A program made the position numbers and the translations under genes. Under the pieces are notes generated by a model. It saw only the letters and a program-made list of their open reading frames with translations, had not been told where the DNA came from and did not search any database. Below are positions 1 through 64,000 of a stretch of DNA of 64,000 bases, piece by piece; positions within the stretch are counted from its first letter, which is position 1, and every line of letters starts with the position of its first letter. Source of the stretch: an uncultured Actinomycetota bacterium (lineage in GTDB: Bacteria > Actinomycetota > Actinomycetes > Actinomycetales > Kineosporiaceae); the NCBI GenBank assembly GCA_963740575.1, contig CAVUET010000003.1:870887-934886 (forward strand), in the 5' to 3' direction.

Positions 1-1
1 C

Positions 2-1552
2 GACACCCCGAACGGCAACCCCTACCGGCAGGCCTTCGTCGTCGGCGGGATGATCGTCATCCTGGGTTGGCTGTCTGCCACCGCCGGCCTGACAGTGCGC
101 CTGGCCGGAGCGGCGCTGGTGCTCGTTCTCGGCCTGTTCATCGCGGTCCGGCACGCCTACGACGTGACGGACACAACTCGCTGGCTTCTGCCCTTGTCGC
201 TGGCTGCACTCGCCCTCATCGGTCTGGGCCTGCGCTACGCGGAGAGCCGCCGTCGAACGGTCGCCCACGTCCTCGCCGTGGGTCTGTTGTTCGGCGCCGT
301 CTTCGGCGAGCAGGTCATGTCGGCCGTGGCCGTCGAGGACAGCAGATCGCAGGTTCTCCATGCCTTGCCGGCCTGGGGAAGCACCGAGACCGGGGCACGC
401 CGGCTGGTCCAGTCTGCGGACGACTGGCCGCGCAGCCGGACCTCGGCGGGCGACCTCGCCACGGTGAACGACCCTATGCTCATCGGCGGCGAGGGAGGCC
501 AGTACTACTCGAGCGCCATCCCCCAGACCCTCTCTGCGACCTTGATCAGGCTCGGGTGGGGCTACAGCTCCTACGGCCGTGCCCTTGTCGATCCGGGACT
601 GCCGTTGACCGACGCGCTGTTCGGCGTGACCCACCGCGTCGTCTCCGGCGACGGCACGGCGAGGCCCGAGAGCCTCCATCTCATCGAAAACCGGGCCGCT
701 CCCCTGTTCACGATCCGCACCGGGCCGTCGATCTCGACGGGGAACCCGGCTCCGTTCGGCGCCCTGGAGACCGCTCTCGGTGCCCCGCTCTTCGACGTGC
801 CGACCGTCACCGTCCACCCCGGAACGGGGATCAAGCTGTCGCTACACGGGAGGAGGCGTGATGTCGTGGCCACCCGCATCGGCAGCGGGGCAGGGAAGGC
901 CAACTTCTCGCTGACCGCAACCTGCGCGCCCGGCAGCACCCTCTACCTGTACGCGCCGGCCTTCGTCGGCCAATACCAGGTGAATGGCGAATGGGTGACA
1001 GCTCTGAGCGAGATCGCCGCCCGTCCCGGGGTGTACACGGGCCTGCCCCTGCGTCAGGTCGGATCCGTGCCGCGGACAGGGCAGGTCCAGGTCGAGTTCC
1101 GGGTGAGCAGCGTCGGGCGCCTTCCGGCCCGATCACTCGGCTGCCTGCGCCCCGGAGCGCTGGCCGCCGCACTGGCTCGACTGCAGGGCGGGGCGCCGAT
1201 GCGGGTATCGGTGTCGGGCCACGGGTTCCGGGCGGCCGTCTCGGGCGGCACCCGGGGCACGCTGGTTGCGGCGACGACCCGGATACCCGGTTGGCAGTGC
1301 TCAACGAACGGCCGGCCGGCTCACGCGCCCGCCGCGGTCGCCGGCCTGGTGGCCGTGCCACTCGACGGCACTACCACCAGCGTCACCTGCTCCTACCGGC
1401 CCCCGGGAGTCAGGCTCGGCCTCCTGGCCAGCGGCCTGTCGCTACTCGGCTATGCCGTGTTCCTGAGGTGGTTCCTTCGTGACCGGCCGACCGAATGGGT
1501 TCTCCGCCGGCGAAGGCCAGCCTCGGGTGGCGAGGCAGCCTCCCTCACCTGA
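2..1552 (+). CDS. Membrane protein, 5' partial. The frame is open to the window edge. It has N- and C-terminal TM helices around a large extracytoplasmic domain, possibly YfhO-like.
   Basis: ORF 50..1552 stays open upstream to position 2 with no stop. There are hydrophobic helices at both ends. GC3-rich codon usage. Confidence 0.4.
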   Translation, partial: DTPNGNPYRQAFVVGGMIVILGWLSATAGLTVRLAGAALVLVLGLFIAVRHAYDVTDTTRWLLPLSLAALALIGLGLRYAESRRRTVAHVLAVGLLFGAVFGEQVMSAVAVEDSRSQVLHALPAWGSTETGARRLVQSADDWPRSRTSAGDLATVNDPMLIGGEGGQYYSSAIPQTLSATLIRLGWGYSSYGRALVDPGLPLTDALFGVTHRVVSGDGTARPESLHLIENRAAPLFTIRTGPSISTGNPAPFGALETALGAPLFDVPTVTVHPGTGIKLSLHGRRRDVVATRIGSGAGKANFSLTATCAPGSTLYLYAPAFVGQYQVNGEWVTALSEIAARPGVYTGLPLRQVGSVPRTGQVQVEFRVSSVGRLPARSLGCLRPGALAAALARLQGGAPMRVSVSGHGFRAAVSGGTRGTLVAATTRIPGWQCSTNGRPAHAPAAVAGLVAVPLDGTTTSVTCSYRPPGVRLGLLASGLSLLGYAVFLRWFLRDRPTEWVLRRRRPASGGEAASLT

Positions 1553-1561
1553 AGGCACGAG

Positions 1562-2461
1562 CTAGGCCTGCAAACGACGGGAGAACTCGTCGGCGACCTC
1601 GGCCGCGGTCAATCCGACCGTTCCCGCCGGGAGCTTCGCCACGATGGCGGCCGCCAGGGCGTCCACGTCCACGCTCGAGCCGCTGGGGAGTGCGGCCACC
1701 ACGGCCCGGGCAATACCGTCCACGCCGAGGGCGGCCAGGTGAGCGGTCTCCTGCAAGGCCACACCGATGGTCGGGCCGGACGACCCGAGCTTCGTCAGCA
1801 GCAGCTGATCGATCACCAGCGCCGCGTCGGCTTTTGTCAGGGGCATGTCGACCTCCTTGGTCCAGAACCATCTGTGGGCGAGCAACTGCGCGCGGGACCC
1901 GCGGTAAGCGGAGAAATCCACATCGCCCGAGTAACCGGTGATGCGGCCGTGCTGGCAGAACTGCCACAGGTCCGGGCCGCTGTCCCAGCCTGATCCGGTG
2001 TCACCGCCCTGCCGGGCGTATACCGAGGTGGCAGACTCCGATGGATCCGACAAGTAGGCCGGTCGCCACCAGCCGCCGTAACCGGATCTCGGCCTGGAGC
2101 CGTTGTAGATGCCACCCACCAGCCCGCCGCGCCTGCGCAGCGCGTTGGCGCAGGCGTACGCGTCGTCGCGGGTGGACCCGGCCTCGGCATCCATCCATAC
2201 GGGTACGTCCTTCGGGACCACGGCTGCGATGTGCGCCGCCTGGGCGTCCGCCGCCCCAGGGTGCAGGAAATGGTAGGCAGCCACCGGCAACCCGATCTTG
2301 CGGGCCCTGGCCAAGAAGGCACTGAACGAGGGGTCGGTGTACCCGGTGCCCTCGGTGGCCTTCAGGATCAGCGCCGAGAACCCCTGCCGTGGAAGGGATT
2401 CGATTGGCAGGCTGGGCTGGTAGTGGCTGGCGTCGACGAGGAACAGGGTCATCATCGCCAC
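1562..2461 (-). CDS. GH25 muramidase (lysozyme), endolysin-like. It has no signal peptide and carries an extra C-terminal domain of about 100 aa.
   Basis: The N-terminus reads LFLVDASHYQ...LILKATEGTGYTDPSF, which is the GH25 catalytic signature. The protein starts directly with the catalytic domain. Confidence 0.8.
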   Translation of the reverse strand: MAMMTLFLVDASHYQPSLPIESLPRQGFSALILKATEGTGYTDPSFSAFLARARKIGLPVAAYHFLHPGAADAQAAHIAAVVPKDVPVWMDAEAGSTRDDAYACANALRRRGGLVGGIYNGSRPRSGYGGWWRPAYLSDPSESATSVYARQGGDTGSGWDSGPDLWQFCQHGRITGYSGDVDFSAYRGSRAQLLAHRWFWTKEVDMPLTKADAALVIDQLLLTKLGSSGPTIGVALQETAHLAALGVDGIARAVVAALPSGSSVDVDALAAAIVAKLPAGTVGLTAAEVADEFSRRLQA

Positions 2462-2729
2462 CGGTCGAAGGTGGCCCTGCCGCTGCTGTCGACGATCCCC
2501 ACGACGCGCTGGGACTTCTCGGCCTGCATTCCGGTGGGCACCTTCGGCTCAGAGGCACTCTCGGGTGAGGTGGCTCACATTGGTGCGCAGCAGGCTAGCG
2601 TCCCGGCGGGCATCGACGAGGCTCATCTGCCGATCAGGCCTCCGGCGGCAGTGGTGAAGTCCCCGTCGAGGCGTTGCCGATGCACGGTGGAGCATCATGA
2701 CATCGTTTCCGTGATGCCATGATGCTTCC

Positions 2730-2996
2730 GTGCGTACCACCATCACCCTTGACGACGACGTGGCCGCTCAGCTGCGACAGCTCGCCCGCGAGACGGGGCG
2801 GCCCTTCAAGCAGGTCGTGAACGACGCCCTGCGCGCTGGGCTCCTTCCGCACCAACCCATGGCTTCAACCGCGGACCTGAGTTTCGCGACCTATCCGCTC
2901 CGCCTTCGCGCGGAGATCAACCTGGACCGAGCGCGCCACCTGGCGGCGGAACTCGAAGACGAGGAGACCGTGCGCAAGTTGCAGCTGCGCAAGTGA
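2730..2996 (+). CDS. vapB: VapB-type antitoxin (ribbon-helix-helix / CopG-like)
   Basis: 88 aa reading MRTTITLDDDVAAQLRQLARETGRP. The stop overlaps a GTG of the downstream PIN gene (GTGA). Confidence 0.7.
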   Translation: MRTTITLDDDVAAQLRQLARETGRPFKQVVNDALRAGLLPHQPMASTADLSFATYPLRLRAEINLDRARHLAAELEDEETVRKLQLRK

Positions 2997-3438
2997 TCGT
3001 CGTAGATGTCAACCTCCTCATCTACGCCGTAGACCGCGACGCGCCACACCACGAAGGGCATACGGCTGGTGGTTGTCGGCGCTGGCCGGGCGGGAGACCA
3101 TCGGCCTGCCCTCCTCGACCATGCTCGCCTTCGCTCGCCTGACCACCAACCCCCGGGTCTTCGCACATCCGCTCACCACCGACCGTGCGTTCGATCTCCT
3201 CGAAGCCTGGACCGCGCACCATCACGTCGTCGCCGTCGAGCCGACGCCGCGGCATATGCCTCTGGTCCGAGGGTTTCTCCAGACCGTGGGCACCGCCGGC
3301 AACCTGGTCACCGACGCCCATCTGGCCGCCATCGCCATCGAGCACGGAGCAACCCTGTGTTCCGCCGACGCCGACTTCACCCGGTTTCCAGGCCTCAGGT
3401 GGACCAACCCGCTGGCTGGGGCCCACGGACCGACGTGA
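2993..3438 (+). pseudogene. vapC: VapC PIN-domain toxin with an apparent 1-nt frameshift near 3065-3072
   Basis: The N-terminal VIVVDVNLLIYAVDRDAPHHEGHTA is in frame 2 from GTG 2993. The remainder of the PIN fold, WLSALAGRETIGL...LAFARLTTNPRVF...GNLVTDAHLAAIAIEHGATLCSADADFTRFPGLRW, is in frame 1 from 3073. Confidence 0.65.
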
Positions 3439-3749
3439 GGTCGAGCACCACCCGCAACACCAGCTGTGCGGCTTCAAGGTTGCTCAGCGTCGAGCACCAG
3501 CCGGTCAGGTTCAGGAAGATCATCGTGACCAGCCACGAGAGTCGCTCGTTGCCGTCAACCAGCGGCTGATTGCGGACCAGGGAATGCAGCAGCGCGGCCG
3601 CCTTCAGCAGAACCGTCGGTAGACCTCCGTGCCACCGAACGCGACGGCGGTCGATGGAGAGCAGAGGCCAGCAGCCCGGGGTCGCGTGCCCGTAAGCCCA
3701 TCCTGCAGCGGTCAGCGAGCACCTGCTCCACGGTCGGGTAGAAGATCAC
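3395..3749 (-). pseudogene. doc: Doc (death-on-curing, Fic-fold) toxin remnant. It has at least two frameshifts and a K-to-E change in the HxFxDGNKR motif.
   Basis: Minus-strand translation gives VIFYPTVEQVLADR...RDPGLLASALHRP in one frame, AVAFGGTEVY in a second, and TVLLKAAALLHSLVRNQPLVDGNERLSWLV in a third. An AbrB/SpoVT-like antitoxin fragment (TFARRATKIRAGGGDALTIVVPKRAQALEILAES) lies upstream at about 3750-3855 with a GTGA overlap. Confidence 0.55.
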
Positions 3750-3905
3750 GACTCGGCCAGGATCTCCAGCGCCTGGGCCCGTTTCGGTACCACGATAGTG
3801 AGCGCATCACCGCCACCGGCGCGGATCTTCGTGGCTCTTCGCGCGAAGGTTCAGCATGGGGCGGGTGGCGTGGGCCGGATGCGGCACTGCGCGAACCGTT
3901 GATCC

Positions 3906-4376
3906 TTGTACATGGTGACCCGCTGCCAGTGCGTTTGGCCAGGTCACGGCGCCGTGGAGCGACCCGTGACGGCCACACCGGCCAACTCCCCGGAGTCAGG
4001 CACTGGCGCCGGTGCACCCAGGGGGCTGACTTCGACGGGATCGGGTGCTGTCAGCGCGGGGACGCGATCCCGCCTGGCCGAGGCCCGGTCACTGTTGGCG
4101 GCGGCCGCCGAGGACCTGGATGGCTGGCTCGCCCGGCGCGCCGCTCCCGGGCGCACCTACGTGCAGGACGGCCACGACGCGATCGGCCGACTCGACGCCG
4201 CAACCCACCTGCTGTACCAAGTCCGCGCGATGCTGGTCAGTCAGCTTCGCGCGGACGAGGACGAGCGGGCAGTCCGAGTCGACCGGCTGATCGCCGAGCT
4301 CAGGGAGGAGCGGGCAGCGCGAAGCGCAGACCAACCGGAACTCGGTGCCCCGGGCCGGGACCGGAGTGAGGGGTGA
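3906..4376 (+). CDS. Hypothetical protein with a helical C-terminal two-thirds
   Basis: ORF with strong GC3 bias and no recognisable domain. The start is uncertain. Confidence 0.3.
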   Translation: MYMVTRCQCVWPGHGAVERPVTATPANSPESGTGAGAPRGLTSTGSGAVSAGTRSRLAEARSLLAAAAEDLDGWLARRAAPGRTYVQDGHDAIGRLDAATHLLYQVRAMLVSQLRADEDERAVRVDRLIAELREERAARSADQPELGAPGRDRSEG

Positions 4377-4463
4377 ACCTTCGTCGTCCACCGTCGGGGA
4401 TCAGGCGGGGTCAGCGATCGGCCCGTTCGCCTTCGGCTCCCCGAGGGTGCCCTGCCAGCGGAC

Positions 4464-5972
4464 TCATTTCTTGGTTTGCCGGGGCGGGTCGTGGCCTTTC
4501 TTGCTGTGGCCGGGTGGGTCGCGCCTCTTCTTGGCGTGGCCGGGTGGCTCGCGCGTCGTGTTGGTATGGCCAGGTCGAGGGCGCACCTTCTGGCTGTGCC
4601 GGGGCGGGGTAGTCCTGCCTTTCGCCTGGCTCGGTGGCGTCGTCGTACCGTGCGCAGGCGTCGTCCGCGACCGGTCGGGCGTCCCGGTCGTGACTGCGGA
4701 GACCGACTGCTGCGGCGCCGGGGACGAGGTGCTCGTGGCTGTGCCGGTCGGGGTGGGGCGCGTGGCAGCAGCGGCTGGCGACCTCGCGCCAGCGCCCGAG
4801 TCGAGCGACGTGGTGCTGACGATGGTTCTGGTAACTGGGGCAGTGTCGGAGGCGTGGCCCGGGTGTAACGCCACTGGGGTGACGGCCGTGACCCCGGTGA
4901 CCGCGACCGCGCCGATCGCCGCGGTCATGGCCGTGGTCTGTGTCGTGAGTGCGGCCGCCAGCGTGGTCGGTGCATGGCCGATCAGCGGCAGCCCGGTCAG
5001 CCACGACAATGGCCCCATGGCCATCATCAGCTTCCGGTGCGGAGTCGTGATCAATGCCCGCACCACCCCAGGATCGAATTGGCTGCCGCTGCAGGCGACC
5101 AGTTCGCGCAGGGCGTTGGCCCGCCCGATCGGCGGCTTGTATGCGCGCGCTGCGGTCATCACATCGTAGGCATCGGCGACAGCGACAATCCGCGCGCCGA
5201 GACAGATCCGTTCACCGGCGAGCCCTCGTGGATAGCCGCTGCCGTCCCACCTCTCGTGATGCTGGACGATCACCTCACCCCAGCCATCCAGCCAGTCCAC
5301 CAGGGGCGCCACCAGCACCGCGCCATGCCGGGGGTGCTCGCGCAGCACCTCCCACTCGGCGGCATTCGGCTGGCCGGGCTTGTTCAACAGCGTGGCAGGG
5401 ACCCGCAGCTTGCCGATGTCGTGCAGTAGAGCCACCCAGCGCAACCGGTCAAGGTCGTGATCGGGCAGCTGCATCCGAGCACCGATCAGGTCGACCAGAG
5501 TACGCACTCGCTCGGAGTGGCCGCGGGTACTGCGGTCGTGCTGGGCGAGGGCGCTTACCAGTACGAGGATCCGCTCAGCCGCCTGCTGGGTACTCTCCGC
5601 TTCCGGGTCGCCCCGCCGGGCCAGCAGCTTGTCCACCTCGCGCCTGCTGGCCACTCTGCCGGCCAGGCGCAGCCGCGACGGCGCCCGCTCCGGGAACAGC
5701 AGCGATAGCTCAAGCAACAAGGCCAAAGGCAGGAGCCGTCGCAGCAGGCGATGGGAACGCCACAACACCAGCCAGCTGGCCGCGCAGATCATGGCGTACC
5801 AGCCGGCGACGGCCCGAGCCCCGACCGGACGAGCCATCACTCGGGATAGGGCTGCGATGGTCAGCACAGACAGGGCGAAAGGGACGACGCTGGCTGTCAC
5901 GCGGACGGCGTAGCCCGCCACGCGGCGGCTGCGCCACCGTGCGTCCTGGCTGTCCCCTCTGGTCAGGATCAT
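4464..5972 (-). CDS. HD-GYP domain protein (c-di-GMP phosphodiesterase family). It has an N-terminal membrane region and a C-terminal Thr/Pro-rich basic repeat tail.
   Basis: HD-GYP signature LLHDIGKLRVP...HHERWDGSGYPRGL. The C-terminus reads ...REPPGHAKKRRDPPGHSKKGHDPPRQTKK and is encoded by a degenerate 30-bp tandem repeat at about 4467-4650. Confidence 0.8.
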   Translation of the reverse strand: MILTRGDSQDARWRSRRVAGYAVRVTASVVPFALSVLTIAALSRVMARPVGARAVAGWYAMICAASWLVLWRSHRLLRRLLPLALLLELSLLFPERAPSRLRLAGRVASRREVDKLLARRGDPEAESTQQAAERILVLVSALAQHDRSTRGHSERVRTLVDLIGARMQLPDHDLDRLRWVALLHDIGKLRVPATLLNKPGQPNAAEWEVLREHPRHGAVLVAPLVDWLDGWGEVIVQHHERWDGSGYPRGLAGERICLGARIVAVADAYDVMTAARAYKPPIGRANALRELVACSGSQFDPGVVRALITTPHRKLMMAMGPLSWLTGLPLIGHAPTTLAAALTTQTTAMTAAIGAVAVTGVTAVTPVALHPGHASDTAPVTRTIVSTTSLDSGAGARSPAAAATRPTPTGTATSTSSPAPQQSVSAVTTGTPDRSRTTPAHGTTTPPSQAKGRTTPPRHSQKVRPRPGHTNTTREPPGHAKKRRDPPGHSKKGHDPPRQTKK

Positions 5973-6305
5973 CGCTGGAGCGGCCCTTTCTCGACGCCGG
6001 CCGACGTTTCAAGAATCGACGCTGTGTCCGGCCAGTTCGAGGCGCCGTCCGGGTGAATGTTCGACCAGACGGCGTTCAACCGCAGGGTCACGTTGGGCTC
6101 GGACCGGACGCGCACGTAGTCAACCCACGTACGCCAGCCCGGTGATCGGCAGCTCGGTGGCCGGGCGGGTTGGCCGGTCCACCGCCCAGGCAAGCGAGTT
6201 CACGAGCTGGTCAACGAGGCGAGCGGCTGTCGCCCAGCCACGGCGCACCGTTGATCATTCCTACTGCCACCGCGATCGAAGGGCGAAGCGGGCTGATGCA
6301 GAGGG

Positions 6306-7922
6306 TCAGTCGGTGCTGTAGGCGGCCCAGTGGGAGGCGTCCCAGCCGTTGCCGGTCCAGCGGGATCCGTTCCAGCCGCCGCCGGTCCATCGGCTGCCGG
6401 TCCAGGTCATGTCGGTCCATCGGCTGCCGGTCCAGCGGGATCCGGCCCAATCGGTGCCGGTCCAGGTCGCGGTCGCCCAGGTGGTTCCGGTCCAGGTGTC
6501 GCCGGTCCAGCGGGAGCCGGTCCAGCGGGAGCCGTTCCAGATCCCGCCGTGCCAGGCGGCGGCTCGTTCCTGGGCGCGGGCCATCGCCTTGGCGTTGAAC
6601 GGGTGTCCGAAGATGTCCCGCTGCCCGGTCAGCGGGGTCGGCCCGTCGGTGACGTCGATCCCGCCGCGAGTGGCGTCCAGGTCGCCCTTGCCGGTGCTGG
6701 CCGGAAACGGCTGCGCCGCGGTCGCCGGGTCGGGTAGCGGCGCGGTAGTCGCGGCGTCGGCATTGACGAGGCCGTTGCCCCAGTGCACTCTCGCGCCGGC
6801 CGCGATCGCCTCCGGGCTGCGCAGCGGGGTTGCGGTGGCGGCCAGCAGGGCCTTGACCTGGTCAGGGCTGGCGGCTGGGTGGGCCTGCAGCACCAGCGCG
6901 GTGACCCCGGCGACGATCGCGGTCGCCTCGGAGGTGCCGGAGCCGCGCTGGAACCGGGTGCCGACCTGCCCGGTGTTGGTCGGCAGGGTGTCCACGAACG
7001 AGCCCGGCACCCGCAGCCCGATCACATGCATGGCCGGGGCGACCAGGTCGATCGGCCGCTTGCCGTTGCCGTGCTGGGCCCAGCCCGGGACCGCGTCGTC
7101 CAGCGGGTCAAGGGTCTTCTTCGGGTTGTCCGCGCCGACCGCGATCACGAACGGGTCATAGGCCGGATCGGCGGCCCGGTTGATCGTCTTGCCGTCGTTG
7201 CCGGACGCGGCGACCACCACGATCCCGTGCGCCCAGGCCTGCTCGACCGCCTGGTCCAGCGGGTCTTTGCGGTAGCCCTGGGTGGAGTCGGTGCCGTAGC
7301 TGAGGCTGATCACCCGGATGTTCAACCCCGGGTCGTGCGCGTGCTGGACCACCCAGTCGATGCCGGCGATCACCTGCGTCACATCCGCCGCACCGTCCGC
7401 GGCGCCGACCTTGACGTTGACGATCCGCGCCCCGGGTGCGATGCCCACGAACTTGGTCGTGTCGCTGTAGCCGAAGGAGTTCAGGCAGCTGCCGCAGCCC
7501 ACGCCGCTGGCGGGGACACCGGCATCCACCCCGGCGATCAGCCCGGCCATGAATGTGCCGTGCCCGTAGGCATCCAGCCCGGGCCTCACCGCGCCCGGGG
7601 CGTCGAAGGACAGATCGGGCCCGGTTACCACCTTCCCCGCCCGGGCCAGCCCCGGCACCGGCGCCACCCCGGTATCGATCACCGCGACATCCACGCCCGC
7701 CCCAGTGACACCGCGCGCCCACGCCGCCTGCGCCCCCACCATCCGCGAGATCGACGACAACGACCCCAGATCCGCCGGGTCATACCCCAACCCGGGCCAA
7801 ACCGACGCCGACGCACCCCCACCAGCCAAGACCGGCCCGGCGGCCAACGCCACCGCCCCCGCGACCAGCGCCACCCGCGACCGGCCCCGGGCCGGGCTCA
7901 ACGGTGCGTGCCTACCAGCCAT
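6306..7922 (-). CDS. Secreted subtilisin-like serine protease (peptidase S8) with a C-terminal W-rich pentapeptide repeat array
   Basis: Catalytic D/H/S motifs VAVIDTGV, HGTFMAGLIAG and GTSEATAIVAG. Signal peptide MAGRHAPLSPARGRSRVALVAGAVALAAGPVLA. A GGGGGAGG Shine-Dalgarno sits just upstream of ATG 7922. The tail reads WNGSRWTGSRWTGDTWTGTTW...GSRWTG, about 14 copies. Confidence 0.85.
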   Translation of the reverse strand: MAGRHAPLSPARGRSRVALVAGAVALAAGPVLAGGGASASVWPGLGYDPADLGSLSSISRMVGAQAAWARGVTGAGVDVAVIDTGVAPVPGLARAGKVVTGPDLSFDAPGAVRPGLDAYGHGTFMAGLIAGVDAGVPASGVGCGSCLNSFGYSDTTKFVGIAPGARIVNVKVGAADGAADVTQVIAGIDWVVQHAHDPGLNIRVISLSYGTDSTQGYRKDPLDQAVEQAWAHGIVVVAASGNDGKTINRAADPAYDPFVIAVGADNPKKTLDPLDDAVPGWAQHGNGKRPIDLVAPAMHVIGLRVPGSFVDTLPTNTGQVGTRFQRGSGTSEATAIVAGVTALVLQAHPAASPDQVKALLAATATPLRSPEAIAAGARVHWGNGLVNADAATTAPLPDPATAAQPFPASTGKGDLDATRGGIDVTDGPTPLTGQRDIFGHPFNAKAMARAQERAAAWHGGIWNGSRWTGSRWTGDTWTGTTWATATWTGTDWAGSRWTGSRWTDMTWTGSRWTGGGWNGSRWTGNGWDASHWAAYSTD

Positions 7923-8343
7923 GACAACCTCCCCCGTCGCCGACGGCAACAACTGCGCGATGCCCGCCGACCAACGTCCCGTAATGTGACTCGCACGGAA
8001 CGTTAGCGACCGCAGTCTCCTGGCGGGACAGATCCGCCGCATTCTGTCCGAACGCATGATCCGCCCGCCGTCCCGGTCCTCTGCTGCTTGACGTTCGAGG
8101 AGTACGTCCACTGTCCGGTTCGAGAAACGGCCAGAGGGACAGCCGGCGTTGACCTGGCCAGGGGCCACCACCTGGTGAAGGGCCTGTCGCGCAACGGCCG
8201 CACCGCCGTCCCGCGCCCCATCTCCAACGCTCCCGGCCGGGATGGGGCCAGGAATCTGGTCGACGACCGTCACCGGGTGGAGCCGCCTCGCTACCGTGGC
8301 CCCCATGCCGGGTGAGAGTGGGGACGTGCCACGCGTCAAGATC

Positions 8344-8574
8344 ATGAATGCGAACTGGTGTCCTGGCCGGGACGGTGCCGAGGGCACGTTCGCTGTCATG
8401 GTCATCACCGATGACGACCAGCGGCGCATCCTGACCGCAAGCCCGAGCGAGATGACCGCCCTGGTCGCTCTGGCAACCGCGGACACGGTCCTGGCCTGGG
8501 ACCAGACCCATCAGATGCTCATCGCGGCGAATATCGTCGGCCAGATGCCGTGGACGACACAAGACCGGCCGTGA
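8344..8574 (+). CDS. Small hypothetical protein
   Basis: ATG at 8344. GC3-biased ORF. No known domain. Confidence 0.25.
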   Translation: MNANWCPGRDGAEGTFAVMVITDDDQRRILTASPSEMTALVALATADTVLAWDQTHQMLIAANIVGQMPWTTQDRP

Positions 8575-8763
8575 TCGCGGATCTCATCCCCGTCTGAGTC
8601 CCGCTCGCGGCGCAGACGGTGACGGCGGCGGCGATGTTGTCGCTGCGCAGCCCAGCCGGTGCCACCACACGCGGGCGAGGCCCACACCCGCCGCGGCTCA
8701 AGCGCGGTCGAGGAGGCGTCGAGAATCGGACAAAGAGCCGCTCGCTGCGGCGAGAGGGGTGCC

Positions 8764-9180
8764 GTGCGCGCGCACGTCGAGGCCACCAGCTACGGCTACC
8801 AGGTCGTTGTGCCCGAGGCGATCACGGTGCTGGACCTGTTGACCTGGCTGCATGATGCGCGCCGGGCGGTCGCCGGGCGCGCAACGTTCGGGCAGCTGAT
8901 CGACCTGCGCGCACCGTCTCAGCTGCACCTGGACGGGGAGTGTGAGCGGATCATGCGGGAGATGATGACGGCGCTCAAGGAGCAGGGCCTGACGCGGTCG
9001 GCGGTGGTGGTCAGTTCCCCACAGGTGCGGCTGACGGCGCAGTCGTTGGCGGTTCAGACCCCGGTACGCGACTGGGAACGGTACTTCTGCGGGCATGACC
9101 CGCACTGGCAGACCGCGGCACTGGACTGGATCACCTGCGGCGCTGAACCGCTTGGTGGCCAGGCATTCCCGGGGCATTGA
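8764..9180 (+). CDS. Hypothetical protein, possibly STAS-like
   Basis: GTG 8764. Segment LIDLRAPSQLHLDGECERIMREMMTALKEQGLTRSAVVVSSPQVR resembles anti-sigma antagonist/STAS folds. Confidence 0.35.
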   Translation: MRAHVEATSYGYQVVVPEAITVLDLLTWLHDARRAVAGRATFGQLIDLRAPSQLHLDGECERIMREMMTALKEQGLTRSAVVVSSPQVRLTAQSLAVQTPVRDWERYFCGHDPHWQTAALDWITCGAEPLGGQAFPGH

Positions 9181-9246
9181 CACGAGCTCACCGGTGCCGA
9201 GGTGGCTGGGCTCTGACCCCATCCCGATGCTGGCCCCGGCGACGTC

Positions 9247-9804
9247 TCAGGACGGCAGCGGCAGCACCAGAGCGTCAAAGACCGGGGCGTGGGGCAGGTC
9301 GGGCCTGATCGCTGCGAGCCATGTGTAGCCCCATTGCTCGTAGCGGCGGCGCACCTTGGGGTGGGTCTGCTCGACCAGCAGGGTGGCGCGTTCCTCCGGT
9401 CGGGCGCGGACGAGTTCGTCGTGGATGCTGCGGGCGACGCTGGAACCGCGCCAGGGTGTACGGACCATGATCTCGTTCAGGGCGAAGGTGCGATGGCCTG
9501 TCTCCTCGAGCTCGTCGGACGCGACGGCGGTCAACAGTCCGCGCCACCACCCGGAGTCAGGCGCAAGCGGATGTCCGAAGGCGTAGCCCACGGGCTGGCC
9601 GTCCTGGCGGGCGAGGACGCATTCCCAGCCGGGGCGGGATGCGTAGCCGCACAGGCGCCGGTAGAACGCCCCCTCGCTGCTGAACGGCCCGGTCAGGACG
9701 GCTGCGTAGATCTCCGCGTAGACGTCCAGGAGGGTCGATTCAACGGACGCAAGGTCGGACCCGGACAGATGCTGGAGACGCAGCGGCGCGACGGGGCCGG
9801 TCAC
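9247..9804 (-). CDS. GNAT family N-acetyltransferase
   Basis: 185 aa with a GNAT-like core (...QPVGYAFGHP...FALNEIMVRTPWRGSSVARSIHDEL). Confidence 0.7.
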   Translation of the reverse strand: MTGPVAPLRLQHLSGSDLASVESTLLDVYAEIYAAVLTGPFSSEGAFYRRLCGYASRPGWECVLARQDGQPVGYAFGHPLAPDSGWWRGLLTAVASDELEETGHRTFALNEIMVRTPWRGSSVARSIHDELVRARPEERATLLVEQTHPKVRRRYEQWGYTWLAAIRPDLPHAPVFDALVLPLPS

Positions 9805-9816
9805 GGTGCCTCGCTC

Positions 9817-11151
9817 TCAACCGGTGGATGGCGTGGTGTCCGGGCCGAACTCGCCCCAGACGTCGAGAAAGGATCGCACGGCGGGGGATTGTCCCTGGCC
9901 GGTGATCTTGGCGCGGAACTTGTGCAGGCTGCCCAAGCCTCGATGCGAGTTCAACTCCTGCGCGGTCTGCAGGGCATCGGTGGCGGTCGCGCACGCCTCG
10001 TCAAGGCTTCGTTGACCGAGTTGCGCTCTGGCTTGGGTGACCTGGTACAGGAAGCGATTGCGACTGTATTGCGAATCGATCTGGGTGAGGGTGTCGGCCG
10101 CTGCCCTCTCGGCAGCTTTGTAGTTGCCCAACGCGAGATGGGCCTGGGCAACCAGCCCCGTCAGCTCGCCAGGCCCGAAGAAGGTCAGCCACGCGGGGAC
10201 CGGCGCGGAGGTGCCCTGACGGTCGAGCGCCCGTTCCGCCCGGGCGAAGGCGCGGGCGGAGCGAGCGGCCTCGCCGCAGCGCGCCAGGCCCGCGCCGGCT
10301 CTGGCCTGGAACAGCGCCGCGATCAGCGGGCTGTTGCGGGCTGCCTTCTGCCGTAAGGCTGCTCGGGCGATGGTGGTGCATTCGGCGGGGCGCCCGGCGA
10401 ACACGGCCTGGATCGCCATCACGACCAAGACGTGGGCATGCAGAACAGGGTCGTTGGCGATCAAGGCAAGGCGGAGCGCCTGGTTGTAGAACCGCTCGGC
10501 TGTCGTAGAGGACCCGGAGTCGAAGGCGAACCATCCAGCTGACACCGCGAACTCGCCGGCGATCGCATACAGCTCACGCTCGACCTGTTCGCTGTAGGTG
10601 CAGGTGGTCAAGGCGTCGGTGACCTGGGCGAACTCTCGGGAAGCCAGGTCGGCCAGATCACCTCCTCCATGGCGGGCATCGTGGCCGTGCAGCTTTCCGA
10701 GCCGATCCTGCAAGAACGCCATGTGGGACTGACCGATCCGACCCGTCAGCGGCACGGCCGGCGTCGAGGCGCCGGCAGCGACGCCGACGGAGTGAACCCT
10801 CAGCGCTTCGTTGGGTGCGGCGCGATCGAGACGTTGAGCGGGCATAGCGCGCACGGCGGCGCCGGCGGCGGCCAGGCGATCGAGGGAGACGCTTCCGCGG
10901 GGAATGAAGCCCAGGTCGAGCGCGGACCGCCCCAGCACATGCTCCAGCGCCAGCAGATAGCGCGGGTGCGGCCACTGCGCGGCCCCCGAGGTCCACCGGC
11001 GCACCTGGGTGTCGGTGCAGTTCCCCTGCTGGCCGAACAGGGCGGCTATCGAGTCGTTGACCCGTTCAGCCAGTTCGGCCTGGGTCAACGCCTGATCGTG
11101 CATGAGCGCGACCAATGCCGCGTTCGGACGCCTGCGTCGCGTGCCAGCCAC
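9817..11151 (-). CDS. XRE-family HTH transcriptional regulator with a C-terminal TPR-like helical domain
   Basis: N-terminal HTH LTQAELAERVNDSIAALFGQQ. Long Ala/Leu-rich TPR-like C-terminus typical of actinobacterial HTH-TPR regulators. Confidence 0.75.
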   Translation of the reverse strand: MAGTRRRRPNAALVALMHDQALTQAELAERVNDSIAALFGQQGNCTDTQVRRWTSGAAQWPHPRYLLALEHVLGRSALDLGFIPRGSVSLDRLAAAGAAVRAMPAQRLDRAAPNEALRVHSVGVAAGASTPAVPLTGRIGQSHMAFLQDRLGKLHGHDARHGGGDLADLASREFAQVTDALTTCTYSEQVERELYAIAGEFAVSAGWFAFDSGSSTTAERFYNQALRLALIANDPVLHAHVLVVMAIQAVFAGRPAECTTIARAALRQKAARNSPLIAALFQARAGAGLARCGEAARSARAFARAERALDRQGTSAPVPAWLTFFGPGELTGLVAQAHLALGNYKAAERAAADTLTQIDSQYSRNRFLYQVTQARAQLGQRSLDEACATATDALQTAQELNSHRGLGSLHKFRAKITGQGQSPAVRSFLDVWGEFGPDTTPSTG

Positions 11152-11349
11152 AGCTACCGAGCCGCCTCCACTGTGTCGGCTATGACGGGGCGATCCGGGA
11201 AGATCGTCCGCTCTTGGGAGCGTATCGCAGGGGTGGAAAACGTACGGTCGTGCAGGTCAGACGGCTATCAAACCGTCCTTCCGGGCAGGTTGCCCGTGCG
11301 TGATGCTTGATCCAGACCGGGCCGTCGGCGCCGGGAGCACAGGACGGGC

Positions 11350-12328
11350 GTGGAGGGCGAGATCGTGATCGGCGACGACGAGCGTCAGCTCGAGGGGACC
11401 GGGATCTCGGCGCTGGGCACACTGTCTGAGGCGGCCGCCTCGGCGTCGATAGCGGCTCTGGATTGTTCGGTTGCGAATAGTGCCCGGGTGTACGACTACT
11501 GGCTGGGCGGTAAGGACAACTTCGGTGTGGATCGGGAGGTCGGCGCGGCAGTCGCGGCGCTGGCCCCATGGATCGTGCCCGGGGTGCGGGCCAACCGGGC
11601 GTTCCTGCGCCGGGTCGTGCATTGCGTTGCAGACCAAGGGGTTTCACAGTTCCTCGACATCGGTGCAGGGCTCCCGACCAGGCCGAACGTGCACCAGGTC
11701 GCGCAGGCCCGCGACCCTCAGGCCCGGGTGGTCTACCTGGACAATGACCCGGTCGTGCTGGCCCACGCCCGGGCGCTGCTCGCGCGGGACGCACGGACCA
11801 TGGTCGCGGCCGGTGACGCGCGGGATCCGGCCGGGATCCTGGCCGACCCGGTGGTCATCGGGCACCTGGACTGGTCCCGGCCGGTGTGCGTGCTGCTCGG
11901 TGCGCTGCCGCACTTCCTGACCGACACCGACGACCCTGCCGGGACCGTGGCTGCGCTTCGGGCGGCGATGGTGCCGGGCAGCTTTCTGGTCATCTCCCAT
12001 TGCACACCGGGTGCGGGCCGGGCCCAGGCGGCGGCGGTCTCGCAGGCGGTGCGCCTGTACCAGGAGCAGGCCGCCCCGTTCACCCCCCCGCGACCGGCCC
12101 CAGATCGCGGCCTGGCTGCACGGCCTGGACCTGGTCACGCCGGGACTGGTGGCCGTGGACCGCTGGCGAGCCAAACCCCGGCGGCCGGGCCCGCCGATGC
12201 CGATGCTGGCCGCGCTCGCCCGAGTCCCGGGCGACCAACCCAGCCAGGTGCGGATCGCGATCCGGGGTACAGGTGGCCAGGCGGATCAGTCCCTCCTGAT
12301 GGCGCACGGAGATCGGGACCGGTAGCCC
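11350..12328 (+). pseudogene. SAM-dependent methyltransferase (actinobacterial Methyltransf_19/DUF574-like) with a +1 frameshift in a C7 homopolymer at 12082-12088
   Basis: Frame 1 carries ARVYDYWLGGKDNFGVDRE...FLDIGAGLPT...VVYLDNDPVV...QEQAAPFTPP. The conserved C-terminus QIAAWLHGLDLVTPGLVAVDRWRAKPRR continues in frame 2 (ORF 12011..12325). Confidence 0.6.
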
Positions 12329-12894
12329 CGGCTGGCGCCCCCGGGTGCTCGGGCTGGCTGCCAGGTGACCGTGCGGGCCTTGCGCTGGTGGGGCCAGCGG
12401 CGTGGGAAGGCCGCCGCTGGTCCTGCCCTCCACGCCTGCGCCGAGCAGCCGTAGGCCAGGATCCGCCTCGGCGCAGGCACCGGCGGTACCGGTGACCGTG
12501 GCCAGCCCCCAAGCTCGGTCACCGGTACCGCCCCACCTGTCCGGGATCGCCACGGCATTCGGCCCGGCCGTGGTGGTCCTCGGGGACGTGCCAACCGGTC
12601 ACGACGCACCTCGACACGGCCGTGATGGTCGGCAGCAACCCTGACGCTCGCCCCATGGTGGCGCTCGTCGTCACGCCGATGGTCACCTCGTCCTGGCCGC
12701 TGCGCGGCGGCCTGGCCCTGGCCCGGCTGGACACTGCTGTGGACCGTCGTCGCAGCGCGGGTGATGAACCAGGGCCGAACGCGCCGGGGTTCGGACGGCA
12801 CCGCGAGCGCCAGACAATCCGCGACTGACCGGTACGGCAGCGGCCTCGGTCCCCACGCCCGAGAAGGCTGCGCACTGTCCTGGGGATGGGGGCA

Positions 12895-13718
12895 TAGCCG
12901 GGCGAGGCTCACCCATCGGCCCTCATCGACCCGGCCACCATCACCCAAGCCCGAGCCCTGGCCGCCAGCCGCGCCGACGCACACACGCAACGCGCGGCCT
13001 CACCGGCGGACTACTACCTCACCGGGCTGATCACCTGCCCCGACTGCGGCGGGAAGTACATCGGCACCGCCGCCCACGGCCGCTCCCGGCCCTACCGGTA
13101 CTACACCTGCTACTCCCGCAGCCGGTACGGCCCGGCAGGATGCCCCGCAGCACGGCTGGACGCCGACGCCACCGACACCGCCGTCCTAGCGGCCCTGGCT
13201 GACTTCTACGCCCGCGCCGACACCCTCCTCGGCCCGGCCATCTCCGCCGCACAGGCCCACCACCGGGCCGCGCACGCCGACCGCCGCACCGAACTCGAGG
13301 TCATCGCTAGCCAGATCAACCAGGCCACGGCCGCGATCGACCGATACCACGCCGCGTTCGAGAAGGGCACCATGACCGACGAGACCGCCGGGCCCCGGAT
13401 CACCGAACTCCGTCGCAAGATCACCCAACTCCAGGCCCGGCGCGACCGACTCACCCACGATCTGGCCACCGAACCGCAGTCCCCGCCTCCAGCAGCGGTC
13501 GAGGCCGTGCGCAACCAGTTGCGCGAGGTCATCGCAGGCGGCAGCTCCGGGGAACGCAAGCGCGCCGTCGAAGCCCTCACCCACGAGATCCGGATCGAGG
13601 ACGACAACCTCATCCCCGTCTTCAAGATCCCCCAACCCCGCCACCCGGCACCTGGGCCGGACCGCAGCGAACCGGCAGCCACCAGCCCGATGGCCACCGG
13701 TTCGCGCAATGGTGCGAT
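12895..13718 (+). mobile_element. 3' remnant of a large serine recombinase (integrase). It lacks the catalytic N-terminal domain and has no start codon.
   Basis: Frame 1 opens after the TAG at 12892. It reads LIDPATITQARALAASRADAHTQ...YYLTGLITCPDCGGKYIG...YRYYTCYSRSRYGPAGCPAARLDA (recombinase zinc-ribbon) followed by a coiled-coil tail. The ORF runs into tRNA-Met, so the end given is approximate. Confidence 0.6.
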
Positions 13719-13860
13719 TGGTGGGGCGGGTGGGGCTCGAACCCACGACCGACGGATTATGAGTCCGCTGCTCTGACCGGCTGAGCTACCGCCCCAGCGA
13801 CCGGCCTGCCTGCCCGCCACGGCGAGCGGGATGAGCCTAACGGGTCCTGGTGGTTCCCGT
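13700..13860. repeat. Direct repeat copy A (tRNA-Met plus about 60 bp of 5' flank and a short 3' flank). Its partner is 15172-15328.
   Basis: Flank gcgaccggcctgcctgcccgccacggcgagcgggatgagcctaacgggtcctggtggttc matches ggcgaccggtctgcccgccatggcgagcgggatgagcctaacgggtccgggtggttc. Confidence 0.8.
13719..13795 (-). tRNA. tRNA-Met (anticodon CAT), copy 1, with encoded CCA
   Basis: Reverse complement is GGGGCGGTAGCTCAGCCGGTCAGAGCAGCGGACTCATAATCCGTCGGTCGTGGGTTCGAGCCCCACCCGCCCCACCA. This gives a 7-bp acceptor stem, D-arm, anticodon loop CTCATAA and T-arm GTGGGTTCGAGCCCCAC. Confidence 0.85.
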
Positions 13861-13934
13861 GCGGAGCGCAGAACGCCTGCTCTCACCCCGGCCGCGGGAC
13901 CGGCCGCGGCTTCCGTGACGACAGCTGAGTCGCA

Positions 13935-14396
13935 TCAGTCCAGGCAGAACTCGTTGCCCTCCGGGTCGGTCATCACGATGAAGCCGGCGCTCATCGGCGG
14001 CGCGGGCTCGTGGCGACGTAGCCGCGTCGCCCCCAATGCGACGAGACGGTCGCACTCGACCTCCAGCGCCAGCATCCGCTCCTGCCCCTGCAGTCCGGGA
14101 GCCGCACGGACGTCGAGGTGGACGCGATTCTTGGCGACCTTGTCCTCCGGCACCTGCTGGAAGAACAGCCGTGGGCCGTGCCCGTCGGGGTCCTCGATGG
14201 CCGATCTCGTGTTGCGCTGCTCCTCCGGTACGCCGACCCGCTCCAGGAAGTCATCCCACGCGGCCAGCGGGTCGGCGCCCTCGGGCAGGTCGACTCCGGG
14301 TGGGCCGGGGTGGACGTAGCCCAGCACGTCGCGCCAGAAGGACGACAGCGCCCGAGGGTCGTGAGCGTCGAAAGTGACCTGGACATGGCGGCTCAT
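13935..14396 (-). CDS. VOC/glyoxalase-family protein
   Basis: Starts MSRHVQVTFDAHDPRALSSFWRDVLGY...RVHLDV...GFIVMTDPEGNEFCLD. The ORF upstream of Met59 was rejected. Confidence 0.7.
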   Translation of the reverse strand: MSRHVQVTFDAHDPRALSSFWRDVLGYVHPGPPGVDLPEGADPLAAWDDFLERVGVPEEQRNTRSAIEDPDGHGPRLFFQQVPEDKVAKNRVHLDVRAAPGLQGQERMLALEVECDRLVALGATRLRRHEPAPPMSAGFIVMTDPEGNEFCLD

Positions 14397-14595
14397 CGGG
14401 TCGCTCCGTTCGTGGCGGGTTCCGCGTGCAGGTGAAGGTCGCAGTTCGTCGCCGTTGCCGCAGGCGCCCAACCGGTTCCGTCGCGCGGCATCCGCGTGGC
14501 CACTGTGGATCCGGAGCGACGGCTCACGACTGCCGGAACTGGTCTCCCTGGCGGGCAACGCCGCACTCACACTACGGGTCCTGGCCGGTCACGGC

Positions 14596-14847
14596 TCAGT
14601 AGTGGTAGCGCGCCTGGACGATGACGATCTCGTCCGCTTGGATCTTGTAGACCAGACGGTGCTCACCGTCGATCCGACGCGACCAGTACCCCGAGAGGTT
14701 CGCCGTCAGCCGTTCAGGCTTGCCGATCCCCTCACCGGGGTTGCGCTTGGCCTCCTCGATCATCCGGTTGATGCGCAGGAGGATCCTGCGGTCACCGCTC
14801 CAGGAGCAGTAGTCGTCCCAGCCGTGGTCGGAGAAGACGATCTTCAC
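14596..14847 (-). CDS. yoeB: YoeB/Txe-family toxin (mRNA interferase)
   Basis: Reads VKIVFSDHGWDDYCSWS...RINRMIEEAKRNPGEGIGKPERLTANLSGYWSRRIDGEHRLVYKIQADEIVIVQARYHY. GTG start lies 13 nt after the yefM stop. Confidence 0.8.
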   Translation of the reverse strand: MKIVFSDHGWDDYCSWSGDRRILLRINRMIEEAKRNPGEGIGKPERLTANLSGYWSRRIDGEHRLVYKIQADEIVIVQARYHY

Positions 14848-14860
14848 TGCGGCGCGACCC

Positions 14861-15112
14861 TCACTCAGCGTCGACCAGCTCGTGTGGAACCGCTCCACCG
14901 CCCTCGACCTGTGCGATGGAGCGGAGCAGCCGTTCGGCGTTGGCAGGGGAACGCAGCAAGTGAGCCGTCTCGGTGAGGGATCGGTACTGAGCCTCGGACA
15001 CCAGGTAGGCCGTGCCCTTCCGGGACACAATCTCGACCGGCTCCTGGTCGTCGTTGACCTGCTCGATGAGCGGGAACAGGTTCTTCCTCGCTTCGCTCGC
15101 CGTGATAGCCAT
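14861..15112 (-). CDS. yefM: YefM/Phd-family antitoxin
   Basis: Reads MAITASEARKNLFPLIEQVNDDQEPVEIVSRKGTAYLVSEAQYRSL. A GGGAGAG Shine-Dalgarno lies upstream. An alternative GTG start is at 15118. Confidence 0.8.
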   Translation of the reverse strand: MAITASEARKNLFPLIEQVNDDQEPVEIVSRKGTAYLVSEAQYRSLTETAHLLRSPANAERLLRSIAQVEGGGAVPHELVDAE

Positions 15113-15171
15113 GGACACTCTCCCGTCTGGTACCAGACCACGGTACCAGACGCGCGGTTGTCAACCGCGTG

Positions 15172-15328
15172 ACCGGTTCGCGCGACGGTCCAAAGTGGGG
15201 CGGGTGGGGCTCGAACCCACGACCGACGGATTATGAGTCCGCTGCTCTGACCGGCTGAGCTACCGCCCCGGCGACCGGTCTGCCCGCCATGGCGAGCGGG
15301 ATGAGCCTAACGGGTCCGGGTGGTTCGT
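15172..15328. repeat. Direct repeat copy B (partner of 13700-13860)
   Basis: See copy A. About 160 bp is conserved. The two copies bracket a 1.47 kb cassette. Confidence 0.8.
15195..15268 (-). tRNA. tRNA-Met (CAT), copy 2. Body identical to copy 1 but with no encoded CCA.
   Basis: Same 74-nt body as copy 1. The 3' end reads ...CCGCCCCAC then TTTGG. Confidence 0.8.
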
Positions 15329-15470
15329 CGCGGCGGTCACCCGCAGCCGGCACGCCGGCGCACGACCCAGCGGTATCCGGGTCCTGCCGCAGGAGCGAAG
15401 ATCAGGACTATGGTTTTGACTGGATCCGGCCACCCCGGGTCGGGCCGGGCCGCGTCACGCGGGAGCGATC

Positions 15471-16484
15471 ATGACCTGGACCCATCTCGTGCACTCCGAT
15501 CCCCTGCCGTGGCTGCTGGACACCGAGAATCCGGCGGTCCGGGCGGCGACCCTGACCCGGCTGCTGGACCGTCCTGCGGATGATCCGGAGGTGGCGGCCG
15601 CGCGGCGGGCGGCGATGCGGGCCGACCCGATCCGGGCCATCCTCGACGCGCAGCTGCCGTCCGGAGCCTGGGCCAAACCCGGCCCCGGATACTCGCCCAA
15701 GTACCGGGCGACCGTGTGGCAGGTGATCTTCCTCGACCAGCTCGGCGCTGACCCCGGCCACGAGCAGGTGCAGCGCGCCGCCGAGTACGTGCTGACCCAC
15801 ACCCAGGCTGGTACCGGGGGGATGGGCGCATCCGGGGTCCTGGACGGACAGGCGCGGCCGTCCACCGCGATCCACTGCCTGCACGGCAACCTGCTGCGCG
15901 CCCTGATCGGCTTCGGCCGGCTGGACGACCCACGCGTGCGGGCAGCCGTCGACTGGGCGGCCCGGACCATCACCGGGACCGACGTCGACCGGTACTACGC
16001 CTCGGGCACCAGCGGCCCGGGATTCGCCTGCGCCGCGAACGAGGGCAGGCCCTGCGCCTGGGGCGCTGTCAAGGAGCTGCTCGGCCTGGCCAGGATCCCC
16101 ACGTCCCGGCGCGATCCCCTGGTACGGCAGGCGATCGAGCAGGGTGTGGCCTTCCTGCTCTCCCGTGACCCGGCGGTGGCCGACTACCCGATGCCGTCCC
16201 GGGACAGCAAGCCGTCCAGCTCGTGGTTCAAGCTCGGCTTCCCCAGCGGCTATGTGACCGACGTGCTGCAGAACCTCGAGGCGCTCGCCGAACTCGGGCA
16301 CGCCCGCGACCGGCGCCTGGCCGCCGCGCTCGGCTGGGTCACCGCGCAGCAGCGCCCGGACGGGCGCTGGCTCAACCGCTACGCCTACAACGGAAAGACG
16401 ACCGTGGACATCGAGCGACAGGGCCGGCCTTCCAAATGGGTCACGCTGCGCGCCTGCACCGTGCTGCGCGCCGCCTACGGCTGA
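15471..16484 (+). CDS. Hypothetical protein, possibly a prenyltransferase/terpene-cyclase-like alpha/alpha-toroid repeat protein
   Basis: 337-aa intact ORF with repeated helical-hairpin segments. The family call is tentative. Confidence 0.4.
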   Translation: MTWTHLVHSDPLPWLLDTENPAVRAATLTRLLDRPADDPEVAAARRAAMRADPIRAILDAQLPSGAWAKPGPGYSPKYRATVWQVIFLDQLGADPGHEQVQRAAEYVLTHTQAGTGGMGASGVLDGQARPSTAIHCLHGNLLRALIGFGRLDDPRVRAAVDWAARTITGTDVDRYYASGTSGPGFACAANEGRPCAWGAVKELLGLARIPTSRRDPLVRQAIEQGVAFLLSRDPAVADYPMPSRDSKPSSSWFKLGFPSGYVTDVLQNLEALAELGHARDRRLAAALGWVTAQQRPDGRWLNRYAYNGKTTVDIERQGRPSKWVTLRACTVLRAAYG

Positions 16485-19400
16485 GCGACCTCAGCCGGCC
16501 CCCCACCCGGCGCCTCGTCCGATACCTCGTCCAGGGCCTCGTCCAGCGCGAGCAGGAACCGGTCGCAGTCAGCCTGCGAAACCACCATCGGCGGTTTGAT
16601 CTTGAGCACGTTGTGCCCGGGACCGTCGCTGGACAGCAGCACGCCCCGGCGCTTGACCGCCTCCACCCCCCGGTCCGCCGCGGCAGCGGCCGGGCGGCGG
16701 GTGGCCCGATCGGTGACCAGCTCCACGCCGAGGAACAGCCCGCTGCCGCGGACGTCGCCCACCAGCGGGTGCCGGTCCTGCAGCTCCCGCAGCCCGGACA
16801 GCAGGTGCTCGCCCAGCCGCAGGGCGTTGGCCTGCAACCCCTCGTCCGCGAGCACGTCGAGCACTGCGAGCCCCACCTCGGCGGACACCGGATTGCCGCC
16901 GAAGGTGTTGAAGTACTCCATCCCGGTCACGAACGACCGGGCGATCCGCGGCGTGGTGACCACGGCGCCGATCGGGTGCCCGTTGCCGATCGGCTTGCCG
17001 AGGGTGACGATGTCCGGCACCACCCGGTGGGACTCGAAGGCCCAGAACGACCTCCCGACCCGGCCGAAACCGGTCTGCACCTCGTCGGCGATGCAGACCC
17101 CGCCGGCGGCCCGGACCCGCCGGTACGCCTCGGCCAGGAAGCCCTCGGCCAGAACCACCTGCCCGGCGGTTCCGGGGATCGCCTCGGCCAGCAGGGCGGC
17201 CGGACCTCCGGTGCCCGCCGGCCCCGCGCCCGCCGCGGCGATGGTCGCAAGCCGCTGGTCGAGCGCCGCCAGCGACTCCCCCGGGTCGTCCCCGCACCGG
17301 GACCGGTCCGGCATCGGGACGACGTGCGTGTGCGGCGGCCTCCCGCGACCGCCCGGCCCGTCGAACTTGTACGGGCTCACGTCCACCAGCGAGGTCAGGT
17401 TGCCGTGGTAGGCGTGGTCGAGCACGACCACCTCGCGGGATCCGGTGTGCGCATAGGCAAGGCGCAGTGCAAGGTCGTTCGCCTCCGAACCGGAGTTGAC
17501 GAGGAAGCAGACCGCGAGCGGGTCCGGCAGCAGCGCGACCAGCCGCCGGGCGTAGCGTGCCACCGACCCGTGCAGGTACCGCGTGTTCGTGTTCAGCACA
17601 ACCTGCTGGCGCGCCGCCGCGGCAGCGACCCGAGGATGGCAGTGCCCGACGTGCGCCACGTTGTTGACCAGGTCGAGCCAGGCGTTCCCGTTGCCGTCGA
17701 ACAGGTACGCGCCCTCACCCCGGACGATGTGCAGCGGCTCGGCGTAGCTCAGGCTCAGCGCGGCGGACATCGACGTGCGCCGGACGCGCGCGACCTCGCC
17801 GCTGCGCAGCCCCGGATCCGCCCGCGTCCCCTCCGGGATCCCCAGCAGCAGGTTCGGATCCGGCGCGACGCTCTGCCAGACGGCCACCTCGCTGCGCGGG
17901 CAGACCCCCGGCACATCGGTGCCCCTGCCGAGCAGATCGGTGAGCAGCTGGACATGCACGTGCGGCGCCCAGCCGCCGTTCTCGTCCGTCCGTCCCACGG
18001 TGGCGATCCGCTCACCGGCCTTCACCTCCCGGCCTGGCTCGAGCACGTCCAGGGTCTCGCGGGACAGGTGCCCGAACAGGGTGAAGAACGGCACACCCGC
18101 GCCGGTCCGGTGCTCCAGGATGACCACCGGGCCGTAGTCCAGCGGCGACGCGTTGTCGTGCGCGGCATGCACGACGCCGTCCAGCGGGGCGAACACGCCC
18201 GACCCTTCGGGCACGAACAGGTCGACACCCAGGTGCACCGTGCGCCGCTCTCCCGAGGAGTCCTCGGGGGCGTACTGGCCGGAGGTGTAGACGTCCCGGT
18301 CCTCCAGGTAGCGGCCGATGCCGACCTGCGCCCCGGCCTCGGCCAGCCGGGCGGACAGCCGTTCCGGCGTCCAGGACCCCGCCCCCGTTCCGGCCGACCA
18401 GTCGAAGGTCAGCCGCGGCATGCGGGCCAGTTCGGCGCCCAGTACGGGGCTGGCCGCCGTCACCGCCAGGTGCTGGCGGACCTCGCGGGCGGACGGGTCC
18501 GGCTCGTAGCCACAGGCATCCCGCAACCGGCACAACGTCAGCCGCGGATCCTCGGCCACCAGCAGCCTCAGCAGCGCCCACACCTGGTCCTGGCTGACCA
18601 GCAGGTAGGCGTTCGCGGGGTCGCGCCCGTGCTGCCAGCCGGCCATCGCGACGCTCAGCGCGAGCCGGGTCCGGATCAGGTCCGGCAACAGCTCCAGCTC
18701 CAGCGGGTCGAGCGGGGCGACCTCGTGGTAGCCGGCCACGAGCGGCAGCAACGCCCGCACCGCGTCGGTTCCGGTCCAGGGCCCGGACCGGACGTCGACG
18801 GTGTAGGCGCAGGCCACCGCCAGCCCGCAGACCCGCGGTGCCCGGCACAGGTCGGCGAAGTCGATCAGCCCGGTGACCCCTCCGTCCGGGCCGACCAGCA
18901 CATTGGAATCGTTGGCATCGTTGTGGATCGGCTGCCACGGCAGCTGCGCCAACCGTGGTTCGACCTCGGCCGCGAAACGGTCCAGCACGACCCCGGCCAG
19001 GTCCCTGCGCTCGGCGTCCGGCACGTGCGGCAACAGGTCCCGAGCGGCGGCCGCCCGGACCAGGTTCCAGCTCAGCGACCGGTCGATCCCCGGATCGGCG
19101 AACGACTCCAGCCCGGCGTCCACCCGTGCCACCAGGGAGCCCAGCTCCCCCATCGCCCGCGCCGGATGCGGCCCGGTGGCCGCCCAGGTGGCACCCGGCA
19201 GCCAGGACAGTACCTGCACGACCTGGTTGGCCCCGTTCAGCTCGGCCGTGACCGCGGCCCTGCCGTCCCGGGCCCGGAGCACCCGCGGCAGCCCGGGGAT
19301 GCCCAGCCCGGCCAGGTGGTCCAGCGCGGCGCACTCCAGTTCCACGTCCGAGAGCGCCTCACCGGGATGCAGCTTGACCACGAAGCGGTCGGTGCCGGAG

Positions 19401-19512
19401 GTCAGCAGCGCGTTGCGGGTGCGCTCCGCGGGCAGCGGCTCGGCCCGCCCGCCGATCCCGTAGACCCGCTCGATCAGCGCCTGCTCGGCCGGCGTCCACC
19501 CGGAGCTCGACA
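16475..19512 (-). CDS. Tri-domain fusion of about 1012 aa: an N-terminal aminoglycoside/hydroxylysine-kinase-like phosphotransferase (APH fold), a central peptidase M23 domain, and a C-terminal class-III PLP-dependent aminotransferase
   Basis: - APH motif [26 protein letters not shown].
- M23 HxxxD and HxH motifs: HLGVDLF and HVHVQLL.
- Aminotransferase-III motifs: [39 protein letters not shown].
- Start ATG 19512 (SVMSSSGW). The upstream ORF extension to 20401 was rejected. Confidence 0.8.
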
Positions 19513-19590
19513 TGACGGACAGGCTACGAGGTCCCGCCGCCACCTCGGAGTCGTGGCGGTGCGGATGGTTGCCGCTCAGGTAGGGCCCGT

Positions 19591-21048
19591 TCAGGGCACG
19601 GCCGGTGCGCGCGTCACGGCGCCGACCGACGCGCGGCCCGCGGCGGGCGAGGCCGGGGATGCCGAGCCGCTCAGTGCGGCCGAGCGGACCGCAGCCGCCA
19701 CCGCCGGAGCAACCGCGGGGTCGAACACGCTGGGCACGATGTAGCTGGGGTTGAGCTCGTCCGGCGAGACCACATCGGCGATGGCCGTCGCGGCCGCCAC
19801 CAGCATCCGGTCGGTGATGTCCGTCGCCCCGGCGTCCAGCAGCCCGCGGAACACCCCGGGGAAGGCCAGCACGTTGTTGATCTGGTTGGGGAAGTCGCTG
19901 CGCCCGGTGCCCACCACGGTGGCGTGCTGCTGCGCCTCCAGCGGGTCCACCTCCGGGTCGGGATTGGCCAGCGCGAGCACGATCGCCTTCGGTGCCATCG
20001 TGGCGATGTCGGAGCCGGTCAGCAGCCCGGGCGCGGAGACGCCGATGAACACGTCCGCACCGGCGATGCCCTCCTGCAGCGACCCGGTGAAACCGTCGGC
20101 GTTGGTGTGCCGGGCGATCCAGGTCTTGAACGGGTCCAACCCGTCCCGGCCCGGGTGCACCGCTCCCCTGCTGTCGAACGCCACGACGTCCCTGGCGCCC
20201 TGGCCGAGCAGCAGCCGGATGATCGCCTGCCCCGCGGCTCCAGCGCCGGAGACCACGATCCGGACGTCGCGCAGCGACTTGTCCACCACCCGCAGCGCGT
20301 TCACCAGGGCCGCGAGCACCACGATCGCGGTGCCGTGCTGATCGTCGTGGAAGACCGGGATGTCCAGGATCTCCCGAAGCCGGGACTCGATCTCGAAGCA
20401 CCGCGGCGCCGCGATGTCCTCCAGGTTGATGCCGCCGTACACCGGGGCGATCGCCCGGACGATCTCGACGATCTGGTCGGCGTCCTGGGTGTCCAGGCAG
20501 ACCGGCCAGGCGTCCACGTCGGCGAACCGCTTGAACAGCGCGGCCTTTCCCTCCATCACCGGCAGGGCCGCCGCCGGCCCGAGGTTGCCGAGCCCGAGCA
20601 CGGCCGAACCGTCGGTGACCACCGCGACCGTGTTCCGCTTGATGGTCAGCCGGCGGGCGTCCTCCGGGTTGGCGGCGATCGCCTGGCAGACCCGGGCCAC
20701 CCCCGGGGTGTAGGCGCGGGCCAGGTCATCCCGGTGCCGCAGCTGCACTTTCGGCGTCACCTCGAGCTTGCCGCCCAGGTGCATCAGGAACGTTCGGTCA
20801 CTGACCTTTCGCACCACGACGCCGGGCACCGCCGCGACCGCCTCGGTGATCAGGTCGGCGTGGTTACCGTCCGCCGCGTTGCAGGTGACGTCCACGACGA
20901 TCCGGTCGTAGCGCGACTCCACCACGTCCAGCGCCGTCAGCACGCCGCCCGCCTTGCCGACGGCGGCCGACAGCTCGGCGGTGACCACCCCGGACGTCGG
21001 GGATTCCACCCGGAGCGTGATCGAGTAACCGGGGCTGGGCGCGGGCAT
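19591..21048 (-). CDS. NAD(P)-dependent malic enzyme with an N-terminal ACT domain
   Basis: ACT region [33 protein letters not shown]. Malic enzyme core includes [15 protein letters not shown]...[20 protein letters not shown]...[17 protein letters not shown] Shine-Dalgarno precedes ATG 21048. Confidence 0.85.
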
Positions 21049-21247
21049 GGGTGTACCTCCTCGGACAGCGGCTGCCGGTGGCCAGCCGCCGGCCGTGAAC
21101 GCCGCGTCGCATCTTGCTGCCACCCTAGGCCCTGCCCCACCGGTCCGCTCGGTACTCGCATGGGCCTGGCGCAGGCGGCGTACCCTCCGGTCAACGAGTG
21201 GATCACCACCGCGGATCACGACCGCGGATCGCTACGGGAGAGTGCTG

Positions 21248-22429
21248 ATGAGCACCAGCCAGCGGGGGCCGGCCGGACCCGTGCCGCTCACCTGCCCGGC
21301 CTGCGGCGCCTCGCTCGACCTGGACGACCTGCAGGGTCGCGACCTGGCCGAGTGCGGCTACTGCGGCAGCGCCGTGAGCCTGCCCGCCGCCCGGACGGAC
21401 GCGGCGGTACCGGCCTCCGGCCGGATCTCGATCCTGGTCGACACCACCGAGGCGCCGTCCCGGTCCGGCGTCCGTCGCGGGCGCCTGCTGCCCTACCTGG
21501 CCACCGTCGTGGTCGTGGTCTCCGCGTTCACGATCAACGCGGTGGCCAGTGGCCGGTCGTCGCTCCGCTCGCTGCTGCCCGGCGGTGGCGACGGCTTCGC
21601 CCGCAAGGTTCAGGAGTTCGGCGGGAAGGGAACGGGGCCCGGGCTGCTCGACGATCCGCGGTACGTGGCGATCGAGAAGGACGGCAGCATCTGGACCGCC
21701 GACTACCAGGACGGCCGGGTGCAGAAGTTCGACCCCAGGGGCGGTTTCGTCCGGGTCATCCAGGTACCGCCGACCCGCGAGGGGTACACCTATCTGGACG
21801 GCCTCGCGGTGGACGGCCACGGCCGGCTCTACGTGTCCCGGGGCGGGCAGATCCTGGTCTTCGGTACCGGCACCGGGCGGCAGGTGGCGACGATCAAGCC
21901 GACCTCGTCCGAGTTGCGGTACGAGTCGATCGCGGTGGACCCGAACGGTGTGCTGTTCGCGCTGAGTACGTCGGCGAGCAGCAACACCCTGGTCCGGCTC
22001 GGCGCCGATGGCCGGCCGGCGCACCGCTGGGAGCGCATCGTCAGCAAGGTCAACGCCAAGGACCCGGCGCTCAGCCTCTCCCTGGCCGTGGACGGGCTGG
22101 GCGAGATCTTCATCTCCAGTTCGTTCGGCAGCCAGGTCTACCGCTACGGCGCGGACGGCGCGTTCGTGGACCGGTTCGGCGAGGCCGGCGATCAGCCCGG
22201 CCAGCTCAGCGACCCGGGCCAGGTCGCCGTGGACGGGCAGAGCCGCGTCTACGTGCACAGCTTCGGCGGCATCGAGGTCTTCGACCGTGGTGGTAGGTAC
22301 CTGGGACGGATCGCGCCCGACTACACCAGGGGCGCGCCCATGGGAGTGGCGTTGGACCGTTTCGGAGCCGTCTACCTGGTCACGAACGGCGGCAAGGTGC
22401 TGAAATACGAGCTCACAGCCAAAGGTTGA
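21248..22429 (+). CDS. NHL-repeat beta-propeller protein with an N-terminal zinc-ribbon and a single TM anchor
   Basis: Zinc-ribbon CPACGASLDLDDLQGRDLAECGYCGS, then a TM helix LLPYLATVVVVVSAFTI. Six-fold repeats of the type YVAIEKDGSIWTADYQDGRVQKFD follow. Confidence 0.7.
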   Translation: MSTSQRGPAGPVPLTCPACGASLDLDDLQGRDLAECGYCGSAVSLPAARTDAAVPASGRISILVDTTEAPSRSGVRRGRLLPYLATVVVVVSAFTINAVASGRSSLRSLLPGGGDGFARKVQEFGGKGTGPGLLDDPRYVAIEKDGSIWTADYQDGRVQKFDPRGGFVRVIQVPPTREGYTYLDGLAVDGHGRLYVSRGGQILVFGTGTGRQVATIKPTSSELRYESIAVDPNGVLFALSTSASSNTLVRLGADGRPAHRWERIVSKVNAKDPALSLSLAVDGLGEIFISSSFGSQVYRYGADGAFVDRFGEAGDQPGQLSDPGQVAVDGQSRVYVHSFGGIEVFDRGGRYLGRIAPDYTRGAPMGVALDRFGAVYLVTNGGKVLKYELTAKG

Positions 22430-22609
22430 CACCGACGTCGGCCGAACGCCTGACTGTGACATGGCCGGTGACCACACGTGCGGCGGTTCGATACCGTTTG
22501 CGCGGCGGCGATCGGTGGATCAGGTACGACCACCGGCGGACGAGGCGGGACGCTGGGACGGGTGCAGACACCCGATGACGAGCTCGACGACGAGAGCCGA
22601 GGAGCACCA

Positions 22610-23611
22610 GTGGGCGACACGACCTCCCCCCGGATCGGGATCCTCGTGCTCGCCTACAACGCGTCGACGACCGTCGTGCCGACCCTCGAGCGCATCCCGG
22701 CGGCCTTCCGCCCCCGGATCGCCGAGATCATCGTCCTGGACGACGCCAGCAGCGACGACACCGCGGATCAGGCCCGGGCCTGGGCGGAGCGGGAGGACAG
22801 CCCGCCCACCCTGGTGGTGCGGCACGAGACGAACCAGGGGTACGGCGGGAACCAGAAGGCCGCCTACACGCTGGCCATCGAGCGCGGCCTGGATCTCGTG
22901 GTCCTGCTGCACGGCGACGGGCAGTACGCGCCGGAGAGCCTGCCCGACATGGTCGAGCCCCTGGTCCGCGGCGAGTGCGACGCGGTGATGGGCTCCCGGA
23001 TGATGATCCCCGGCAACGCCCGACGCGGCGGCATGCCGCTGTACAAGCTGATCGGCAACAAGGTGCTCGCCGGGATCCAGAACCGGCTGCTCGGGATGCA
23101 CCTGACGGAGTTCCACTCCGGCTACCGCGCCTACAGCACGGCGGCGCTGCGTGAGCTGCCGTTCCACCGCAACTCAGACGATTTCGACTTCGACACCCAG
23201 ATCATCATCCAGCTCAAGCACGCGCGGAAACGGCTGGTGGAGATCCCCATCCCGACCTTCTACGGCGACGAGATCTGCTACGTGAACGGGCTGCGCTACG
23301 CCCGCGACATCCTGCTCGACGTGGTCACCTACCGGCTCGTGCTAGGCGGCCGTCGCAGCGTCGACTGGGTGACGCCGCGGCAGGACGTCGTCACCCTGCC
23401 GCCGGCTGAGGCTCGGTCCGGTCAGGTCGGTCCGGTCAGCTCGGTCCGGTCAGGCTCGGTCCGGTCAGGCTCGGTCCGGTCAGGCTCGGTCCGGTCAGGC
23501 TCGGTCCGGTCAGGCTCGGTCCGGTCAGGCTCAGCCCGGTCAGGCAGCGGTTGCTCGGACCGTCGAGCAGCGGACACCGACAGCAGCAGTGCCGCCAGGC
23601 TCAGCAGGTAG
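22610..23611 (+). CDS. GT2-family glycosyltransferase (polyprenol-phosphate sugar synthase-like) with a low-complexity SVRSG-repeat C-terminus
   Basis: Reads IGILVLAYNAS...IIVLDDASSDDT...GYGGNQKAAY...LLHGDGQY...DFDFDTQIIIQ. GTG 22610 is preceded by GAGGAGC. Confidence 0.8.
   Translation: MGDTTSPRIGILVLAYNASTTVVPTLERIPAAFRPRIAEIIVLDDASSDDTADQARAWAEREDSPPTLVVRHETNQGYGGNQKAAYTLAIERGLDLVVLLHGDGQYAPESLPDMVEPLVRGECDAVMGSRMMIPGNARRGGMPLYKLIGNKVLAGIQNRLLGMHLTEFHSGYRAYSTAALRELPFHRNSDDFDFDTQIIIQLKHARKRLVEIPIPTFYGDEICYVNGLRYARDILLDVVTYRLVLGGRRSVDWVTPRQDVVTLPPAEARSGQVGPVSSVRSGSVRSGSVRSGSVRSGSVRSGSVRSGSARSGSGCSDRRAADTDSSSAARLSR
23418..23545. repeat. 18-bp tandem repeat (ggtccggtcaggctcggtcc-like, about 7 copies). 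It encodes SVRSG repeats on the plus strand and EPDRT repeats on the minus strand.
   Basis: Directly visible in the sequence. It is shared by the 3' ends of two convergent ORFs. Confidence 0.85.
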
Positions 23612-24955
23612 TAGTTGCTGAACGCCTGCTTGGACAACAGGGCCGTCACCATCAGGCACAGTCCCAGCGCGGCCGCGAAGCCCGCCGGGGTGCGCGGCGC
23701 GACCCACGCGCAGAGCGCCGCAAGCCCCGCGCCGACCACCAGCGGCAACCAGCCGTAGGTCGACGCCGGCGGCCAGCCGTGCTCCTGCACGGACCACACC
23801 AGCAGGGACTGCGAATCCGCCCGGAACGGCTGCTCGAACTGCATGGTGACCACGCTGTGCCAGAACCCGCGGACGTCTCCACAGCACGAAAGGCACCGTG
23901 ACCAGGGCCCCGCTGAGCACCACCCGGCCGAGGAAACCGCGCAGCCGCGTCCGGTCGATCCGCCCGTCCGCGCCGGTCGGCGCGAGCAGCAGGACCACCG
24001 GCAGCAGGATGCCGAAGTACTGCTTGCTGACCAGCAGCAGGCCCAGCGCGTAGGGCAGCCAGGGGTGGCGGCGGACGGCGAGGTACACCACCACGGCGAG
24101 CGCGCCGACGAGCAGGATCTCGGTCCAGCCGCCGAGGATCTGGTACCACCGGCCGGGTATCAGCACCAGCATCACGGCCGCGGCCCGCCCGACCCGATCA
24201 CGCGCACACAGCCAGGCCAGCACCGCCGCGAGCGTCATCAGAGCCAGCCCGGCGTACCGGACGTCACCGGCGAGGTAGCCGGGCAGCGCGAGCAGCAGGC
24301 TCATCGGGGGGTACGGGAAACCGAACAGCAGCCGTCCGTTCGACACCAGGCCCGGCGCGTAGAACAGCCGGGTCGCCTCCGGCCCGTAGGGATCGGCGAA
24401 GGTCAGGGTGAACGGGTTGTGGCCGTGCAGCAGGGCCGCGCCGGAATCCTGCTGGAACTCCCAGGCGTCCAGCAGGGGTTTGCCCGCCCGGATCGCGATC
24501 ACGAGAACGGTCACCTGCCAGGCGACCAGCAGGACGAAGCCGATCCGGGCCGGCCAGGCCGGGGCCAGGACCGCGACCGCCGCGGCAACGATCATCAACG
24601 CGATGCCGGCGTGCGCGAGCGTCCCCACGGTGGCCGCGTTGTAGAAGATCTGCAGCTGCTTGATCGAGCTGGACACCACGATCGGGACGGCGATCAGCGC
24701 GAGCAGGAGCGCCGGGATCCTGCTCTCGCGCCCGGGCGCCAGCCGCCACCCGAACACCGCGAACGCGGCGAACGGCACCCCGAACAGCAGCAGCCTCAGC
24801 GCCTCGCGTGGTTCGATCGCGGTGCCCACCGCGAGGGCCATCGGGATGCAGGCGGCGATCAGTCCGACCCGCCAGATCGCGCCTTCCGGTGCGGCCGGGA
24901 CGGAACGGCGATCCGTCCCGCCGGACGGCGGCACGTTCACGCTCGCGTGCCTCAT
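23422..24955 (-). CDS. Polytopic membrane glycosyltransferase (GT-C fold, DUF2029/GT87-like) with an apparent frameshift near 23855
   Basis: Multi-TM protein starting MRHASVNVPP... The upstream frame ends hydrophobic at ...VPFVLWRRPRV. The remaining TM helices and the EPDRT tail are in another frame (ORF 23422..23853). A 313-nt overlap of two real genes is implausible. Confidence 0.45.
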
Positions 24956-25155
24956 CCGGTGACACTCCGAACCGCGAGCCGTCTGGTGCAGATCACGGCG
25001 TTCACTATGACACCCGCCCGACGCCCTCGTCAGACCGTCCCGCCGACCCGCGACGGTCCCCGCCCGCGATCCCGCCGCGCCGCGGCCCGGATCTCCTCGG
25101 TTTCTCCACGTGTCACGACTCACCACTGGCGCGGGCCCGGCGGGATGCTGTCGCC

Positions 25156-25791
25156 ATGACCAGCTCGATGACCAACTCGGACGTCGGACTGCCGGCCCGG
25201 CGCGCACGGCTGGGCCTGTTCCTGATGCTGTGGCTGCCGGTGGCCGTCGCGGCGACGATCGCGATCGGCACCGGCTACGTGATCGCGCAGCAGGTGTTGC
25301 GGCAGAACGGCAACGATCCCCAGGTCGAGTTGGCACAGACGGCCGCCGCGCAGTTGAACCAGGGCGCCACCCCCGCCCAGGTCGCCACCGGGCCGGCCGT
25401 CGACCTCAGAACCAGCCTGGCCGTCAACGTGACCGTGCTGGACTCCGGCGGCACCGTGCTCGCCTCGACCGCACGGCTCGACAACGCCGTCCCGCACCCG
25501 CCGCTCGGAGCGTTGACGGAGGCCGGCCGGACCGGCCAGAACGTGGTGACCTGGCAGCCGAGGTCCGGCGTCCGGCAGGCCGCGGTGATCCAGGTGTACG
25601 GCGGTGGCTCGGGCGGCAGCGCGGCCGGTGGGACCGTGGTCGTTGCGCGGTCGCTTCGGCTGACCGAGCAGCGTGAGAACCAGGCGCTGGAGCTGGCGCT
25701 GGTCGGGTTGGTGGCCGCGCTGGCAGGGACGGCCGCCGCGGCCGGGGTCTCGGCCCGGCTGTGGGCCAGGCGTCAGGAGAGTCGATCGTGA
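25156..25791 (+). CDS. Membrane-anchored hypothetical protein
   Basis: Starts MTSSMTNSDVGLPARRARLGLFLMLWLPVAVAATIAIG (TM helix), followed by a soluble domain. Confidence 0.5.
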   Translation: MTSSMTNSDVGLPARRARLGLFLMLWLPVAVAATIAIGTGYVIAQQVLRQNGNDPQVELAQTAAAQLNQGATPAQVATGPAVDLRTSLAVNVTVLDSGGTVLASTARLDNAVPHPPLGALTEAGRTGQNVVTWQPRSGVRQAAVIQVYGGGSGGSAAGGTVVVARSLRLTEQRENQALELALVGLVAALAGTAAAAGVSARLWARRQESRS

Positions 25792-25826
25792 GCCGCACGC
25801 CGACCATGGTCATCGGGCCTCGGCCG

Positions 25827-26126
25827 TCAGGCCACGTCGGTGCGCGGGGTGACGGTGACCGTGAGATCGGCATCCAAGGCTCGCGCGAGCCGGTCCAGGA
25901 CGGGCAACGTAGGCACCGTGCCGCCCGCCTCGAACCGGGCCACCGCGGACTGCGTCATCCCGGCCGCGCGGGCCAGCTGGCTCTGGCTCCAGCCCCGACG
26001 CTCGCGCAACTCCCGGACGGAGCGGCCGAGCTCGTACGCCAGCTTCGTGGCCACGTAGGACTCCACCACGCCGGGCTCGGCCATCCGCCGGTCCCGCAGT
26101 TCAGCCCAGTCGCTGCGCTCATTCAT
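25827..26126 (-). CDS. XRE-family HTH transcriptional regulator
   Basis: Reads LRERRGWSQSQLARAAGMTQSAVARFEAG (HTH_3). Confidence 0.7.
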   Translation of the reverse strand: MNERSDWAELRDRRMAEPGVVESYVATKLAYELGRSVRELRERRGWSQSQLARAAGMTQSAVARFEAGGTVPTLPVLDRLARALDADLTVTVTPRTDVA

Positions 26127-26741
26127 CGTCGTCCTCCTCGGCCGTGTGCTGAGCGGCCACGCATCTCACCGGTGCCCGCCGGGCCCGCGATCCAGGTGGA
26201 ATCGCAGTTCCCGCAGCGTGCCGTCCAACTGCCGGGTGTACGGCTCACCCAGGAGCGGGCCCTGCTCGGCCAGCAGATCGACGTAGAACGCCGTCGTCGC
26301 GAACTGCTGAGCCGTCAGAGCTTCGAGTCAGACACGGACCTCTGGTTCCAGCTCCACGGTACCCAGTCCATAGCATGGATGCTATATGCCATCCCGGCCT
26401 TACCGATCTTGACGCGCCCATGATCCGTATCGTTAACCGGACCAAGGGTCAGCCAGGAACTCCCGGATCGCCTCCAGGTCTTCCGGTTGAAGACCACGAC
26501 GCGGATCCGGCTGCAGCAACATCACCGGGACACCGCTGTTTCGGAGCCTGTCACCCCGGGCCCCTCACCGGGAACCGCGTCATCGTCCGCCCAGATCAAC
26601 GGACGCCGCTCCTGCTCCACTCCTCGGCCAAGGCCGCCCTCGACATCGGCGCGACGCATCCACGGCACCCATAGTGCCGCAACAGATCATCAGACCCCCG
26701 GCAGCCCGAAGGGCGTCGGCTGAGGGCTCCCGAACAGCGAT

Positions 26742-26814
26742 CACGCATCAATGCGGGTCAAGCTCCCGCGACTGGACTCGAACCAGTAACCTGCCGGTTA
26801 ACAGCCGGACGCTC
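26742..26814 (-). tRNA. tRNA-Asn (anticodon GTT)
   Basis: Reverse complement is TCCCGCGTAGCTCAATCGGCAGAGCGTCCGGCTGTTAACCGGCAGGTTACTGGTTCGAGTCCAGTCGCGGGAG. Cloverleaf is consistent, with anticodon loop CTGTTAA. Confidence 0.8.
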
Positions 26815-26950
26815 TGCCGATTGAGCTACGCGGGATCGGCGTCCAGAACTGTACCAAGCCCGGGCGTACCGCTGCGCCACCGGGGCATCGCGCGTCGCAG
26901 CCGTCAGCCGCTGGCGCCGCGGCCATCCGTACAGACTCCACTGCCCGGGT

Positions 26951-27463
26951 TCAGCCGATCCCGGCATCGTCCTGCAGGGCCCTGGTGGCGATCCTGACCC
27001 GCTCGGCAACCTCGGGGTCGTCCAGCCTGACCCCCGGGGACGGCACGGCCTGAGTAGACAGCGCGCCGTCGGCACCCTTACGCACCGCCACCCAGACCGA
27101 GCGGCCGGCGCCGAGCTCGATCTGCTGGGACAGCACGACCGAGGCCCGCACCCGCTCGTGCACGACCTCGGGCAGCCGGGCAGGGTTCTCGAGTTCGAGC
27201 GGCAACGGCTGGCGCGAGCCGACCCACCAGACCGCCAGCGTGCTCGACCCGCCCTCCCAGGCGACGTGATCGACGTCGGTCCACGGCCGGCTCACCTGCC
27301 TGCCGGACGGCGTCACCGCGCGCAGCCCGCCGATGGTCGCCGCCATCACGCCGCCGCCGGCCAGCGGCGACCAGGCCAGCACCCGCTCCCGCGGCTCGAT
27401 CCCGAGGGCCGCGGCGACCTCGGCGGGCGGTGGGCGACGTCCGACACGACCCAGGCCTCGCAT
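26951..27463 (-). CDS. Hypothetical protein immediately downstream of dnaG
   Basis: ATG 27463 lies 5 nt after the dnaG stop. The upstream ORF extension into dnaG was rejected. Confidence 0.45.
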   Translation of the reverse strand: MRGLGRVGRRPPPAEVAAALGIEPRERVLAWSPLAGGGVMAATIGGLRAVTPSGRQVSRPWTDVDHVAWEGGSSTLAVWWVGSRQPLPLELENPARLPEVVHERVRASVVLSQQIELGAGRSVWVAVRKGADGALSTQAVPSPGVRLDDPEVAERVRIATRALQDDAGIG

Positions 27464-27468
27464 CCGCG

Positions 27469-29406
27469 TCACCCTCCGGTGATCCGCTCGCGGAGCTTGT
27501 GCCGGCGGGTCTCGGCGGCCACCAGTGCGGCGAAGACCTGCTGGTGGGAGGGGTCGCCCGGCTCCATCCGCTGCACCCTGCTGTGCAGGATGCCGATCTC
27601 GCGGGTCAGCTCCACCTCCGCCACCCGCAGCACGAGCGACATCGCGTACCGGGCCAGCTCGGCGTCCGAGTCCGCCCGCAGCGGTGCGACCATGAGCTCG
27701 GTGATCAGGCTGGCCACTGTCTGGGGAGCCGCCTCGCTGACCGCGTCCGCCCAGGCCAAGGGGGTCAGCGACTGGGCGCGGGCCATCCCCCCCGCCGCGC
27801 GCACGGCATGGTGCACGGCGCGGAACGCCGGTACCTCGAAGGCGTTCTCGCCCAACGCATCCGCGTCCTGTGCCGGGACGAGCTGCGGTACCTGGAGCAT
27901 GCACTCCAGGGCCTCCCGCTCGACCCGGGCCACCGGGTCACGCGGGTCAGGCCGGTGCGCGGGCGCGGTCTGCCGGTTGGCTCCCGCGGCGGGGCCGCCC
28001 GGCGCGCCGTCCGAGGAGGGGCGCTGGCCGCCGGACCCGTCCCCGCCCGCGCGCCGCCCGTCCGTACCGGACCGCAATGCCTGGCCGACGGCCCGCGCCA
28101 CCGGATCGATCTCCATCCCGAGCCAGCCCGCGAGCCGTCGCCCGTACTCGGGACGCAGCGAGGTGTCCCGGATCCGGGCCACGATCGGCGCCGCCGCGCG
28201 CAGCGCCTCGACCCTGCCCTCGACGGTGTCCAGGTCGAACCGGGCCAGGGTGGTCCGGATCGCGAACTGGAACATCGGCTGCCGGTCGGCCACCAGCTCC
28301 TTGACGGCCTCGTCACCCTTGGCCAGCCGGAGGTCGCACGGGTCCATCCCGTCTCGGGCCACGGCCACGAAGGTCTGTGCCACGAAGCGCTGGTCGTCCT
28401 CGAAGGCGCGCATCGCGGCCTTCTGCCCGGCCTCGTCGCCGTCGAAGGTGAAGATCACCTCGCCGCTGCGGACGCTGTCGTCCCCGAGCAGCCGGCGGAC
28501 GATCCGGATGTGGTCCGCTCCGAAGGCCGTCCCGCAGGTGGCCACCGCCGTGGTCACCCCGGCCAGGTGGCAGGCCATCACGTCGGTGTAGCCCTCGACC
28601 ACGACCACGTGATGGCTGCGGGCGATGTCCCGCTTGGCCAGGTCCACGCCGTAGAGCACCTGGGACTTGCGGTACAGCGCGGTGTCCGGGGTGTTCAGGT
28701 ACTTGGCCGCGATCCGGTCGTCGTCGAACAACCGCCGGGCCCCGAAGCCCACGACGTCGCCGGTCACGTCCCGGATCGGCCAGATCAGCCGGCCCCGGAA
28801 GCGGTCGTACAGCCCCCGCTGGTTCTGCCCGGCCAGGCCCGAGGTCACCAGCTCGTCCTCGGTGAAACCCTTGCCGCGCAGGTGGCGCAGCAGGCCCTCG
28901 CCCGAGCGCGGCGCGAAGCCGACGCCGAAGTGCTCGGCCACGTCCCGGTCGAAGCCGCGTCCGGTGAGGAATTGCCGCCCGACGACCGCGTCGGGCGAGT
29001 CGGCCAGCTGCTCGGCGAAGTACTGCGCCGCCACCCGATTGGCCTCGATCAGGCGCTGGCGCTGACCCACCTGGTCCCGGCGGGGGGTGGCCTGCCCGCC
29101 GTCCTCGTCCTCGTAGCGCAGCTGGTAGCCGAGCCGAGCGGCCAACCGCTCGACGGCCTCGGTGAAGGACAGGTGATCGATCTTCTGCACGAAGGCGATC
29201 ACGTCGCCGTCCTCGCCGCAGCCGAAGCAGTGCCAACGGCCCACCGGCGGGCGGACGTGGAAGGACGGGCTGCGCTCGTCGTGGAACGGGCACAGCCCCT
29301 TCATCGACCCCACACCGGCCTGCTTCAGGGTGACGTGCTCGCCGACGATCTCCTCGATCCGGGCGCGCTCGCGGACGTACTCGACGTCCTCGCGGCGGAT
29401 CTTCAC
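27469..29406 (-). CDS. dnaG: DNA primase
   Basis: Zinc-binding CPFHDERSPSFHV...CFGCGEDGDVIAF. TOPRIM region EGYTDVMACH...FDGDEAGQKAA. Confidence 0.9.
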   Translation of the reverse strand: MKIRREDVEYVRERARIEEIVGEHVTLKQAGVGSMKGLCPFHDERSPSFHVRPPVGRWHCFGCGEDGDVIAFVQKIDHLSFTEAVERLAARLGYQLRYEDEDGGQATPRRDQVGQRQRLIEANRVAAQYFAEQLADSPDAVVGRQFLTGRGFDRDVAEHFGVGFAPRSGEGLLRHLRGKGFTEDELVTSGLAGQNQRGLYDRFRGRLIWPIRDVTGDVVGFGARRLFDDDRIAAKYLNTPDTALYRKSQVLYGVDLAKRDIARSHHVVVVEGYTDVMACHLAGVTTAVATCGTAFGADHIRIVRRLLGDDSVRSGEVIFTFDGDEAGQKAAMRAFEDDQRFVAQTFVAVARDGMDPCDLRLAKGDEAVKELVADRQPMFQFAIRTTLARFDLDTVEGRVEALRAAAPIVARIRDTSLRPEYGRRLAGWLGMEIDPVARAVGQALRSGTDGRRAGGDGSGGQRPSSDGAPGGPAAGANRQTAPAHRPDPRDPVARVEREALECMLQVPQLVPAQDADALGENAFEVPAFRAVHHAVRAAGGMARAQSLTPLAWADAVSEAAPQTVASLITELMVAPLRADSDAELARYAMSLVLRVAEVELTREIGILHSRVQRMEPGDPSHQQVFAALVAAETRRHKLRERITGG

Positions 29407-29478
29407 CGCCAGCTCCCGACCAGGGCCCGGCTCACGGCCGGAGTCTAGAAGGCGCCGTCGGGCTCAGCGCCGTCGGGC

Positions 29479-30708
29479 TCAGCCCCGGCGGGCGTCGGCC
29501 CACGACGTGCCCGGATCGGCCAGCGCCCGCTGATCGACCCTGGCACGGTCCTTCACCAGCGCGGCCACGTCGTCCGCGTCATCCCAACCGTTGACGTGCA
29601 TACCCGCCTGGACGGCGCCGTCACCGTCCAGCCAGAACGCGAACCAGACCCCGTCACCGGGACCGTCCCGGAGCACGACCGTGGCCTTCGCGGGGTCGGC
29701 CCAGCCGCGGTACTCCATGGCGAGGTCGTACTGGTCGGTCCAGAAGAACGGAGGTTGCGCCCAGCGCTCCTGCGCCCCGGCCATGATCCGCCCCACCAGC
29801 GCACCCTGGTCGGTCGCGTTGGCGAAGTGCTCCACCCGCAGCCGCCTGCCGACCCACGCGTTCTCGGCGTTGGCGACGTCGCCCGCCGCCCAGATGTTCG
29901 GATCGCCGGTGCGCAGCGTGTCGTCCACGACCACCCCGTCGTCGACCTCCAGCCCGGCCGCCTCCGCCAGCTCGGTGAGCGGGCGGATGCCGACGCCGAT
30001 CAGCACCGCAGTGGCGGGGACGTCCACGTCACCGTCCAGCCGGACGGCCTCCACCCGGCCGTCGCCGAGGATCGCCTGCACCCCTGTTCCCAGCCGCAGG
30101 TCCACGCCGTGGTCCCGGTGCAGGGCGGCGAACCGGGCGCCCACCTGCGGGCCCATCACCTGCAACAGGGGCTGCTCTTGGGGCTCGACCACGGTCACCG
30201 GGCAACCGGCCTGCCGGGCCACCGCGGCGACCTCGAGGCCGATCCAGCCGGCGCCGACCACGACCAGCGGTTCCCCGCGGCCGATCGTCGCCCGCAGCCG
30301 GTCGGAGTTGCCGACCCGGCGCAGGTAGTGCACCTCGTCCAGATCGGTGCCGGGGATGGACAGCCGGCGCGGCGCGCTCCCCGTGACCAGCAGCAGGCGG
30401 TCGTAGCCGATCCGGGTGCCGTCGGCCAGCTCGACCGACCTGGCGGCCCGATCGATCCCGGTGACCCGGGTGCCCAGCATCAGGTCCACGCCGTGCGCGC
30501 CGTACCACTCCGGCTCGTGCACGCTGATCTTGTCCCTGGCCTCGTCACCGGCGAGGTACCCCTTGGACAGCGGGGGCCGCTCGTAGGGGTGATCGCGCTC
30601 GTCGCCGATCAGGATGATCCGCCCGCCGCTGTCCAGATCGCGGATCGCCGCGACGGCCTTGGCGCCGGCCACGCCGGCACCGACCACCAGGTACGTCAGA
30701 TCGCTCAT
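29479..30708 (-). CDS. FAD-dependent pyridine nucleotide-disulfide oxidoreductase (ferredoxin/rubredoxin reductase-like)
   Basis: Two Rossmann motifs, YLVVGAGVAGAKA and LVVVGAGWIGLEVAA. ATG 30708. Confidence 0.8.
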   Translation of the reverse strand: MSDLTYLVVGAGVAGAKAVAAIRDLDSGGRIILIGDERDHPYERPPLSKGYLAGDEARDKISVHEPEWYGAHGVDLMLGTRVTGIDRAARSVELADGTRIGYDRLLLVTGSAPRRLSIPGTDLDEVHYLRRVGNSDRLRATIGRGEPLVVVGAGWIGLEVAAVARQAGCPVTVVEPQEQPLLQVMGPQVGARFAALHRDHGVDLRLGTGVQAILGDGRVEAVRLDGDVDVPATAVLIGVGIRPLTELAEAAGLEVDDGVVVDDTLRTGDPNIWAAGDVANAENAWVGRRLRVEHFANATDQGALVGRIMAGAQERWAQPPFFWTDQYDLAMEYRGWADPAKATVVLRDGPGDGVWFAFWLDGDGAVQAGMHVNGWDDADDVAALVKDRARVDQRALADPGTSWADARRG

Positions 30709-31004
30709 GCGCACACCCTGCCATCCCACGATCCGGGGCGACACTTGATACGAGCCGCCGTGTGGGGCCGCTCGCGTCGATACCCAATCCGGGACGAACG
30801 GCACCCCGGGACACCGGTGGCGACGAGTTTGATCCAGGGCAGGAGACTGTCCAGACTCCACCCGCACCACCGGACACCACCGGACACGACGGGCGCGGGA
30901 AGTTCGCCGGGCCCAGGGATCCCGGGAACGCGGATGCCACGGACCGCGTCAGGATCGTTACGCATGAAGCGGGCGCATCCCGCGCCTGCACTAAGGAGAC
31001 CACG

Positions 31005-32996
31005 GTGTCACCCTCGTCAGTCATTGCCCTGTTCATCGCCGGAGCGGTGCTGCTTCTGCTCCTGCTCTTCTTGCAGTCCTTCCGATTCATCGGCGCCACC
31101 GAGGTGGGCCTGGTCAACAAGCGGATCGGCCGCCGTCTCGGCGCCGACCAGCCGCTGGCCTTCCGCGCCGAGGCGGGTTACCAGGCCCGGCTGCTGATGC
31201 CCGGGGTCCGGTTCAAGCTCTGGCCGGTCTACTCGGTCACCAAGCACCCATGGGTCCAGGTTCCCGCCGGCGAGCTCGGCGTCGTCGTCGCCCAGGTGGG
31301 TGCCCCGATGCCGATCGGCGCCAAGACGGCCGAGTACCGGGCGGCCTTCGAGAACTTCTCAGACCTGGAGAAGTTCCTGGCGGAGGGTGGGCAGAAGGGC
31401 ATCCAGCGCCCGGTGCTCCCGCCCGGCACGCTGCTCCCGTTGCACCCGATCGCCTTCCTCGTGATCACGGCCGGCAGAGTCTTCGGCCTGCCGATGTCGG
31501 CGAACCTCGAGCGCCGCCATGGAGGCCTGACCGTCGAGTCCTTCGGGCTCGCCCCCGACAACCTCAGGGTCACCGTGGTGGCGCCGCAGCAGTGGCAGGA
31601 CATCGTCGGCATCGTCACGACCCTGGAGGGTCCCGCCCCCGAGGCCAGCGACATCGCCAGCCGGATCGGCGGCTACGAGGACATCTCGCGACTGGAAGAG
31701 GCCGAAGCACCCGACTCGGAGAAGATCGAGTCGATCCTGTCGAGCAACAACGGGCTGCACAACAACTACCAGGACTACCAGGCGTTCCTCGACCACGGGG
31801 GCCGGATCGGGATGCAGCACGACCCGCTCCTGTACGGGTCGTACCTGCTGAACCCGTTCCTGGTCCGGGTCGAGTTCGTGCCCATGCTGGTGGTCCGCCA
31901 GGGCGAGGTCGCGGTGGTGAAGGCCTACGTCGGGCTGCCCACCGTCGACACCTCGGGCCTGGAGTTCAAGTTCGGGTCGATCGTCCGGCCGGGGCACCGA
32001 GGGATCTGGAACGAGCCGCTGCGCACCGGCAAGTACGCGATCAACCCCCGGTTGTACGCGGCGGAGATCGTGCCCACCTCGATCCTGACGCTGAACTGGG
32101 CCAACCAGACCTCGCAGGCGCACAACCTGGACGCGGCGCTGAACCCGATAGACGGGAAGTCCCGCGAGGGGTTCGTGTTCGGCATCGACCTGCAGGTGCA
32201 GATCCACGTGCCGGACTCGCGCGCGCCCAAGGTGATCTCGATGGTCGGCACCATGCAGAACCTGGTCAACGAGGTGCTGCAGTCAGCGGTCGGCAACTAC
32301 TTCCGGAACGCCCTGCAGCAGTTGCCCGCGGTGCAGTTCATCGAGACGCGCGACACCGTGCAGATCCACGCCCAGGAGTACATCACGGGGTACCTGAACA
32401 AGTACGAGGTCGAGACCAAGGGCATCTACATCCAGGACGTGGTGTTCCCGCCGGAACTGGTCGCCGTGCTGACCGAGCGCGAGATCGCCAACCAGGAACG
32501 GGCCACCTTCGAGCAGCAGCAGCGTGCCCAGCACGTCCGGGTCGACCTCGAGAAGGCCCGCGGCACGGCCGACATGCAGGCCGACCTGGCCAAGGCGAAC
32601 GTCAACATCGACATCCAGAAGGCCGCCGCCGCGGCCCGTACCGCCGAGGCCGAGGGTGAGGCGGCGTTCACCCGGATGACCGGTCAGGCCGAGGCGGACA
32701 AGCGCCAGGCGATCGGCCTGGCGGAGGCCCGCGCCACCGAGGCGATCGGCGTCGCCAAGGCGGCCGGGTACCGCGCGCAGGTCGAGGCGCTCGGCAGGCA
32801 GGCGACGGCAGCGGTGGCGGTCGCCGGGGCCGTGGCCGACGGGCACGTCAAGATCGTGCCCGAGGTGCTGGTCTCCGGAGGCGACGGCAACGGGGCGCTC
32901 ACCGGCCTGGCCGCGACGCTGACCAGCAGCCTGCGCGACTGGGCTCCTGGCGACTCGGCCAAGCTCCCCGTGGAGCAGCCGAAGGCGATCGACTGA
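31005..32996 (+). CDS. Flotillin-like SPFH/Band-7 family protein with an N-terminal TM helix
   Basis: GTG 31005 is preceded by AAGGAG. TM helix VIALFIAGAVLLLLLLFL. SPFH core and long Ala/Glu-rich coiled-coil. Confidence 0.8.
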   Translation: MSPSSVIALFIAGAVLLLLLLFLQSFRFIGATEVGLVNKRIGRRLGADQPLAFRAEAGYQARLLMPGVRFKLWPVYSVTKHPWVQVPAGELGVVVAQVGAPMPIGAKTAEYRAAFENFSDLEKFLAEGGQKGIQRPVLPPGTLLPLHPIAFLVITAGRVFGLPMSANLERRHGGLTVESFGLAPDNLRVTVVAPQQWQDIVGIVTTLEGPAPEASDIASRIGGYEDISRLEEAEAPDSEKIESILSSNNGLHNNYQDYQAFLDHGGRIGMQHDPLLYGSYLLNPFLVRVEFVPMLVVRQGEVAVVKAYVGLPTVDTSGLEFKFGSIVRPGHRGIWNEPLRTGKYAINPRLYAAEIVPTSILTLNWANQTSQAHNLDAALNPIDGKSREGFVFGIDLQVQIHVPDSRAPKVISMVGTMQNLVNEVLQSAVGNYFRNALQQLPAVQFIETRDTVQIHAQEYITGYLNKYEVETKGIYIQDVVFPPELVAVLTEREIANQERATFEQQQRAQHVRVDLEKARGTADMQADLAKANVNIDIQKAAAAARTAEAEGEAAFTRMTGQAEADKRQAIGLAEARATEAIGVAKAAGYRAQVEALGRQATAAVAVAGAVADGHVKIVPEVLVSGGDGNGALTGLAATLTSSLRDWAPGDSAKLPVEQPKAID

Positions 32997-33142
32997 GCTC
33001 GGCTGACCTCGGCTGACCTCGGCTGAGGATGGCTACACCTCGAATGCCGGTTCTGTGTCCGATTCGTACGGGCCGGAGCCGGCGTTCGGGGTGCAATGCG
33101 GCGTTCGGGGTGTAACTGGGCATGGCCCGCGCCACTCGGGAC

Positions 33143-33964
33143 TCAGGCGTCGGCCCCGCCGGACCCGGTCAGCAGCGGCCAGGCGACCTCGGTCCGCAGC
33201 TCGTCCGGTCCGGCGCGATCCGGGCCGATCAGGTACACCTCCCGGGGCTGCGGGCCGAGCTCGATGTCCTGATCGGCCGCCCATGCGGCGATCGCCCGGT
33301 AGGCCCCGCCGATCCGGTCGTACCGGCCCGGATGCAGCGCCGCCGCCACCTCCACCTCGGGCAGCACCCGCAGCCCGGCACCGCCCGGCCCTGCGACGGG
33401 GATCGCGACCTCCATGTCCACCGCCTCGGGATCGAAGTCGGCGCCGTGGTAGATCGACATCGGCGGCCCGGCCGGCGGGCGCTGCAGCGACCCGAGCCGC
33501 CCGAACAGCCGCCCGAGCACCGCACCGAAATCCGCCGGCAGCCGCCGCAGCGACGTGGTGATCCGCTCCGAGAGCACCGGCGTCGCGGGGACCGTCCGGC
33601 GGTGCACGGGGTAGCCGGTCAGCGATGCGGGGTCGGCGAGCAGGGCGTCGACATCAGCGAGCAGGCCCTGCTGGCGCGAGACCTGATCGGCCAGGCGTCC
33701 GCGGTGATGGGCGAGCAGCCGCGCCGCCGCCTCGGGCTCGCGGTCGGCGAGCAGCATGCGCACCTCCGACAGCGGCACGTCGAGCTGGCGCAGCAGCCGG
33801 ATCAGTTCGGCGTCCACGCCCTGGGCCGGGCTGTAGTACCTGCGGCCACTGGCCGCGTCGACCAGCGTCGGGACCAGCAGCCCCTGCTCGTCGTAGCGGC
33901 GAAGGGTCCGCACGGACAGCCGGGTCGCGTGGGAGAACCGTCCGATGGCGAGCAACCCCTTCAC
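33143..33964 (-). CDS. MerR-family transcriptional regulator with a C-terminal GyrI-like effector-binding domain
   Basis: Reads GLLAIGRFSHATRLSVRTLRRYDEQGLL (MerR HTH). It is divergent from a GyrI-like gene. Confidence 0.75.
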   Translation of the reverse strand: MKGLLAIGRFSHATRLSVRTLRRYDEQGLLVPTLVDAASGRRYYSPAQGVDAELIRLLRQLDVPLSEVRMLLADREPEAAARLLAHHRGRLADQVSRQQGLLADVDALLADPASLTGYPVHRRTVPATPVLSERITTSLRRLPADFGAVLGRLFGRLGSLQRPPAGPPMSIYHGADFDPEAVDMEVAIPVAGPGGAGLRVLPEVEVAAALHPGRYDRIGGAYRAIAAWAADQDIELGPQPREVYLIGPDRAGPDELRTEVAWPLLTGSGGADA

Positions 33965-34055
33965 GCCCGGGTAACTTACCCGCCCGCAGGCTCTTGATCC
34001 TCTCCCCGGGGGAGGTAGCAGGCTGATCACAGAGGAGGAGACCACAGGAGGAGAC

Positions 34056-34664
34056 ATGACCAAGACCGACACCCGGCGCGAGCTGGCAGAGCTGTACACC
34101 GCCAGGAAGAACCCGACGCTGCTCGAGGTGCCGCCGTTGCGCTACCTGATGATCGACGGTCGGGGGGATCCGAACACGGCCGCGGCGTACGCCCAGGCCT
34201 TGCAGGCGCTGTACTCCGTCAGCTACGGCGCCAAGTTCACCCTGCGCAAGCAGACCGGCGACGACGTCACCGTGATGCCCCTGGAGGGGCTCTGGTGGGC
34301 CGACGACGTGAACGCGTTCAGCACCGGTGACCGGGACGCCTGGCAGTGGACGATGATGATCCTCCAGCCCGAGATCGTGACCGCGGAGCTGATCGAGCAG
34401 GCCCGGGCCGCGGCGCGGGACAAGATCCCCGCTCAGGTGCTGGCGCAGCTGCGGCTGGACACGCTCGCCGAGGGCCGCTGCGCGCAGATCCTGCACATCG
34501 GCCCGTACTCGGCCGAGGGACCGACGATCCAGCGCCTGCACGACTACGTCGCCGAGTGCGGGCTGAATCTGATCGGGCGCCACCACGAGATCTACCTCAG
34601 CGATCCGCGGCGGACCGCTGCGGAGCGGCTGCGCACGATCGTCCGTCACTCGGTCTCCGGCTAG
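34056..34664 (+). CDS. GyrI-like small-molecule-binding domain protein
   Basis: Strong Shine-Dalgarno GGAGGAG upstream. About 200 aa. Divergently paired with a MerR regulator. Confidence 0.55.
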   Translation: MTKTDTRRELAELYTARKNPTLLEVPPLRYLMIDGRGDPNTAAAYAQALQALYSVSYGAKFTLRKQTGDDVTVMPLEGLWWADDVNAFSTGDRDAWQWTMMILQPEIVTAELIEQARAAARDKIPAQVLAQLRLDTLAEGRCAQILHIGPYSAEGPTIQRLHDYVAECGLNLIGRHHEIYLSDPRRTAAERLRTIVRHSVSG

Positions 34665-35956
34665 CGACCCCGGTAAGGGGCGACCAGGCCGCCGGAACCG
34701 GGCACGAGCCGGCGGTACCAGCTCACGGCGCTGCCGTCGGTGAGCGAGGCGACCTGGTCGATCACGGCCCGGCGGCGACCGCTGTCATCGGCGGCCTCCT
34801 TCCAGGCGGTCGCGAAGGACGGCTCGAGCCCGTCAGGTGCCCGCAGCGTCAGCATCATCACCAACTCGGCCAGCAGGTCCCGCTGGCGGGCGTACAGCGG
34901 CTGACGGTCCGCGCTGGTCATCACGTACACCGCGGCCAGCCCCTTGAGCGCGCCGATCTCCACCAGGGTCGGGCGGGGCACCTCGAGATCGGCCGCGTAC
35001 CGGGTCAGCCGGCCTGTGCCGTGCCGTGCCCTGGTGGCCCGCTCGACGGCCAGCGTGAAGCGCCCGATCAGCTGGCTGGTCATGTCCTTGAGCGCGGCCA
35101 GCGCCCGATGCCCGCCGTCGAAGTCCGCCACCCAGACCGGCAGCGCGCGCAGCCGGTTGATCGCCTCTGCCACCTCGTCGTCCGCGATGTCCGGCAGGTA
35201 CCAGGACCGAACCTGCGCGGTGACACGCTCGACCGCCGCGGCACGGGCCAGCCCGGACGGGGCGAGGTGACCACCGACCACGGCGTCCTCGACATCGTGG
35301 ACGCTGTAGGCCACGTCGTCGGCGAGGTCCATCACCTGCGCCTCGATGCACCGCCGCCCGTCGGGAGCCCCCGACCGGAGCCAGTCGAATGCGGCCCCGT
35401 CGTCGGCGTAGGCGCCGAACTTGCCGGTGCCGAAATCCCCGCCGCCTTCCGGCCGGGGGCGCCCGCCACGCCGCCAGGGGTACTTCGTGGTCGCGTCCAG
35501 GCTGGCCCGGGTCAGGTTCAGCCCGACCGGGCGGCCGGTCACGGGCTCGATCACCTTCGGCTCCAGCCGGGTCAGCAGGCGCAGGGTCTGCGCGTTGCCC
35601 TCGAAGCCCCCGATGTCCGCGGCCACCTCGTCCAGGGCGACCTCGCCGTTGTGCCCGAACGGCGGGTGGCCGAGGTCGTGGGCCAGGCAGGCGGTCTCGA
35701 CCACGTCCGGATCGCAGCCGAGAGCGGTGCCGAGCTCGCGCCCGACCTGCGCCACCTCCAGGCTGTGGGTCAGCCGGTTGCGGACGAAGTCGTCGGTCCC
35801 GGGACCGACCACCTGCGTCTTGGCGGCGAGCCTGCGCAGGGCCGAGGAGTGCACCACGCGGGCGCGGTCGCGGGCGAACTCACCACGGCGCGGATCCTTC
35901 GGCGGCTCGGGAACCCAGCGAGCACGGTCGCTCTCGACGTACGGGTCGCGGGTCAT
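34661..35956 (-). CDS. dgt: dGTP triphosphohydrolase-like HD-domain protein
   Basis: Reads SALRRLAAKTQV...RLTHSLEVAQVGRELG...CLAHDLGHPPFGHNGE. Confidence 0.8.
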   Translation of the reverse strand: MTRDPYVESDRARWVPEPPKDPRRGEFARDRARVVHSSALRRLAAKTQVVGPGTDDFVRNRLTHSLEVAQVGRELGTALGCDPDVVETACLAHDLGHPPFGHNGEVALDEVAADIGGFEGNAQTLRLLTRLEPKVIEPVTGRPVGLNLTRASLDATTKYPWRRGGRPRPEGGGDFGTGKFGAYADDGAAFDWLRSGAPDGRRCIEAQVMDLADDVAYSVHDVEDAVVGGHLAPSGLARAAAVERVTAQVRSWYLPDIADDEVAEAINRLRALPVWVADFDGGHRALAALKDMTSQLIGRFTLAVERATRARHGTGRLTRYAADLEVPRPTLVEIGALKGLAAVYVMTSADRQPLYARQRDLLAELVMMLTLRAPDGLEPSFATAWKEAADDSGRRRAVIDQVASLTDGSAVSWYRRLVPGSGGLVAPYRGR

Positions 35957-35966
35957 GCTCACCCCC

Positions 35967-37178
35967 TCACCCACCCGAGACGGACAGCTCGGCGGACAAG
36001 ATATCGGCGGCCTCGGACGAGTCCAGTTCGCGGTCGGCGAGCCAGCCGTCCGGCAGCGACACGGTACGCGCGCTGCCGGTGCGACCGCGCGGCCCCTCGG
36101 CGTCGTCGCCGGGATACGGCTGGCCCGCGTCCAGCCCGGCGATGACCTCGTCCAGCTCGGCCAGCGAGCGCAGGTGCGCCAGCTGCAGCCGGACCTCGTG
36201 CCCGACCGAGTAGCCCTTGAGGTACCAGGCGATGTGCTTGCGGATGTCGCGGCAGGCCCGGTCCTCCGCCAGGGGCACGTCGTTCGGGTGCGAGCGGTCG
36301 CGGCGACGGGCCGGCAGATCCTGGCCGCGGGACGCCGCGTAGTGGTCCACGAGCAGCTCTGTGTGCCGGCGCAGCGTGGCCAGAACCTCGCCGAGGTCGG
36401 GCCGGGCCCGATCCGGACGGCCGGCGAAGGCCGCGGCCAGATCGGCGAAGAGCCATGGCCGCCCGAGGCACCCGCGGCCCACCACGACCCCGTCGCAGCC
36501 GGTCCGGGCCACCATCCGGACGGCGTCGTCACCCGACCAGATGTCGCCGTTTCCCAGCACCGGGATCTCGGGCACCGCCTGCTTGAGCCGGGCGATCGCC
36601 GACCAGTCGGCCGCGCCTGAGTAGTAGTCAGCCGCGGTCCGGGCGTGCAGCGCCACCGCCGCGGCACCCTCCGCCGCCGCGATCCGGCCCGCTTCAAGGT
36701 ACGTCAGATGCTCGGCGTCGATGCCCATCCGCATCTTCACGGTGACCGGGACCCCCCGGGCCGCGGCCGCCTGGACTGCCTGGCGGACGATCCCGGCGAA
36801 GAGCGCGGACTTCCAGGGCAGGGCTGAGCCCCCGCCCTTGCGGGTCACCTTCGGCACCGGGCAGCCGAAGTTCAGGTCGATGTGGTCGGCCCGGTCCTCC
36901 TGGACCAGCATCCGCACCGCCGCACCGACGGTCCCGGGCTCGACCCCGTAGAGCTGGACGCTGCGCGGGTGCTCGTCCGGATCGTTCGCGATCAGCCGCA
37001 GGGACTCGGCGTTGCGCTCGATCAGGGCCCGGGAGGTGACCATCTCGCTGACGAAGATGCCGCCGCCGGGGCCCGCCTGCTCGCGGCACAGGCGGCGGAA
37101 CGCCTGGTTCGTGATGCCGGCCATCGGCGCCAGCACGACCGGCGTGGCCAGCCCGTACGGCCCGATCTTCAGCGTCAC
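35967..37178 (-). CDS. dusB: tRNA-dihydrouridine synthase
   Basis: Reads VLAPMAGITNQAFRRL...IDLNFGCPVPKV...VTVKMRMG. Confidence 0.85.
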   Translation of the reverse strand: MTLKIGPYGLATPVVLAPMAGITNQAFRRLCREQAGPGGGIFVSEMVTSRALIERNAESLRLIANDPDEHPRSVQLYGVEPGTVGAAVRMLVQEDRADHIDLNFGCPVPKVTRKGGGSALPWKSALFAGIVRQAVQAAAARGVPVTVKMRMGIDAEHLTYLEAGRIAAAEGAAAVALHARTAADYYSGAADWSAIARLKQAVPEIPVLGNGDIWSGDDAVRMVARTGCDGVVVGRGCLGRPWLFADLAAAFAGRPDRARPDLGEVLATLRRHTELLVDHYAASRGQDLPARRRDRSHPNDVPLAEDRACRDIRKHIAWYLKGYSVGHEVRLQLAHLRSLAELDEVIAGLDAGQPYPGDDAEGPRGRTGSARTVSLPDGWLADRELDSSEAADILSAELSVSGG

Positions 37179-37227
37179 GTCGACAGTCTCTCAGCCGGCC
37201 AGGGCCGGCACGGTGGCGCCTCGGCCG

Positions 37228-37881
37228 TCAGCCGAGCAGCCAGCCGGCCTCGTCGGCCAGGCGCACCGCCTCGGCCCGGGTCCGGGCGCCGGTCTTGCCG
37301 ATCGCGGCGGACAGGTAGTTGCGCACGGTCCCCTCGGACAGGTGCAGCCCTCGCGCCAGGTCGGCCACGGTGCCGCCCTCCCGAGCGGCGCGCAGCACCT
37401 GCGTCTCCCGGTCGGTCAGCGGGCTGGTGCCCGCGGCCAGGCTCTCGGCGGCCAGCACGGGGTCGACCACCCGCAGCCCGGCGTGCACCCGGCGGACCGC
37501 GTCGGCCAGCTGCCGGGCCGGGGTGTCCTTGACGACGAACCCGCTGGCGCCGGCCTCCATCGCCCGGCGCAGGTAGCCCGGCCGGCCGAAGGTCGTGACC
37601 ACCAGCACCCGGCAGTGCGGGACCGCCGCGCGCAGTGCGGCGGTGGCGGCAAGCCCGTCCATGCCCGGCATCTCGATGTCGAGCAGGGCGACATCCGGCG
37701 CGCCGGCCCGGGCCGCCGGGACCACCTCGTCACCCCTGCCGACCTCGGCCACCACCACCAGGTCAGGCTCCAGGGACAGCAGCGAGGCCATCGCGCCGCG
37801 GACCAGCGCCTGGTCGTCGGCCAGCAGCAGCCGGATCGCCCGGGTCCCGGTTCCGGTACCGTCCGCGCCGGCGCCGCGCAT
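37228..37881 (-). CDS. LuxR/NarL-family response regulator
   Basis: Receiver domain IRLLLADDQALVRGAMASLL...ALLDIEMPGMDGL. C-terminal HTH TDRETQVLRAAREGGTVADLARGLHLSEGTVRNY. Confidence 0.85.
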   Translation of the reverse strand: MRGAGADGTGTGTRAIRLLLADDQALVRGAMASLLSLEPDLVVVAEVGRGDEVVPAARAGAPDVALLDIEMPGMDGLAATAALRAAVPHCRVLVVTTFGRPGYLRRAMEAGASGFVVKDTPARQLADAVRRVHAGLRVVDPVLAAESLAAGTSPLTDRETQVLRAAREGGTVADLARGLHLSEGTVRNYLSAAIGKTGARTRAEAVRLADEAGWLLG

Positions 37882-37907
37882 GTCCGGGTCGCCCGGCAGC
37901 ACGCCGT

Positions 37908-38999
37908 TCACCAGCCCACCCGCAGCACGAATCCGCCCTCGGGGGCGTGCGCCACGGTCAGCACGGCCCCGGCCTGGGTGGCCCGCTCGCGCAGCCCGGC
38001 CAGTCCGTGCCCGGACGGATCCGGGGAGCCCGGCCCCGGACCGCGCCCGTCGTCGACGATCTCCACCGCGTCCGGGCTGAGCCGGACCGCGCACCGTCGC
38101 GCACCGCTGTGCCGGACCACGTTGGTCACGCCCTCGCGGACCGCCCAGCCGAACAACTGCCGCCGCTCCCCCGGGACGTCGTCGACGGCGCCGGGCAGCA
38201 CCGCCTCGATGCCGGCGGCGTCCAGCGCGGCCCGGGCCCAGGCCAGCTCCACGGCGAGGTTGGCCTCGCGGTAACCGGCGACCGCCGCGCGGACGTCGGC
38301 GAGGGCATCCCGCGCGAGCCGCTCGACCTCGGCGATCTCGGCCTCGGCCCGGTCCGGGGCGACCCGCACCAGCCGGCCGGCCAGCTCCGTCTTCATGGTC
38401 ATCACGGTCAGGCGATGACCGAGGATATCGTGCAGGTCCCGGGCGAACCGGGCCCGCTCCTGGGCGACAGCCAGCCGGCCAGCTGGCGTTGCGCGGCAGC
38501 GAGCTCGGCGTTGCGCATCAGCATCTGGCCGATCCCCCACATCGCCAGCGCGGCGACGAACACGGACAGGCGAAGCTGGTCCACCGGCTTCCAGCCGGGC
38601 ACCAACCGGGAGGACACCTCGATCCCGATGATCAGCACCGCGACCAGAGCGATCGCCACCCGCAACGGCAGTATGAACATGATCAGCACGGCCAGGAAGA
38701 CGGTCATCGCCAGCGCGCTCTGCCCAGCGGCCGGGATCGCCAGCGCGAACAGCGCAGTGCCGACCAGGAAGATCCTCAGCCGCATCGCCGTGTCCATCCG
38801 GCGCTGCTCGTGCCGGTACCGGCGGACCACGGCCCAGGCCCAGATGTAGTTGATCGAGAAGCCGATCGTGGCCGTGACGCCAACGACGCGCAGCACCGGG
38901 TCGTGGGCGCGCCAGGACTGGGTCAGGGTGTCCTGCAGGTAGATCAGCCAGATCGCGGACAGGATCCAGCCGTAGCGCCAGCGTCCCGGCATGACCCCG
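37908..38999 (-). pseudogene. DesK/NarX-like sensor histidine kinase (HisKA_3 plus HATPase) with a frameshift near 38485
   Basis: The membrane domain is in ORF 38408..39196. Kinase core ERARFARDLHDILGHRLT...GLAGLRERA is in ORF 37908..38540. The frames meet at cagctggccggctggctgtcgcc. Confidence 0.6.
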
Positions 39000-39204
39000 A
39001 TCGGCTGCGGGCCCGCTTCCAGGTCGGACGGCTGCTCGGGCCCGGGGCTGCCGCTCCGGGCGGCGCCGGGCCCGGGCGGCGCGTCGGCCCGTCGGCCCCC
39101 GAACGACCGGAGCCGGTCCAGCCGCGTCTGCTGCGACTGGACCGGCTCCGCCCTGGCCTGCACGGCCGGGGTCCGATCGGTGCTCACGCCGGTCACGCTA
39201 CGGC

Positions 39205-39976
39205 TCAGACCCGAGCCGTGTCGCGGCGGAACAGTGCCGCCGCGGCGGTGCCGAAGACCACCGTCCAGGCCACTAGGTTCACCATGGCGGAGACGCCGAA
39301 CCCGCTGTGCACCAGTGGATCACGGGCGATCTCGCCGACGCCGTACACCGGGGTGAACCTGGCGACCTGCTGCATCGTCGTGCGCATCACCGACAGCGGC
39401 ACGAACAGCCCGCCGAGACATGGCCAGCATGGCCAGCACCGGGCCGAGGAACTGCATCACGTTCTCGGCCGGCAGCGAGGTAGCCGATGAAGAGCCCGAA
39501 GGCGGCGAAGACCAGCGAGCCGAGCCAGGCCGCGAGACCGGACAGCAGCCAGACGTGCAGCGGCATGTGGACCCCGGACAGGGCGCCGACGGCGAACTCG
39601 ACCACGCACCGCGACCAGGCCGAGCACCATCGCGGTCAGCACCTTGGTCGCCACGTAGGCGGCCGGTCGCAGCGGGGTCAGCCGCAGCTGGCGGCTCCAG
39701 CCCAGGGCCCGCTCGACGGAGACCATCGCCCCGCCGGCCGGTGGTGGCGACCATCGCCCCGTACACGGCCAGGCTGATCATGATGTACGACGCGGCGTCT
39801 GGCGCCCGCTGTCGAGTTGTTCTGGTTCCCCTTGGCCGAAGAGCAGGAAGAAGCACGGCCGGCATGATCAGGGTGAAGACCAGGGTGCGCCGGTTGCGCA
39901 GCACGCGGCGCATCTCCAGGTCGAGGAAGACCAGGGTGAAGCCGCCCAGTGCAGGCGCCGCTGCGCTCCGCGGCAT
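39205..39976 (-). pseudogene. ABC-2 type transporter permease fragmented across at least four reading frames
   Basis: Permease segments appear in ORFs 39320..39976, 39457..39726, 39387..39605 and 39205..39402. Confidence 0.5.
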
Positions 39977-40012
39977 GCCGCATGCTGGCTGTGCGGGTGA
40001 CAGCGGTGGTGC

Positions 40013-41006
40013 TCATCGGGAGCTCCTGTCCTGGGCGCTGGTCACTGCCGGCCCCTGGGTCCTGGTCAGGGCGAGGAAGGCCTCCTCGAGGTTGCGCGAG
40101 GTGATCTCCAGGTCCCGGGCGGTGGTGAAGGTGAGCAGGTAGCGGGCCACCGCGTCGGAGTCGGCGGCGCTGATCAGCACCTGATCGCCGCGTAGCTGAA
40201 CCGAGCGCACCCCGGGCAGGCCGAGCAGCGCGGTCTCGTTCGCATCCGGCAGGGTGGCGCGCACCTGCCGCCCGGAGGCCAGGTTCTTGATCTCGGCGGT
40301 GGTGCCGTCGGCGACCACCTGCCCGGACCGGATCAGCACGATCCGGTCGGCGTAGGCGTCCGCCTCGTCCAGGTAGTGGGTGGCGAACAGGACCGTCCGC
40401 CCGCGCTCGGCGTCCTGGCGGATGGCGGTCCAGAAGTCGCGCCGGCCCTCGACGTCCATCCCGGTGGTCGGCTCGTCGAGGACCATCAGCTCGGGATCGG
40501 GCAGCAGCGCCAGCGCGAACCGCAGCCGCTGCTGCTGGCCGCCGGAGCACCTGCCCACCCGGCGGTCGGCGATGTCGGCGATCCCGGCGCGCTCGAGCAC
40601 CTCGTCGACCGGCCGGCTGTAGGCGAACAGGGTGGAGGTCAGCCGGACCGTCTCGGCCACGGTCAGGTCCTTGAGCAGGCCGCCGGTCTGCATCACCGCG
40701 GCGATCCGGCCGCGGGCGATGGCGTCAGCCTGGACGGCCGCCGAGGACGCGCACGGTGCCCTGGTCGGGCCGGGCCAGCCCCAGCATCATGTCGATGGTG
40801 GTGGTCTTGCCAGCGCCGTTCGGGCCGAGGAAGGCGACGATCTCGCCCGGTTCAACGACCAGGTCGAGGTCGTCGACGGCGGCGACCGAGCCGAAACGCT
40901 TGACCACGCCGGAGAGTTGGAGGGCGGGGCTTCCGATCGCCGGACCGATGGCTGGGTCGGGACTGGTGGGCGGGGACGCTGGGGTGATGGACGCGGTGTG
41001 ACTCAT
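40013..41006 (-). pseudogene. ABC transporter ATP-binding protein with a frameshift near 40700-40730
   Basis: Walker [11 protein letters not shown] is in ORF 40725..41072. Signature LSGGQQQRL and Walker B MVLDEPTTGMD are in ORF 40013..40696. The two are in different frames. Confidence 0.6.
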
Positions 41007-41229
41007 GGCATCCAGGTTGCCGGTGCCGCCGGGGGCCGACGCCTGCCGCGCGTCATGCATCCGGCATGACATCTGTCAGGCCCGGAGGCTGGCTGCCCGA
41101 CATCCTCGGGACACCTTCGCCCGGTGGCGGTCCCTGCTGCCCTTCGTCAGCGCGGGGCGGCTCAGCCAGCCTGGACGACTGAGACGCCACCCCGCGGCGG
41201 GCGACGGTGAAACGGGGGACAGGAGGAGC

Positions 41230-42636
41230 TCAGCAGCCGAGCAGCCGACCGGCCAGCCAGCCCGAGACCTTGTCCAGCCCGACCCGTTCCTGACGCATCG
41301 AGTCGCGCTCCCGGATCGTCACGGCCTGGTCGGTCAGGGTGTCGAAGTCGACGGTGACGCAGAACGGCGTGCCGATCTCGTCCTGTCGGCGGTACCGGCG
41401 GCCGATCGCCTGCGCGTCGTCGAACTCGATGTTCCAGTGCTTGCGCAGCTCCGCGGCCAGGTCCCGTGCCTTCGGGGACAGGTCCTCGTTGCGGGACAAT
41501 GGCAGCACGGCCACCTTGACGGGGCTGAGCCTGGGGTCGAGCCGCAGCACGATCCGCTTGTCCACGCCGCCCTTGGTGTTCGGCGCCTCGTCCTCGTCAT
41601 AGGCCTCGACCATGAACGCCATCATCGAGCGGGTCAGGCCGGCGGCCGGCTCGATCACGTACGGCACCCACCGCTCGCTCTTGGCCTGGTCGAAGTACGA
41701 CAGGTCCACCCCGGAGTGCTTGGAGTGGGTCGTGAGGTCGAAGTCCGTGCGGTTCGCGATGCCCTCCAACTCGCCCCACTCCGAGCCGATGAATCCGAAC
41801 CGGTACTCGATGTCGACCGTCCGCTTGGAGTAGTGGGACAGCTTCTCCTTCGGGTGCTCGAAGTGGCGCAGGTTGTCCCGGGAGATGCCGAGGCCCGTGT
41901 ACCAGTCGGTCCGGTAGTCGATCCAGTACTGGTGCCAGCGCTCGTCGGTGCCCGGCTCGACGAAGAACTCCATCTCCATCTGCTCGAACTCGCGGGTACG
42001 GAAGATGAAGTTGCCGGGCGTGATCTCGTTGCGGAACGACTTGCCGATCTGGCCGATGCCGAACGGCGGCTTCTTGCGCGAGGACTGCTCGACGTTGCGG
42101 TAGTTGACGAAGATGCCCTGCGCGGTCTCGGGCCGCAGGTAGTGAAGGCCCGACTCGTCCTCGACCGGGCCGAGGAAGGTCTTCAGCAGGCCGTTGAACA
42201 TCTTCGGCTCGGTCCAGGCGCCCCTGGTGCCGCAGTTCGGGCAGGGCACCTCCTGCAACGAGGTCGCGGGGCGGCCCTTGCGCTCGGCGAACTCCTCCTC
42301 GAGGGTGTCCGCGCGGTAGCGGCGGTGGCAGGACTGGCACTCGACGAGCGGGTCGACGAACGCCTCCACGTGTCCCGAGGCGACCCAGACCTGCCGGGGA
42401 AGGATCACCGAGGAGTCCAGGCCGACGACGTCCTCGCGGCCGGTGACCATCGCGCGCCACCACTGCCGCTTGATGCCCTCCTTCAGCTCCACGCCGAGCG
42501 GTCCGTAGTCCCACGCGGATCGGGTGCCGCCGTAGATCTCCCCACACGGGTACACGAAGCCCCGGCGCTTGGAGAGATTGATGACGGACTCGAGGCGGGC
42601 CTCGGACGAGGGCTTGCTGGCCACGGGTAACTCCAT
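41230..42636 (-). CDS. glyQS: Glycine--tRNA ligase (dimeric class II)
   Basis: Reads [20 protein letters not shown]... with class II motifs. Confidence 0.9.
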
Positions 42637-42692
42637 CCGGCTGGGTGTCGGCGGGTTGCGTCGGCAGAGGGCTCGACGGCAGGGCGTCCAGG

Positions 42693-43058
42693 CTACCGGT
42701 CGGCTCCGGTGTCGGATGACGGGGACAGCCCGTCGGGGATCGCCGTCGCGTGATCGGCGAGCCCGCCGTCGGGGGTCCAGGTGACCAGGTCCTCGAAGGC
42801 GGACGGCTCGTCCGCTGCCCGGTACATCAGTGGGACCGCGGCGAGCTTGACCTCAATGCTGGACAGGGCGCGGCGGTACGCCCCCACGGACTCCCAGGAC
42901 GTCGCCAGCACCCAGCGCCCGGGCTCGTCGACAGCCCGGCCGAGCCACCCGCCGGTGCAGCCGGGCCGCCCTGCCAGCGCCTGCAGCGCGATCCGGCCCT
43001 CGCGCAGGAACTGCGCGAACTCCGACTCGGGGACGGCGTACCGGGTGATCACGAGCAC
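42693..43058 (-). CDS. ABM (antibiotic biosynthesis monooxygenase)-like domain protein
   Basis: 121 aa with a ferredoxin-like ABM pattern. Low certainty. Confidence 0.45.
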
Positions 43059-43105
43059 CCGTTCACGCTACCCCGCCGGGCCGGGTCCGCTCGGGCCGGC
43101 CAGGC

Positions 43106-46000
43106 TCAGGCCACCCGGTGGCGGTACCCGGGGACCAGCGACTCGACCAGCGCGTCGGTCTCCGCCTGGGCCCCGCCGGGGACCTGCTCGGCCGCCAGCG
43201 TGAGGTACAGATGGTCGGCGATCGAGGCCGCGGCGGCCGGGCCGCCCCGGTCGTGATGCAGGCGCAGCAGCTCGCGCCAGAGCACCTCTGCCCCGGGCAC
43301 CAGCCGCAGACCGGCGCGCAGGGCCTCCTCGGCGAGGGCAGCATCCCCGCAGTCGAGCGCGAGCCGGCTGAGCCGGCCGGCCGCGGACACGAGTGCCTGC
43401 CGGATCCGACTCTCCGCCCGGGTCCGTGGCAGCCAGGCGTAGCGCCCCGCGGGCAGGCCGATCCAGGCCGGACCACGGACGAAGGCCAGGGCCGCTGCGA
43501 GGTCCCGGGCCTCGTCGGCGCCGTGGGCGCCCGTGACCAGCGCCTCGGCCGCCAGCGCGTCGACCCGCACGTCGGATGCGAGGTGCCAGCGACCGTCATC
43601 CCCGCGGTACAGCCGTGGCCGGTTGTCCGGGCCGGACCCCAGCCACTCCTGCACCTGGGACATGGTCGCGGACTGCACGGCCTCATCGGTTCCCCGCGGC
43701 CACAGGTAGGACGCGAGCACGTTGGGGTGCAGGCCCCGCGGGTGCAGGGCCACGGCCACGACGATCTCGGTCGCCTGGTCCCGCCGGGCGGCGTGGATCG
43801 GGCCGGGGGCCTCGATCTCGACCGGACCGAGCATCCGCACCTCGACCGGGAACCGCCGCGCCGGGTCGTCGTGACCGGCCGGCAGGGCCGGGCTGCCCGG
43901 TGTCGGGTCGTCGCTCGGCGGTCGCTCGCTCCGTGTCCCGCCCGAGAATGCCCTGACCACCGGCCCGTACGCCTGCGGCGGCAGTTGCTGCGCCTGCACG
44001 TCCAAGCCGAGCACGGGCGCGTGCAGGGTCCCGTCCTCGCCGACCGCGGTCCGCCACCGGGCGCTCGGCACATCCCCGACCACCAGCACGGCGACGGCGC
44101 GGTGAGGATCCTCGGCCAGTCCCGCCAGCCGGATCGCCTGCTCGGCGGTCGGCGGCGCGGACAGCACGAGCACCTGCGGGCACCACAGCGCGGCGTCCGG
44201 CCTCGTCAGCCGACCGCGGAGCACGCCCCCCACCCCGGCGTCGGCGCAGACCGCCGCCTGCGCGGCCGTCTTGCGCTCCACGTCTGCGAGCACCTGCTCC
44301 AGCTCGTCCACCCGGCGCATCCGTTCGGGCGCCACGGCGGTGAGGTCGTCCCCGAACCCGACCAGGGTGATCGCCACCTCGTCGGACCACAGGTTCGTGC
44401 CGAGCTCGAGCGCCATCGACGCGCCGACGTGCCTGGCCACGGTGGCCTGCCCGCCGAGGCTGATCACGCCCGGCGCGGCCTCCAGGTTGAGCAGGACCAC
44501 GGCACCGTCCACCTGGCGGCGGCCGAGGCTGACCAGCGCCGGATACGGGGCCGGTGCGGGCCCGGGACCCGGGACGCCGACCGGCGCGTCAGCAGCCAGC
44601 ATCCAGCTCCGTCCGGACGGGTCGCAGACCCAGGGGGCGGGAGCGTCCGCGACGCCCGGGGCGAGCGCGAGGGTGATCGCGCCGGATCTGACGAACGCCG
44701 CGTACGCCGGAGGGAGCGGCCGTCCCTGGACGGCCATCTCGCGGGCCAGTCCGCGAAGGGCGAGGTCTACCCGCCGGGCCGCCGCCTCGTCCGCGGCCAG
44801 GCGAAGCGCCACCTCGGCCTCGAGCGTGTCATCGTCGAGCGGATCGGCCAGCGGTCCGCGCCGTCGTCGCAGGGCCACCAGGAGGCCCGCCGCCAGAGCC
44901 GCGGACGCGGCCCCCAGGCCTGCCGCCAGCCCGGTGGCCGACAGCGCCTCGTGGCCGGAACCGGCCAGGCCGGCGTGATCCGAAGACGCGGCACCCGGCG
45001 CACCGGCGCCCTGGGCGTCCCCGGATCCCCGCCCCTCGGAGGGTCCGGGCACGTGGGCCGGTGCCGGCGCGACGATCCGCAGCCCCGGACCGGCGGCGTC
45101 CCTCGGCATCACCAGAACCCAACCGGGATAGATCAGATCGGGGTCCTTGAGGGTCCGCCCGTCAGGCTGCAGCCGGCCACGGTTGAGCGCGACCAGCTCG
45201 CGGTAGCGCGACCCGCTGCCGAGGTAACGCTCCGCGATGTCCCACAGGCACTCGTAATTCCGCCCGTGTGGCGGCTTCACCTCGTAGAGCTTGGTCAGCC
45301 CGTGCACGGCCGCGGTCGTCGCGTCCGCGCCTGCGGCCTCCGCTCCGCTGCCGGTGCCGGATGTCGCGAAGGCAGCCACAGCGCCCGGCCCTGCGGTCAC
45401 CCCGGCGCCGTTGCCCGCTGCCGCCCCGCCCCCCGGCTGGACGGCGTGCCCGGGGTGCTGCCCGGCCACGGCCACCGCCCCGGCGGCGGGCCTGGCGGCC
45501 GGGGCGGCCATCGCTGCCGGGGCGGCCATCCCGGTGCCGGCGGTCAGGACCAGCAGCGCGCCGATCAGGCGGCGGGCCAGCGCCTGGTTCACGCCCCCGA
45601 ACGGAACCCGGACCCCCAGGCCCCGACCCCGGCGCTCGTTCCGCAGCTCCACCAGCACGCAGCAGGCGAAGTGCAGCCATGCCGCCCAGACCAGCACGGT
45701 CAGGATGCGCAGCACCGTCCCGGTGTCCAGCGGTGCGCTGAGCCAGCCGGTCGACGGCAACTCGGTCGGCAGCGGTGACCCGGCGAACCGGAGCAGTGCC
45801 AGCGGGGCGCCGATCAGCAGGGCCAGCAGCGCCAGTAGCGCCAGTAGCGCACCGGCGACCTCTGCCGGGGTGCGCCGTCGGTCGGAGCCCGACGGCAGCC
45901 GCGGGTGTGTGGTGGTACTCGTCACCGGGCATCGCCTCCGTTCACGGCCGGATCGCCTGCATGCCGAACCCGCCGTCGATCGCTGTGCCTGCCGGACCAC
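43106..46000 (-). CDS. Large membrane-anchored protein with a LysM domain and a C-terminal BTAD (SARP-type activator) domain
   Basis: TM helix ALLALLALLALLIGAPLALL. LysM YEVKPPHGRNYECLWDIAERYLGSGSRYRELVALN...LIYPGWVLVMP. C-terminal BTAD-like helical repeats (...LRLHHDRGGPAAAASIADHLY...). Confidence 0.65.
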   Translation of the reverse strand: MVRQAQRSTAGSACRRSGRERRRCPVTSTTTHPRLPSGSDRRRTPAEVAGALLALLALLALLIGAPLALLRFAGSPLPTELPSTGWLSAPLDTGTVLRILTVLVWAAWLHFACCVLVELRNERRGRGLGVRVPFGGVNQALARRLIGALLVLTAGTGMAAPAAMAAPAARPAAGAVAVAGQHPGHAVQPGGGAAAGNGAGVTAGPGAVAAFATSGTGSGAEAAGADATTAAVHGLTKLYEVKPPHGRNYECLWDIAERYLGSGSRYRELVALNRGRLQPDGRTLKDPDLIYPGWVLVMPRDAAGPGLRIVAPAPAHVPGPSEGRGSGDAQGAGAPGAASSDHAGLAGSGHEALSATGLAAGLGAASAALAAGLLVALRRRRGPLADPLDDDTLEAEVALRLAADEAAARRVDLALRGLAREMAVQGRPLPPAYAAFVRSGAITLALAPGVADAPAPWVCDPSGRSWMLAADAPVGVPGPGPAPAPYPALVSLGRRQVDGAVVLLNLEAAPGVISLGGQATVARHVGASMALELGTNLWSDEVAITLVGFGDDLTAVAPERMRRVDELEQVLADVERKTAAQAAVCADAGVGGVLRGRLTRPDAALWCPQVLVLSAPPTAEQAIRLAGLAEDPHRAVAVLVVGDVPSARWRTAVGEDGTLHAPVLGLDVQAQQLPPQAYGPVVRAFSGGTRSERPPSDDPTPGSPALPAGHDDPARRFPVEVRMLGPVEIEAPGPIHAARRDQATEIVVAVALHPRGLHPNVLASYLWPRGTDEAVQSATMSQVQEWLGSGPDNRPRLYRGDDGRWHLASDVRVDALAAEALVTGAHGADEARDLAAALAFVRGPAWIGLPAGRYAWLPRTRAESRIRQALVSAAGRLSRLALDCGDAALAEEALRAGLRLVPGAEVLWRELLRLHHDRGGPAAAASIADHLYLTLAAEQVPGGAQAETDALVESLVPGYRHRVA

Positions 46001-46016
46001 CGCGCGGCCGGGCGCC

Positions 46017-46925
46017 TCATCGCAGCACCGCCTCGACCTCCTGCACCGGGATCAGCTGGACGCTGCTCACGTCGTAGGTACCGAGCGCGTGCCGGGCTCC
46101 CCCGGCGTCGGTCCAGGCCACCTCCCAGTAGGCGTCGGCCCGCACGGGGTAGGCCGCACCCGGCAGGTAGGCGCTGGACCGGGTGTAGGTGAACTGGCAG
46201 TCGGACGGCTGGCCGAAGGGATCGATCGTGGTGTCGTAGGCCACCGTGCCCGCACCGCAGTCGACTGCCGGCTCCGTGGCGGAGACCCCGGGATGGACCA
46301 CCAGATGCACCAGTTGCGCGGTCATCCGGATCTGCTGCGTCCCGTCGAAGACCGTCCGGTCCACCGGCGCCGCCGGCGGCCCGGCGAGCCAGAACACCGC
46401 CGGGACGTTCACCCGGGGCCGCACCGTCGGCCCGACGCTCAGCACCGGCGTCGGGTAGGTCGAGGCGAAGGTGTCCCACAGCCAGGCCATGTAACCGGGT
46501 GCCACGACCTCCTGTCCGGCCGGGCGCCAGACCAGCTGCGTGACCGGATGGGCGTTCGGGCCACCGCGGACGGCGTTGAGGTTGTAATCCCGGATGCAGG
46601 TCTCCATCCACCAGTCGCCCGGCGCGCCGTCCGGCGATGGCGGGGTGGACACACCGGCGGGCACCGGGTCGTCACGGCAGGCGATGAACGGCCGTCCGCC
46701 GAGCAGCTCGCGCCAGGTCTGCGGTGTCCCGGTCGCGCCACCGCACCAGGCACCGAATCCCACGCCGTTGGCGTAGAGCGTGCAGCGTTGCTGCACCGCG
46801 ACTGTGGGGCTGGAGGAGACCGGCGGTGGGGTGAAGTCACCCAGCGACCAGGCCGGCTCAGCCTGCAGCAGCAGCAGGGCGGCCGCGGCGACCGGCAGCC
46901 AGCGCAGCCTCGACCGCGCGCTCAC
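46017..46925 (-). CDS. Secreted hypothetical protein with a signal peptide
   Basis: GTG 46925 overlaps the upstream stop (GTGA). Signal peptide LRWLPVAAAALLLLQAEPAWS. Confidence 0.5.
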   Translation of the reverse strand: MSARSRLRWLPVAAAALLLLQAEPAWSLGDFTPPPVSSSPTVAVQQRCTLYANGVGFGAWCGGATGTPQTWRELLGGRPFIACRDDPVPAGVSTPPSPDGAPGDWWMETCIRDYNLNAVRGGPNAHPVTQLVWRPAGQEVVAPGYMAWLWDTFASTYPTPVLSVGPTVRPRVNVPAVFWLAGPPAAPVDRTVFDGTQQIRMTAQLVHLVVHPGVSATEPAVDCGAGTVAYDTTIDPFGQPSDCQFTYTRSSAYLPGAAYPVRADAYWEVAWTDAGGARHALGTYDVSSVQLIPVQEVEAVLR

Positions 46926-47563
46926 CGTGCCGCCGCGCAGGAGAAGGTGGCGTCGTACACCTGGTCGACCTTCCAGGCACCGCCGGTTCTGAACAGGCGC
47001 ATGTCCTCGCCGTACCACCTGTCCGTCACCGGTTCCGCCCACTTCTTGGTGCGCGCGTCCATCAGCCCACCAGACGGCCCCCACACGCAGGCTCGCACGC
47101 GCGCCGTGGATCCCGTGTGCGTCACGCCGACCATGGCCCAGCGACCCGGCCGCGGCACGGTCAGGTGCTTGGACTTCCAGTTCTGAAACTTGGCGGTCTG
47201 GTCCTTCAGAAAGGAGGCGCTGGTCAGGGCGACGAACGCCGGCAGCCGCGGGTTGTCCGTGATGCCGGCCTCGGTCCTGGCCCGCAGCCAGGCCGCGGCG
47301 GCCTGGACGATGGGGTCCTTGCCGAACGCGCCGACGTTCACGTTGGCCCACGGCTGCGAGCCCGTGCCGGCCGGTGAGCCGGTGGTGCCGGCTGGCGTCG
47401 TCGTGGCCGGCGACGCGCTCGCGGGTGACGTGACCGGCGAGGATGACCCTGCCGTGTCCAGAGTGGAACCCGGTCCGCAGGCCGCCAGCAACGCGGTGAC
47501 CGCCGTCGCGATCGCCGCCATGACAACACGGCGCGCCGCGGCGCGCCCCCGAATCCGGCGCAT
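46922..47563 (-). CDS. Lipoprotein (lipobox LLAACG), paralog of 54346..55062
   Basis: Reads MRRIRGRAAARRVVMAAIATAVTALLAACG. C-terminal ...VRACVWGPSGG...WKVDQVYDATFSCAAAR matches ...VRACSWGPSEQ...WRVDHIYTAEFSCRPAR. Confidence 0.55.
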   Translation of the reverse strand: MRRIRGRAAARRVVMAAIATAVTALLAACGPGSTLDTAGSSSPVTSPASASPATTTPAGTTGSPAGTGSQPWANVNVGAFGKDPIVQAAAAWLRARTEAGITDNPRLPAFVALTSASFLKDQTAKFQNWKSKHLTVPRPGRWAMVGVTHTGSTARVRACVWGPSGGLMDARTKKWAEPVTDRWYGEDMRLFRTGGAWKVDQVYDATFSCAAAR

Positions 47564-47670
47564 GGTCCCCGTTCCCTTCGCAGATCCGTTCACCCAACTG
47601 CGGTTCCGCAGACTACCGATCATGACCGACAGGCGGCTGCTGCCGACGGCGGTGGCTGTCCGCACGCGCC

Positions 47671-48315
47671 TCAACCTCCCGCCGGTGGTGTGGTGACTCT
47701 GGGCGTCCCGGTGGGCGATCCCGTCGGGGTCCCGGTCGGGGTCGGCTCCGGCGGCTCGGTCGCTGTCGGCGACGGTTCCGGCGTGCCGACCGGGATGGGC
47801 AGCGGCACCTTCGTGATGCTCACCGTCGGCGCCGGGACTCCCGGGTAGCTGTTCAGGCCGGTGACGCCCTGCTGGGCCGTGGCCCGGCCGGTACCGCCGG
47901 CGGTGAGCGTCCGCAGCCCCACGGCGGACAGCATGGTGGCCCGCATCTGGATCTCGGTGCGCACGGTGACCTGCAACCCGTCCACGGCGGTGACGCCGCA
48001 CTCCACCAGCGCGGGCTCGGCCGCCACCGCCGCGGCGCAGAACTGGGTCACCGCCGCCCGGGCCGCGGCTGGATCGATCACGGCGTTCTGGTCGGTGAGG
48101 TTGATCCGCTCGGCCCCGGCTCGGGCTGCCTCCTGCGCGTACGCCTCGGCCCGGGACCTGGCGTCCAACTGGCGCGCGGAGTCGACCACGAGGCCGCAGA
48201 GCAGGAACAGCATGATCGCGATGATGGGGATCGCGGGGGCGATGGAGCCGCGGTCGCCGGGACCGCCCGCCGTGGGGTCGTCCGCCGTGGGACGGCTCAT
48301 TGCCGGCCCGTTCAT
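47671..48315 (-). CDS. TadG-like/pilus-assembly membrane protein with a Pro/Thr-rich C-terminus
   Basis: N-terminal TM IAPAIPIIAIMLFLLCGLVV. ATGA overlap with the upstream tadE-like gene. Confidence 0.5.
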   Translation of the reverse strand: MNGPAMSRPTADDPTAGGPGDRGSIAPAIPIIAIMLFLLCGLVVDSARQLDARSRAEAYAQEAARAGAERINLTDQNAVIDPAAARAAVTQFCAAAVAAEPALVECGVTAVDGLQVTVRTEIQMRATMLSAVGLRTLTAGGTGRATAQQGVTGLNSYPGVPAPTVSITKVPLPIPVGTPEPSPTATEPPEPTPTGTPTGSPTGTPRVTTPPAGG

Positions 48316-48776
48316 CGGGTCCCCCGGTATGGGTCCAACGGGCTGGTGAACGAGCGGGTCATCACCGTGGACGGCAGCGGCAGGCCCAGGTCGGTCATGG
48401 TCCGCGTGCACCAGACCCGGACGGTGACGTACGAGCCCGGGACGAACCCCGCCGGGTCGTCGACCGACCAGCCGGCGGAGTCCCGGCACGATGCCGGCGC
48501 CTCCGCGAGCGTCTGCTGCACGATCAGCCGGACCTGCTGGTCGGCCGCGACCAGGGTGCGCGAGCGGGTCGCGGCCCGGCTGCCGTCCCGCGCCGCGGTC
48601 TCCAGCAGGCCGCTGACGTGCACCTGCCGGGCTGAGGCGAGCAGCAGGGCGAGCACCGCCAGCAGGGCCGGCACCACGATCACCAGCTCGAGCGACATCG
48701 CGCCCCGATCGGATCGGCCCTGATCGGATCCGCCCCGATCGGATCCGCCCCGATCGCCGCGCCGCCGCCCGATCAC
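48312..48776 (-). CDS. TadE-like pseudopilin
   Basis: Reads SLELVIVVPALLAVLALLLASARQ. ATGA overlap with the upstream gene. Confidence 0.6.
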   Translation of the reverse strand: MIGRRRGDRGGSDRGGSDQGRSDRGAMSLELVIVVPALLAVLALLLASARQVHVSGLLETAARDGSRAATRSRTLVAADQQVRLIVQQTLAEAPASCRDSAGWSVDDPAGFVPGSYVTVRVWCTRTMTDLGLPLPSTVMTRSFTSPLDPYRGTR

Positions 48777-49195
48777 TGATCCACCTGGAACTGCTCGATC
48801 TCACCGTCCCCGCTGGCGTGCACGGTCAGGGTGACGCCCGGGACGAGCGAGACGGCCTGCGCGGTCACCGTGACCCGGACCCGGGTGCCGCTGATCACGG
48901 TCGCGGTCGCGGACGGCTTCGACACGGTGTCCCGGCCGACCACCCGCAGGTAGTTCTCCGCCGTCGCCTGTACCGCGGTCAGGGCGGACGTGGTGTCCGA
49001 GCCGACCACGACCACGCGCAGCTGGGAGGCGCCCTCGCGGGCCGCCTGCAGCGCGACGTTGCGCCCGTAGAGCCATAACGCCACCTGGATCATGAAGAAG
49101 ATCAGCAGCAGCAGGCCCGGAGCGACGATGGACAGCTCCAGGGCGCTGGCGCCGCGATCGCGGCGACAGCGACGTGACAGGCGAGCGGCCGACAC
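48773..49195 (-). CDS. TadE-like pseudopilin
   Basis: Reads ASALELSIVAPGLLLLIFFMIQVALW. Confidence 0.6.
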   Translation of the reverse strand: MSAARLSRRCRRDRGASALELSIVAPGLLLLIFFMIQVALWLYGRNVALQAAREGASQLRVVVVGSDTTSALTAVQATAENYLRVVGRDTVSKPSATATVISGTRVRVTVTAQAVSLVPGVTLTVHASGDGEIEQFQVDQ

Positions 49196-49198
49196 GCC

Positions 49199-49444
49199 CT
49201 AGCAGCCGTTCGCGCCGACCGGCTGGTTGGCACAGTTCTGCAGGTCCTGGCCCTTCTGCCGGACGACCGCCACCACGATGCCGCCGATGATCACGGCCGC
49301 CGTGACCAGGATCGCCGAGATGACCGCCCACTCCAGCGCCGAGGCGCCGAGGTCGCGTGGCCGGTCGCCAGCGCCGCCGTCCGCGCGCATCATCCGTGCC
49401 CGGGTCAGGCCGTGGCGCCACAGGTCCAGGGCCATCAGCAGCAT
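49199..49444 (-). CDS. flp: Flp/Fap-family pilin precursor
   Basis: Reads LGASALEWAVISAILVTAAVIIGGIVVAVV (Flp motif). A GGAGGAG Shine-Dalgarno lies 5 nt before ATG 49444. Confidence 0.6.
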   Translation of the reverse strand: MLLMALDLWRHGLTRARMMRADGGAGDRPRDLGASALEWAVISAILVTAAVIIGGIVVAVVRQKGQDLQNCANQPVGANGC

Positions 49445-49458
49445 CTCGTCTCCTCCGT

Positions 49459-49510
49459 CAGGTGCTGTGCAGGTTTCAGGTGCTGTGCAGGTTTCAGGTG
49501 CTGTGCAGGA
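49459..49510. repeat. 18-bp tandem repeat caggtgctgtgcaggttt, 2.9 copies, in the tadC-flp spacer
   Basis: Directly visible. It lies between the flp start (49444) and the tadC stop (49494) and spans the tadC stop. Confidence 0.8.
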
Positions 49511-50495
49511 TGTTCCAGGCGGCCGGGAAGGACAGGAACAGCAGGAACGCCGTCACCAGCAGCAGCTGGGCGATGAGCATGGACTGGGACTTCTCGGCGG
49601 CGGTGCCGGCGGCCTCGGCCAGCTCCCGGCGGCGCAGGCTCTCAGCGCGGGCGGTCAGCGAGGAGCGGATCTTCGCGCCCTCGTCCCCGGCCAGGGTCAG
49701 CGCGCCCGCGAGATCCCGCAGCTCGTCCACGCCGATCTCCTCGCCCAGGCGGCCCAACGCCTCCCACGGGGTCAGCCCGATCAGTCGCGCCCCGGACAGC
49801 GCCTGCCGGATCCGGGCCATCGCCCAGTGGTCCCCGATGGTCGCGCTGGCCACCAGCGCCTCGGGCAGCCCGCGCCCACCGGCGAGGTTCATGGCGACGA
49901 GGTCGAGGAACGAGCCCATCACGTGCCGGAAATCCTTGCGCCGGCGCTGCGCCTCACCGTGCACCTGGGCGTCGGGCAGGAAGAACGCCACTGCCGCCAG
50001 TGCGAGCCCCACGACCACGGGAACCGTCCCGGGCAGCGGCAGGCCGAACAGCCGCAGCGCGGCCCACAGCAGCGGCATCCAGACCAGGGCGCCGACCGCG
50101 AAGAACAGCTTGGTGGCCAGGTGCGCGCCGAGCGGCCGGGCGAGCACGCCGAGGTCGGCACGCAGCCGCGGCAGGCGCAGGCCACGCTCGTCCGCCCACG
50201 TCTCCAGCCGGCCGCCGACCCGGTCCCGCAGCCGGTCCACGGCGTCCTGCCGGACGGGCACCTGCTCGGCCGGCCCGAACCGCCGCCGGCCCGCGACCCG
50301 CGCGGCGTCCAGCCGGGCCAGCCGGGTACCGATCCCCGGCTCGGGCCGGAACAGGGCCTGCACCAGCAGATACAGCCCCAGCCCGACGACCGCTCCGGCG
50401 ACCAGTGCGACGGTCATGATGCCTCGCCGGCGGTGGTCCGCCGCATCAGCAGGAAGCGCTCGGGCTGCTCGAACCGGGCCAGCCTGCGCAGCCAC
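49494..50495 (-). CDS. tadC: TadC (T2SS-F domain) pilus assembly membrane protein
   Basis: T2SSF-type helical membrane protein in the Tad gene order. Confidence 0.75.
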   Translation of the reverse strand: MAAQAGPVRAARALPADAADHRRRGIMTVALVAGAVVGLGLYLLVQALFRPEPGIGTRLARLDAARVAGRRRFGPAEQVPVRQDAVDRLRDRVGGRLETWADERGLRLPRLRADLGVLARPLGAHLATKLFFAVGALVWMPLLWAALRLFGLPLPGTVPVVVGLALAAVAFFLPDAQVHGEAQRRRKDFRHVMGSFLDLVAMNLAGGRGLPEALVASATIGDHWAMARIRQALSGARLIGLTPWEALGRLGEEIGVDELRDLAGALTLAGDEGAKIRSSLTARAESLRRRELAEAAGTAAEKSQSMLIAQLLLVTAFLLFLSFPAAWNILHST

Positions 50496-51310
50496 GCCAC
50501 CCCGGCTCCGAAGAGCAGGATGACCACGGCGAGCACGACCTGGCCGAGCAGGCTGCGGTAGGGCGCGACGTACCCCGGGTTGAGCAGGGTCAGCATCCCC
50601 GCGACGCCGAGGGTGATCGCCACCACGATCTGCACGCTGCGCCGGGTGGACCGTCTCTCGGCCTCGACCCGGCGCCGCATGTCCAGCTCCTCGCGCACCG
50701 ACGAGGCCAGCGCGGTCAGCACCTCGCGCAGGCCCGGTCCGCGCAGCCGCGCGTTCAGCAGCAGGGCCGCCACCACCAGGTCGGCGGACGCGTCGTCGAA
50801 GTCCTCGGCCAGGCGGCGCAGCGCATCCGGCATCGGCTGGCGGATCCGGAGCCGGTCGACGAGCAGGTTCAGGGCCGGGCGGATCAGCGGGGAGGCGGTC
50901 GCGGCGGTGGCCGGGATCGCCTGCTCCAGGCCCACCGCGCCGGCGATGGTGTCCCGCAGCGACTCCGTCCAGGACGCCAGCGCGTCCAGCCTGGCGATGG
51001 CGCGACGCTCCTCGGCGGCACCGCCGAAGAAGCGATCCCAGAGCGACACCAGGCCGCCGAGCGTGACGGCCAGCACCAGCCAGCGGGTGACCATCAGGGT
51101 CACCACAGCCACCGCCACGCCGGCCAGCAGCAGCCGCGGCCGGGCCCCGATCCGGGCCGCGGGGCGCGCGCCCGCGCCGGGCCGTCCCGGATCGCGCGGC
51201 GCGAACCCGACCACGGCCGCCTGCACGAACAGCAGCACGCCGGCACCGGCCAGCGCACCCGCGGCGACGGCGATCGGCAGCTCCAGCTCGCCGCCCAGGG
51301 GCAGGGTCAT
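50414..51310 (-). CDS. tadB: TadB (T2SS-F domain) pilus assembly membrane protein
   Basis: Starts MTLPLGGELELP. ATGA overlap with the tadA stop. Confidence 0.75.
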   Translation of the reverse strand: MTLPLGGELELPIAVAAGALAGAGVLLFVQAAVVGFAPRDPGRPGAGARPAARIGARPRLLLAGVAVAVVTLMVTRWLVLAVTLGGLVSLWDRFFGGAAEERRAIARLDALASWTESLRDTIAGAVGLEQAIPATAATASPLIRPALNLLVDRLRIRQPMPDALRRLAEDFDDASADLVVAALLLNARLRGPGLREVLTALASSVREELDMRRRVEAERRSTRRSVQIVVAITLGVAGMLTLLNPGYVAPYRSLLGQVVLAVVILLFGAGVAWLRRLARFEQPERFLLMRRTTAGEAS

Positions 51311-52614
51311 GCCCACGCCCCGGCGGGTGCGGTCCAGCCGTACTCGGTCAGGTCGGCGGCGCAGGCGACCGGAGCGAACGGCACGCCGCGCCCGTCCCGG
51401 CCGGGGGCGAACACCTCCGAGGACAGCACGCGCTCGCCGTCGAAACCGGTCACCTCGCGCACGCTCTCCACGTAGCGACGCATCCGTCCGCCGTGCACCC
51501 AGTCGTTCCGCTTGCGCAGGAACAGGACGAAGTTGAGCGCGCCGGCGATCAGCATCTGGCTGGCCTGGATCGGCATCCGTTCCTGGGACTGGATCGCGTA
51601 GGTGATGATCCGGTTGAAGACCTCCAGGGACGAGTTCGCGTGGATGGTGGACAGCGACCCGTCGTTGCCCTGGCTCATCGCGTTCAGCATGGTGACGATC
51701 TCGTCGCCGAGCACCTCGCCGACGATGACCCGGCTCGGGTTCTGCCGCAGCGACCGGCGGACCAGGTCGGCCATGGTGACGGCGCCGAGCCCCTCGGAGT
51801 TCGGCAGCCGCTCCTCGAACGCCACCACGTTGGGATGCAGGTCCGGGAACTCGTCCAGCCCGAGCTCGAGCGCCTTCTCGACCGTGACCAGCCGCTCGTG
51901 CGGGCCGATCTCGTTGGCCAGCGCGCGCAGCAGTGTGGTCTTGCCGGCGTTCGTCGGCCCGGCGATCATCAGGTTCTTCCGGGCGGCGACCGTGGCGCGC
52001 AGGAAGTCCGCCAGCTCGGGCGTGATCGACCCGTTGCCGACCAGGTCGGCCAGGAACACCTTGCCCAGCCTGGCCTTCCGGATGGACACCGACGGGCGAC
52101 GGCAGACGCCCTGCACCGCCGACAGCCGGGAGCCGTCCGGCAGCCGCAGGTCCAGCTGCGGGTTGGCGCTGTCGAACGGGCGCGAGGTCAGCCCCGAGTG
52201 GGCGGCCAGGACCTGGACCAGTTCGACCAGCTCCTCGTCGGACTCGGCGACCGCGCCGACCATCTCCTCGCGGCCGTCGGCGTACTGGACGAAGACCTGG
52301 TCGCAGCCGTTGACGTCGATGTTCTCCACGGTGGGGTCGTCCAGGAGCGGCTGCAGCCGGCCGACGCCGAACAGCGCCGCGTGCACGGCGTGCACGAGCT
52401 GGGCCTCCTGCGCCGCGTCCGGCGGCACCCGGCCCCCGGCGATCTCGGCCCGCGCGTGGTCCTCGAGCACCTGGACGATCAGCGACCGGGCGTACTCGCG
52501 CTCGTCCTCGTTCGACATCGGCGGAACGCCGACGGCCTGGTCCCGGCGGCGCTGCTCGCCGAGCAGCTCCGCCACCGAGACCCGCAGGCGGCGGACCAGG
52601 GCGTGCTCGATCAC
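51307..52614 (-). CDS. tadA: CpaF/TadA secretion ATPase
   Basis: Walker A IAGPTNAGKTTLLRAL. Reads ...RVIVGEVLGDE...HANS. GTG 52614 overlaps the tadZ stop (GTGA). Confidence 0.85.
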   Translation of the reverse strand: MIEHALVRRLRVSVAELLGEQRRRDQAVGVPPMSNEDEREYARSLIVQVLEDHARAEIAGGRVPPDAAQEAQLVHAVHAALFGVGRLQPLLDDPTVENIDVNGCDQVFVQYADGREEMVGAVAESDEELVELVQVLAAHSGLTSRPFDSANPQLDLRLPDGSRLSAVQGVCRRPSVSIRKARLGKVFLADLVGNGSITPELADFLRATVAARKNLMIAGPTNAGKTTLLRALANEIGPHERLVTVEKALELGLDEFPDLHPNVVAFEERLPNSEGLGAVTMADLVRRSLRQNPSRVIVGEVLGDEIVTMLNAMSQGNDGSLSTIHANSSLEVFNRIITYAIQSQERMPIQASQMLIAGALNFVLFLRKRNDWVHGGRMRRYVESVREVTGFDGERVLSSEVFAPGRDGRGVPFAPVACAADLTEYGWTAPAGAWA

Positions 52615-53423
52615 GAGATCGCCCTTCCCGCGTAGCGGACATCCGCCTGGCCGCCCGGGGGCTGGCCGGACAGCAACCCGGCCAGCTCGTGGCTGACCTG
52701 CGTGGCGGAGCGGATCAGATCGCTGCGCTCGGGCCGACGCACCGCCCGGCCCTCGAACAGGCCGGCTCCGACCGGGTCGAGAGCAAGTTGCCAGAGGTGG
52801 TCGGGCGGGGTCGCGGTCGCCGACAGCGCCCAGGCGGCGCTGCGGGCGTCCCGGTCCCCGGAAGCCTGCGTGATCATGATCACGCCGATCGCCGGGCCCG
52901 CGGAACGGATCGGGCGCAGCAGCGGCGTCAGGCTGCCCAGCCGCTCGCGGACGTGCACCACGGAGCCGATCGTGGGCCGACCCACCAGGATCACCGCCTG
53001 CGCCGCGACGGCCAGTGGCAGCACGGCGGCGTCGTGGGACAGCCTGCCCAGGTCGGCGATCACGTCCACGCCCGGCAGCCGCCAGATGAGCTGCGCCAGC
53101 GCCGGCCAGAACCCCTCCAGCCCGGCGCCCTGCTCCGGCCCGCGCAGCCCCGCCAGCACGTCGAGCCCGCCGCTGACCTGCTGGGTGTGGGCGCGGATCA
53201 GGTCCGCGCTCAACCCGTTGCGGCCCGCCGCGGCGAGGCTGAGCAGCCCGCGATCGGGGTTGACCGGTGCGCCGTCCACGCCGGGCATCCGGACGGCCAC
53301 GTCGCCGCCGGCCACGTCCGCATCGAGCAGCAGGACCGGCCGCGGCCAGAGCGCCGCCAGGGCCAGAGCCGTGGTGGTGACCCCGGGCGCCCCCTTCGCC
53401 GAGCCGATGGCGACCAGCGCCAT
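52611..53423 (-). CDS. TadZ/CpaE-like (MinD/ParA-fold) protein with a degenerate Walker A
   Basis: Reads MALVAIGSAKGAPGVTTTALALAA. TGATG overlap with cpaB. Confidence 0.55.
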   Translation of the reverse strand: MALVAIGSAKGAPGVTTTALALAALWPRPVLLLDADVAGGDVAVRMPGVDGAPVNPDRGLLSLAAAGRNGLSADLIRAHTQQVSGGLDVLAGLRGPEQGAGLEGFWPALAQLIWRLPGVDVIADLGRLSHDAAVLPLAVAAQAVILVGRPTIGSVVHVRERLGSLTPLLRPIRSAGPAIGVIMITQASGDRDARSAAWALSATATPPDHLWQLALDPVGAGLFEGRAVRRPERSDLIRSATQVSHELAGLLSGQPPGGQADVRYAGRAIS

Positions 53424-54142
53424 CAGAGGCCACCCACGACCGGCGTGGTCGACGGCGGCAGCAGCACGAGCGCGACCTGGCGCTGCACCGAGGCGGCCGC
53501 CACCGGGGCCGCCATCGCGGCCGGCACCAGCACGTTCACCACCGTGCTGCCGGTGCTGATGCTCCCGCTCGAGCCGAGCACGCCGGAGTCACCACCGCTC
53601 GCGCTCACCCCGATCACCCGCGCGGCGCCGACCAGCACGCCGGGATCTCCGTCGCCGCCGCGGGCCGGAACCCGCAGCACCCGGACGATGTCACCGATCT
53701 GGATGCCGCCGGCCGGCGCCTGCCCAGCGTCCACCACGACGCCGACCACGGCGCCGTCGGGTGGGAACGGCTGCTGCGACTCGATCATCTCCGGCGTCAG
53801 CAGGGCGCCGGCGAAACCGCCCACGGTCATGTACTGGCCGGCCACCTGGTTCAGCCGCGAGGCGGGCACGGCCCGCGCCCCGGTCCCCGCGATCCGCGCC
53901 GTCCGCAGGTCGCCCCTGGTGAGCCGCTGCCCGGGCTTGACGTCATGGTTGAGCACCACGTAGTCGGCGCGCTGGCCGGACCGGTACACGCCGAGCCCGC
54001 TGATCAGGCCCCCGCCGAGGATGAGCAGGACTGCGAGGGCGGCCAGGGCGGGGCGCCGCTCCCGGCGGATGGTGGGCAGCCGCCCCGGTCCGGGAGCCAC
54101 CGGTGGTGGCGCGACCGGTGTCCCGGAGGACGTCACCGACAT
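53423..54142 (-). CDS. cpaB: CpaB/RcpC-like Flp pilus assembly protein (SAF domain)
   Basis: TM helix ALAALAVLLILGGGLISGL, then SAF-like VKPGQRLTRGDL. GGGAGG Shine-Dalgarno before ATG 54142. Confidence 0.65.
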   Translation of the reverse strand: MSVTSSGTPVAPPPVAPGPGRLPTIRRERRPALAALAVLLILGGGLISGLGVYRSGQRADYVVLNHDVKPGQRLTRGDLRTARIAGTGARAVPASRLNQVAGQYMTVGGFAGALLTPEMIESQQPFPPDGAVVGVVVDAGQAPAGGIQIGDIVRVLRVPARGGDGDPGVLVGAARVIGVSASGGDSGVLGSSGSISTGSTVVNVLVPAAMAAPVAAASVQRQVALVLLPPSTTPVVGGL

Positions 54143-54345
54143 CCCGACCTCCCTGGTCATCGCGTCGAGCGACCGCGGCGACGGCCACTACTGCCCGCAC
54201 AGGGAGGACCCGGACTGCCGGTCACCCCGTACCGACGCTCCCGCCCGGAGGTCTCCCCGGGCGGGCCGATGGCGAGGAAGCATACCCAGGTCGTGTGTCG
54301 GGCCCGGTCGGCGATGTGGCGGGGCAGCGGTCGACGGAGCAGCGG

Positions 54346-55062
54346 TCAGCGGGCCGGACGGCAGGAGAACTCCGCCGTGTAGATGTGATCCACCCGCCAG
54401 GTGCCGCGCAGCAGCCGCATCCGCACGTCCAGCGCCGACCATCCGGACCCCGCTGCGGTACCGGTGGTCGTCGTGGGCAGGGCGGTCGTCGTGGGCAGGG
54501 GAGTCGCCGGGGTGGCCGGTGCGCCGGTGGCGATCCACTGCTCGGACGGCCCCCAGGAGCAGGCCCTGACCCGGGTCTGGCCGGCGACCCGGCGGACCCC
54601 GACCACGGCCCAGTGCACGCCCCGCGCCAGAGTCAGGCCCCGGGCCTCGGCCTGCGCGAGCCGGGTCGCCTGGTCCCGCTGCCAGGCCGGCGTCGTGGTG
54701 GCCCGGTAGGCCGGAAGCTTGGTGTCGGCCGTGCCCATGACCTGGGCCCATGCGGGCAGGTAGCGGGTCACTGCCCGCACCGCCGGGTCGCCCGCTGCGG
54801 CGACCACCGACACGCTGGCCCAGGCCTGCTGCCCGGGCGTCGCCGATGCCGGCGGCGTCAGCGCGGGCGAGCCGCCGCCCGTACCGCCCGAGGTGGCCTG
54901 ACCTGGCCAGGCGCTGCGGGAACGGGTGGCGGGGCTGGTGTCCAGGCCGGGCCCGGGCTGGACGCAGCCGATCAGCGAGAGCACCGGCAACGTCGCCACG
55001 AGCAGCGCCGGTCGCCGCCATCGCCGGGCGCCGCCAGAGGGTGCCTGCCTGTGGCCCACCAT
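54346..55062 (-). CDS. Lipoprotein (lipobox LSLIGC), paralog of 46922..47563
   Basis: Reads MVGHRQAPSGGARRWRRPALLVATLPVLSLIGC. The C-terminal domain is shared with the lipoprotein at 46922..47563. Confidence 0.5.
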   Translation of the reverse strand: MVGHRQAPSGGARRWRRPALLVATLPVLSLIGCVQPGPGLDTSPATRSRSAWPGQATSGGTGGGSPALTPPASATPGQQAWASVSVVAAAGDPAVRAVTRYLPAWAQVMGTADTKLPAYRATTTPAWQRDQATRLAQAEARGLTLARGVHWAVVGVRRVAGQTRVRACSWGPSEQWIATGAPATPATPLPTTTALPTTTTGTAAGSGWSALDVRMRLLRGTWRVDHIYTAEFSCRPAR

Positions 55063-55326
55063 CCAACTCCCGTCCGGGTTCAGCGCTCCCGCACGATACC
55101 GACAGCCACTGCGCGTGCCCGGATCGGGGCGCAGGGCACGGTCCGTCGGGAGCCGTCCGGCGCGACCGCCACCCATCGTCACGGATCCGTTGCCCGATAC
55201 GGCAAATGAGCCGGTTCCCGGCAGCGGAGGGTGACATCGGACGAAGCGGGTCACTATAGTGCGGCCGGCCCTCCGTGCAGGCGGGGTACGCACACAGGTG
55301 TCCACTTTCAACAGGGGAGACGGAAC

Positions 55327-55605
55327 ATGCCAGGCACTGTCGGTGCAGAACTGCAGACCCTCCAGATGCTTCACCGGACCTTCGTCGAGAAGTCCCAGGA
55401 GGCGCTGGACATCCGCAACAACGTCGACAGCGGCCTGCAGTCCGCCGTCTGGACCGGCAAGTACGCCGACGACTTCCGCGCCGCGTGGCAGGAGTACCGG
55501 CGCAACCTGGACAACCTTCAGACGGCTCTCGACGGGGCCGCCAACGACGTTCGCGCGAACCACAACAACATCGCCGCGGCCACCGGCGAGGGCGACCGGA
55601 TCTGA
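55327..55605 (+). CDS. WXG100-family (ESAT-6-like) protein
   Basis: 92-aa helical hairpin with a central WTG motif: ...LQSAVWTGKYADDFRAAWQEY... Confidence 0.7.
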   Translation: MPGTVGAELQTLQMLHRTFVEKSQEALDIRNNVDSGLQSAVWTGKYADDFRAAWQEYRRNLDNLQTALDGAANDVRANHNNIAAATGEGDRI

Positions 55606-55693
55606 TCGCCGGCTGACCGCCCCGGGCCGAGGTCGGCCCGGGGCGGTGGTCGTGCGCGTTGCCGGACTCTGACGGGACCAGCCGGGGGGCGGG

Positions 55694-56005
55694 ATGACCC
55701 AGACCGATCAGCCACCTCCGATGGTGGCCAACCCCTACAAGGCGGCGATCGGCCAGGCCATCGCCCAGGCCCGACCGGTCGCGGGCGCGTGCGCCAGCGC
55801 GCTGGACGAGGCGATCGCAGCGATGAAGGGGCAGGCGTGGGTCAGCACCACGGCCGACGCGTTCTTCGCGGCGCTGACCGCCTGCGACGGTGATGCGGCG
55901 CAGGCCGGTCAGGACTGCCTGGATGCGCTCCAGCACGCCCACGACTCCTGCCCGGATCAGGTGCCCGCGGGGTCGGCCTACACGCGCTGGCAACGGATGT
56001 TCTGA
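55694..56005 (+). CDS. Small helical protein, possibly the second WXG100-like partner
   Basis: 103 aa. Reads ...GQAWVSTTADAFFAALTA... Adjacent to the WXG100 gene. Confidence 0.4.
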   Translation: MTQTDQPPPMVANPYKAAIGQAIAQARPVAGACASALDEAIAAMKGQAWVSTTADAFFAALTACDGDAAQAGQDCLDALQHAHDSCPDQVPAGSAYTRWQRMF

Positions 56006-56058
56006 GCCAACGGATGTTCTGAGCCAACGGATGTTCTGAGCCAACGGATGTTCTGAGC
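55991..56058. repeat. Perfect 17-bp tandem repeat caacggatgttctgagc, 4 copies plus a degenerate fifth
   Basis: Directly visible. Copy 1 encodes the last residues and stop codon of ORF 55694..56005. Confidence 0.9.
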
Positions 56059-56096
56059 AGCGGATTCTCGGTGTCGGGCCGGTGACGGGGGTGTGA

Positions 56097-58241
56097 GTGG
56101 TGGCTGACGTCCAGATCAACATCCCGGCGATGCAGCGCCTCGTGGGGGCGGTGGAGACGGCGTTGGCCGACCTGCCCCGGCGCAAGGCCGGCCTGCAGGG
56201 GATCATGGAGCGCGTCTACGTGGACTCCTCCCCCGCCGCCGGGCTGGACAAGATCGTCACCTGGGGCCAGGGCGAGCTGCCCGGGCTGCGCCGCAGGCTG
56301 GCCCTGGCGATCTCGATCGAGGCGCAGAGGCCGGGGTGGCAGGCGACGGTGTCGATCCCGGAGTCGCAGCTGCCGGCCGACCCGCCGGAGGTGGCGATCC
56401 GGCGTGGCCAGCTCGCGGCGCAGGGCCTGAAAGACAGTCACGGCAAGCCCGACGACGACCTGCTGAACAGCATCCAGGCCGGCATGAACGACCCGTACTT
56501 CGCTCACGGGTTCGCCACCTCGATCACCCCGGCCGAGCTGGGCCAGGTGGTGCTGGCCGCCGGCCGCGACCGGGACAGCCTGGGCATGACCGGAACCGCC
56601 ACCGCGCAGGACTACGCCGACTGGGAGGCGCGCTACCGCCGGATGCTCACCGTGGTGGGCACCACGCTGGCCACCGCCACCCGCGGCACCGGCGATCTGG
56701 CCATGCCCGCCGATTACGCGCAGCAGTGGGTCACCGCCATCACCGACCCGCCGTACACCCAGCAGGGGCACTCCCCGCCCGGGTCCGGCGCCGCCGCGGC
56801 CATGTTCCTGCGCAACGGCGTCTATGCCACCCCGTTCCTGGACACGGTCAGTGTCGGCGTCTACGACTACGAGCGGGCCACCGCCAAGGACGGTCCGCTG
56901 TGGCGCCCCCGCTCGCAGATCGACAGCACGTACCTGGGCGCCTACGCCCCGGACGGAGGGCAGGCGTACGACCCGCTGGAGAGCGTCATGGCCGGCCTCG
57001 GTCACAACGCCGAGGCAGCCCAGCACTTCTTCACCGGCGGCGGCACCGAGAACATCACCATCCACGCGGGCACCGGCGACGTCACGGTGCCGGTGAACGG
57101 CCGGATGAAGTACCTGATCGACGACCGGGTCTGGCCGACCGAGAACGGCGACGGGCTGGGCAACGCACTGGAAGCGGCCAGCACGACCTGGCGCGACCGC
57201 GGCCCGCAGGGTCAGGTCTCGGCGCAGATCGCCTCCCAGGCGTTCGCCCTGATCGGTGACAAGACCGGGCAGGGCGCCCACGACGGCATCCGGGACTGGG
57301 GCCCCTGGGCGGACAACGGCTGGCAGATGCCGACCGCGATGCGCGACTCCGTGGCCAGGATGCTGTCCACCTACATGCCGGACGTGTTCCGGGTGGCGCC
57401 CGGTGGCAACAGCTCGGACACCCTCGGCGGCACCTGGTACTCCACCAGCAACCCCGGCTTCTTCCCACCCGACGGCGGCCCGTACGGCGCGGTGATGGAC
57501 AAGAAGCTGATGGAGAACCTGCTCGGCACGATCGGCCAGAACGACCAGGACGTCAAGGTAGTGCTGGCGGGAGCCGCGGCGACCTACCAGCTCCGGCTGA
57601 GCCAGTCCCTGGCGATGGAGCTGGGCAACAACCCGAACGTGCCCGCGCTGATGATCAAGGGCATGGCGGCGGGCATCACCTGCAGCGCGGCCAATGACGG
57701 CTCCACGGTGTTCGGCTTCATCGTCAACTCCGCCTACCAGGGTGCGCACGACGACGAGGAGCTCGCCAAGAAGCGGGCCGAAGCGCTCAAGGACATCCTC
57801 ACGGTGGCGTCCTCGCTGCCACCGCTGAAGATCGAGGCCGGCCCGTGGACGACGCTGGTCATCGACGAGACCAAGAGCCGGATCCTGGACAAGATCGGGG
57901 AGGGGCCGTCCTCGGACGCCTCGGGGACGTACTCCACCATGGACGAGGACACCAAGGCCTACCTGGAGGAGAACACCTTCAACGCCCTGCTGGCTGCGGG
58001 ATACCTCGAGCCGAAGTACTACGCGCAGGCCAACCGGGATGTCGGCGGCGCCAGCTACCAGCCACCCGATCCCGGCGCGTTCAAGCGGGACGCATCCGGC
58101 AACCCGGTCGACCCGCCGGAGTTCGACTTCGGCAGCGACGCGTTCAAGAACTGGTACCACACCTACGGCGGAACCGTACGGGCCTGGATCGACACCAACG
58201 TGGTGACCCCCTACAACAACGCCTGGTCCAACGTCGGATAA
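56097..58241 (+). CDS. Large protein of unknown function (714 aa) within the WXG100/EssC-like cluster. Candidate secretion substrate or accessory protein.
   Basis: Intact GC3-biased ORF with no recognisable domain and no signal peptide. It lies between the WXG100 genes and the EssC-like ATPase. Confidence 0.6.
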   Translation: MVADVQINIPAMQRLVGAVETALADLPRRKAGLQGIMERVYVDSSPAAGLDKIVTWGQGELPGLRRRLALAISIEAQRPGWQATVSIPESQLPADPPEVAIRRGQLAAQGLKDSHGKPDDDLLNSIQAGMNDPYFAHGFATSITPAELGQVVLAAGRDRDSLGMTGTATAQDYADWEARYRRMLTVVGTTLATATRGTGDLAMPADYAQQWVTAITDPPYTQQGHSPPGSGAAAAMFLRNGVYATPFLDTVSVGVYDYERATAKDGPLWRPRSQIDSTYLGAYAPDGGQAYDPLESVMAGLGHNAEAAQHFFTGGGTENITIHAGTGDVTVPVNGRMKYLIDDRVWPTENGDGLGNALEAASTTWRDRGPQGQVSAQIASQAFALIGDKTGQGAHDGIRDWGPWADNGWQMPTAMRDSVARMLSTYMPDVFRVAPGGNSSDTLGGTWYSTSNPGFFPPDGGPYGAVMDKKLMENLLGTIGQNDQDVKVVLAGAAATYQLRLSQSLAMELGNNPNVPALMIKGMAAGITCSAANDGSTVFGFIVNSAYQGAHDDEELAKKRAEALKDILTVASSLPPLKIEAGPWTTLVIDETKSRILDKIGEGPSSDASGTYSTMDEDTKAYLEENTFNALLAAGYLEPKYYAQANRDVGGASYQPPDPGAFKRDASGNPVDPPEFDFGSDAFKNWYHTYGGTVRAWIDTNVVTPYNNAWSNVG

Positions 58242-58263
58242 CCACCGGAAGGGGCTGTACCCG

Positions 58264-58914
58264 ATGCGCACCGCGACGAAGGTGGCGGTGGTCGCCGCAC
58301 TGACCGTGTCGCTGGCCGGATGTACGGGGAGTTCGAGCGGTGGCACGAGCGGCGGGACGAGCACCGCGACGTCACCGCAGCCGCTGGGCACCCACGCGAC
58401 CGGGTCCCTGCTGTGCGGGCTGATCCCGTCCGCCGCGGTCGAGCGGGCCACCGGGCGGACCCGCTACGACACGTACGGCCAGACCCTGCACAACCCCGGG
58501 AAGAGCGACTACGTCGGGACCTGCACGGTGGTGGACCGCAGCACCCGCGACACCCTCGTCGCCGCGAACATCCGCAGCTCCGACGCGGGGTTCGGGGACA
58601 AGGTGCGCTCCGAGGCCGCGGCGCACTCCCGGGAGTACACCTTCCCGGCCGCGCTGGGCATCGGCACCGCCCAGCACGAGGGATACCTGGCCCACAGCGG
58701 CAAGCAGCTGCGCGGCGGCCAGGCGTCGCTGCTGCGCGGCGACCGGGTGATCAACCTCGAGATCGACCTCGCCGCACCGGGCCGGGACCCGATGCCGGAC
58801 GCGGTCGCGCTGACCCTGCAGATCGCGAACGCGCTGGACCTGCCGGCCGGCCCCAGCCCGACCGACCCCACCCCGACCGACCCCACCCCGACCGGTAGCA
58901 GCACAGCCGGCTGA
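58264..58914 (+). CDS. Lipoprotein (lipobox SLAGC)
   Basis: Starts MRTATKVAVVAALTVSLAGCTGSSSGG. C-terminus has PTDPTPTDPTPT. Confidence 0.6.
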   Translation: MRTATKVAVVAALTVSLAGCTGSSSGGTSGGTSTATSPQPLGTHATGSLLCGLIPSAAVERATGRTRYDTYGQTLHNPGKSDYVGTCTVVDRSTRDTLVAANIRSSDAGFGDKVRSEAAAHSREYTFPAALGIGTAQHEGYLAHSGKQLRGGQASLLRGDRVINLEIDLAAPGRDPMPDAVALTLQIANALDLPAGPSPTDPTPTDPTPTGSSTAG

Positions 58915-58932
58915 CCCGGGCCGGCGGGGCGC

Positions 58933-61900
58933 TCAGCCCGGCCAGGGCACCTGCACCGGCTGCCAGTCGCCGGCGCGGACCAGGACGCCGCGCCCGGCGG
59001 CGGTCGCCCCGCCGGTCGCGGTGCGCGGCAGCCGGAGGCCGAACAGGTCGCCGTCGTTCGGCTGCTGCGGGGCCAGCAGCAGGCCGGACCGGGACTTCTT
59101 CAGCGCCACGACCGGGCCGCGGTACACCCCGCTCAGCTCGTCCAGGGTGCCGGCCGCGATCACCGCGGACCCGGTGTCCCGGATCAGGCCAAGGTGCTCG
59201 GTGATCAGGTCCGGCAGCCACCCGTCAGCCCCGATCAGCTCGAGGTCGTCCAGCACCAGCAGGGACGGCGCGGCGGCGCCGGGGGCGAGACCGCGCACCG
59301 CGGCGGTGACCTCCTCGCGGGGCGCCTCGGCGGGCAGACAGGTCAGCAGCCCGGCGGACACGGCCGGGTCCGGGGTCAGGTCACGCAACGGGCTGACCCG
59401 GGCGGTGAGCACGACGGCGCGCCAGCCCCGCCGCAGGGCCGCGGTCAGGACCACCCGCAGCGCCGTGCTGCGGCCGCTGCGGCGCGGCCCGGCGACCAGG
59501 ATCCCGGGACCGTGCTCGATCACGTCCAGGGCGCACAGCGACAGCACGTCACCGCCGACCCCGATCGGCAGGGCCGTGACGGGCAGCGGCTGCTCGGCGA
59601 GTCCGAGCGCCTCGTCCAGGGTGATCCGGGCCGGCAGCGGGTCGACCCGGAACGGCTGCAGCTCGCGCGGGATCCGCCCGGCCCGCTCGCCGGCCCGGCG
59701 GCCCAGCGCCTGCAGGGCAGCGACCTGCGCGGGGCCGCTCGGGTCGTCGGCCAGCAGCGTGACCTGGACCTCCTGGACACCCTCGGACCGGAAGCCCCGT
59801 CCGGGCGGCAGCTGCGCGGGGACCTGCCGTGCGGGCAGGCCGATCGAGGCGTAGTCGGCGGGATCGGCCAGGCGCAGCACGAGCTTGTCGTCGATCGTGG
59901 TGGACAGCCGCCCGACCAGACCGGTCCGGTCGCAGCTGAGCACGACCTTGACACCGGCGCCCGCGCCCTCGGCGAGGATCTGCATCCACTGATCCACCAG
60001 CCGCCCGCCGTCGTAGGCATCGAAGGCGGCGATGAAGCCCTCCCAGCGGTCCAGCAGGACGAGCAGGTACGGCAGCCGCTGATCCGGCGGCGCGGCGGCG
60101 CGCTGCTCGCGCAGATCGGCGAAACCCTGCTCGGTCAGCAGGCGCTGCCGGCGAACGATCTCGGCCAGCAACCGGTCGGTCAGCCGCGCCAGCCGGCCCG
60201 GCTGGTCCCGGGTGACGACAGCCCCGGTGTGCGGCAGCCCCAGCAACGGCAGCAGCGCGTTGTTCCCGCAGTCGACGCCGTACAGGTGCACGTCCCGCGG
60301 ATCGACGTCCCGGGCCACCGCGCCCGCGATCGCGCGCAGTGCCGTGGACCGTCCGGACCGGGGCGCCCCGATCACGCTCAGGTGCCCGGCGCCGGCGAGG
60401 TCGTACCGGGCGGCCTCCTGCCGCTGCCGGGCCGGCAGGTCGACGGCCCCGAAGGCCAGCGGCGGCACAGCGACCCGGGCCCGCCCACCCACGGGCAGCT
60501 CCGGCTCACCGGCGCCGTCCAGCGCGAGGGCGGCCTCCAGGGTGAGCCGCTCGGGCAGCGCGGGCAGCCACGGGCTGGGCTGGGCGGGCAACCGCAGTGA
60601 CCGTGCGGTCTCGCCGAGAGCCTCCACCAGGGCGGCCAGGTCGGTGTCGTCGGACTCCTCGATCGCGACCGCGCGCGGGGCCGGCAGCGGCGCACCGAGC
60701 TCCGAGCGGGCCAGTTCGCGCACCCACGGCGCGGGCAGCCCGGTGCGTGCCGACCCGGGCCGACGGCCGCCGACCCGCGCCGACTGGAAGGCCACCAGGG
60801 TGGCGTGCCCGAGCCGCGCGTAGGCCCGCCCGGGGGTGCCGCGGGAGATCCGGGCGGCGTCCGGCGCCTCGATCACGTCGCTGCTCTCGCCCGCGTCGGT
60901 GACCCGCAGGGCGATCCGCAGGTTGGTGTTGGCGCGGATCTCCGGCGACACGACGCCGGACGGTCGCTGGGTGGCCAGGACGAGGTGGATCCCGAGCGAG
61001 CGGCCGCGCTGGGCGATGTTGACCAGGCCGGTGACGAAGTCGGGCAGCTCGCGGGCCAGCGAGGCGAACTCGTCGATCACGATGACCAGGCGGGGCAGGG
61101 GCTGCGGGCCGCCCGGGCGATCGGACAGCTCGGTGTAGTCCTCCAGGTCCTTCGCCCCGGCCGCGGCCAGCAGGTGCTCCCGGCGGCGCAGCTCGGCGGA
61201 CAGCGACTCCAGGGCCCGGCCGACCAGATGGTCGTCGAGGTCGGTGACCATGCCGACGGTGTGCGGCAGCCGGACGCAGTCCTTGAACGCCGAGCCGCCC
61301 TTGTAGTCCACCAGCACGAAGGTGATGGCGTCCGGGCGGTTGGCTGCCGCCAGGGACGCGACCAGCGTCTGCAGCAGCTCGGACTTGCCCGCCCCGGTGG
61401 TGCCGGCGAGCAACGCGTGCGGACCGTCGGTGCGCAGGTCGATCGCGAGCGGTCCGTCCAGACCCTGCCCGACCAGCGCCCGGGTGGTCCGCCCGCCGGC
61501 AAGCCAGCGCGCCGCGATCCGGTCGGCCCGCGGCGGGTCCAGGTCGAGCAGGTCGAGCAGCCGGACGCCCGCCGGCAGCCCGACCTCGCCGCTGTCGCCG
61601 ACGTCCCGGATCGGCGCCAGGCTTCGGGCCACCCGCTCGCACCAGCCGTCCGGCACCAGGTCGGCCCGCACACCCTCCACCACGTCCGCGCGCTGCCGCC
61701 TGACCCGCAGGCCGTCCAGGGTCTCGCTGACGACGGCGGTGCACTCCTCGGGCAGCAGGCGCTCGTCGGTGTCCAGGCAGATCGCCCGGATGCCGAGCGC
61801 CGGGCCGTCGGCCAGCAGCGGCACCACACCGGGCATGGAACGCAGCCGCCGGGCACCGTCGAGGACCACGACGAGATCGGGGTCGCGGAAGGTCATCGCC

Positions 61901-63615
61901 GCCTGCCGGGCGTCCGCCGCGGCCCGCTTGCGCGCGGCGAGCACGGCTCCCAGCTCTCCCAGCCGTCGGGCCACCGTCTCCGGATCGGCGCCGATCGACA
62001 CCGGCGCGTCCGGGTCATCGGAGGTCCGCAGGTGCGGCAGCCAGCGCGCCCACTCCCACGGCTGGGCGTCGCCGCCGTCGGTGAGCACCACCATGCGGAT
62101 GTCCCGGGGGCTCTGCAGCACCGCGAGCTGGGCGACCGCCCAGCCGGCCAGGCGGCGCGGCAGATCGCCACGGCCGGCGATTCCGAGCACGCCGGCCTCG
62201 CCCAGGGCCACCGTCACCGGGACCCCCGCGGCCGTCCAGGCGACCTGGCGGTCGTGATCCTGCTCGGCGTCCGGATCGTCGATCCGCACGTCCGACGGCA
62301 GGTCCCCGACCCCGAACCGGACTAGCAGGTGGTCCACGTCGCTGCGCCGGCGCTCCCACAGCCGGGCCCGTGGCCCGGTCGTCACCAGCAGCAGCTCACC
62401 CGCATCCGGCGCGGCGGCCCGGCGTGCGGCGGCCTCCTCGACCAGCGCCGCCCGGGCGGCCGCCTCGACGGCCGCCTTCCGCTCCCGGTACTCGGCCGTC
62501 GCCTGGCGATGGCTGCGCTTGCCGCTGCGCCGGTCGGACAGGTACGAGCCGACCGCGGTGATCGGCGAGAACACGCCGATCAGCAGGTAGTACCACATCT
62601 TGAACAGCAGCACGCCGCCGATCGCCAGCAGCAGCGGGGCCACCATCATCAGCAGCGGGAAGGCCCGCCGGGCCGGGGGCTGCGGCCGTCTCGGCAGCCG
62701 GAAGACCGTCTGCCGCAGCGGTGGCAGCAGCCGCGGCGGGCGGTTGTAGTCCAGCCGGACGCCGTCCTCACTGGGCTGCAGGGCGGCATCCGCCGGGGTC
62801 ACGGGATCGGCCTGCAGATCGCAGCCGGGCAGCCGGAGGATCTGCGCCGGCAGCCACTCCAGCTCTGCGGTGACCGGCGTGCCGTCGATCGAGATCGCCG
62901 GGTCCGCAGCTGCCGGCCCGATGGCATCCAGGCCGGGCACCGGGGCCAGCCGGCAGCCGCCGTCGGCACGGACCACGAGCGTCAGCGCCACGGCGGGCAG
63001 CGCCGGATCCGGCAGCCGCACGGTGGCCTGCCGGCCGGAGCCGAGCTGCCACTCCCCCGGCGCCAGCCGGTGCACCAGGCCGGTGCCGTGGCCCGCGGTG
63101 ACCCGGACGTCGAGCACGCCCTGGGGTTCGGCCGGAAGGCAGCCCGACGGGTCGCCGAGGCTGACCACGCAGCCTTCGCGCATCCCCGACCGGGACAGCT
63201 CGGCGCCGGGGTCGAGGGCCCGGCCGAGGACGTACGCGGGCATCCCCGCGCCGTCCCACCCTGAGCTGTCCCCCTCGGCCGGGTCAGCGGCGGCGTGGCG
63301 GTGGCGGCCGGAGGAGGGCTGCGGGCGCCGGGAGGCCAGGCTGATGATCGCGCCCATGCCCGTGCCGTCCCCTGGTCCCGCAGGATGTCCGGGCGAGGGC
63401 AGTGCCCCCGACCCGCGGGTGTGTTCCACCAGCGCGTCGATCACCAGGCGCGTCGCGGTGGCAGGGTCCGCGTCCACGACGACATCCGACCGATACCCGA
63501 CCTGCGGGTCGGCCACGGTGAGCGTGAACCGCACCGGCGAAACCCTCCCTCGCTGGACCACCCGCACGCGGGCCGCGCTGGACGCGCAGCAGACTAGAGC
63601 CTGGAGCGCGTCCAC
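58933..63615 (-). CDS. EssC/EccC-type FtsK/SpoIIIE-family secretion ATPase (1560 aa) with an N-terminal FHA-like domain and three P-loop ATPase domains
   Basis: Three Walker A sites: GTTGAGKSELLQT, GAPRSGRSTALRA and GPRRSGRSTALRV. Hydrophobic segment FPLLMMVAPLLLAIGGVLLF...WYYLLIGVFSPITAV. GTG start at 63615. Confidence 0.85.
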   Translation of the reverse strand: MDALQALVCCASSAARVRVVQRGRVSPVRFTLTVADPQVGYRSDVVVDADPATATRLVIDALVEHTRGSGALPSPGHPAGPGDGTGMGAIISLASRRPQPSSGRHRHAAADPAEGDSSGWDGAGMPAYVLGRALDPGAELSRSGMREGCVVSLGDPSGCLPAEPQGVLDVRVTAGHGTGLVHRLAPGEWQLGSGRQATVRLPDPALPAVALTLVVRADGGCRLAPVPGLDAIGPAAADPAISIDGTPVTAELEWLPAQILRLPGCDLQADPVTPADAALQPSEDGVRLDYNRPPRLLPPLRQTVFRLPRRPQPPARRAFPLLMMVAPLLLAIGGVLLFKMWYYLLIGVFSPITAVGSYLSDRRSGKRSHRQATAEYRERKAAVEAAARAALVEEAAARRAAAPDAGELLLVTTGPRARLWERRRSDVDHLLVRFGVGDLPSDVRIDDPDAEQDHDRQVAWTAAGVPVTVALGEAGVLGIAGRGDLPRRLAGWAVAQLAVLQSPRDIRMVVLTDGGDAQPWEWARWLPHLRTSDDPDAPVSIGADPETVARRLGELGAVLAARKRAAADARQAAMTFRDPDLVVVLDGARRLRSMPGVVPLLADGPALGIRAICLDTDERLLPEECTAVVSETLDGLRVRRQRADVVEGVRADLVPDGWCERVARSLAPIRDVGDSGEVGLPAGVRLLDLLDLDPPRADRIAARWLAGGRTTRALVGQGLDGPLAIDLRTDGPHALLAGTTGAGKSELLQTLVASLAAANRPDAITFVLVDYKGGSAFKDCVRLPHTVGMVTDLDDHLVGRALESLSAELRRREHLLAAAGAKDLEDYTELSDRPGGPQPLPRLVIVIDEFASLARELPDFVTGLVNIAQRGRSLGIHLVLATQRPSGVVSPEIRANTNLRIALRVTDAGESSDVIEAPDAARISRGTPGRAYARLGHATLVAFQSARVGGRRPGSARTGLPAPWVRELARSELGAPLPAPRAVAIEESDDTDLAALVEALGETARSLRLPAQPSPWLPALPERLTLEAALALDGAGEPELPVGGRARVAVPPLAFGAVDLPARQRQEAARYDLAGAGHLSVIGAPRSGRSTALRAIAGAVARDVDPRDVHLYGVDCGNNALLPLLGLPHTGAVVTRDQPGRLARLTDRLLAEIVRRQRLLTEQGFADLREQRAAAPPDQRLPYLLVLLDRWEGFIAAFDAYDGGRLVDQWMQILAEGAGAGVKVVLSCDRTGLVGRLSTTIDDKLVLRLADPADYASIGLPARQVPAQLPPGRGFRSEGVQEVQVTLLADDPSGPAQVAALQALGRRAGERAGRIPRELQPFRVDPLPARITLDEALGLAEQPLPVTALPIGVGGDVLSLCALDVIEHGPGILVAGPRRSGRSTALRVVLTAALRRGWRAVVLTARVSPLRDLTPDPAVSAGLLTCLPAEAPREEVTAAVRGLAPGAAAPSLLVLDDLELIGADGWLPDLITEHLGLIRDTGSAVIAAGTLDELSGVYRGPVVALKKSRSGLLLAPQQPNDGDLFGLRLPRTATGGATAAGRGVLVRAGDWQPVQVPWPG

Positions 63616-63694
63616 CCCCGCCTCGGCGTTGTCCTCTGATATGAAAATGGGGTGTGCCGGGGCTCCGATGGCCCGATTCCAGATCAGAGGACGT

Positions 63695-64000
63695 GTCAGA
63701 CACGATGCAGCGCACAGGCAAGCGACAGGGCAGTGGCGTCGGTGCCGCGCTGGTCGTGCTAGGCGTCGCGCTGACGGCGGGGTGCGGGCACTCGGTCTCG
63801 GTGCCGTCGGTCTCGGTGCCGTCGCTCTCGGTGCCGTCGGTCTCGATCCCGCGGCTGTCCGGCATCGACCTGAGCAAGACCGACCCGGCCAGCGCCAAGC
63901 ACGCGGTCTGCACGGCCACCGACGTCTGGTTGAGCGCCGACGAGACGACCCGGCGGCTGATCCGCCCCACGGTAGAGACGGTGATCGCCCACTACCGGGC
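63695..64000 (+). CDS. Lipoprotein (lipobox LTAGC) with SVSVP repeats, 3' partial at the window edge
   Basis: Reads MQRTGKRQGSGVGAALVVLGVALTAGCGHSVSVPSVSVPSLSVPSVSIP... It is divergent from the EssC-like gene. Confidence 0.5.

Follow-up and report, generated by a model that had tools for sequence, protein, structure and literature searches.

The two tRNA(CAU) genes found in the 64,000-nucleotide stretch of DNA analyzed here (the window) probably mark a degraded array of junctions that is no longer mobile and that was created by large serine recombinases (LSRs) using the tRNA(CAU) gene as their chromosomal attachment site. In an element of this kind, the attachment site would overlap the 3′ end of the integrase gene and hold a replacement for the 3′ part of the tRNA, and, on integration, a complete tRNA gene would be restored, with the integrase gene ending inside it in a tail-to-tail arrangement. 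Copy 1 of the tRNA (13719-13795) is such a junction, the integrase of which later lost approximately its first 205 to 230 codons, including the catalytic serine domain; the side to its left is now a block nearly identical to that of a related metagenome contig, L083. Copy 2 (15195-15269) is a second junction of the integrase-proximal type, with approximately 23 nt of its integrase tail left. Between the two lie a yefM-yoeB operon with its own palindromic operator and a horizontally moving VOC gene. The features of the locus are listed below.

7930..12940, no strand: block 99 to 100% identical to L083 (blastn, sliding identity)
12326..12897, no strand: ORF-less stretch, without a Pfam match in any ORF, between a frameshifted Methyltransf_19 gene and the LSR remnant
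12898..13776, plus strand: LSR C-terminal fragment, 292 codons, no start codon; Pfam, Zn_ribbon_recom only
13699..13711, plus strand: LSR-tail motif GGTTCGCGCAATG, a family signature, with its TTCG starting 18 nt from the 3′ end of tRNA copy 1
13719..13795, minus strand: tRNA(CAU) copy 1, ARAGORN tRNA(cat), Rfam tRNA 73.1 bits, with encoded CCA
13796..13857, minus strand: upstream repeat of copy 1, 62 nt, 85% identical to that of copy 2
13935..14396, minus strand: VOC/Glyoxalase_6 gene, 153 aa; PF18029, E = 9e-26, covering the whole protein
14596..14850, minus strand: yoeB toxin gene, 84 aa; Pfam YoeB_toxin, E = 6e-34
14861..15118, minus strand: yefM antitoxin gene, 85 aa; Pfam PhdYeFM_antitox, E = 2e-19
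15128..15151, no strand: operator-like inverted repeat TGGTACCAGAC / CGGTACCAGAC, just upstream of yefM, as read from the sequence
15172..15194, plus strand: LSR-tail remnant of approximately 23 nt with the motif GGTTCGCGCGACG at the canonical 18-nt spacing, adjoining tRNA copy 2
15195..15269, minus strand: tRNA(CAU) copy 2, ARAGORN tRNA(cat), Rfam tRNA 73.1 bits, without encoded CCA
15270..15327, minus strand: upstream repeat of copy 2, 85% identical to that of copy 1

The tRNA(CAU) pair and the truncated recombinase

A preliminary description of this DNA had reported a duplicated tRNA(CAT) with conserved flanks in direct orientation, the copies differing solely in the encoded CCA, and ARAGORN, Rfam, and the copy-to-copy alignment agreed with it. 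The 74-nt tRNA bodies are identical, the copies are 1,474 bp apart, and their 3′ ends read ..CCCCA-CCA in copy 1 and ..CCCCA-CTT in copy 2. The repeat units extend over approximately 13696-13857 and 15172-15327, in which the roughly 24 nt located 3′ of the tRNA are 73% identical, the tRNA 100%, and the 62 nt located 5′ of it 85%. Such a repeat is not due to chance, because a 22-mer of the T-arm occurs twice versus 0 expected and the flank motif GGTTCGYRCRAYG occurs twice in the window versus 0.06 expected. An element-specific LSR-tail motif, GGTTCGCGCRAYG, is present at both tRNA copies, 18 nt from the tRNA 3′ end, and no third copy of the tRNA-flank repeat was found in the window.

The tRNA-Met label given previously probably needs to be replaced. 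When compared with E. coli tRNAs, the eight best-scoring matches among those listed were annotated as tRNA-Ile; H3, the one of these that was inspected, carries a CAT anticodon. On the antisense strand of the tRNA, there was a below-threshold match to the Rfam Plastid-ycf2 5′UTR, an RNA that we take to adjoin trnI-CAU. From their sequences, the two copies are probably tRNA-Ile2(CAU) of the lysidine type rather than elongator tRNA-Met. Initiator identity was ruled out by the G1-C72 pair and by an anticodon stem lacking three G-C pairs. A scan of 12200-15600 for sigma-70 promoters and intrinsic terminators gave no match, which is expected for a high-GC actinobacterium and is uninformative on tRNA expression.

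The recombinase gene adjoining copy 1 is truncated. Consistent with the preliminary description, in which it was a 3′ part with neither a catalytic domain nor a start, the fragment consists of the end of the recombinase domain, a zinc ribbon, a putative coiled-coil region, and a tail, and the last 58 nt of its frame run antisense through tRNA copy 1. Pfam identified only the zinc ribbon (PF13408, E = 1e-13, profile positions 2 to 57 of 58), whose cysteines C47, C50, C71, and C82 are invariant in an alignment (A2) with the relatives; the resolvase catalytic domain (PF00239) with its nucleophilic serine was not found in the fragment by Pfam, and the Recombinase domain (PF07508) likewise gave no Pfam match, with only its last residues, AHPSALIDPAT, left at 12904-12940. 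No trace of the first 205 to 230 codons was detected in the 64-kb window by tblastn with five full-length relatives.

A search against other LSRs, as proposed earlier, aligned the fragment from residue ~229 to the end of full-length recombinases of 485 to 510 aa with up to 65% identity (55 to 65% over 94 to 99% of the fragment for P0001, P0005, and P0006). The fragment alone matched nothing in the PDB by phmmer, and the profile of the LSR family matched the A118 C-terminal domain structure 4KIS; the coiled-coil region after the zinc ribbon appears to be kept in the fragment through to the C-terminus. A functional truncated protein encoded by the 292-codon frame was rejected, because many indels break the L083 ortholog and long open frames arise readily at 70% GC. 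The fragment is a catalytically dead remnant, and the element at copy 1 would no longer be able to excise because its integrase has lost the catalytic serine domain.

A clade of recombinases associated with tRNA genes

The abutment of the recombinase on tRNA copy 1 is real, as described earlier, but it is not an accident of the scar; it is the normal junction of an LSR clade, because the LSR frames of relatives also end at or inside tRNA genes. In a set of 80 metagenomic loci that encode relatives of the fragment, 43 show a tRNA, lying on the opposite strand, whose 3′ end abuts the integrase frame; tRNA and frame overlap in 41 of the 43, with a modal overlap of 43 to 44 nt. The contigs of 16 further relatives stop within 200 nt of the integrase end. 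The association is family-wide, the adjoining tRNAs being Met/Ile2, Lys, Leu, Ala, Val, Glu, and Asn. Intact relatives include L085, a 481-aa three-domain integrase overlapping tRNA-Lys, and L148 and L130, with a Resolvase + Recombinase + Zn_ribbon architecture.

These junctions share a conserved tail motif. Its core, TTYGYRM, lies 18 to 20 nt from the tRNA 3′ end in 39 of the 43 metagenomic LSR-tRNA junctions and at 22 nt in one more, and the spacing of 18 to 20 nt is held in three different reading frames. The family tail motif, GGTTCG(Y)(R)CAATG at 18 to 20 nt, is matched by both copies in the window at 18 nt. The conserved tail motif is also written GGTTCGCGC.

At least nine loci (L087, L100, L105, L109, L112, L118, L139, L150, and the IMG/VR contig L174) carry attP-like, unrecombined forms, in which a partial tRNA, from its 3′ end to about the anticodon stem, is followed by unrelated DNA. 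These unrecombined sites carry only tRNA positions ~28 to 76, without the 5′ third or the promoter, and in all of the integrated LSR-tRNA junctions the acceptor and T stems are perfectly paired. Integration by the LSR clade would be a serine recombination with a crossover inside the tRNA, somewhere between the anticodon loop and the T-loop. One finding counts against this reading of the junctions: a normal attachment site of 50 bp with its crossover in the anticodon loop would be too short to include the conserved tail motif. No distal partial-tRNA repeat was found within 10 kb of the 43 integrase-tRNA junctions, no complete element with both ends was seen among the relatives or in the window, and the surroundings of the intact relatives examined (L148 and L130) yielded no conjugation, replication, or phage genes.

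The profile of the family matches the solved serine integrases SPbeta SprA and A118, and its match to characterized integrases (these two, Bxb1, and phiC31) covers the catalytic, recombinase, and zinc-ribbon domains. However, the targets of those enzymes are protein-coding genes or intergenic DNA, and their attachment sites are separate from the 3′ end of the integrase gene, whereas the recombinases described here end inside tRNA-like sequence and have a conserved motif at a fixed distance. We lean, if only slightly, toward the view that the fragment comes from a broad, essentially uncharacterized actinobacterial LSR clade that has tRNA genes of at least seven isoacceptor types as its targets, an attachment site inside the integrase 3′ end, and a motif at a fixed 18 to 20 nt in three reading frames.

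Cargo and age of the locus

The genes between the tRNA copies matched their earlier descriptions. An intact yefM-yoeB module is retained there, as judged from the Pfam matches of both genes, the end-to-end alignment of YoeB, and low dN/dS. The yefM gene is directly upstream of yoeB, 10 nt separating the two genes on one strand, and YoeB aligns with E. coli YoeB (PDB 2A6Q) over residues 2 to 84 (phmmer E = 8e-26), with KPE, HRLVY, and the terminal RYHY conserved. It retains the residues aligned to the active site of E. coli YoeB, which consists of Glu46, Arg65, His83, and Tyr84. The operator-like repeat contains two palindromic GGTACC hexamers, 13 bp apart from center to center, and is conserved in L083. 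The order of antitoxin and toxin, their sizes (85 and 84 aa), and the upstream palindromes with a GTAC core resemble those of E. coli YefM-YoeB (2A6Q) and M. tuberculosis RelJK (3OEI), although the hexamer of the E. coli operator is TGTACA and not GGTACC. With respect to L083, dN/dS was 0.13 for yoeB and 0.08 for yefM, indicating purifying selection on the toxin-antitoxin genes, and dS was 0.48 for yoeB and 0.54 for yefM, close to the 0.67 of a core 337-aa gene. The pair was already present when the L083 lineage split off and has been passed on since.

The glyoxalase-like gene was confirmed by its Pfam Glyoxalase_6 match. More than 100 protein clusters, spread over many genera of actinobacteria, contain proteins with at least 86% amino acid identity to its product, and the gene is 89.8% identical over 511 nt to that of Streptomyces sp. 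NBC_01451 (dS 0.33). Because of this nucleotide identity of approximately 90% to a Streptomyces gene, it is considered to move horizontally among actinobacteria. Its dS versus L083 was 0.19, and the locus is accordingly ordered by age, the VOC gene being younger than the toxin-antitoxin pair. These values (0.48 to 0.54 for the toxin-antitoxin genes versus 0.19) show that the VOC gene and yefM-yoeB, described earlier as one cassette, are not one unit.

The comparison with L083, the sole close relative compared and a metagenome contig of uncertain accuracy, also dates the scar. The core genes of L083 are about 84% identical to those of the window, and its architecture is the same. Both the DNA between the tRNA copies and the recombinase remnant recur in it, which makes the scar an old one. 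The preliminary description would have been contradicted by relatives with unrelated intervening DNA and no recombinase homology; in L083, by contrast, the intervening DNA and the recombinase remnant both match those of the window. An empty tRNA site, which it had suggested looking for in related genomes, was found in L002, which has an identical, single tRNA with no integrase tail motif downstream, in a relative that is distant (57% amino acid identity in a neighboring 1308-aa protein). A scan of reference genomes with this 1308-aa protein gave only distant relatives and no close cultured ones, and the contexts of other homologs of the 337-aa neighbor (L084, L170, and L171) were not syntenic and contained no empty or intermediate sites.

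Along the locus, identity to L083 forms a mosaic of 99 to 100%, about 80%, 92 to 98%, and about 85%. The near-identical block, 7930 to 12940, contains part of an S8 subtilase ORF, a GNAT gene, a gene for a 444-aa regulator, and the Methyltransf_19 gene, and its right edge lies ~40 nt inside the LSR remnant. Homologs of the regulator and the methyltransferase are present inside the LSR elements L106, L112, and L123, and the block is likely to be island cargo recently exchanged between the lineages of the window and L083. As stated earlier, the region upstream of the recombinase has no coherent ORF: no Pfam match was obtained in 12326-12897, to the left of which the frameshifted end of the Methyltransf_19 gene reaches to about 12325. 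This stretch is 99 to 100% identical to L083 and contains a perfect 17-bp inverted repeat (12482-12498/12516-12532).

In the 3′ flank, orthologs of the window and L083 are 92% and 79% identical versus 69 to 73% for paralogs, and the copy-2 tails of both have a common 2-nt deletion relative to copy 1. The repeat in L083 is shorter, consisting of the tail, the tRNA, and about 15 nt. The stretch upstream of copy 1 is 98% identical to its ortholog in L083, and that upstream of copy 2 is 48% identical to its own, which is the background level; this mismatch points to gene conversion in the window lineage or decay in L083. An origin of the copy-2 tail through gene conversion by copy 1 was rejected on account of the 2-nt deletion common with copy 2 of L083 and the identities of 79% versus 69 to 73%.

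Origin of the two junctions and its implications

A single integration produces two unlike junctions, one integrase-proximal and one distal. At the proximal junction, the element tail and the 3′ part of the tRNA are joined to the chromosomal 5′ part of the tRNA and its promoter side, and the distal junction has only a partial tRNA 3′ fragment. Both copies in the window consist of a full-length tRNA with the integrase-tail motif and the chromosome-specific 5′ part. Because both carry the LSR-tail motif and the chromosomal 5′ part, they are integrase-proximal-type junctions and not attL and attR of one element, and the element of copy 1 lay leftwards, outside the bracket. No distal junction, i.e., a partial tRNA 3′ copy in direct orientation, was found in the 64-kb window, where the T-arm 22-mer had only two matches with up to three mismatches. 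The idea of a scar left by an element at a tRNA gene therefore held with regard to site-specific integration, but not with regard to the copies bracketing one element, as both are of the proximal type.

These observations bear on the other origins that may be considered. It is quite improbable that one element integrated at the tRNA, leaving the copies as attL and attR and the VOC gene and yefM-yoeB as its remainder. Direct repeats containing the tRNA do flank a 1.4-kb segment with typical island cargo (a toxin-antitoxin pair and a mobile VOC gene), and the GC content of the segment is slightly lower, at 0.665 to 0.68 versus 0.72 to 0.75. However, the anatomy of the junctions already contradicts this reading: each copy comprises a complete tRNA, upstream sequence, and the integrase-tail motif, where one integration would give one such copy and a partial tRNA, the unrecombined sites of the family holding only tRNA positions ~28 to 76; moreover, the integrase remnant is outside the bracket, and the parts of the cassette are unlike in age (dS 0.5 for the toxin-antitoxin pair and 0.19 for VOC). 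It is also rather doubtful that there were two native tandem tRNA(CAU) genes, each hit independently, with the element of copy 2 nearly all deleted except for ~23 nt of tail and perhaps the toxin-antitoxin and VOC cargo. Such a history would account for the presence of an integrase tail at each of two full-length tRNAs and for the low similarity of these tails (73% identity and a 2-nt indel), which is what different elements would produce, and elements of the family carry VOC-like and regulator cargo; yet no relative with two native tandem copies was found (L002, L001, L163, and L164 have one), there is no distal partial tRNA between the VOC gene and copy 1, and two precise deletions would be required.

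A less doubtful but still unlikely origin is the later duplication of one junction through unequal crossing-over, insertion of a Campbell-type circle, or homology-assisted insertion from another lineage, the 1,476-bp unit being the insertion. When 13696-15171 is taken out, a canonical single junction remains (upstream, tRNA, and integrase tail), the identity mosaic versus L083 reflects repeated DNA exchange at the locus, and the VOC gene is horizontally mobile. On the other hand, there is no direct trace of a donor or a circle, the 73% tail identity must then be due to decay after the duplication, and the shorter repeat of L083 makes the original unit uncertain. Within the array of LSR junctions that we favor, the second junction could have arisen when a second tRNA copy was targeted independently, or through duplication or homologous insertion of a junction, and the toxin-antitoxin pair may stabilize the 1.4-kb segment against deletion by direct-repeat recombination.

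Serine integrases, which are widely used in genome engineering, are generally regarded as avoiding tRNA genes. Eight AICEs of Mycobacterium with serine recombinases were located in tRNA-Leu, a targeting that was called rare (Ghinet et al. 2011, PMC3218068), and a TIGER survey assigned 14 of 297 serine-integrase islands (a share given as 4.9%) to t(m)RNA genes (Mageeney et al. 2020, PMC7192596), with experimental proof of tRNA targeting by serine integrases stated as lacking (PMC7192596). The targeting of tRNA genes by serine integrases is thus rare but has been reported before, and the locus in the window is an ordinary kind of genomic scar. Both the Mycobacterium AICEs and the TIGER islands resemble it in having an LSR with Resolvase, Recombinase, and Zn ribbon (seen here in intact relatives), an actinobacterial host, and a tRNA target, and tRNA-Leu, used by the AICEs, is among the tRNAs adjoining the relatives; they differ in that the LSR of the window is a dead fragment and that no conjugation or replication genes lie near the intact relatives examined. 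As in pSAM2 and SLP1-type tyrosine-integrase islands and prophages, the integrase lies by the tRNA 3′ end, the 3′ part is replaced so that the tRNA stays intact, and tandem or decayed arrays accumulate at one tRNA. Unlike in those islands, the enzyme is a serine recombinase, and there are no attL/attR partial-tRNA repeats, both repeats being full tRNAs with the same type of junction.

The locus itself is a fossil, which illustrates the pile-up and decay of islands at a tRNA gene and a toxin-antitoxin pair as a long-lived survivor. The near-identity of the VOC gene in distant actinobacterial genera is a separate small puzzle. Beyond this, the locus draws attention to tRNA-targeting integrases, a group that has received little study, and the 43 junctions over seven tRNA types, together with the at least nine unrecombined sites, provide candidate attP/attB pairs. 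If the proposed clade is real, the motif with its fixed spacing would have a function at the DNA level, e.g., as an arm of the attachment site or a signal for tRNA-trailer processing, and the clade would represent a new family of serine integrases with universally conserved genes as natural landing pads.

Two tRNA(CAU) copies and the integrase remnant

ARAGORN predicted two tRNA genes with a CAT anticodon on the minus strand, and a serine integrase fragment on the plus strand reads into the first of them. The features of the locus are as follows.

12898-13776, plus strand, integrase remnant (Pfam, recombinase zinc-ribbon model alone)
13699-13711, tail motif, a DNA motif in the integrase-gene tail, at copy 1
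13719-13795, minus strand, tRNA(cat) copy 1 (ARAGORN; Rfam tRNA model, 73 bits)
13935-14396, minus strand, Glyoxalase_6 (VOC) gene, 153 aa (Pfam)
14596-14850, minus strand, yoeB (Pfam)
14861-15118, minus strand, yefM (Pfam)
15175-15187, tail motif at copy 2
15195-15269, minus strand, tRNA(cat) copy 2 (ARAGORN; Rfam tRNA model, 73 bits)

The 74-nt bodies of the two copies show no differences, and they are followed by an encoded CCA in copy 1 and by CTT in copy 2. The repeat outgrows the tRNA on both sides (approximately 13696-13857 and 15172-15327), with 73% identity over about 24 nt on the 3′ side and 85% over 62 nt on the 5′ side. Within the 64 kb, a T-arm 22-mer occurred twice (expected, 0), as did the flank motif GGTTCGYRCRAYG (expected, 0.06). 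The predictions, the Rfam scores, and the repeat identities thus confirmed the two tRNA(CAT) copies with repeated flanks that a preliminary description had reported, and the Pfam assignments confirmed the glyoxalase-like gene and yefM-yoeB enclosed by them. The tRNA-Met label given there probably does not hold. The best eight matches listed in a comparison with Escherichia coli are all annotated as tRNA-Ile, and the single one inspected has a CAT anticodon. The window genes have G1-C72 and lack initiator features, and their antisense strand gives a sub-threshold Rfam match to the plastid ycf2 5′UTR, which adjoins trnI-CAU in plastids. Judged by sequence, they are probably tRNA-Ile2 genes of the lysidine type.

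A tRNA-Asn gene at 26762-26835 lies 11.5 kb from the tRNA(CAU) in the window and 7.5 kb from it in L002, a more distant relative, with a 1308-aa aminotransferase fusion gene in between in both; the distance is only 40-115 nt in three other loci (L001, L163, and L164).

The integrase remnant aligns with full-length recombinases of 485-510 aa from about residue 229 to the end, with up to 65% identity, and a tblastn search found the N-terminal part to be absent from the entire window. No recognizable ORF was found in 12326-12897, and this stretch is preceded by a Methyltransf_19 gene whose 3′ end is frameshifted. The Pfam and tblastn results bear out the earlier view of the 3′ half of a serine recombinase gene running into copy 1, with ORF-free DNA upstream. 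The Methyltransf_19 gene (11350-12325) is frameshifted near 12080, with profile positions 215-250 in another frame, and is unbroken in L083, a 31-kb metagenome contig that is the sole close relative. The ORF-free stretch holds a perfect 17-bp inverted repeat (12482-12498 and 12516-12532; GGCGGTACCGGTGACCG ... CGGTCACCGGTACCGCC) with a 17-nt spacer. Homologues of the Methyltransf_19 gene and of the 444-aa regulator, which also lies left of the remnant, were found within elements of the integrase family (L106, L112, and L123). By analogy with L085 and other family loci, the element of the remnant would have reached leftwards, outside the tRNA bracket.

Tandem repeats occur elsewhere in the window: a perfect 17-nt unit in four copies at 55991-56058 (CAACGGATGTTCTGAGC), a perfect 18-nt unit in 2.9 copies at 49458-49509, a 15-nt unit in nine copies with 95% identity at 23409-23545, and 13 degenerate 15-nt units at 6342-6540, within an S8 subtilase ORF (6306-8486, minus strand).

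Integrase tails and tRNA genes across the family

Several full-length relatives of the remnant also have C termini that consist of translated antisense tRNA sequence. We used an alignment of the C-terminal half to search metagenome contigs and ran ARAGORN on all of the resulting 80 loci. An opposite-strand tRNA abutted the integrase frame with its 3′ end in 43 of them and was overlapped by the frame in 41, most commonly by 43-44 nt; the tRNA types were CAU (Met/Ile2), Lys-UUU, Leu-UAG, Ala, Val, Glu, and Asn. In 16 more contigs, the integrase ended less than 200 nt from the contig end, and assemblies typically break at repeated sequence. In L085, a separate case, a tRNA-Lys(CTT) is overlapped by an integrase of 481 aa that has the three domains Resolvase, Recombinase, and Zn_ribbon; L148 and L130 show all three as well. 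The family profile matches the solved serine integrases SPbeta SprA and A118. An integrase gene running into a tRNA is the normal state of this family.

The core of GGTTCG(Y)(R)CAATG was found 18-20 nt beyond the tRNA 3′ end at 39 of the 43 junctions and at 22 nt in one more, and this spacing holds whichever tRNA type adjoins. The motif is read as VRAM..VG in 34 cases, as GSRNG, the phase of the window, in five, and in a third phase in one. Because all three reading frames keep it, the tail motif seems to be constrained at the DNA level. Both window copies carry it (GGTTCGCGCAATG) 18 nt from the tRNA 3′ end.

At least nine loci (L087, L100, L105, L109, L112, L118, L139, L150, and the viral contig L174) close in a partial tRNA(CAU) instead, with a match that starts at the tRNA 3′ end, breaks off around the anticodon stem, and gives way to unrelated DNA. 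They resemble the unrecombined site of the element, which argues that the element carries the 3′ part of a tRNA beside the integrase tail. Integration would then couple this part to the 5′ part of a chromosomal tRNA. In the Pseudofrankia genomes of L087 and L088, a 453-aa family integrase adjoins only a partial, attP-like tRNA(CAU) 3′ fragment, with a Glyoxalase_4 gene directly after it and a 2194-aa TIR-domain protein 7 kb away; these may be an element caught in its unrecombined form.

Relatives and ages of the segments

The sequence appears to come from the MAG of an uncultured actinobacterium, and the 337-aa core neighbor right of copy 2 has no homologue above 79% identity besides itself. 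The gene order of L083 matches that of the window (Methyltransf_19, integrase remnant, copy 1, VOC, yoeB, yefM, copy 2, and the 337-aa gene), and the nucleotide identity between the two is a mosaic.

Nucleotide identity of the window to L083, by block
7930 to ~12940, left block: 99-100%
~12940-13800, integrase remnant and tRNA copy 1: 74-90%, many indels
13800-14600, VOC block: 92-98%
14600-15200, toxin-antitoxin genes: 83-87%
~150 nt right of copy 2, intergenic: essentially unalignable
beyond 15460, core genes: ~84% overall

The left block, at least 5 kb long, is 99-100% identical to positions 1-7500 of L083 although the core genes are at about 84%, and its right edge lies about 40 nt into the integrase remnant. 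In L083 it is interrupted, at the position corresponding to ~9060 of the window, by a Transposase_29 insertion sequence of 2.5 kb, which the window lacks. Against L083, dS was lowest for VOC (0.19), followed by yoeB (0.48), yefM (0.54), and the 337-aa gene (0.67).

The toxin-antitoxin pair is nearly as old as the core, and its dN/dS of 0.08-0.13 against L083 shows that yefM-yoeB is under purifying selection. The window YoeB can be aligned with E. coli YoeB (PDB 2A6Q) over its full length, the C-terminal RYHY included, and two GGTACC palindromes (15129-15134 and 15142-15147), 13 bp apart, lie directly upstream of yefM. The VOC protein, on the other hand, has counterparts with 86% identity or more in over 100 protein clusters, which come from Streptomyces, Micromonospora, Pseudonocardia, Amycolatopsis, Nonomuraea, and Acidimicrobiia. 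Its gene has 89.8% nucleotide identity over 511 nt to that of Streptomyces sp. NBC_01451, with a dS of 0.33, which is smaller than the divergence of the core genes from L083, the closest relative, and no tRNA was found near the VOC gene in that Streptomyces genome. These sequence comparisons argue that the VOC gene moves horizontally on its own; the VOC and yefM-yoeB genes are not one unit. An 18-nt exact match (E ~1e-3) links 13794-13811, i.e., the tRNA 5′ end and upstream sequence, to two Streptomyces loci (L172, 6503-6520; L173, 4049-4066), in inverted relative orientation; in both, it lies 28 nt downstream of the VOC gene. The match is due to chance or else marks the vehicle of this gene.

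In the 3′ flank, the window and L083 are 92% identical between copy-1 orthologues and 79% between copy-2 orthologues, whereas paralogues are 69-73% identical, and both copy-2 tails share a 2-nt deletion; both junctions were therefore in place before the two lineages separated. The 62-nt upstream stretch of window copy 2 is 85% identical to copy 1 and 48% identical, i.e., at background level, to its own L083 orthologue, which points to gene conversion in the window lineage or decay in L083. Copy 2 of L083 (of the pair at 9734-9807 and 8261-8336 there) has a TAT anticodon and a broken acceptor stem. The acceptor stem of L083 copy 1 contains a single G-G mismatch, and the 3′ strands of this copy match a different natural allele, that of L163. 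This may reflect a scar from a hybrid junction or an error in sequencing. L002, with an identical tRNA in single copy and no integrase tail, is an empty site. L001, L163, and L164 have one tRNA(CAU), which lies between an integrase and tRNA-Asn.

Junction anatomy and its meaning

A single integration would leave two unlike junctions: an integrase-proximal one made up of the tail motif, a tRNA 3′ part from the element, a tRNA 5′ part from the chromosome, and upstream DNA, and a distal one with a partial tRNA alone. Both window copies have a complete tRNA, upstream sequence, and the tail motif at its usual distance of 18 nt; therefore, both are integrase-proximal junctions. They are of the same type and not the two ends of one element, contrary to the preliminary description, which saw the locus as the scar of an integrated element; the integrase remnant lies outside the bracket. 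No distal partial tRNA was found within the window.

The locus is best read as an array of two fossil junctions that serine integrases left at one tRNA. At the outer junction, the integrase is truncated, locking its element in place; at the inner one, it is down to about 23 nt. The second junction may stem from a separate integration into a second tRNA copy, or from the duplication or insertion of a junction. Between the two junctions lie the yefM-yoeB pair, kept by selection, and the mobile VOC gene, and the toxin-antitoxin pair might counter-select events in which the 160-bp direct repeats recombine and the 1.4-kb segment is lost.

Ghinet et al. described eight Mycobacterium elements with serine recombinases that insert in one tRNA-Leu gene and termed such targeting rare (PMC3218068), and Mageeney et al., who called for experimental proof, located 14 of their 297 serine-integrase islands at t(m)RNA genes (PMC7192596). 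In light of these reports, tRNA targeting by serine integrases is a known but thinly documented kind. The window locus is a dead member of it and of low interest in itself; the integrase clade behind it merits moderate interest.

Follow-up and report, generated by a model that had tools for sequence, protein, structure and literature searches.

One of the closest described systems is the vertebrate pair of an APH-fold kinase (HYKK/AGPHD1) and a PLP lyase of class-III fold (PHYKPL/AGXT2L2, ETNPPL/AGXT2L1; PDB 6TOR), the latter splitting off phosphate and ammonia. The protein described here has the same succession of kinase and lyase, but the vertebrate enzymes are separate proteins and carry no M23 domain. 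Bacterial members of the same lyase clade, namely A1RDF1 of Arthrobacter aurescens TC1 (PDB 5G4I/5G4J) and the kinase–lyase fusions called APH'-AT' below, also lack an M23 module. Bacterial 'bi- or tri-functional' fusions, noted by Veiga-da-Cunha et al. in 2012, reportedly pointed the way to the vertebrate enzymes. ETNPPL, PHYKPL and A1RDF1 are described as phospho-lyases (PMC9283133, PMC8154272).

A second system is the Rhodococcus/Mycobacterium (RMM) microcompartment locus, where genes for a phosphotransferase of the APH type and a class-III PLP enzyme lie together and serve the breakdown of amino alcohols (PMC4207490). The two are an (S)-1-amino-2-propanol kinase (work cited in PMC8007038) and a class-III 'aminotransferase'. 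The RMM genes are separate and come with a microcompartment, a dehydrogenase, a permease and GntR; neither a fusion nor an M23 domain is present. Conversely, no RMM-type neighbor (dehydrogenase, permease, GntR) is found at the fusion gene.

M23/LytM enzymes (LytM, lysostaphin, ShyA, Csd3, phage endolysin domains) cleave the cross-bridges of peptidoglycan and are found as secreted, periplasmic or phage-borne proteins. The combination of all three domains is covered by NCBIfam models: NF004799 (PRK06148) and NF004800 (PRK06149) describe ~1000-aa 'hypothetical protein / aminotransferase' families, and NF004799 carries no function. Literature searches on the three-domain combination, PRK06148 or 6TOR returned nothing relevant.

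The window, a stretch of 64,000 nucleotides from an uncultured Actinomycetota bacterium of the Kineosporiaceae, encodes such a fusion (Table 1). Its frame is open from 20401 to 16475, with no internal stop in the 1012 codons, and the protein-like part begins at the ATG at 19513; the start at 19512 given in the initial annotation is off by one base and out of frame. The long plus-strand ORF (16223..19744) is an antisense shadow ORF; the DNA has a GC content of 73%. A public-database protein of 1012 aa (P0001) matches the fusion protein with 100% identity and coverage.

Table 1. Features of the fusion gene and its upstream neighbor (positions in the window).
Feature	Position	Strand	Remarks
NAD(P) malic enzyme gene, upstream of the fusion	19591..21051	minus	PF00390, PF03949; gap of 77 nt
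Kinase–M23–phospho-lyase fusion gene (PRK06148)	16475..19513	minus	1012 aa + stop; complete
APH-fold small-molecule kinase domain	18494..19486	minus	aa ~10-340; PF01636
M23-like module	17819..18481	minus	aa ~345-565; N-terminal extension, M23 core, C-terminal helices
M23 core	17942..18238	minus	Pfam aa 426-524
Fold-type I / class-III PLP domain, AGXT2L phospho-lyase clade	16514..17746	minus	aa ~590-1000; PF00202

Domain mapping with Pfam confirmed that the three domains initially recognized are present and intact: APH (aa 33-267, E 2e-23 to 2e-24), Peptidase_M23 (PF01551; E 9e-16, 58.3 bits against a gathering cut-off of 28.7) and Aminotran_3 (aa 593-994, E 8e-70). The cytoplasmic location proposed at the same time is borne out by the absence of any signal peptide or transmembrane segment in the protein (maximum Kyte-Doolittle 19-residue mean of 1.49). 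In the full-length AF2 model (pLDDT 92.1, pTM 0.90), the linkers are ordered.

The protein scores 1179.2 bits on NF004799 (curated cut-off 1128) and aligns end to end, residues 10-998 matching positions 16-1012 of the 1015 in the model; the order of the three domains is the same, and the protein does not differ from this family. Nine diverse homologues, one of them from Thorarchaeota, match the model too. The score on NF004800 is 681.9 bits, below its curated cut-off of 973, which places the protein outside that sister clade; the PRK06149 model matches the M23 region weakly (E 3e-8). A genome scan yielded at least 599 confirmed relatives of the three-domain protein. The 80 loci kept for comparison are identical in architecture and span more than 10 phyla, Asgard archaea included. 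Hence, the fusion is not unusual but one more member of a catalogued family that is widespread, in hundreds of species of bacteria and some archaea. Across this family, database names are systematically misleading (aminotransferase, GABA-aminotransferase-like, RdoA kinase, murein endopeptidase). The fusion gene adds nothing new by itself, as the kinase–lyase logic is already established for the vertebrate enzymes.

The protein is probably a cytoplasmic multi-enzyme whose single chain carries out successive steps in the breakdown of a hydroxylated primary amine (a vicinal amino alcohol), and a kinase plus phospho-lyase core is likely from the sequence relationships described below. In the first step, the APH-fold kinase would phosphorylate the hydroxyl, as expected from its family (relatives of homoserine kinase type II and hydroxylysine kinase). 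In the second, the free amine would form an external aldimine with the PLP domain, which would then eliminate phosphate, as suggested by its resemblance to ETNPPL; this would yield ammonia and phosphate together with an aldehyde or ketone. The candidate substrates are ethanolamine, 5-hydroxylysine and related amino alcohols, and the data favor none of them.

For the M23 module, the most likely reading would be that of a third enzyme activity, the zinc-dependent hydrolysis of some small amide in the cytoplasm; the module might, for instance, release an amino alcohol from an N-acyl or peptide linkage and so make its amine accessible to the lyase. The chance that the role is catalytic and not structural, as the conserved residues suggest, is rated just short of even. 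The more complete proposal is more tentative: the module may represent an old, separate clade of zinc hydrolases of M23 type that work in the cytoplasm on a small-molecule amide and not on peptidoglycan, and it would open a route of three steps on a single polypeptide, namely deacylation, phosphorylation and phosphate/ammonia elimination of an amino alcohol. Such a route would give the M23 fold a new catalytic role and would be a new, B12-independent pathway of amino-alcohol salvage.

The kinase domain contains the catalytic residues K47, H197-x-D199-x4-N204 and D218-x-x-D221. Conservation was counted here and below over 84 sequences from more than 10 phyla: D199, N204, D218 and D221 are present in all of them, K47 in 82 (the other two rows are gapped) and H197 in 76, being otherwise Y or F. 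The ATP-binding lysine, the HxDxxxxN loop and the metal-binding DxD expected of an APH-fold kinase are thus found in every row covering them. The nearest named kinase models are those of homoserine kinase type II (E 2e-12), at 47 bits against a cut-off of 271, and the homoserine kinase structure 2ppq is matched with E 2e-4. Homoserine kinase II was the only type matched, in a comparison that contained no HYKK sequence or structure.

The middle domain has the same fold and the same HxxxD ... H ... HxH signature as known M23 enzymes. The motifs quoted in the initial annotation, HLGVD (H427..D431) and HVHVQ (H518-V-H520), exist and coincide in the alignment with the residues that bind zinc and the histidines that act in catalysis in LytM. 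In the alignment to LytM (2b44/2b0p) and phage Gp16, H427, D431 and H520 are the zinc ligands, and H482 and H518 are equivalent to the catalytic histidines. All five are kept in 84 of the 84 sequences, so the check on orthologues that had been asked for gave a clear answer: they retain both the domain and its ligands. The AF2 model of the module alone is of high quality (pLDDT 93.4, pTM 0.91), and all significant Foldseek matches obtained with it are M23/LytM structures. The module retains the complete zinc/histidine set and is joined with the other two domains into a single compact body.

Compared with known M23 enzymes, the module has about 100 extra residues in its N- and C-terminal elements and the additional invariant residues E404, R406, Y409, R424 and H468 (E404, R406, R424 and H468 in 84/84). 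The N-terminal extension contains an invariant Y402-x-E404-x-R406-x-x-Y409, the C-terminal helices carry G536-V and P551-D-P-N motifs, and the family-specific invariant positions within the core are R424, H468 and Q522. Conservation is higher in the M23 core than in the kinase, with a mean pairwise identity of 49% versus 37% and 20% versus 7% of columns conserved at 95% or more. The module forms a clade of its own of at least 430 clusters at 50% identity (E ≤ 1e-30), with the signature Y-x-E-x-R-x-x-Y ... R-x-x-H-x-G-x-D ... H ... G-H ... H-x-H-x-Q.

This clade is not confined to the fusion: the module also occurs in APH-M23 proteins and in standalone proteins of ~230 aa, and it is the sole remnant in the relative L003. 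The M23 module is therefore an independent, separable evolutionary unit, and its earlier description as a domain 'inserted' between the two others is misleading. The standalone homologues have no predicted signal peptide or membrane segment and carry the same invariant residues, zinc and catalytic set included. The best 'standalone' match (P0123) was considered as a possible frameshift fragment of a triple gene, which was rejected, as tblastn shows no APH N-lobe and no AT at that locus.

A different view of the module is that of a non-catalytic, zinc-binding domain with a structural, oligomerization or regulatory function, holding together the kinase and lyase of an enzyme that is only bifunctional, in the manner of LECT2 or of the LytM domains in EnvC, NlpD and SpoIIQ, which are not enzymes. 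The module is central in a full-length model that forms one compact body (pTM 0.90), the bifunctional APH'-AT' proteins work without it, and no cytoplasmic substrate for any M23 enzyme was found in the literature and databases searchable here. The invariant E404, R406 and Y409 could moreover cap the metal site. In latent LytM and in Csd3, an extra zinc ligand blocks catalysis, and E404 of the N-terminal extension could be such a fourth ligand. However, the LytM domains described as non-catalytic lack some of the zinc or catalytic residues, whereas all five are kept here in 84/84 sequences, even the two histidines whose LytM counterparts do not bind the metal. A mere linker would also not persist as a standalone protein or as the only remnant in L003. 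A non-catalytic function of this kind is, hence, somewhat unlikely.

Should the module prove catalytic, a fold regarded as devoted to cleaving cell walls would gain a further kind of chemistry, and the true substrate of a large family annotated as 'aminotransferase' would be defined by it. It combines an M23 fold and a perfectly conserved active site with a cytoplasmic location, from Actinobacteria to Asgard archaea, and stands alone in Bacteroidota.

In the C-terminal domain, the PLP lysine K840, as well as D810 and Q813, is conserved in 83 of 84 sequences, as expected for a class-III PLP enzyme. The domain shares ~55% identity over 415 residues with human ETNPPL (6tor; 430 bits, E 1e-127) and reaches 318 bits (E 1e-93) with the Arthrobacter phospholyase A1RDF1 (5g4i); the best transaminase or decarboxylase does not exceed 188 bits. 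With characterized phospho-lyases so far ahead of every transaminase in this comparison, the order 'kinase then phospho-lyase' is well supported. The domain is predicted from these similarities to be a lyase and not the transaminase of the database names. It does not belong to PbfA (181.3 bits, cut-off 525). The initial annotation had compared the pair with the vertebrate hydroxylysine kinase and phospho-lyase pathway, and this logic is retained; the direction of the comparison is not, because the bacterial fusions are said to have led to the vertebrate enzymes, and it is the vertebrate pair that mirrors the bacterial fusion.

A genuine aminotransferase, with no phospho-lyase system, would agree with the source annotations ('aminotransferase class III-fold PLP-dependent enzyme', '4-aminobutyrate aminotransferase-like') and with the many NCBIfam transaminase models that match (E 1e-50 to 1e-70). 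Every one of these matches is far under its curated cut-off, however, and the two characterized phospho-lyases score best. The fusion to a kinase was, moreover, reportedly used by Veiga-da-Cunha in 2012 as a hallmark to recognize the lyase clade. An aminotransferase is, thus, improbable.

The module has the family characteristics of M23, namely the PF01551 score, the fold, the zinc ligands and the two catalytic histidines, but not the export and the action on peptidoglycan: there is no signal peptide or transmembrane segment, the module lies between cytoplasmic domains, and the family occurs in Asgard archaea. It scores E 1e-50 to 1e-60 on PRK06148 against 1e-5 to 1e-9 on murein M23 models, and the standalone protein P0228 matches PRK06148 at positions 347-572 with E 1e-50. 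As judged by sequence comparison, the M23 module is not a peptidoglycan hydrolase. A role in muropeptide recycling, with cytoplasmic peptides from peptidoglycan as targets of the module and a wall-derived amino compound removed by the kinase and lyase, is even more improbable than the aminotransferase. It could draw on the structural neighbors, all murein hydrolases, on a NamZ gene located three genes away in Pontibacter, and on the label 'peptidoglycan DD-metalloendopeptidase' given to standalone homologues; this name, however, is an automatic annotation, conserved murein-recycling genes are absent nearby, Asgard archaea have no murein, and the module fits PRK06148 far better than the murein models.

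That the fusion arose from a missed stop, which had been named as a possible refutation, or is otherwise a pseudogene or an artefact of assembly or annotation (for example through a frameshift) is practically dismissed by the 1012 open codons, the curated full-length HMM and the same architecture in the relatives.

The gene context is variable. Among 83 loci, no conserved neighbor of the fusion gene was found (the best cluster, a generic SDR, is present in 6), and the fusion therefore looks self-contained; its surroundings offer no hint as to the substrate. An AsnC/Lrp regulator is adjacent in 4-5 of the 83 loci, and RidA in one. Around the standalone modules, 80 metagenome loci contained rbfA, a lolE/FtsX-like permease, an M3 oligopeptidase and a PaaE-like reductase, and neither a kinase nor a lyase was found near them in these loci; in Bacteroidota, standalone modules adjoin rbfA and lolE-like genes. 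Together with the M23-only relative, this indicates that the job of the module is not strictly dependent on the other two domains.

Some relatives have two genes instead of one unit, APH-M23 and APH'-AT', and these are translationally coupled. The AT' of these relatives falls in the phospholyase clade, and APH'-AT' is closest to A1RDF1. Its identity to the fusion protein is only 38-44% for the AT and 28-36% for the APH domain, so these proteins are paralogues and not orthologues. In the split operons the lyase has a kinase of its own, APH', as fusion partner, so that APH-M23 may have a task other than supplying the lyase. The malic enzyme gene next to the fusion reflects lineage-specific synteny and probably does not belong to the pathway. 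The order of the two genes is kept in relatives, and in two loci (L088 and L172), the stop of the malic enzyme gene overlaps the start of APH-M23.

The frame of the fusion gene is open on the minus strand from 20401 to 16475. At a GC content of about 73%, long shadow open reading frames (ORFs) are found on both strands of the window because of this composition, and what precedes codon 297 of the open frame is Arg/Gly-rich nonsense, out of register with the malic-enzyme gene that it overlaps. The true start is the ATG at 19513; position 19512, proposed in the initial annotation, is out of frame. The product of 1012 aa is 100% identical to a public protein, P0001, and its three Pfam domains bear out the fusion of an APH kinase, an M23 peptidase and a class-III aminotransferase that had been read from the sequence. 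Neither a signal peptide nor a hydrophobic segment was found in the 1012 residues, in agreement with the cytoplasmic location assumed there.

Positions of the fusion gene, its domains and the other features discussed
Feature	Position	Strand	Remark
Fusion gene	window 16475-19513	-
APH (Pfam)	aa 33-267 of fusion
Peptidase_M23 (Pfam)	aa 426-524 of fusion
Aminotran_3 (Pfam)	aa 593-994 of fusion
Malic-enzyme gene	window 19591-21051	-	upstream of fusion gene, same strand
Convergent gene, 337 aa	window 15471-16484	+	overlaps 3' end of fusion gene by 10 nt
P0123 gene, 292 aa	L003 8001-8879		counterpart of fusion aa 309-566 only, 67% identity
tRNA-Met(CAT)	window 13719-13795	-
tRNA-Met(CAT)	window 15195-15269	-
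tRNA-Met repeat, two copies	window 13721-13856 and 15195-15326
AT-skewed region	window 23500-25400		skew up to 0.30
Long ORF	window 23540-25336	-	reads as multi-pass membrane protein

The NCBIfam model NF004799 (PRK06148), which has 1015 positions and is named only "hypothetical protein", matches the fusion end to end (1179 bits against a cut-off of 1128); its score with PRK06149, the sister model, stays below the curated cut-off. A word-indexed search returned 597 matches, with all three domains in nearly all of the best 120, and at least 599 relatives were confirmed when each GTDB species was scanned through a single genome. The 80 loci retained from these belong to Acidobacteriota, Gemmatimonadota, Actinomycetota (including Streptomyces), Alpha-, Gamma- and Deltaproteobacteria (including Ensifer adhaerens and Pseudovibrio), Chloroflexota, Planctomycetota and Bacteroidota, as well as to the archaeal Thor- and Promethearchaeota. 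PRK06148 was matched again by nine of nine diverse relatives, the archaeal one included. Given this spread across phyla, the fusion is neither an artefact nor rare, and the missed stop considered in the initial annotation can be dismissed, as the same fusion recurs in the 80 loci retained. Tri-domain fusions that parallel the kinase and phospho-lyase of vertebrates had been known and catalogued before. Reportedly, bacterial AGXT2L homologues joined to a kinase of the APH family were described as "bi- or tri-functional proteins" by Veiga-da-Cunha et al. (2012, J Biol Chem 287:7246), and these fusions are said to have been their clue to hydroxylysine kinase and the two phospho-lyases. The phospho-lyase function is credited to that 2012 work in passages of PMC9283133 and PMC8154272.

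The C-terminal domain is closest to human ethanolamine-phosphate phospho-lyase (6TOR; ~55% identity, 430 bits) and to the Arthrobacter phospholyase A1RDF1 (318 bits); after these two, no class-III enzyme scores above 188 bits. By these scores it groups with the phospho-lyase clade. A transaminase or PbfA identity is improbable: every NCBIfam transaminase model, and the PbfA model, scored far under its cut-off. The kinase at the N-terminus has an APH fold, and its nearest named relatives are type-II homoserine kinases. In an alignment of 84 sequences, the PLP lysine K840, D810 and Q813 of the lyase are conserved, and K47, D199, N204, D218 and D221 of the kinase are present in all rows covering them. 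Because of the affinity to 6TOR and A1RDF1 and the catalytic residues kept in both domains, a kinase step followed by a phospho-lyase step is a well-founded inference, along the lines of the vertebrate pair. A hydroxyl beside an amine would be phosphorylated, then phosphate and ammonia eliminated; the substrate would probably be an amino alcohol.

Compared with LytM and other solved M23 enzymes, the functional residues of the M23 module are all in place (H427-x-x-x-D431, H482, H518-x-H520). These five residues are conserved in 84 of 84 proteins (the window protein and 83 from the genome scan, 36-68% identity), so that the orthologues retain the zinc ligands H427, D431 and H520. Equally invariant are E404, R406, R424, H468 and Q522, features absent from murein M23 enzymes. 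Mean pairwise identity is 37% in the kinase, 49% in the M23 core and 57% in the lyase, with 7%, 20% and 21% of columns conserved to at least 95%; the M23 core evolves more slowly than the kinase and nearly as slowly as the lyase. The AF2 model of aa 345-575 (pLDDT 93.4, pTM 0.91) has only M23/LytM domains as significant PDB neighbours. They span about 130 of the 231 modelled residues, the rest being elements at the N- and C-terminal sides that are specific to the family. With ordered linkers, the model of the whole protein (pLDDT 92.1, pTM 0.90) predicts that the domains pack into a single compact body and are not strung out like beads.

The module is not a mere insert between kinase and aminotransferase, as first described, but an independent, modular unit that also occurs as APH-M23 and alone. 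A query of aa ~365-565 finds proteins of 220-300 aa (40-70% identity) with the same invariant residues and no predicted signal peptide, from sources including Pontibacter, Dokdonia, Hymenobacter, Gemmobacter and one gammaproteobacterium. One of them, P0228, aligns with positions 347-572 of PRK06148 (E 1e-50), but scores only 1e-5 to 1e-9 with murein M23 models. Searched exhaustively, a set of 1.84 billion representatives yielded 430 clusters at E<=1e-30. Among the top matches, 139 sequences were newly found; crude motif-position rules sort them into 39 APH-M23-AT proteins, about 20 APH-M23 proteins that end shortly past the module (about a dozen of them stop 10-25 residues past the PDPN motif) and 23 standalone modules, and the remainder are partial. 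The Bacteroidota standalone modules of ~230 aa are annotated as murein DD-endopeptidases, with no export signal predicted, and no kinase or lyase lies close by. Among such loci (the metagenome loci L091-L170, and L001/L002 of Pontibacter akesuensis), rbfA is directly upstream in 15 of 69 and a LolE/FtsX-like permease is near in 17.

In the window and in actinobacterial relatives of its organism, three states follow the malic-enzyme gene: a single gene with all three domains (window, L004); an APH-M23 gene, then a more distantly related kinase-lyase (APH'-AT') or lyase-type (AT') gene (L088, L089, L090, L171, L172); and the M23 module alone (L003). In the second state the APH-M23 stop and the next start overlap or nearly abut, and AT' also falls within the phospholyase clade. 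At L003, the syntenic protein P0123 consists of the last kinase helices and the M23 module. A 379-aa ORF without Pfam matches follows, and neither an APH N-lobe nor a lyase occurs within 16.9 kb. In this lineage a malic-enzyme gene lies ahead of the M23-containing gene in every case (window, L003, L004, L088, L090, L171, L172); in L088 and L172 its stop overlaps the start of the APH-M23 gene. The M23 module is the sole constant partner of the malic enzyme through the three states, which may be lineage synteny only. No neighbour gene is conserved across 83 fusion loci; an AsnC/Lrp regulator adjoins the fusion in five and RidA in one. The convergent 337-aa gene has a weak match, under the Pfam threshold, to the squalene-hopene-cyclase C-terminal (terpene-cyclase/prenyltransferase) repeat.

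The catalytic residue sets of all three domains are intact. Non-catalytic LytM domains normally lack the zinc and catalytic residues. Since these are kept here and the module survives alone, the favoured reading is that of a zinc-dependent hydrolase that cleaves an amide in a small substrate of the cytoplasm and perhaps exposes the amine needed by the lyase; the module may instead be a scaffold or a latent zinc site. That the module is a new kind of small-molecule hydrolase is a tentative proposal, somewhat on the doubtful side. Its job is not simply to feed the lyase, because split operons carry a second kinase and standalone forms are kinase-free. The module and its homologues make up a large clade of M23-type domains located in the cytoplasm.

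Elsewhere in the window, the plus-strand ORFs of the strongly AT-skewed region are low-complexity shadows without Pfam matches. The two tRNA-Met genes have identical Rfam scores. The 1.4 kb between them has a lower GC content (0.67-0.70) and two ORFs without Pfam matches; the duplication runs about 60 nt past the tRNA, with 91-97% identity and a spacing of 1474 nt.

Follow-up and report, generated by a model that had tools for sequence, protein, structure and literature searches.

A minus-strand operon in the 64,000-nucleotide stretch of DNA analysed here (the window) encodes an ABC ATPase, an ABC-2 permease, a DesK-like HisKA_3 kinase and a LuxR/NarL regulator, three of which are interrupted by frame changes. 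The locus raises the question of whether the sensing and transport arm has genuinely decayed and left an orphan regulator, as originally predicted, or whether the interruptions belong to a locally poor assembly, which was the alternative.

Architecture and genomic setting of the operon

The four genes are tightly coupled and lie between glyS and dus; their identities and order are those predicted, as judged from Pfam domains and from DesK as the best PDB relative of the kinase. The first gene (40013..41060) encodes a DrrA-like ABC transporter ATP-binding protein that starts at ATG 41060 or 41006 and carries a DrrA1-3_C-like C-terminal domain. Its stop codon overlaps the ATG at 40016 of the permease gene (39205..40016) as ATGA, and the stop codon of the kinase gene (37908..39196) overlaps the GTG at 37911 of the regulator gene (37228..37911) as GTGA, giving translational coupling at both junctions. 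The third gene encodes a HisKA_3 sensor histidine kinase of the DesK/NarX class, whose N-terminal half crosses the membrane several times. The NarL/LuxR-family response regulator comprises a receiver (Response_reg 2-111/111, 82 bits) and a GerE domain (2-57/57, 42.9 bits). It is intact, as had been stated: it is 72-84% identical to its orthologues with no frame change, and its exact 227-aa product is called in the deposit. The pair thus displays the features of a NarL/DesK-class two-component system, namely HisKA_3, H-box and ATP-binding domain in the kinase and receiver plus GerE in the regulator.

The operon occupies a variable slot between two intact minus-strand genes. The upstream boundary is glyS (glycyl-tRNA synthetase, 41230..42624), which is 87% identical to that of Kineosporia sp. 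R_H_3 and whose exact 464-aa product is present in the deposit; the downstream boundary is dus (tRNA-dihydrouridine synthase, 35967..37178; Pfam Dus, 266 bits). Across the 55 loci compared, the glyS-dus gap ranges from 3 nt to 9.7 kb, and the four-gene cassette is missing in most relatives. The same cassette is intact in Micromonospora, and the orthologues are single ORFs in at least seven genomes. About 20 genes near the operon have whole domains, and a neighbouring gene of 949 aa is lineage-specific. A search of the operon for repeats, mobile-element ends and duplications returned chance G+C-rich matches only, and a scan for sigma-70 promoters and intrinsic terminators found none, a result that is uninformative at the 73% G+C of this actinomycete. 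Altogether, the four genes make up an ordinary accessory module, consisting of a DrrAB-like ABC-2 exporter, a DesK-class kinase and a NarL/LuxR regulator, that a Kineosporiaceae-like actinomycete carries in its variable slot between glyS and dus.

Its closest counterparts in layout are the Bacillus subtilis LnrJK-LnrLMN (YfiJK-YfiLMN) and YvfTU-YvfRS modules, in which NarL-class two-component systems are paired with ABC-2 exporters (PMC4672918, PMC7472640). They all possess a HisKA_3 multi-pass kinase, a LuxR/NarL regulator and an adjacent ABC ATPase and ABC-2 permease; this domain composition and adjacency bear out the YvfRSTU-type resemblance noted originally, as a likeness in domains. Unlike the Bacillus modules, the window operon has the transporter first, a single permease gene instead of two and an actinomycete host and, as deposited, three of its four genes are interrupted. 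The suggested LiaFSR-type layout did not hold, for the interval from glyS to dus contains no more than four genes, none of them LiaF-like, and the Strep_LiaS model scores 29.1 bits against a cut-off of 450. BceRS-BceAB modules combine an OmpR-family regulator with an FtsX-type permease that has a large extracellular domain. This type was ruled out as well, the regulator here being of the GerE/LuxR class and the permease an ABC2_membrane protein of 268 aa without a large loop.

The best PDB relative of the kinase is B. subtilis DesK (residues 231-413, E 1.5e-24), and the window kinase resembles the DesK-DesR system (PDB 3GIG, 3EHH, 7SSJ) in its cytoplasmic core (DHp HisKA_3 plus ATP-binding) and its NarL-family partner. 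In contrast, the transmembrane sensor half is unrelated in sequence, and the kinase is encoded beside an ABC exporter and not beside a desaturase, which leaves temperature or fluidity sensing unsupported. The transporter resembles DrrAB, the daunorubicin-resistance ABC-2 exporter, in that its best NCBIfam models are drrA and the DrrB family, in addition to the C-terminal domain mentioned above. However, drrA (TIGR01188) scores 206.7 bits against a curated cut-off of 312.45, and the DrrB models TIGR01247 and TIGR00025 score 47.2 against 146.9 and 24.1 against 223 bits, which places the proteins outside both subfamilies. It also differs from DrrAB in lying outside an antibiotic biosynthesis cluster and under a two-component system.

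Frame changes in the ATPase, permease and kinase genes

Frame breaks were located in two independent ways, by a homology-free GC3 frame plot with a hidden Markov model (HMM) and by frameshift-aware alignment to intact orthologues. In total, nine lesions were found, all on the minus strand: one in the ATPase, six certain and one probable in the permease, one in the kinase and none in the regulator. The comparison with orthologous operons that the original prediction had proposed showed intact single ORFs in relatives and confirmed the lesion positions by alignment.

In the ATPase gene, the predicted single frameshift (claimed at about 40725) is a +1 change at 40730 (cgtcca[G]gctgac on the coding strand), which falls between the Walker A motif and the Q-loop. 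Alignment to three orthologues skips this nucleotide with no residue lost, and the GC3 phase changes nearby at 40736/40737. As deposited, the gene is divided into an N-terminal fragment (40725-41060) and a C-terminal fragment (40013-40693), both of them called genes, and ABC_tran is correspondingly split into 2-46 and 66-137 on separate ORFs. Only once nucleotide 40730 is removed does ABC_tran match over 2-137/137 (106.9 bits, cut-off 25), with Walker A, Q-loop, signature, Walker B and H-loop contiguous in one nucleotide-binding domain. The repaired ATPase is 72-80% identical to intact Micromonospora ATPases; no full-length 100% match was found in another assembly, the best being 80%.

The permease gene carries the densest lesions (39418..39959), and the original count of at least three frameshifts was an understatement, as six to seven were found. 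These are +1 changes at 39853 (gtg[C]ttc), 39739, 39606 (gtg[C]gtg), 39473 and 39418 (atgt[C]tc), a -1 change at about 39800 (39797-39803) and a probable +1 change at about 39959. The positions agree across five distant and five close homologues, and the GC3 HMM independently changes frame at 39417/18, 39476/77, 39606/07 and 39727/28. At least four of the insertions are no duplication of the adjacent base and are not part of a run. Three lesions are spaced 130-133 nt apart, which we take as coincidence, no periodic feature having been found. Removal of six nucleotides and addition of one yields a stop-free ORF of 268 aa ending in FRRDTARV, which matches ABC2_membrane (PF01061) over 7-207/211 at 64.9 bits (cut-off 26.9), in addition to PF12698 and PF12679, and which is 72-76% identical to intact permeases over 98-100% of its length. 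By contrast, the deposited fragments gave no Pfam match.

The kinase gene has the one frameshift predicted (claimed at about 38485), a -1 change at about 38478 (38475..38484), in the linker just upstream of the H-box. The deposited fragments (N-terminal 38408-39196; C-terminal 37908-38402/38540; both in the deposit) place HisKA_3/HATPase on a different ORF from the transmembrane half, and the alignment to DesK crosses the lesion. HisKA_3 matches over 1-67/68 at 66-69 bits; HATPase_c alone is weak (19 bits against 26.4), and the H-box FARDLHDILGH and the N-box REGVTNVVRHSG are visible in the sequence. Alignments to three orthologous loci need a 2-nt skip, since the orthologues have 12 codons where 35 nt are present here. 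The lesion is most simply, and probably, ctggcc[c]ggctggct, i.e. a change of CCC to CC, and the repaired kinase reads ...QRQLARLAVAQERARFARDLHD.

Seven of the nine lesions are +1 and two are -1 (78% +1), and most lie outside homopolymers. Seven fall within 542 nt, which has a probability of P = 0.004 if lesions were uniform over the operon, so the cluster is not a matter of chance. No common motif of a methylation-type systematic error or a slippery sequence was found above chance at the lesion sites; GGCC occurs at 5/11 of them (uncorrected P = 0.03, 62 k-mers). Since the fragments are called genes in the deposited NCBI/ENA contig (2,014,730 bp), the lesions belong to the record. Among 15 billion proteins, none within 90% identity was found apart from the deposit's own calls.

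Constraint on the repaired genes and frameshifts elsewhere

Nine single-base edits suffice to restore three stop-free ORFs (ATPase, permease and kinase) with whole Pfam domains, whose nearest intact homologues, from Micromonospora, are 72-80% identical in protein sequence. At columns conserved in at least 95% of homologues, the permease departs from the conserved state at 3/110 and the ATPase at 3/179; 15/114 and 22/119 intact homologues, respectively, are as bad. Relative to the intact regulator, the broken genes have identity ratios (0.85-0.92, 0.68-0.90 and 0.60-0.68) equal to those found between intact genomes. Dating by dN/dS was ruled out, as homologues at 72-80% protein identity are saturated at synonymous sites. 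Judged by these sequence comparisons, no relaxation of constraint is seen in the repaired genes, and the marks of a pseudogene are missing: conserved-site changes lie in the intact range, there are no stops and relative conservation is unchanged.

The lesions had been described as local in density, and this stands in part. The rate is 2.9 per kb in the operon versus at least 0.03 per kb elsewhere in the window; however, the operon is not exclusive, for two unrelated genes are also +1-frameshifted, which weakens the argument from intact neighbours for purely local lesions. One is a Methyltransf_19 gene on the plus strand (starting at 11350), frameshifted at about 12075 (12070..12085) in a C7 homopolymer; its Pfam match ends at 214/268, the next frame contains the conserved C-terminus RDRPQIAAWLHGLDLV..., and the GC3 HMM changes frame at 12084/85. 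The other is a minus-strand gene for a membrane protein of ~460 aa (24955->23425), frameshifted at 23878, 14 kb from the operon; homologues of ~460 aa match up to query residue 369 only, and the rest lies in another frame. A GH25 muramidase gene (1565-2548) that looked truncated in Pfam is whole in one frame, and where the GC3 HMM called long non-coding stretches in the first 15 kb, the cause is a weaker codon bias and not dense frameshifts, the methyltransferase excepted.

A metagenome contig in ENA (contig_61329, here L085, with a Flye-style name) matches the window at ~99.9% identity across roughly 5 kb, in which the two differ by seven 1-nt indels and five mismatches. The 1-nt indels at 23865, 23876 and 24328 fall in the frameshifted membrane-protein gene, and at about 23870 neither assembly agrees with the other or with homologues. 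L085 shows both this near-identical organism and a related one at ~85% identity. In L085, 23 frame changes fall in the 2 kb of the essential dnaG and 15 in the 1.35 kb of the Pyr_redox_2 gene, 71% of them being +1; once corrected, no stops are left, and the products are 80-87% identical to the intact proteins of the window. The density of 11 per kb in these genes is comparable to the 13 per kb of the window permease, with a similar insertion bias. As dnaG is essential, its frame changes must be error. The kinase sensor half and the 949-aa neighbour, used as bait, retrieved nothing from contig_61329, nor the window's own protein.

Probable origin of the lesions and the presumably intact module

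The nine lesions are most likely consensus errors in a locally unpolished patch of a long-read-derived assembly. Their spectrum (insertion-biased, mostly non-homopolymer, clumped, without stops) fits error better than mutation, and it matches that of the artefacts in the essential dnaG of L085, both in density and in insertion bias, which favours the alternative of a poor assembly over decay; the two further +1-frameshifted genes of the window point the same way. The patch would extend over ~2.3 kb, with its highest density in 540 nt of the permease, and could be a low-coverage, strain-mixed or unpolished consensus. We infer the long-read origin of the contig from its length of 2.01 Mb and its relation to the Flye-style contig. 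Long-read assemblies are known to carry gene-fragmenting indels (Kastor, PMC12007338). They agree with the window in that single-base indels split conserved genes, repair restores full-length homologues and further genes of the same contig are affected, as are essential genes in L085. However, the published nanopore errors are mostly homopolymer deletions spread genome-wide, whereas here non-run insertions dominate in one patch of 0.5-2.3 kb and the rest of the 64-kb window is fairly clean. Further points against consensus error are that the exact operon is on record in the deposit alone, that the two single lesions (GG in the ATPase, CCC in the kinase) are located in short homopolymers and may be genuine products of slippage, and that the lesions spare about 20 neighbouring genes with whole domains, for which a strictly local cause has to be assumed.

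Genuine, very recent pseudogenisation, in which real indels inactivated the exporter and kinase and left a phosphorylatable NarL-type regulator without its partner, is improbable. The lesions are present in the deposited record and confined to three genes of a cassette that is accessory, occupies a variable slot and is absent from most relatives, while the regulator and both housekeeping neighbours are spared, a distribution that counts for decay and against consensus error; loss of cassettes of this sort is common. The kinase CCC to CC and ATPase G to GG changes are plausible slippage events. Against decay, seven independent frameshifts would have to accumulate within 540 nt of a dead gene essentially without substitutions, stops or larger deletions. 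In bacterial pseudogenes several substitutions accrue per indel, and nine neutral indels would be expected to come with dozens of substitutions; the ratio of indels to substitutions needed here is far above any known. Natural indels are biased to deletion and associated with runs, unlike these lesions, and the similar pattern in L085 dnaG is necessarily error. Decay with an orphan regulator, as first proposed, is not supported, given the unrelaxed state of the repaired genes relative to intact homologues and the spectrum. If all nine were nevertheless real, a burst of mostly +1 insertions would have destroyed the exporter and kinase in the wild population, through a localised insertion-biased mutational process or very recent relaxed selection, which is highly unlikely. 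The spared regulator would then be an orphan cross-talking with other kinases, a modest case of module decay and unsurprising for an accessory cassette.

It is also very unlikely that the ATPase change at 40730 and/or the kinase change at 38478 are real inactivating mutations beside a permease cluster that alone is artefact, for which reads of a co-occurring related strain could have been recruited in polishing. The two singletons lie ~0.8-0.9 kb from the cluster and, unlike most of its lesions, in short homopolymers; the background frameshifts elsewhere in the window are likewise singletons, and both the ~85%-identity and the near-identical organism are seen in the metagenome contig. Against this, two singletons in 2.5 kb are a ~30-fold excess over the window background (at least two in 61 kb), an argument for placing them in the same zone of locally low quality, and signs of decay are absent from both the ATPase and the kinase. 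Programmed recoding or functional split genes, with the fragments as real products or the frameshifts read through, have a negligible probability. Conserved protein sequence is kept on both sides of each frame change, and nothing more specific speaks for this reading. The nine sites lack a common slippery heptamer or motif, the orthologues are single ORFs, and the fragments divide Walker A and Walker B between them and interrupt transmembrane helices, leaving no function alone; recoding is effectively refuted.

If the lesions are consensus errors, as seems likely, the organism's genes are intact and the regulator is no orphan. By analogy with LnrJK-LnrLMN and YvfTU-YvfRS, for which the expected common logic is a kinase that activates its regulator and thereby induces a resistance exporter, the signal for the kinase is probably a membrane-active compound or transporter activity; on sensing it, the kinase would phosphorylate the regulator, which would induce the exporter. 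The case also offers a test of error versus decay that needs no reads: frameshifts that are insertion-biased, non-homopolymer and clumped, in genes that pass the conserved-site and relative-conservation tests, indicate error. Caution is warranted, as annotation of the record would yield three pseudogenes, a regulator labelled “orphan” and several spurious short ORFs for a module that is most likely working.

Organization and genomic setting of the operon

The minus-strand operon lies between glyS (41230-42624) and dus (35967-37178), both on the same strand, in a window with a G+C content of ~73%. The ABC ATPase gene comes first, followed by an ABC-2 permease gene that starts at ATG 40016 with an ATGA overlap with the ATPase stop, a HisKA_3 histidine kinase gene with a GTG start at 39196, 8 nt past the permease stop, and a LuxR/NarL response regulator gene, whose GTG at 37911 forms a GTGA overlap with the kinase stop. 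Among 55 loci of Actinomycetota, the glyS-dus interval varies from 3 nt to 9.7 kb and holds the cassette in only a few cases. The interval is a variable slot, and the module is therefore accessory and portable.

Micromonospora sp. NBC_01796 has an intact copy of this four-gene cassette in a different neighborhood, ATGA overlap included, and the cassette is also intact at three other loci (L002, L013 and L033). The window permease is 76% identical to a Micromonospora protein vs 56% to the syntenic copy of a Kineosporiaceae MAG, which suggests that the cassette moves horizontally. The window GlyRS is nearest to that of Kineosporia sp. R_H_3 (87%), followed by that of a Kineosporiaceae MAG (83%). 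The glyS-dus insert of R_H_3, the closest genome by GlyRS, is 4.3 kb long and has no similarity to the window cassette.

Frame changes and conservation of the affected genes

A codon-position G+C plot, which follows the coding phase free of homology, revealed phase shifts within the ATPase, permease and kinase genes and none in the regulator gene. Applied to this signal, a seven-state HMM switches at 40736/37, 39727/28, 39606/07, 39476/77, 39417/18 and 38467/68. We further ran a frameshift-tolerant protein-to-DNA aligner, first on intact orthologues taken from seven loci, syntenic or related, and later on far closer homologues. It placed one inserted base (+1) in the ATPase gene (40730), five in the permease gene (39853, 39739, 39606, 39473 and 39418) in addition to a missing base (-1) at ~39800, and one missing base in the kinase gene at ~38478, most simply read as CCC to CC. 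Another +1 in the permease gene at ~39959 is probable, as backed by five of five close and three of five distant homologues; it is dispensable only if translation starts at ATG 39976 rather than at the conserved ATGA-overlapping start (MSTTA...). The original prediction of three frameshifted genes beside an intact regulator is thus borne out, whereas its count of at least three lesions in the permease gene was too low, with six and one probable found.

Altogether, the operon has nine lesions, of which seven are +1 and two are -1; seven of the nine are packed in 542 nt (P = 0.004 against uniform placement in the operon). At least four insertions (39853, 39606, 39473 and 39418) lengthen no run and copy no adjacent base. 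The lesion sites share no common motif, and a search for repeats or element ends found none. The lesions are present in the record as deposited: look-ups of exact sequences found the fragments as called genes on one NCBI/ENA contig of 2,014,730 bp, with ATPase products of 111 and 226 residues, kinase products of 262 and 164 residues and a 60-residue permease tail, together with the regulator (227 residues), Dus and GlyRS. At 90% identity, each of these products stands alone among ~15 billion proteins, so neither a close relative nor a second assembly of the operon is at hand. Homology searches never returned the window's own proteins, although the exact look-up finds them in the collection; this record is apparently missing from the word index, and the lack of near-identical matches in these searches is therefore weak evidence.

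Nine single-base edits restore three open reading frames without stops. The repaired ATPase matches ABC_tran over positions 2-137 of 137 with 107 bits, compared to 46 bits for either fragment, whereas the repaired permease matches ABC2_membrane over 7-207 of 211 with 65 bits and its fragments not at all. Identity to homologues is 72-80% for the ATPase; the repaired permease is 72-76% identical, over 98-100% of the length, to intact permeases of Micromonospora, Plantactinospora and Cryptosporangium. Where more than 110 homologues are at least 95% conserved, the permease departs from consensus in three of 110 columns, one at the -1 lesion and the others A to S and L to M, and the ATPase in three of 179, all conservative; 15 of 114 intact permeases and 22 of 119 intact ATPases are equally or more deviant. 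Identity relative to that of the intact regulator is, gene by gene, the same for the window against intact genomes as between fully intact pairs (ATPase 0.85-0.92 vs 0.84-0.89; permease 0.68-0.90 vs 0.65-0.79; kinase 0.60-0.68 vs 0.58-0.65). Substitutions outnumber indels several-fold in bacterial pseudogenes, and the indels are biased towards deletions. A dead gene of 800 nt with seven neutral indels would therefore be expected to carry tens of substitutions, which are absent from the permease. The three genes are without sign of decay.

Origin of the frame changes

The neighborhood is largely intact, as originally claimed: ~20 neighboring genes encode their domains whole and without a frame change, among them those for DnaG (five domains), Pyr_redox_2, Dus, dGTPase, malic enzyme, a CpaF-type ATPase, TadB/C, subtilase and GT2. 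However, two unrelated genes are also frameshifted. In a Methyltransf_19 (SAM-dependent methyltransferase) gene (11350-12322, plus strand), a C7 run at ~12075 holds a +1; the next frame carries the conserved C-terminus, RDRPQIAAWLHGLDLVTPGLVAVDRWR, and the HMM switches at exactly that point. A gene for a ~460-residue polytopic membrane protein without a Pfam match (23425-24955, minus strand) has a +1 at 23878 (tgg[A]gacgtc), where the matches of more than 100 homologues end, with the C-terminal ~110 residues in another frame. In total, about five of ~55 genes in the 64 kb are frameshifted, and every case outside the operon is a +1.

Several other features were observed in the window. Its first 15 kb, where codon bias is weaker and a GH25 muramidase, an HD_5 protein and a subtilase are encoded, may have been acquired. 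A Glyoxalase_6 gene and a YoeB-type toxin gene lie between two tRNA-Met(CAT) genes (13719-13795 and 15195-15269), which are 1.5 kb apart and inside a 161-nt repeat of 91% identity. A single-phase 1108-residue ORF (16478-19801, minus strand) presents an unusual three-domain fusion of APH (phosphotransferase), Peptidase_M23 and class-III aminotransferase. A tad/flp-type pilus locus (43109-54187, minus strand) encodes three TadE-like proteins, two TadB/C T2SSF proteins and one CpaF-type T2SSE ATPase, and adjoins the gene of a 949-residue protein that is lineage-specific and whose relatives are LysM-like and BTAD-like (best database match 65% identical).

An exhaustive protein search revealed P0124 and P0126, two proteins of 99-100% identity to window products but with different ends. 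They come from another assembly (ENA ERZ25039539, contig_61329, 104,440 bp, with a Flye-style name), of which we took 13.8 kb (L085). Over 5.8 kb (window 21096-26867), the two are ~99.9% identical outside a divergent 600-nt patch (22664-23284) in the GT2 gene, with five mismatches and seven 1-nt indels, the extra base always being in the window. The L085 indels near the membrane-protein lesion (23865, 23876 and 24328) differ from those of the window; at 24328 homologues side with the window and L085 is broken, and at ~23870 both are at odds with homologues. At 23411, the window has an additional 28-nt tandem copy. Identity drops to 84-85% exactly at tRNA-Asn (26762-26835), so the rest of contig_61329 represents a related species; either the contig is chimeric at this point, or two related species recently exchanged a segment.

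In L085, the frame changes 23 times within the 2 kb of dnaG (5443-7435), which encodes the essential primase, and 15 times within the 1.35 kb of the Pyr_redox_2 gene (3928-5283). The +1 type makes up 27 of the 38 changes (71%), and the corrected genes are free of stops, with products 80-87% identical to the intact proteins of the window. Such lesions cannot be biological; this stretch of contig_61329 is near raw-read quality. The L085 genes match the window permease in lesion density (11 vs 13 per kb), in insertion bias (71% vs 78% for the nine operon lesions) and in clean conservation between lesions.

We infer that the same error process hit the window's contig at the operon, and that the lesions probably represent a local patch of badly polished consensus in a long-read-derived assembly, which low coverage or strain mixture could have caused. 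Gene-fragmenting errors are known from long-read assemblies; however, the published spectrum leans to homopolymer deletions (PMC12007338), whereas the operon lesions are mostly insertions, which is the main misfit of this explanation. A genuine and very recent inactivation of all three genes is unlikely. Still less likely is a mixture of real single lesions in the ATPase or kinase gene with an artefactual cluster in the permease gene, where most lesions are packed. Recoding is effectively excluded. The lesions and their spectrum, the lack of decay and the artefact pattern of the related contig are established by the data. Decay leaving an orphan regulator, favored in the original prediction, is not supported, and its own alternative of a locally poor assembly is preferred. 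With a consensus error, the ATPase, permease and kinase would be intact in the organism.

Relationship to known sensor-exporter modules

Among solved structures, the kinase core (residues 231-413) is nearest to Bacillus subtilis DesK (E 1.5e-24), with the lesion inside the alignment. The H-box and N-box of the kinase and the receiver domain of the regulator are present in the sequence, and the best models for the ATPase and permease are DrrA and DrrB, below the curated cut-offs. Of the two types originally proposed, YvfRSTU is resembled in layout, whereas LiaFSR fails, with no LiaF and a LiaS model of 29 vs 450 bits. A Bce-type module was ruled out by the wrong regulator and permease families. 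The characterized systems that come closest are LnrJK-LnrLMN (YfiJK-YfiLMN) and YvfTU-YvfRS of B. subtilis; there, an ABC exporter under induction by kinase and regulator makes the cell resistant to a membrane-active polyene (PMC4672918, PMC7472640). The operon is an unremarkable example of a module very common in actinobacteria, and by analogy with these two systems its kinase and regulator would likewise induce the ABC exporter.
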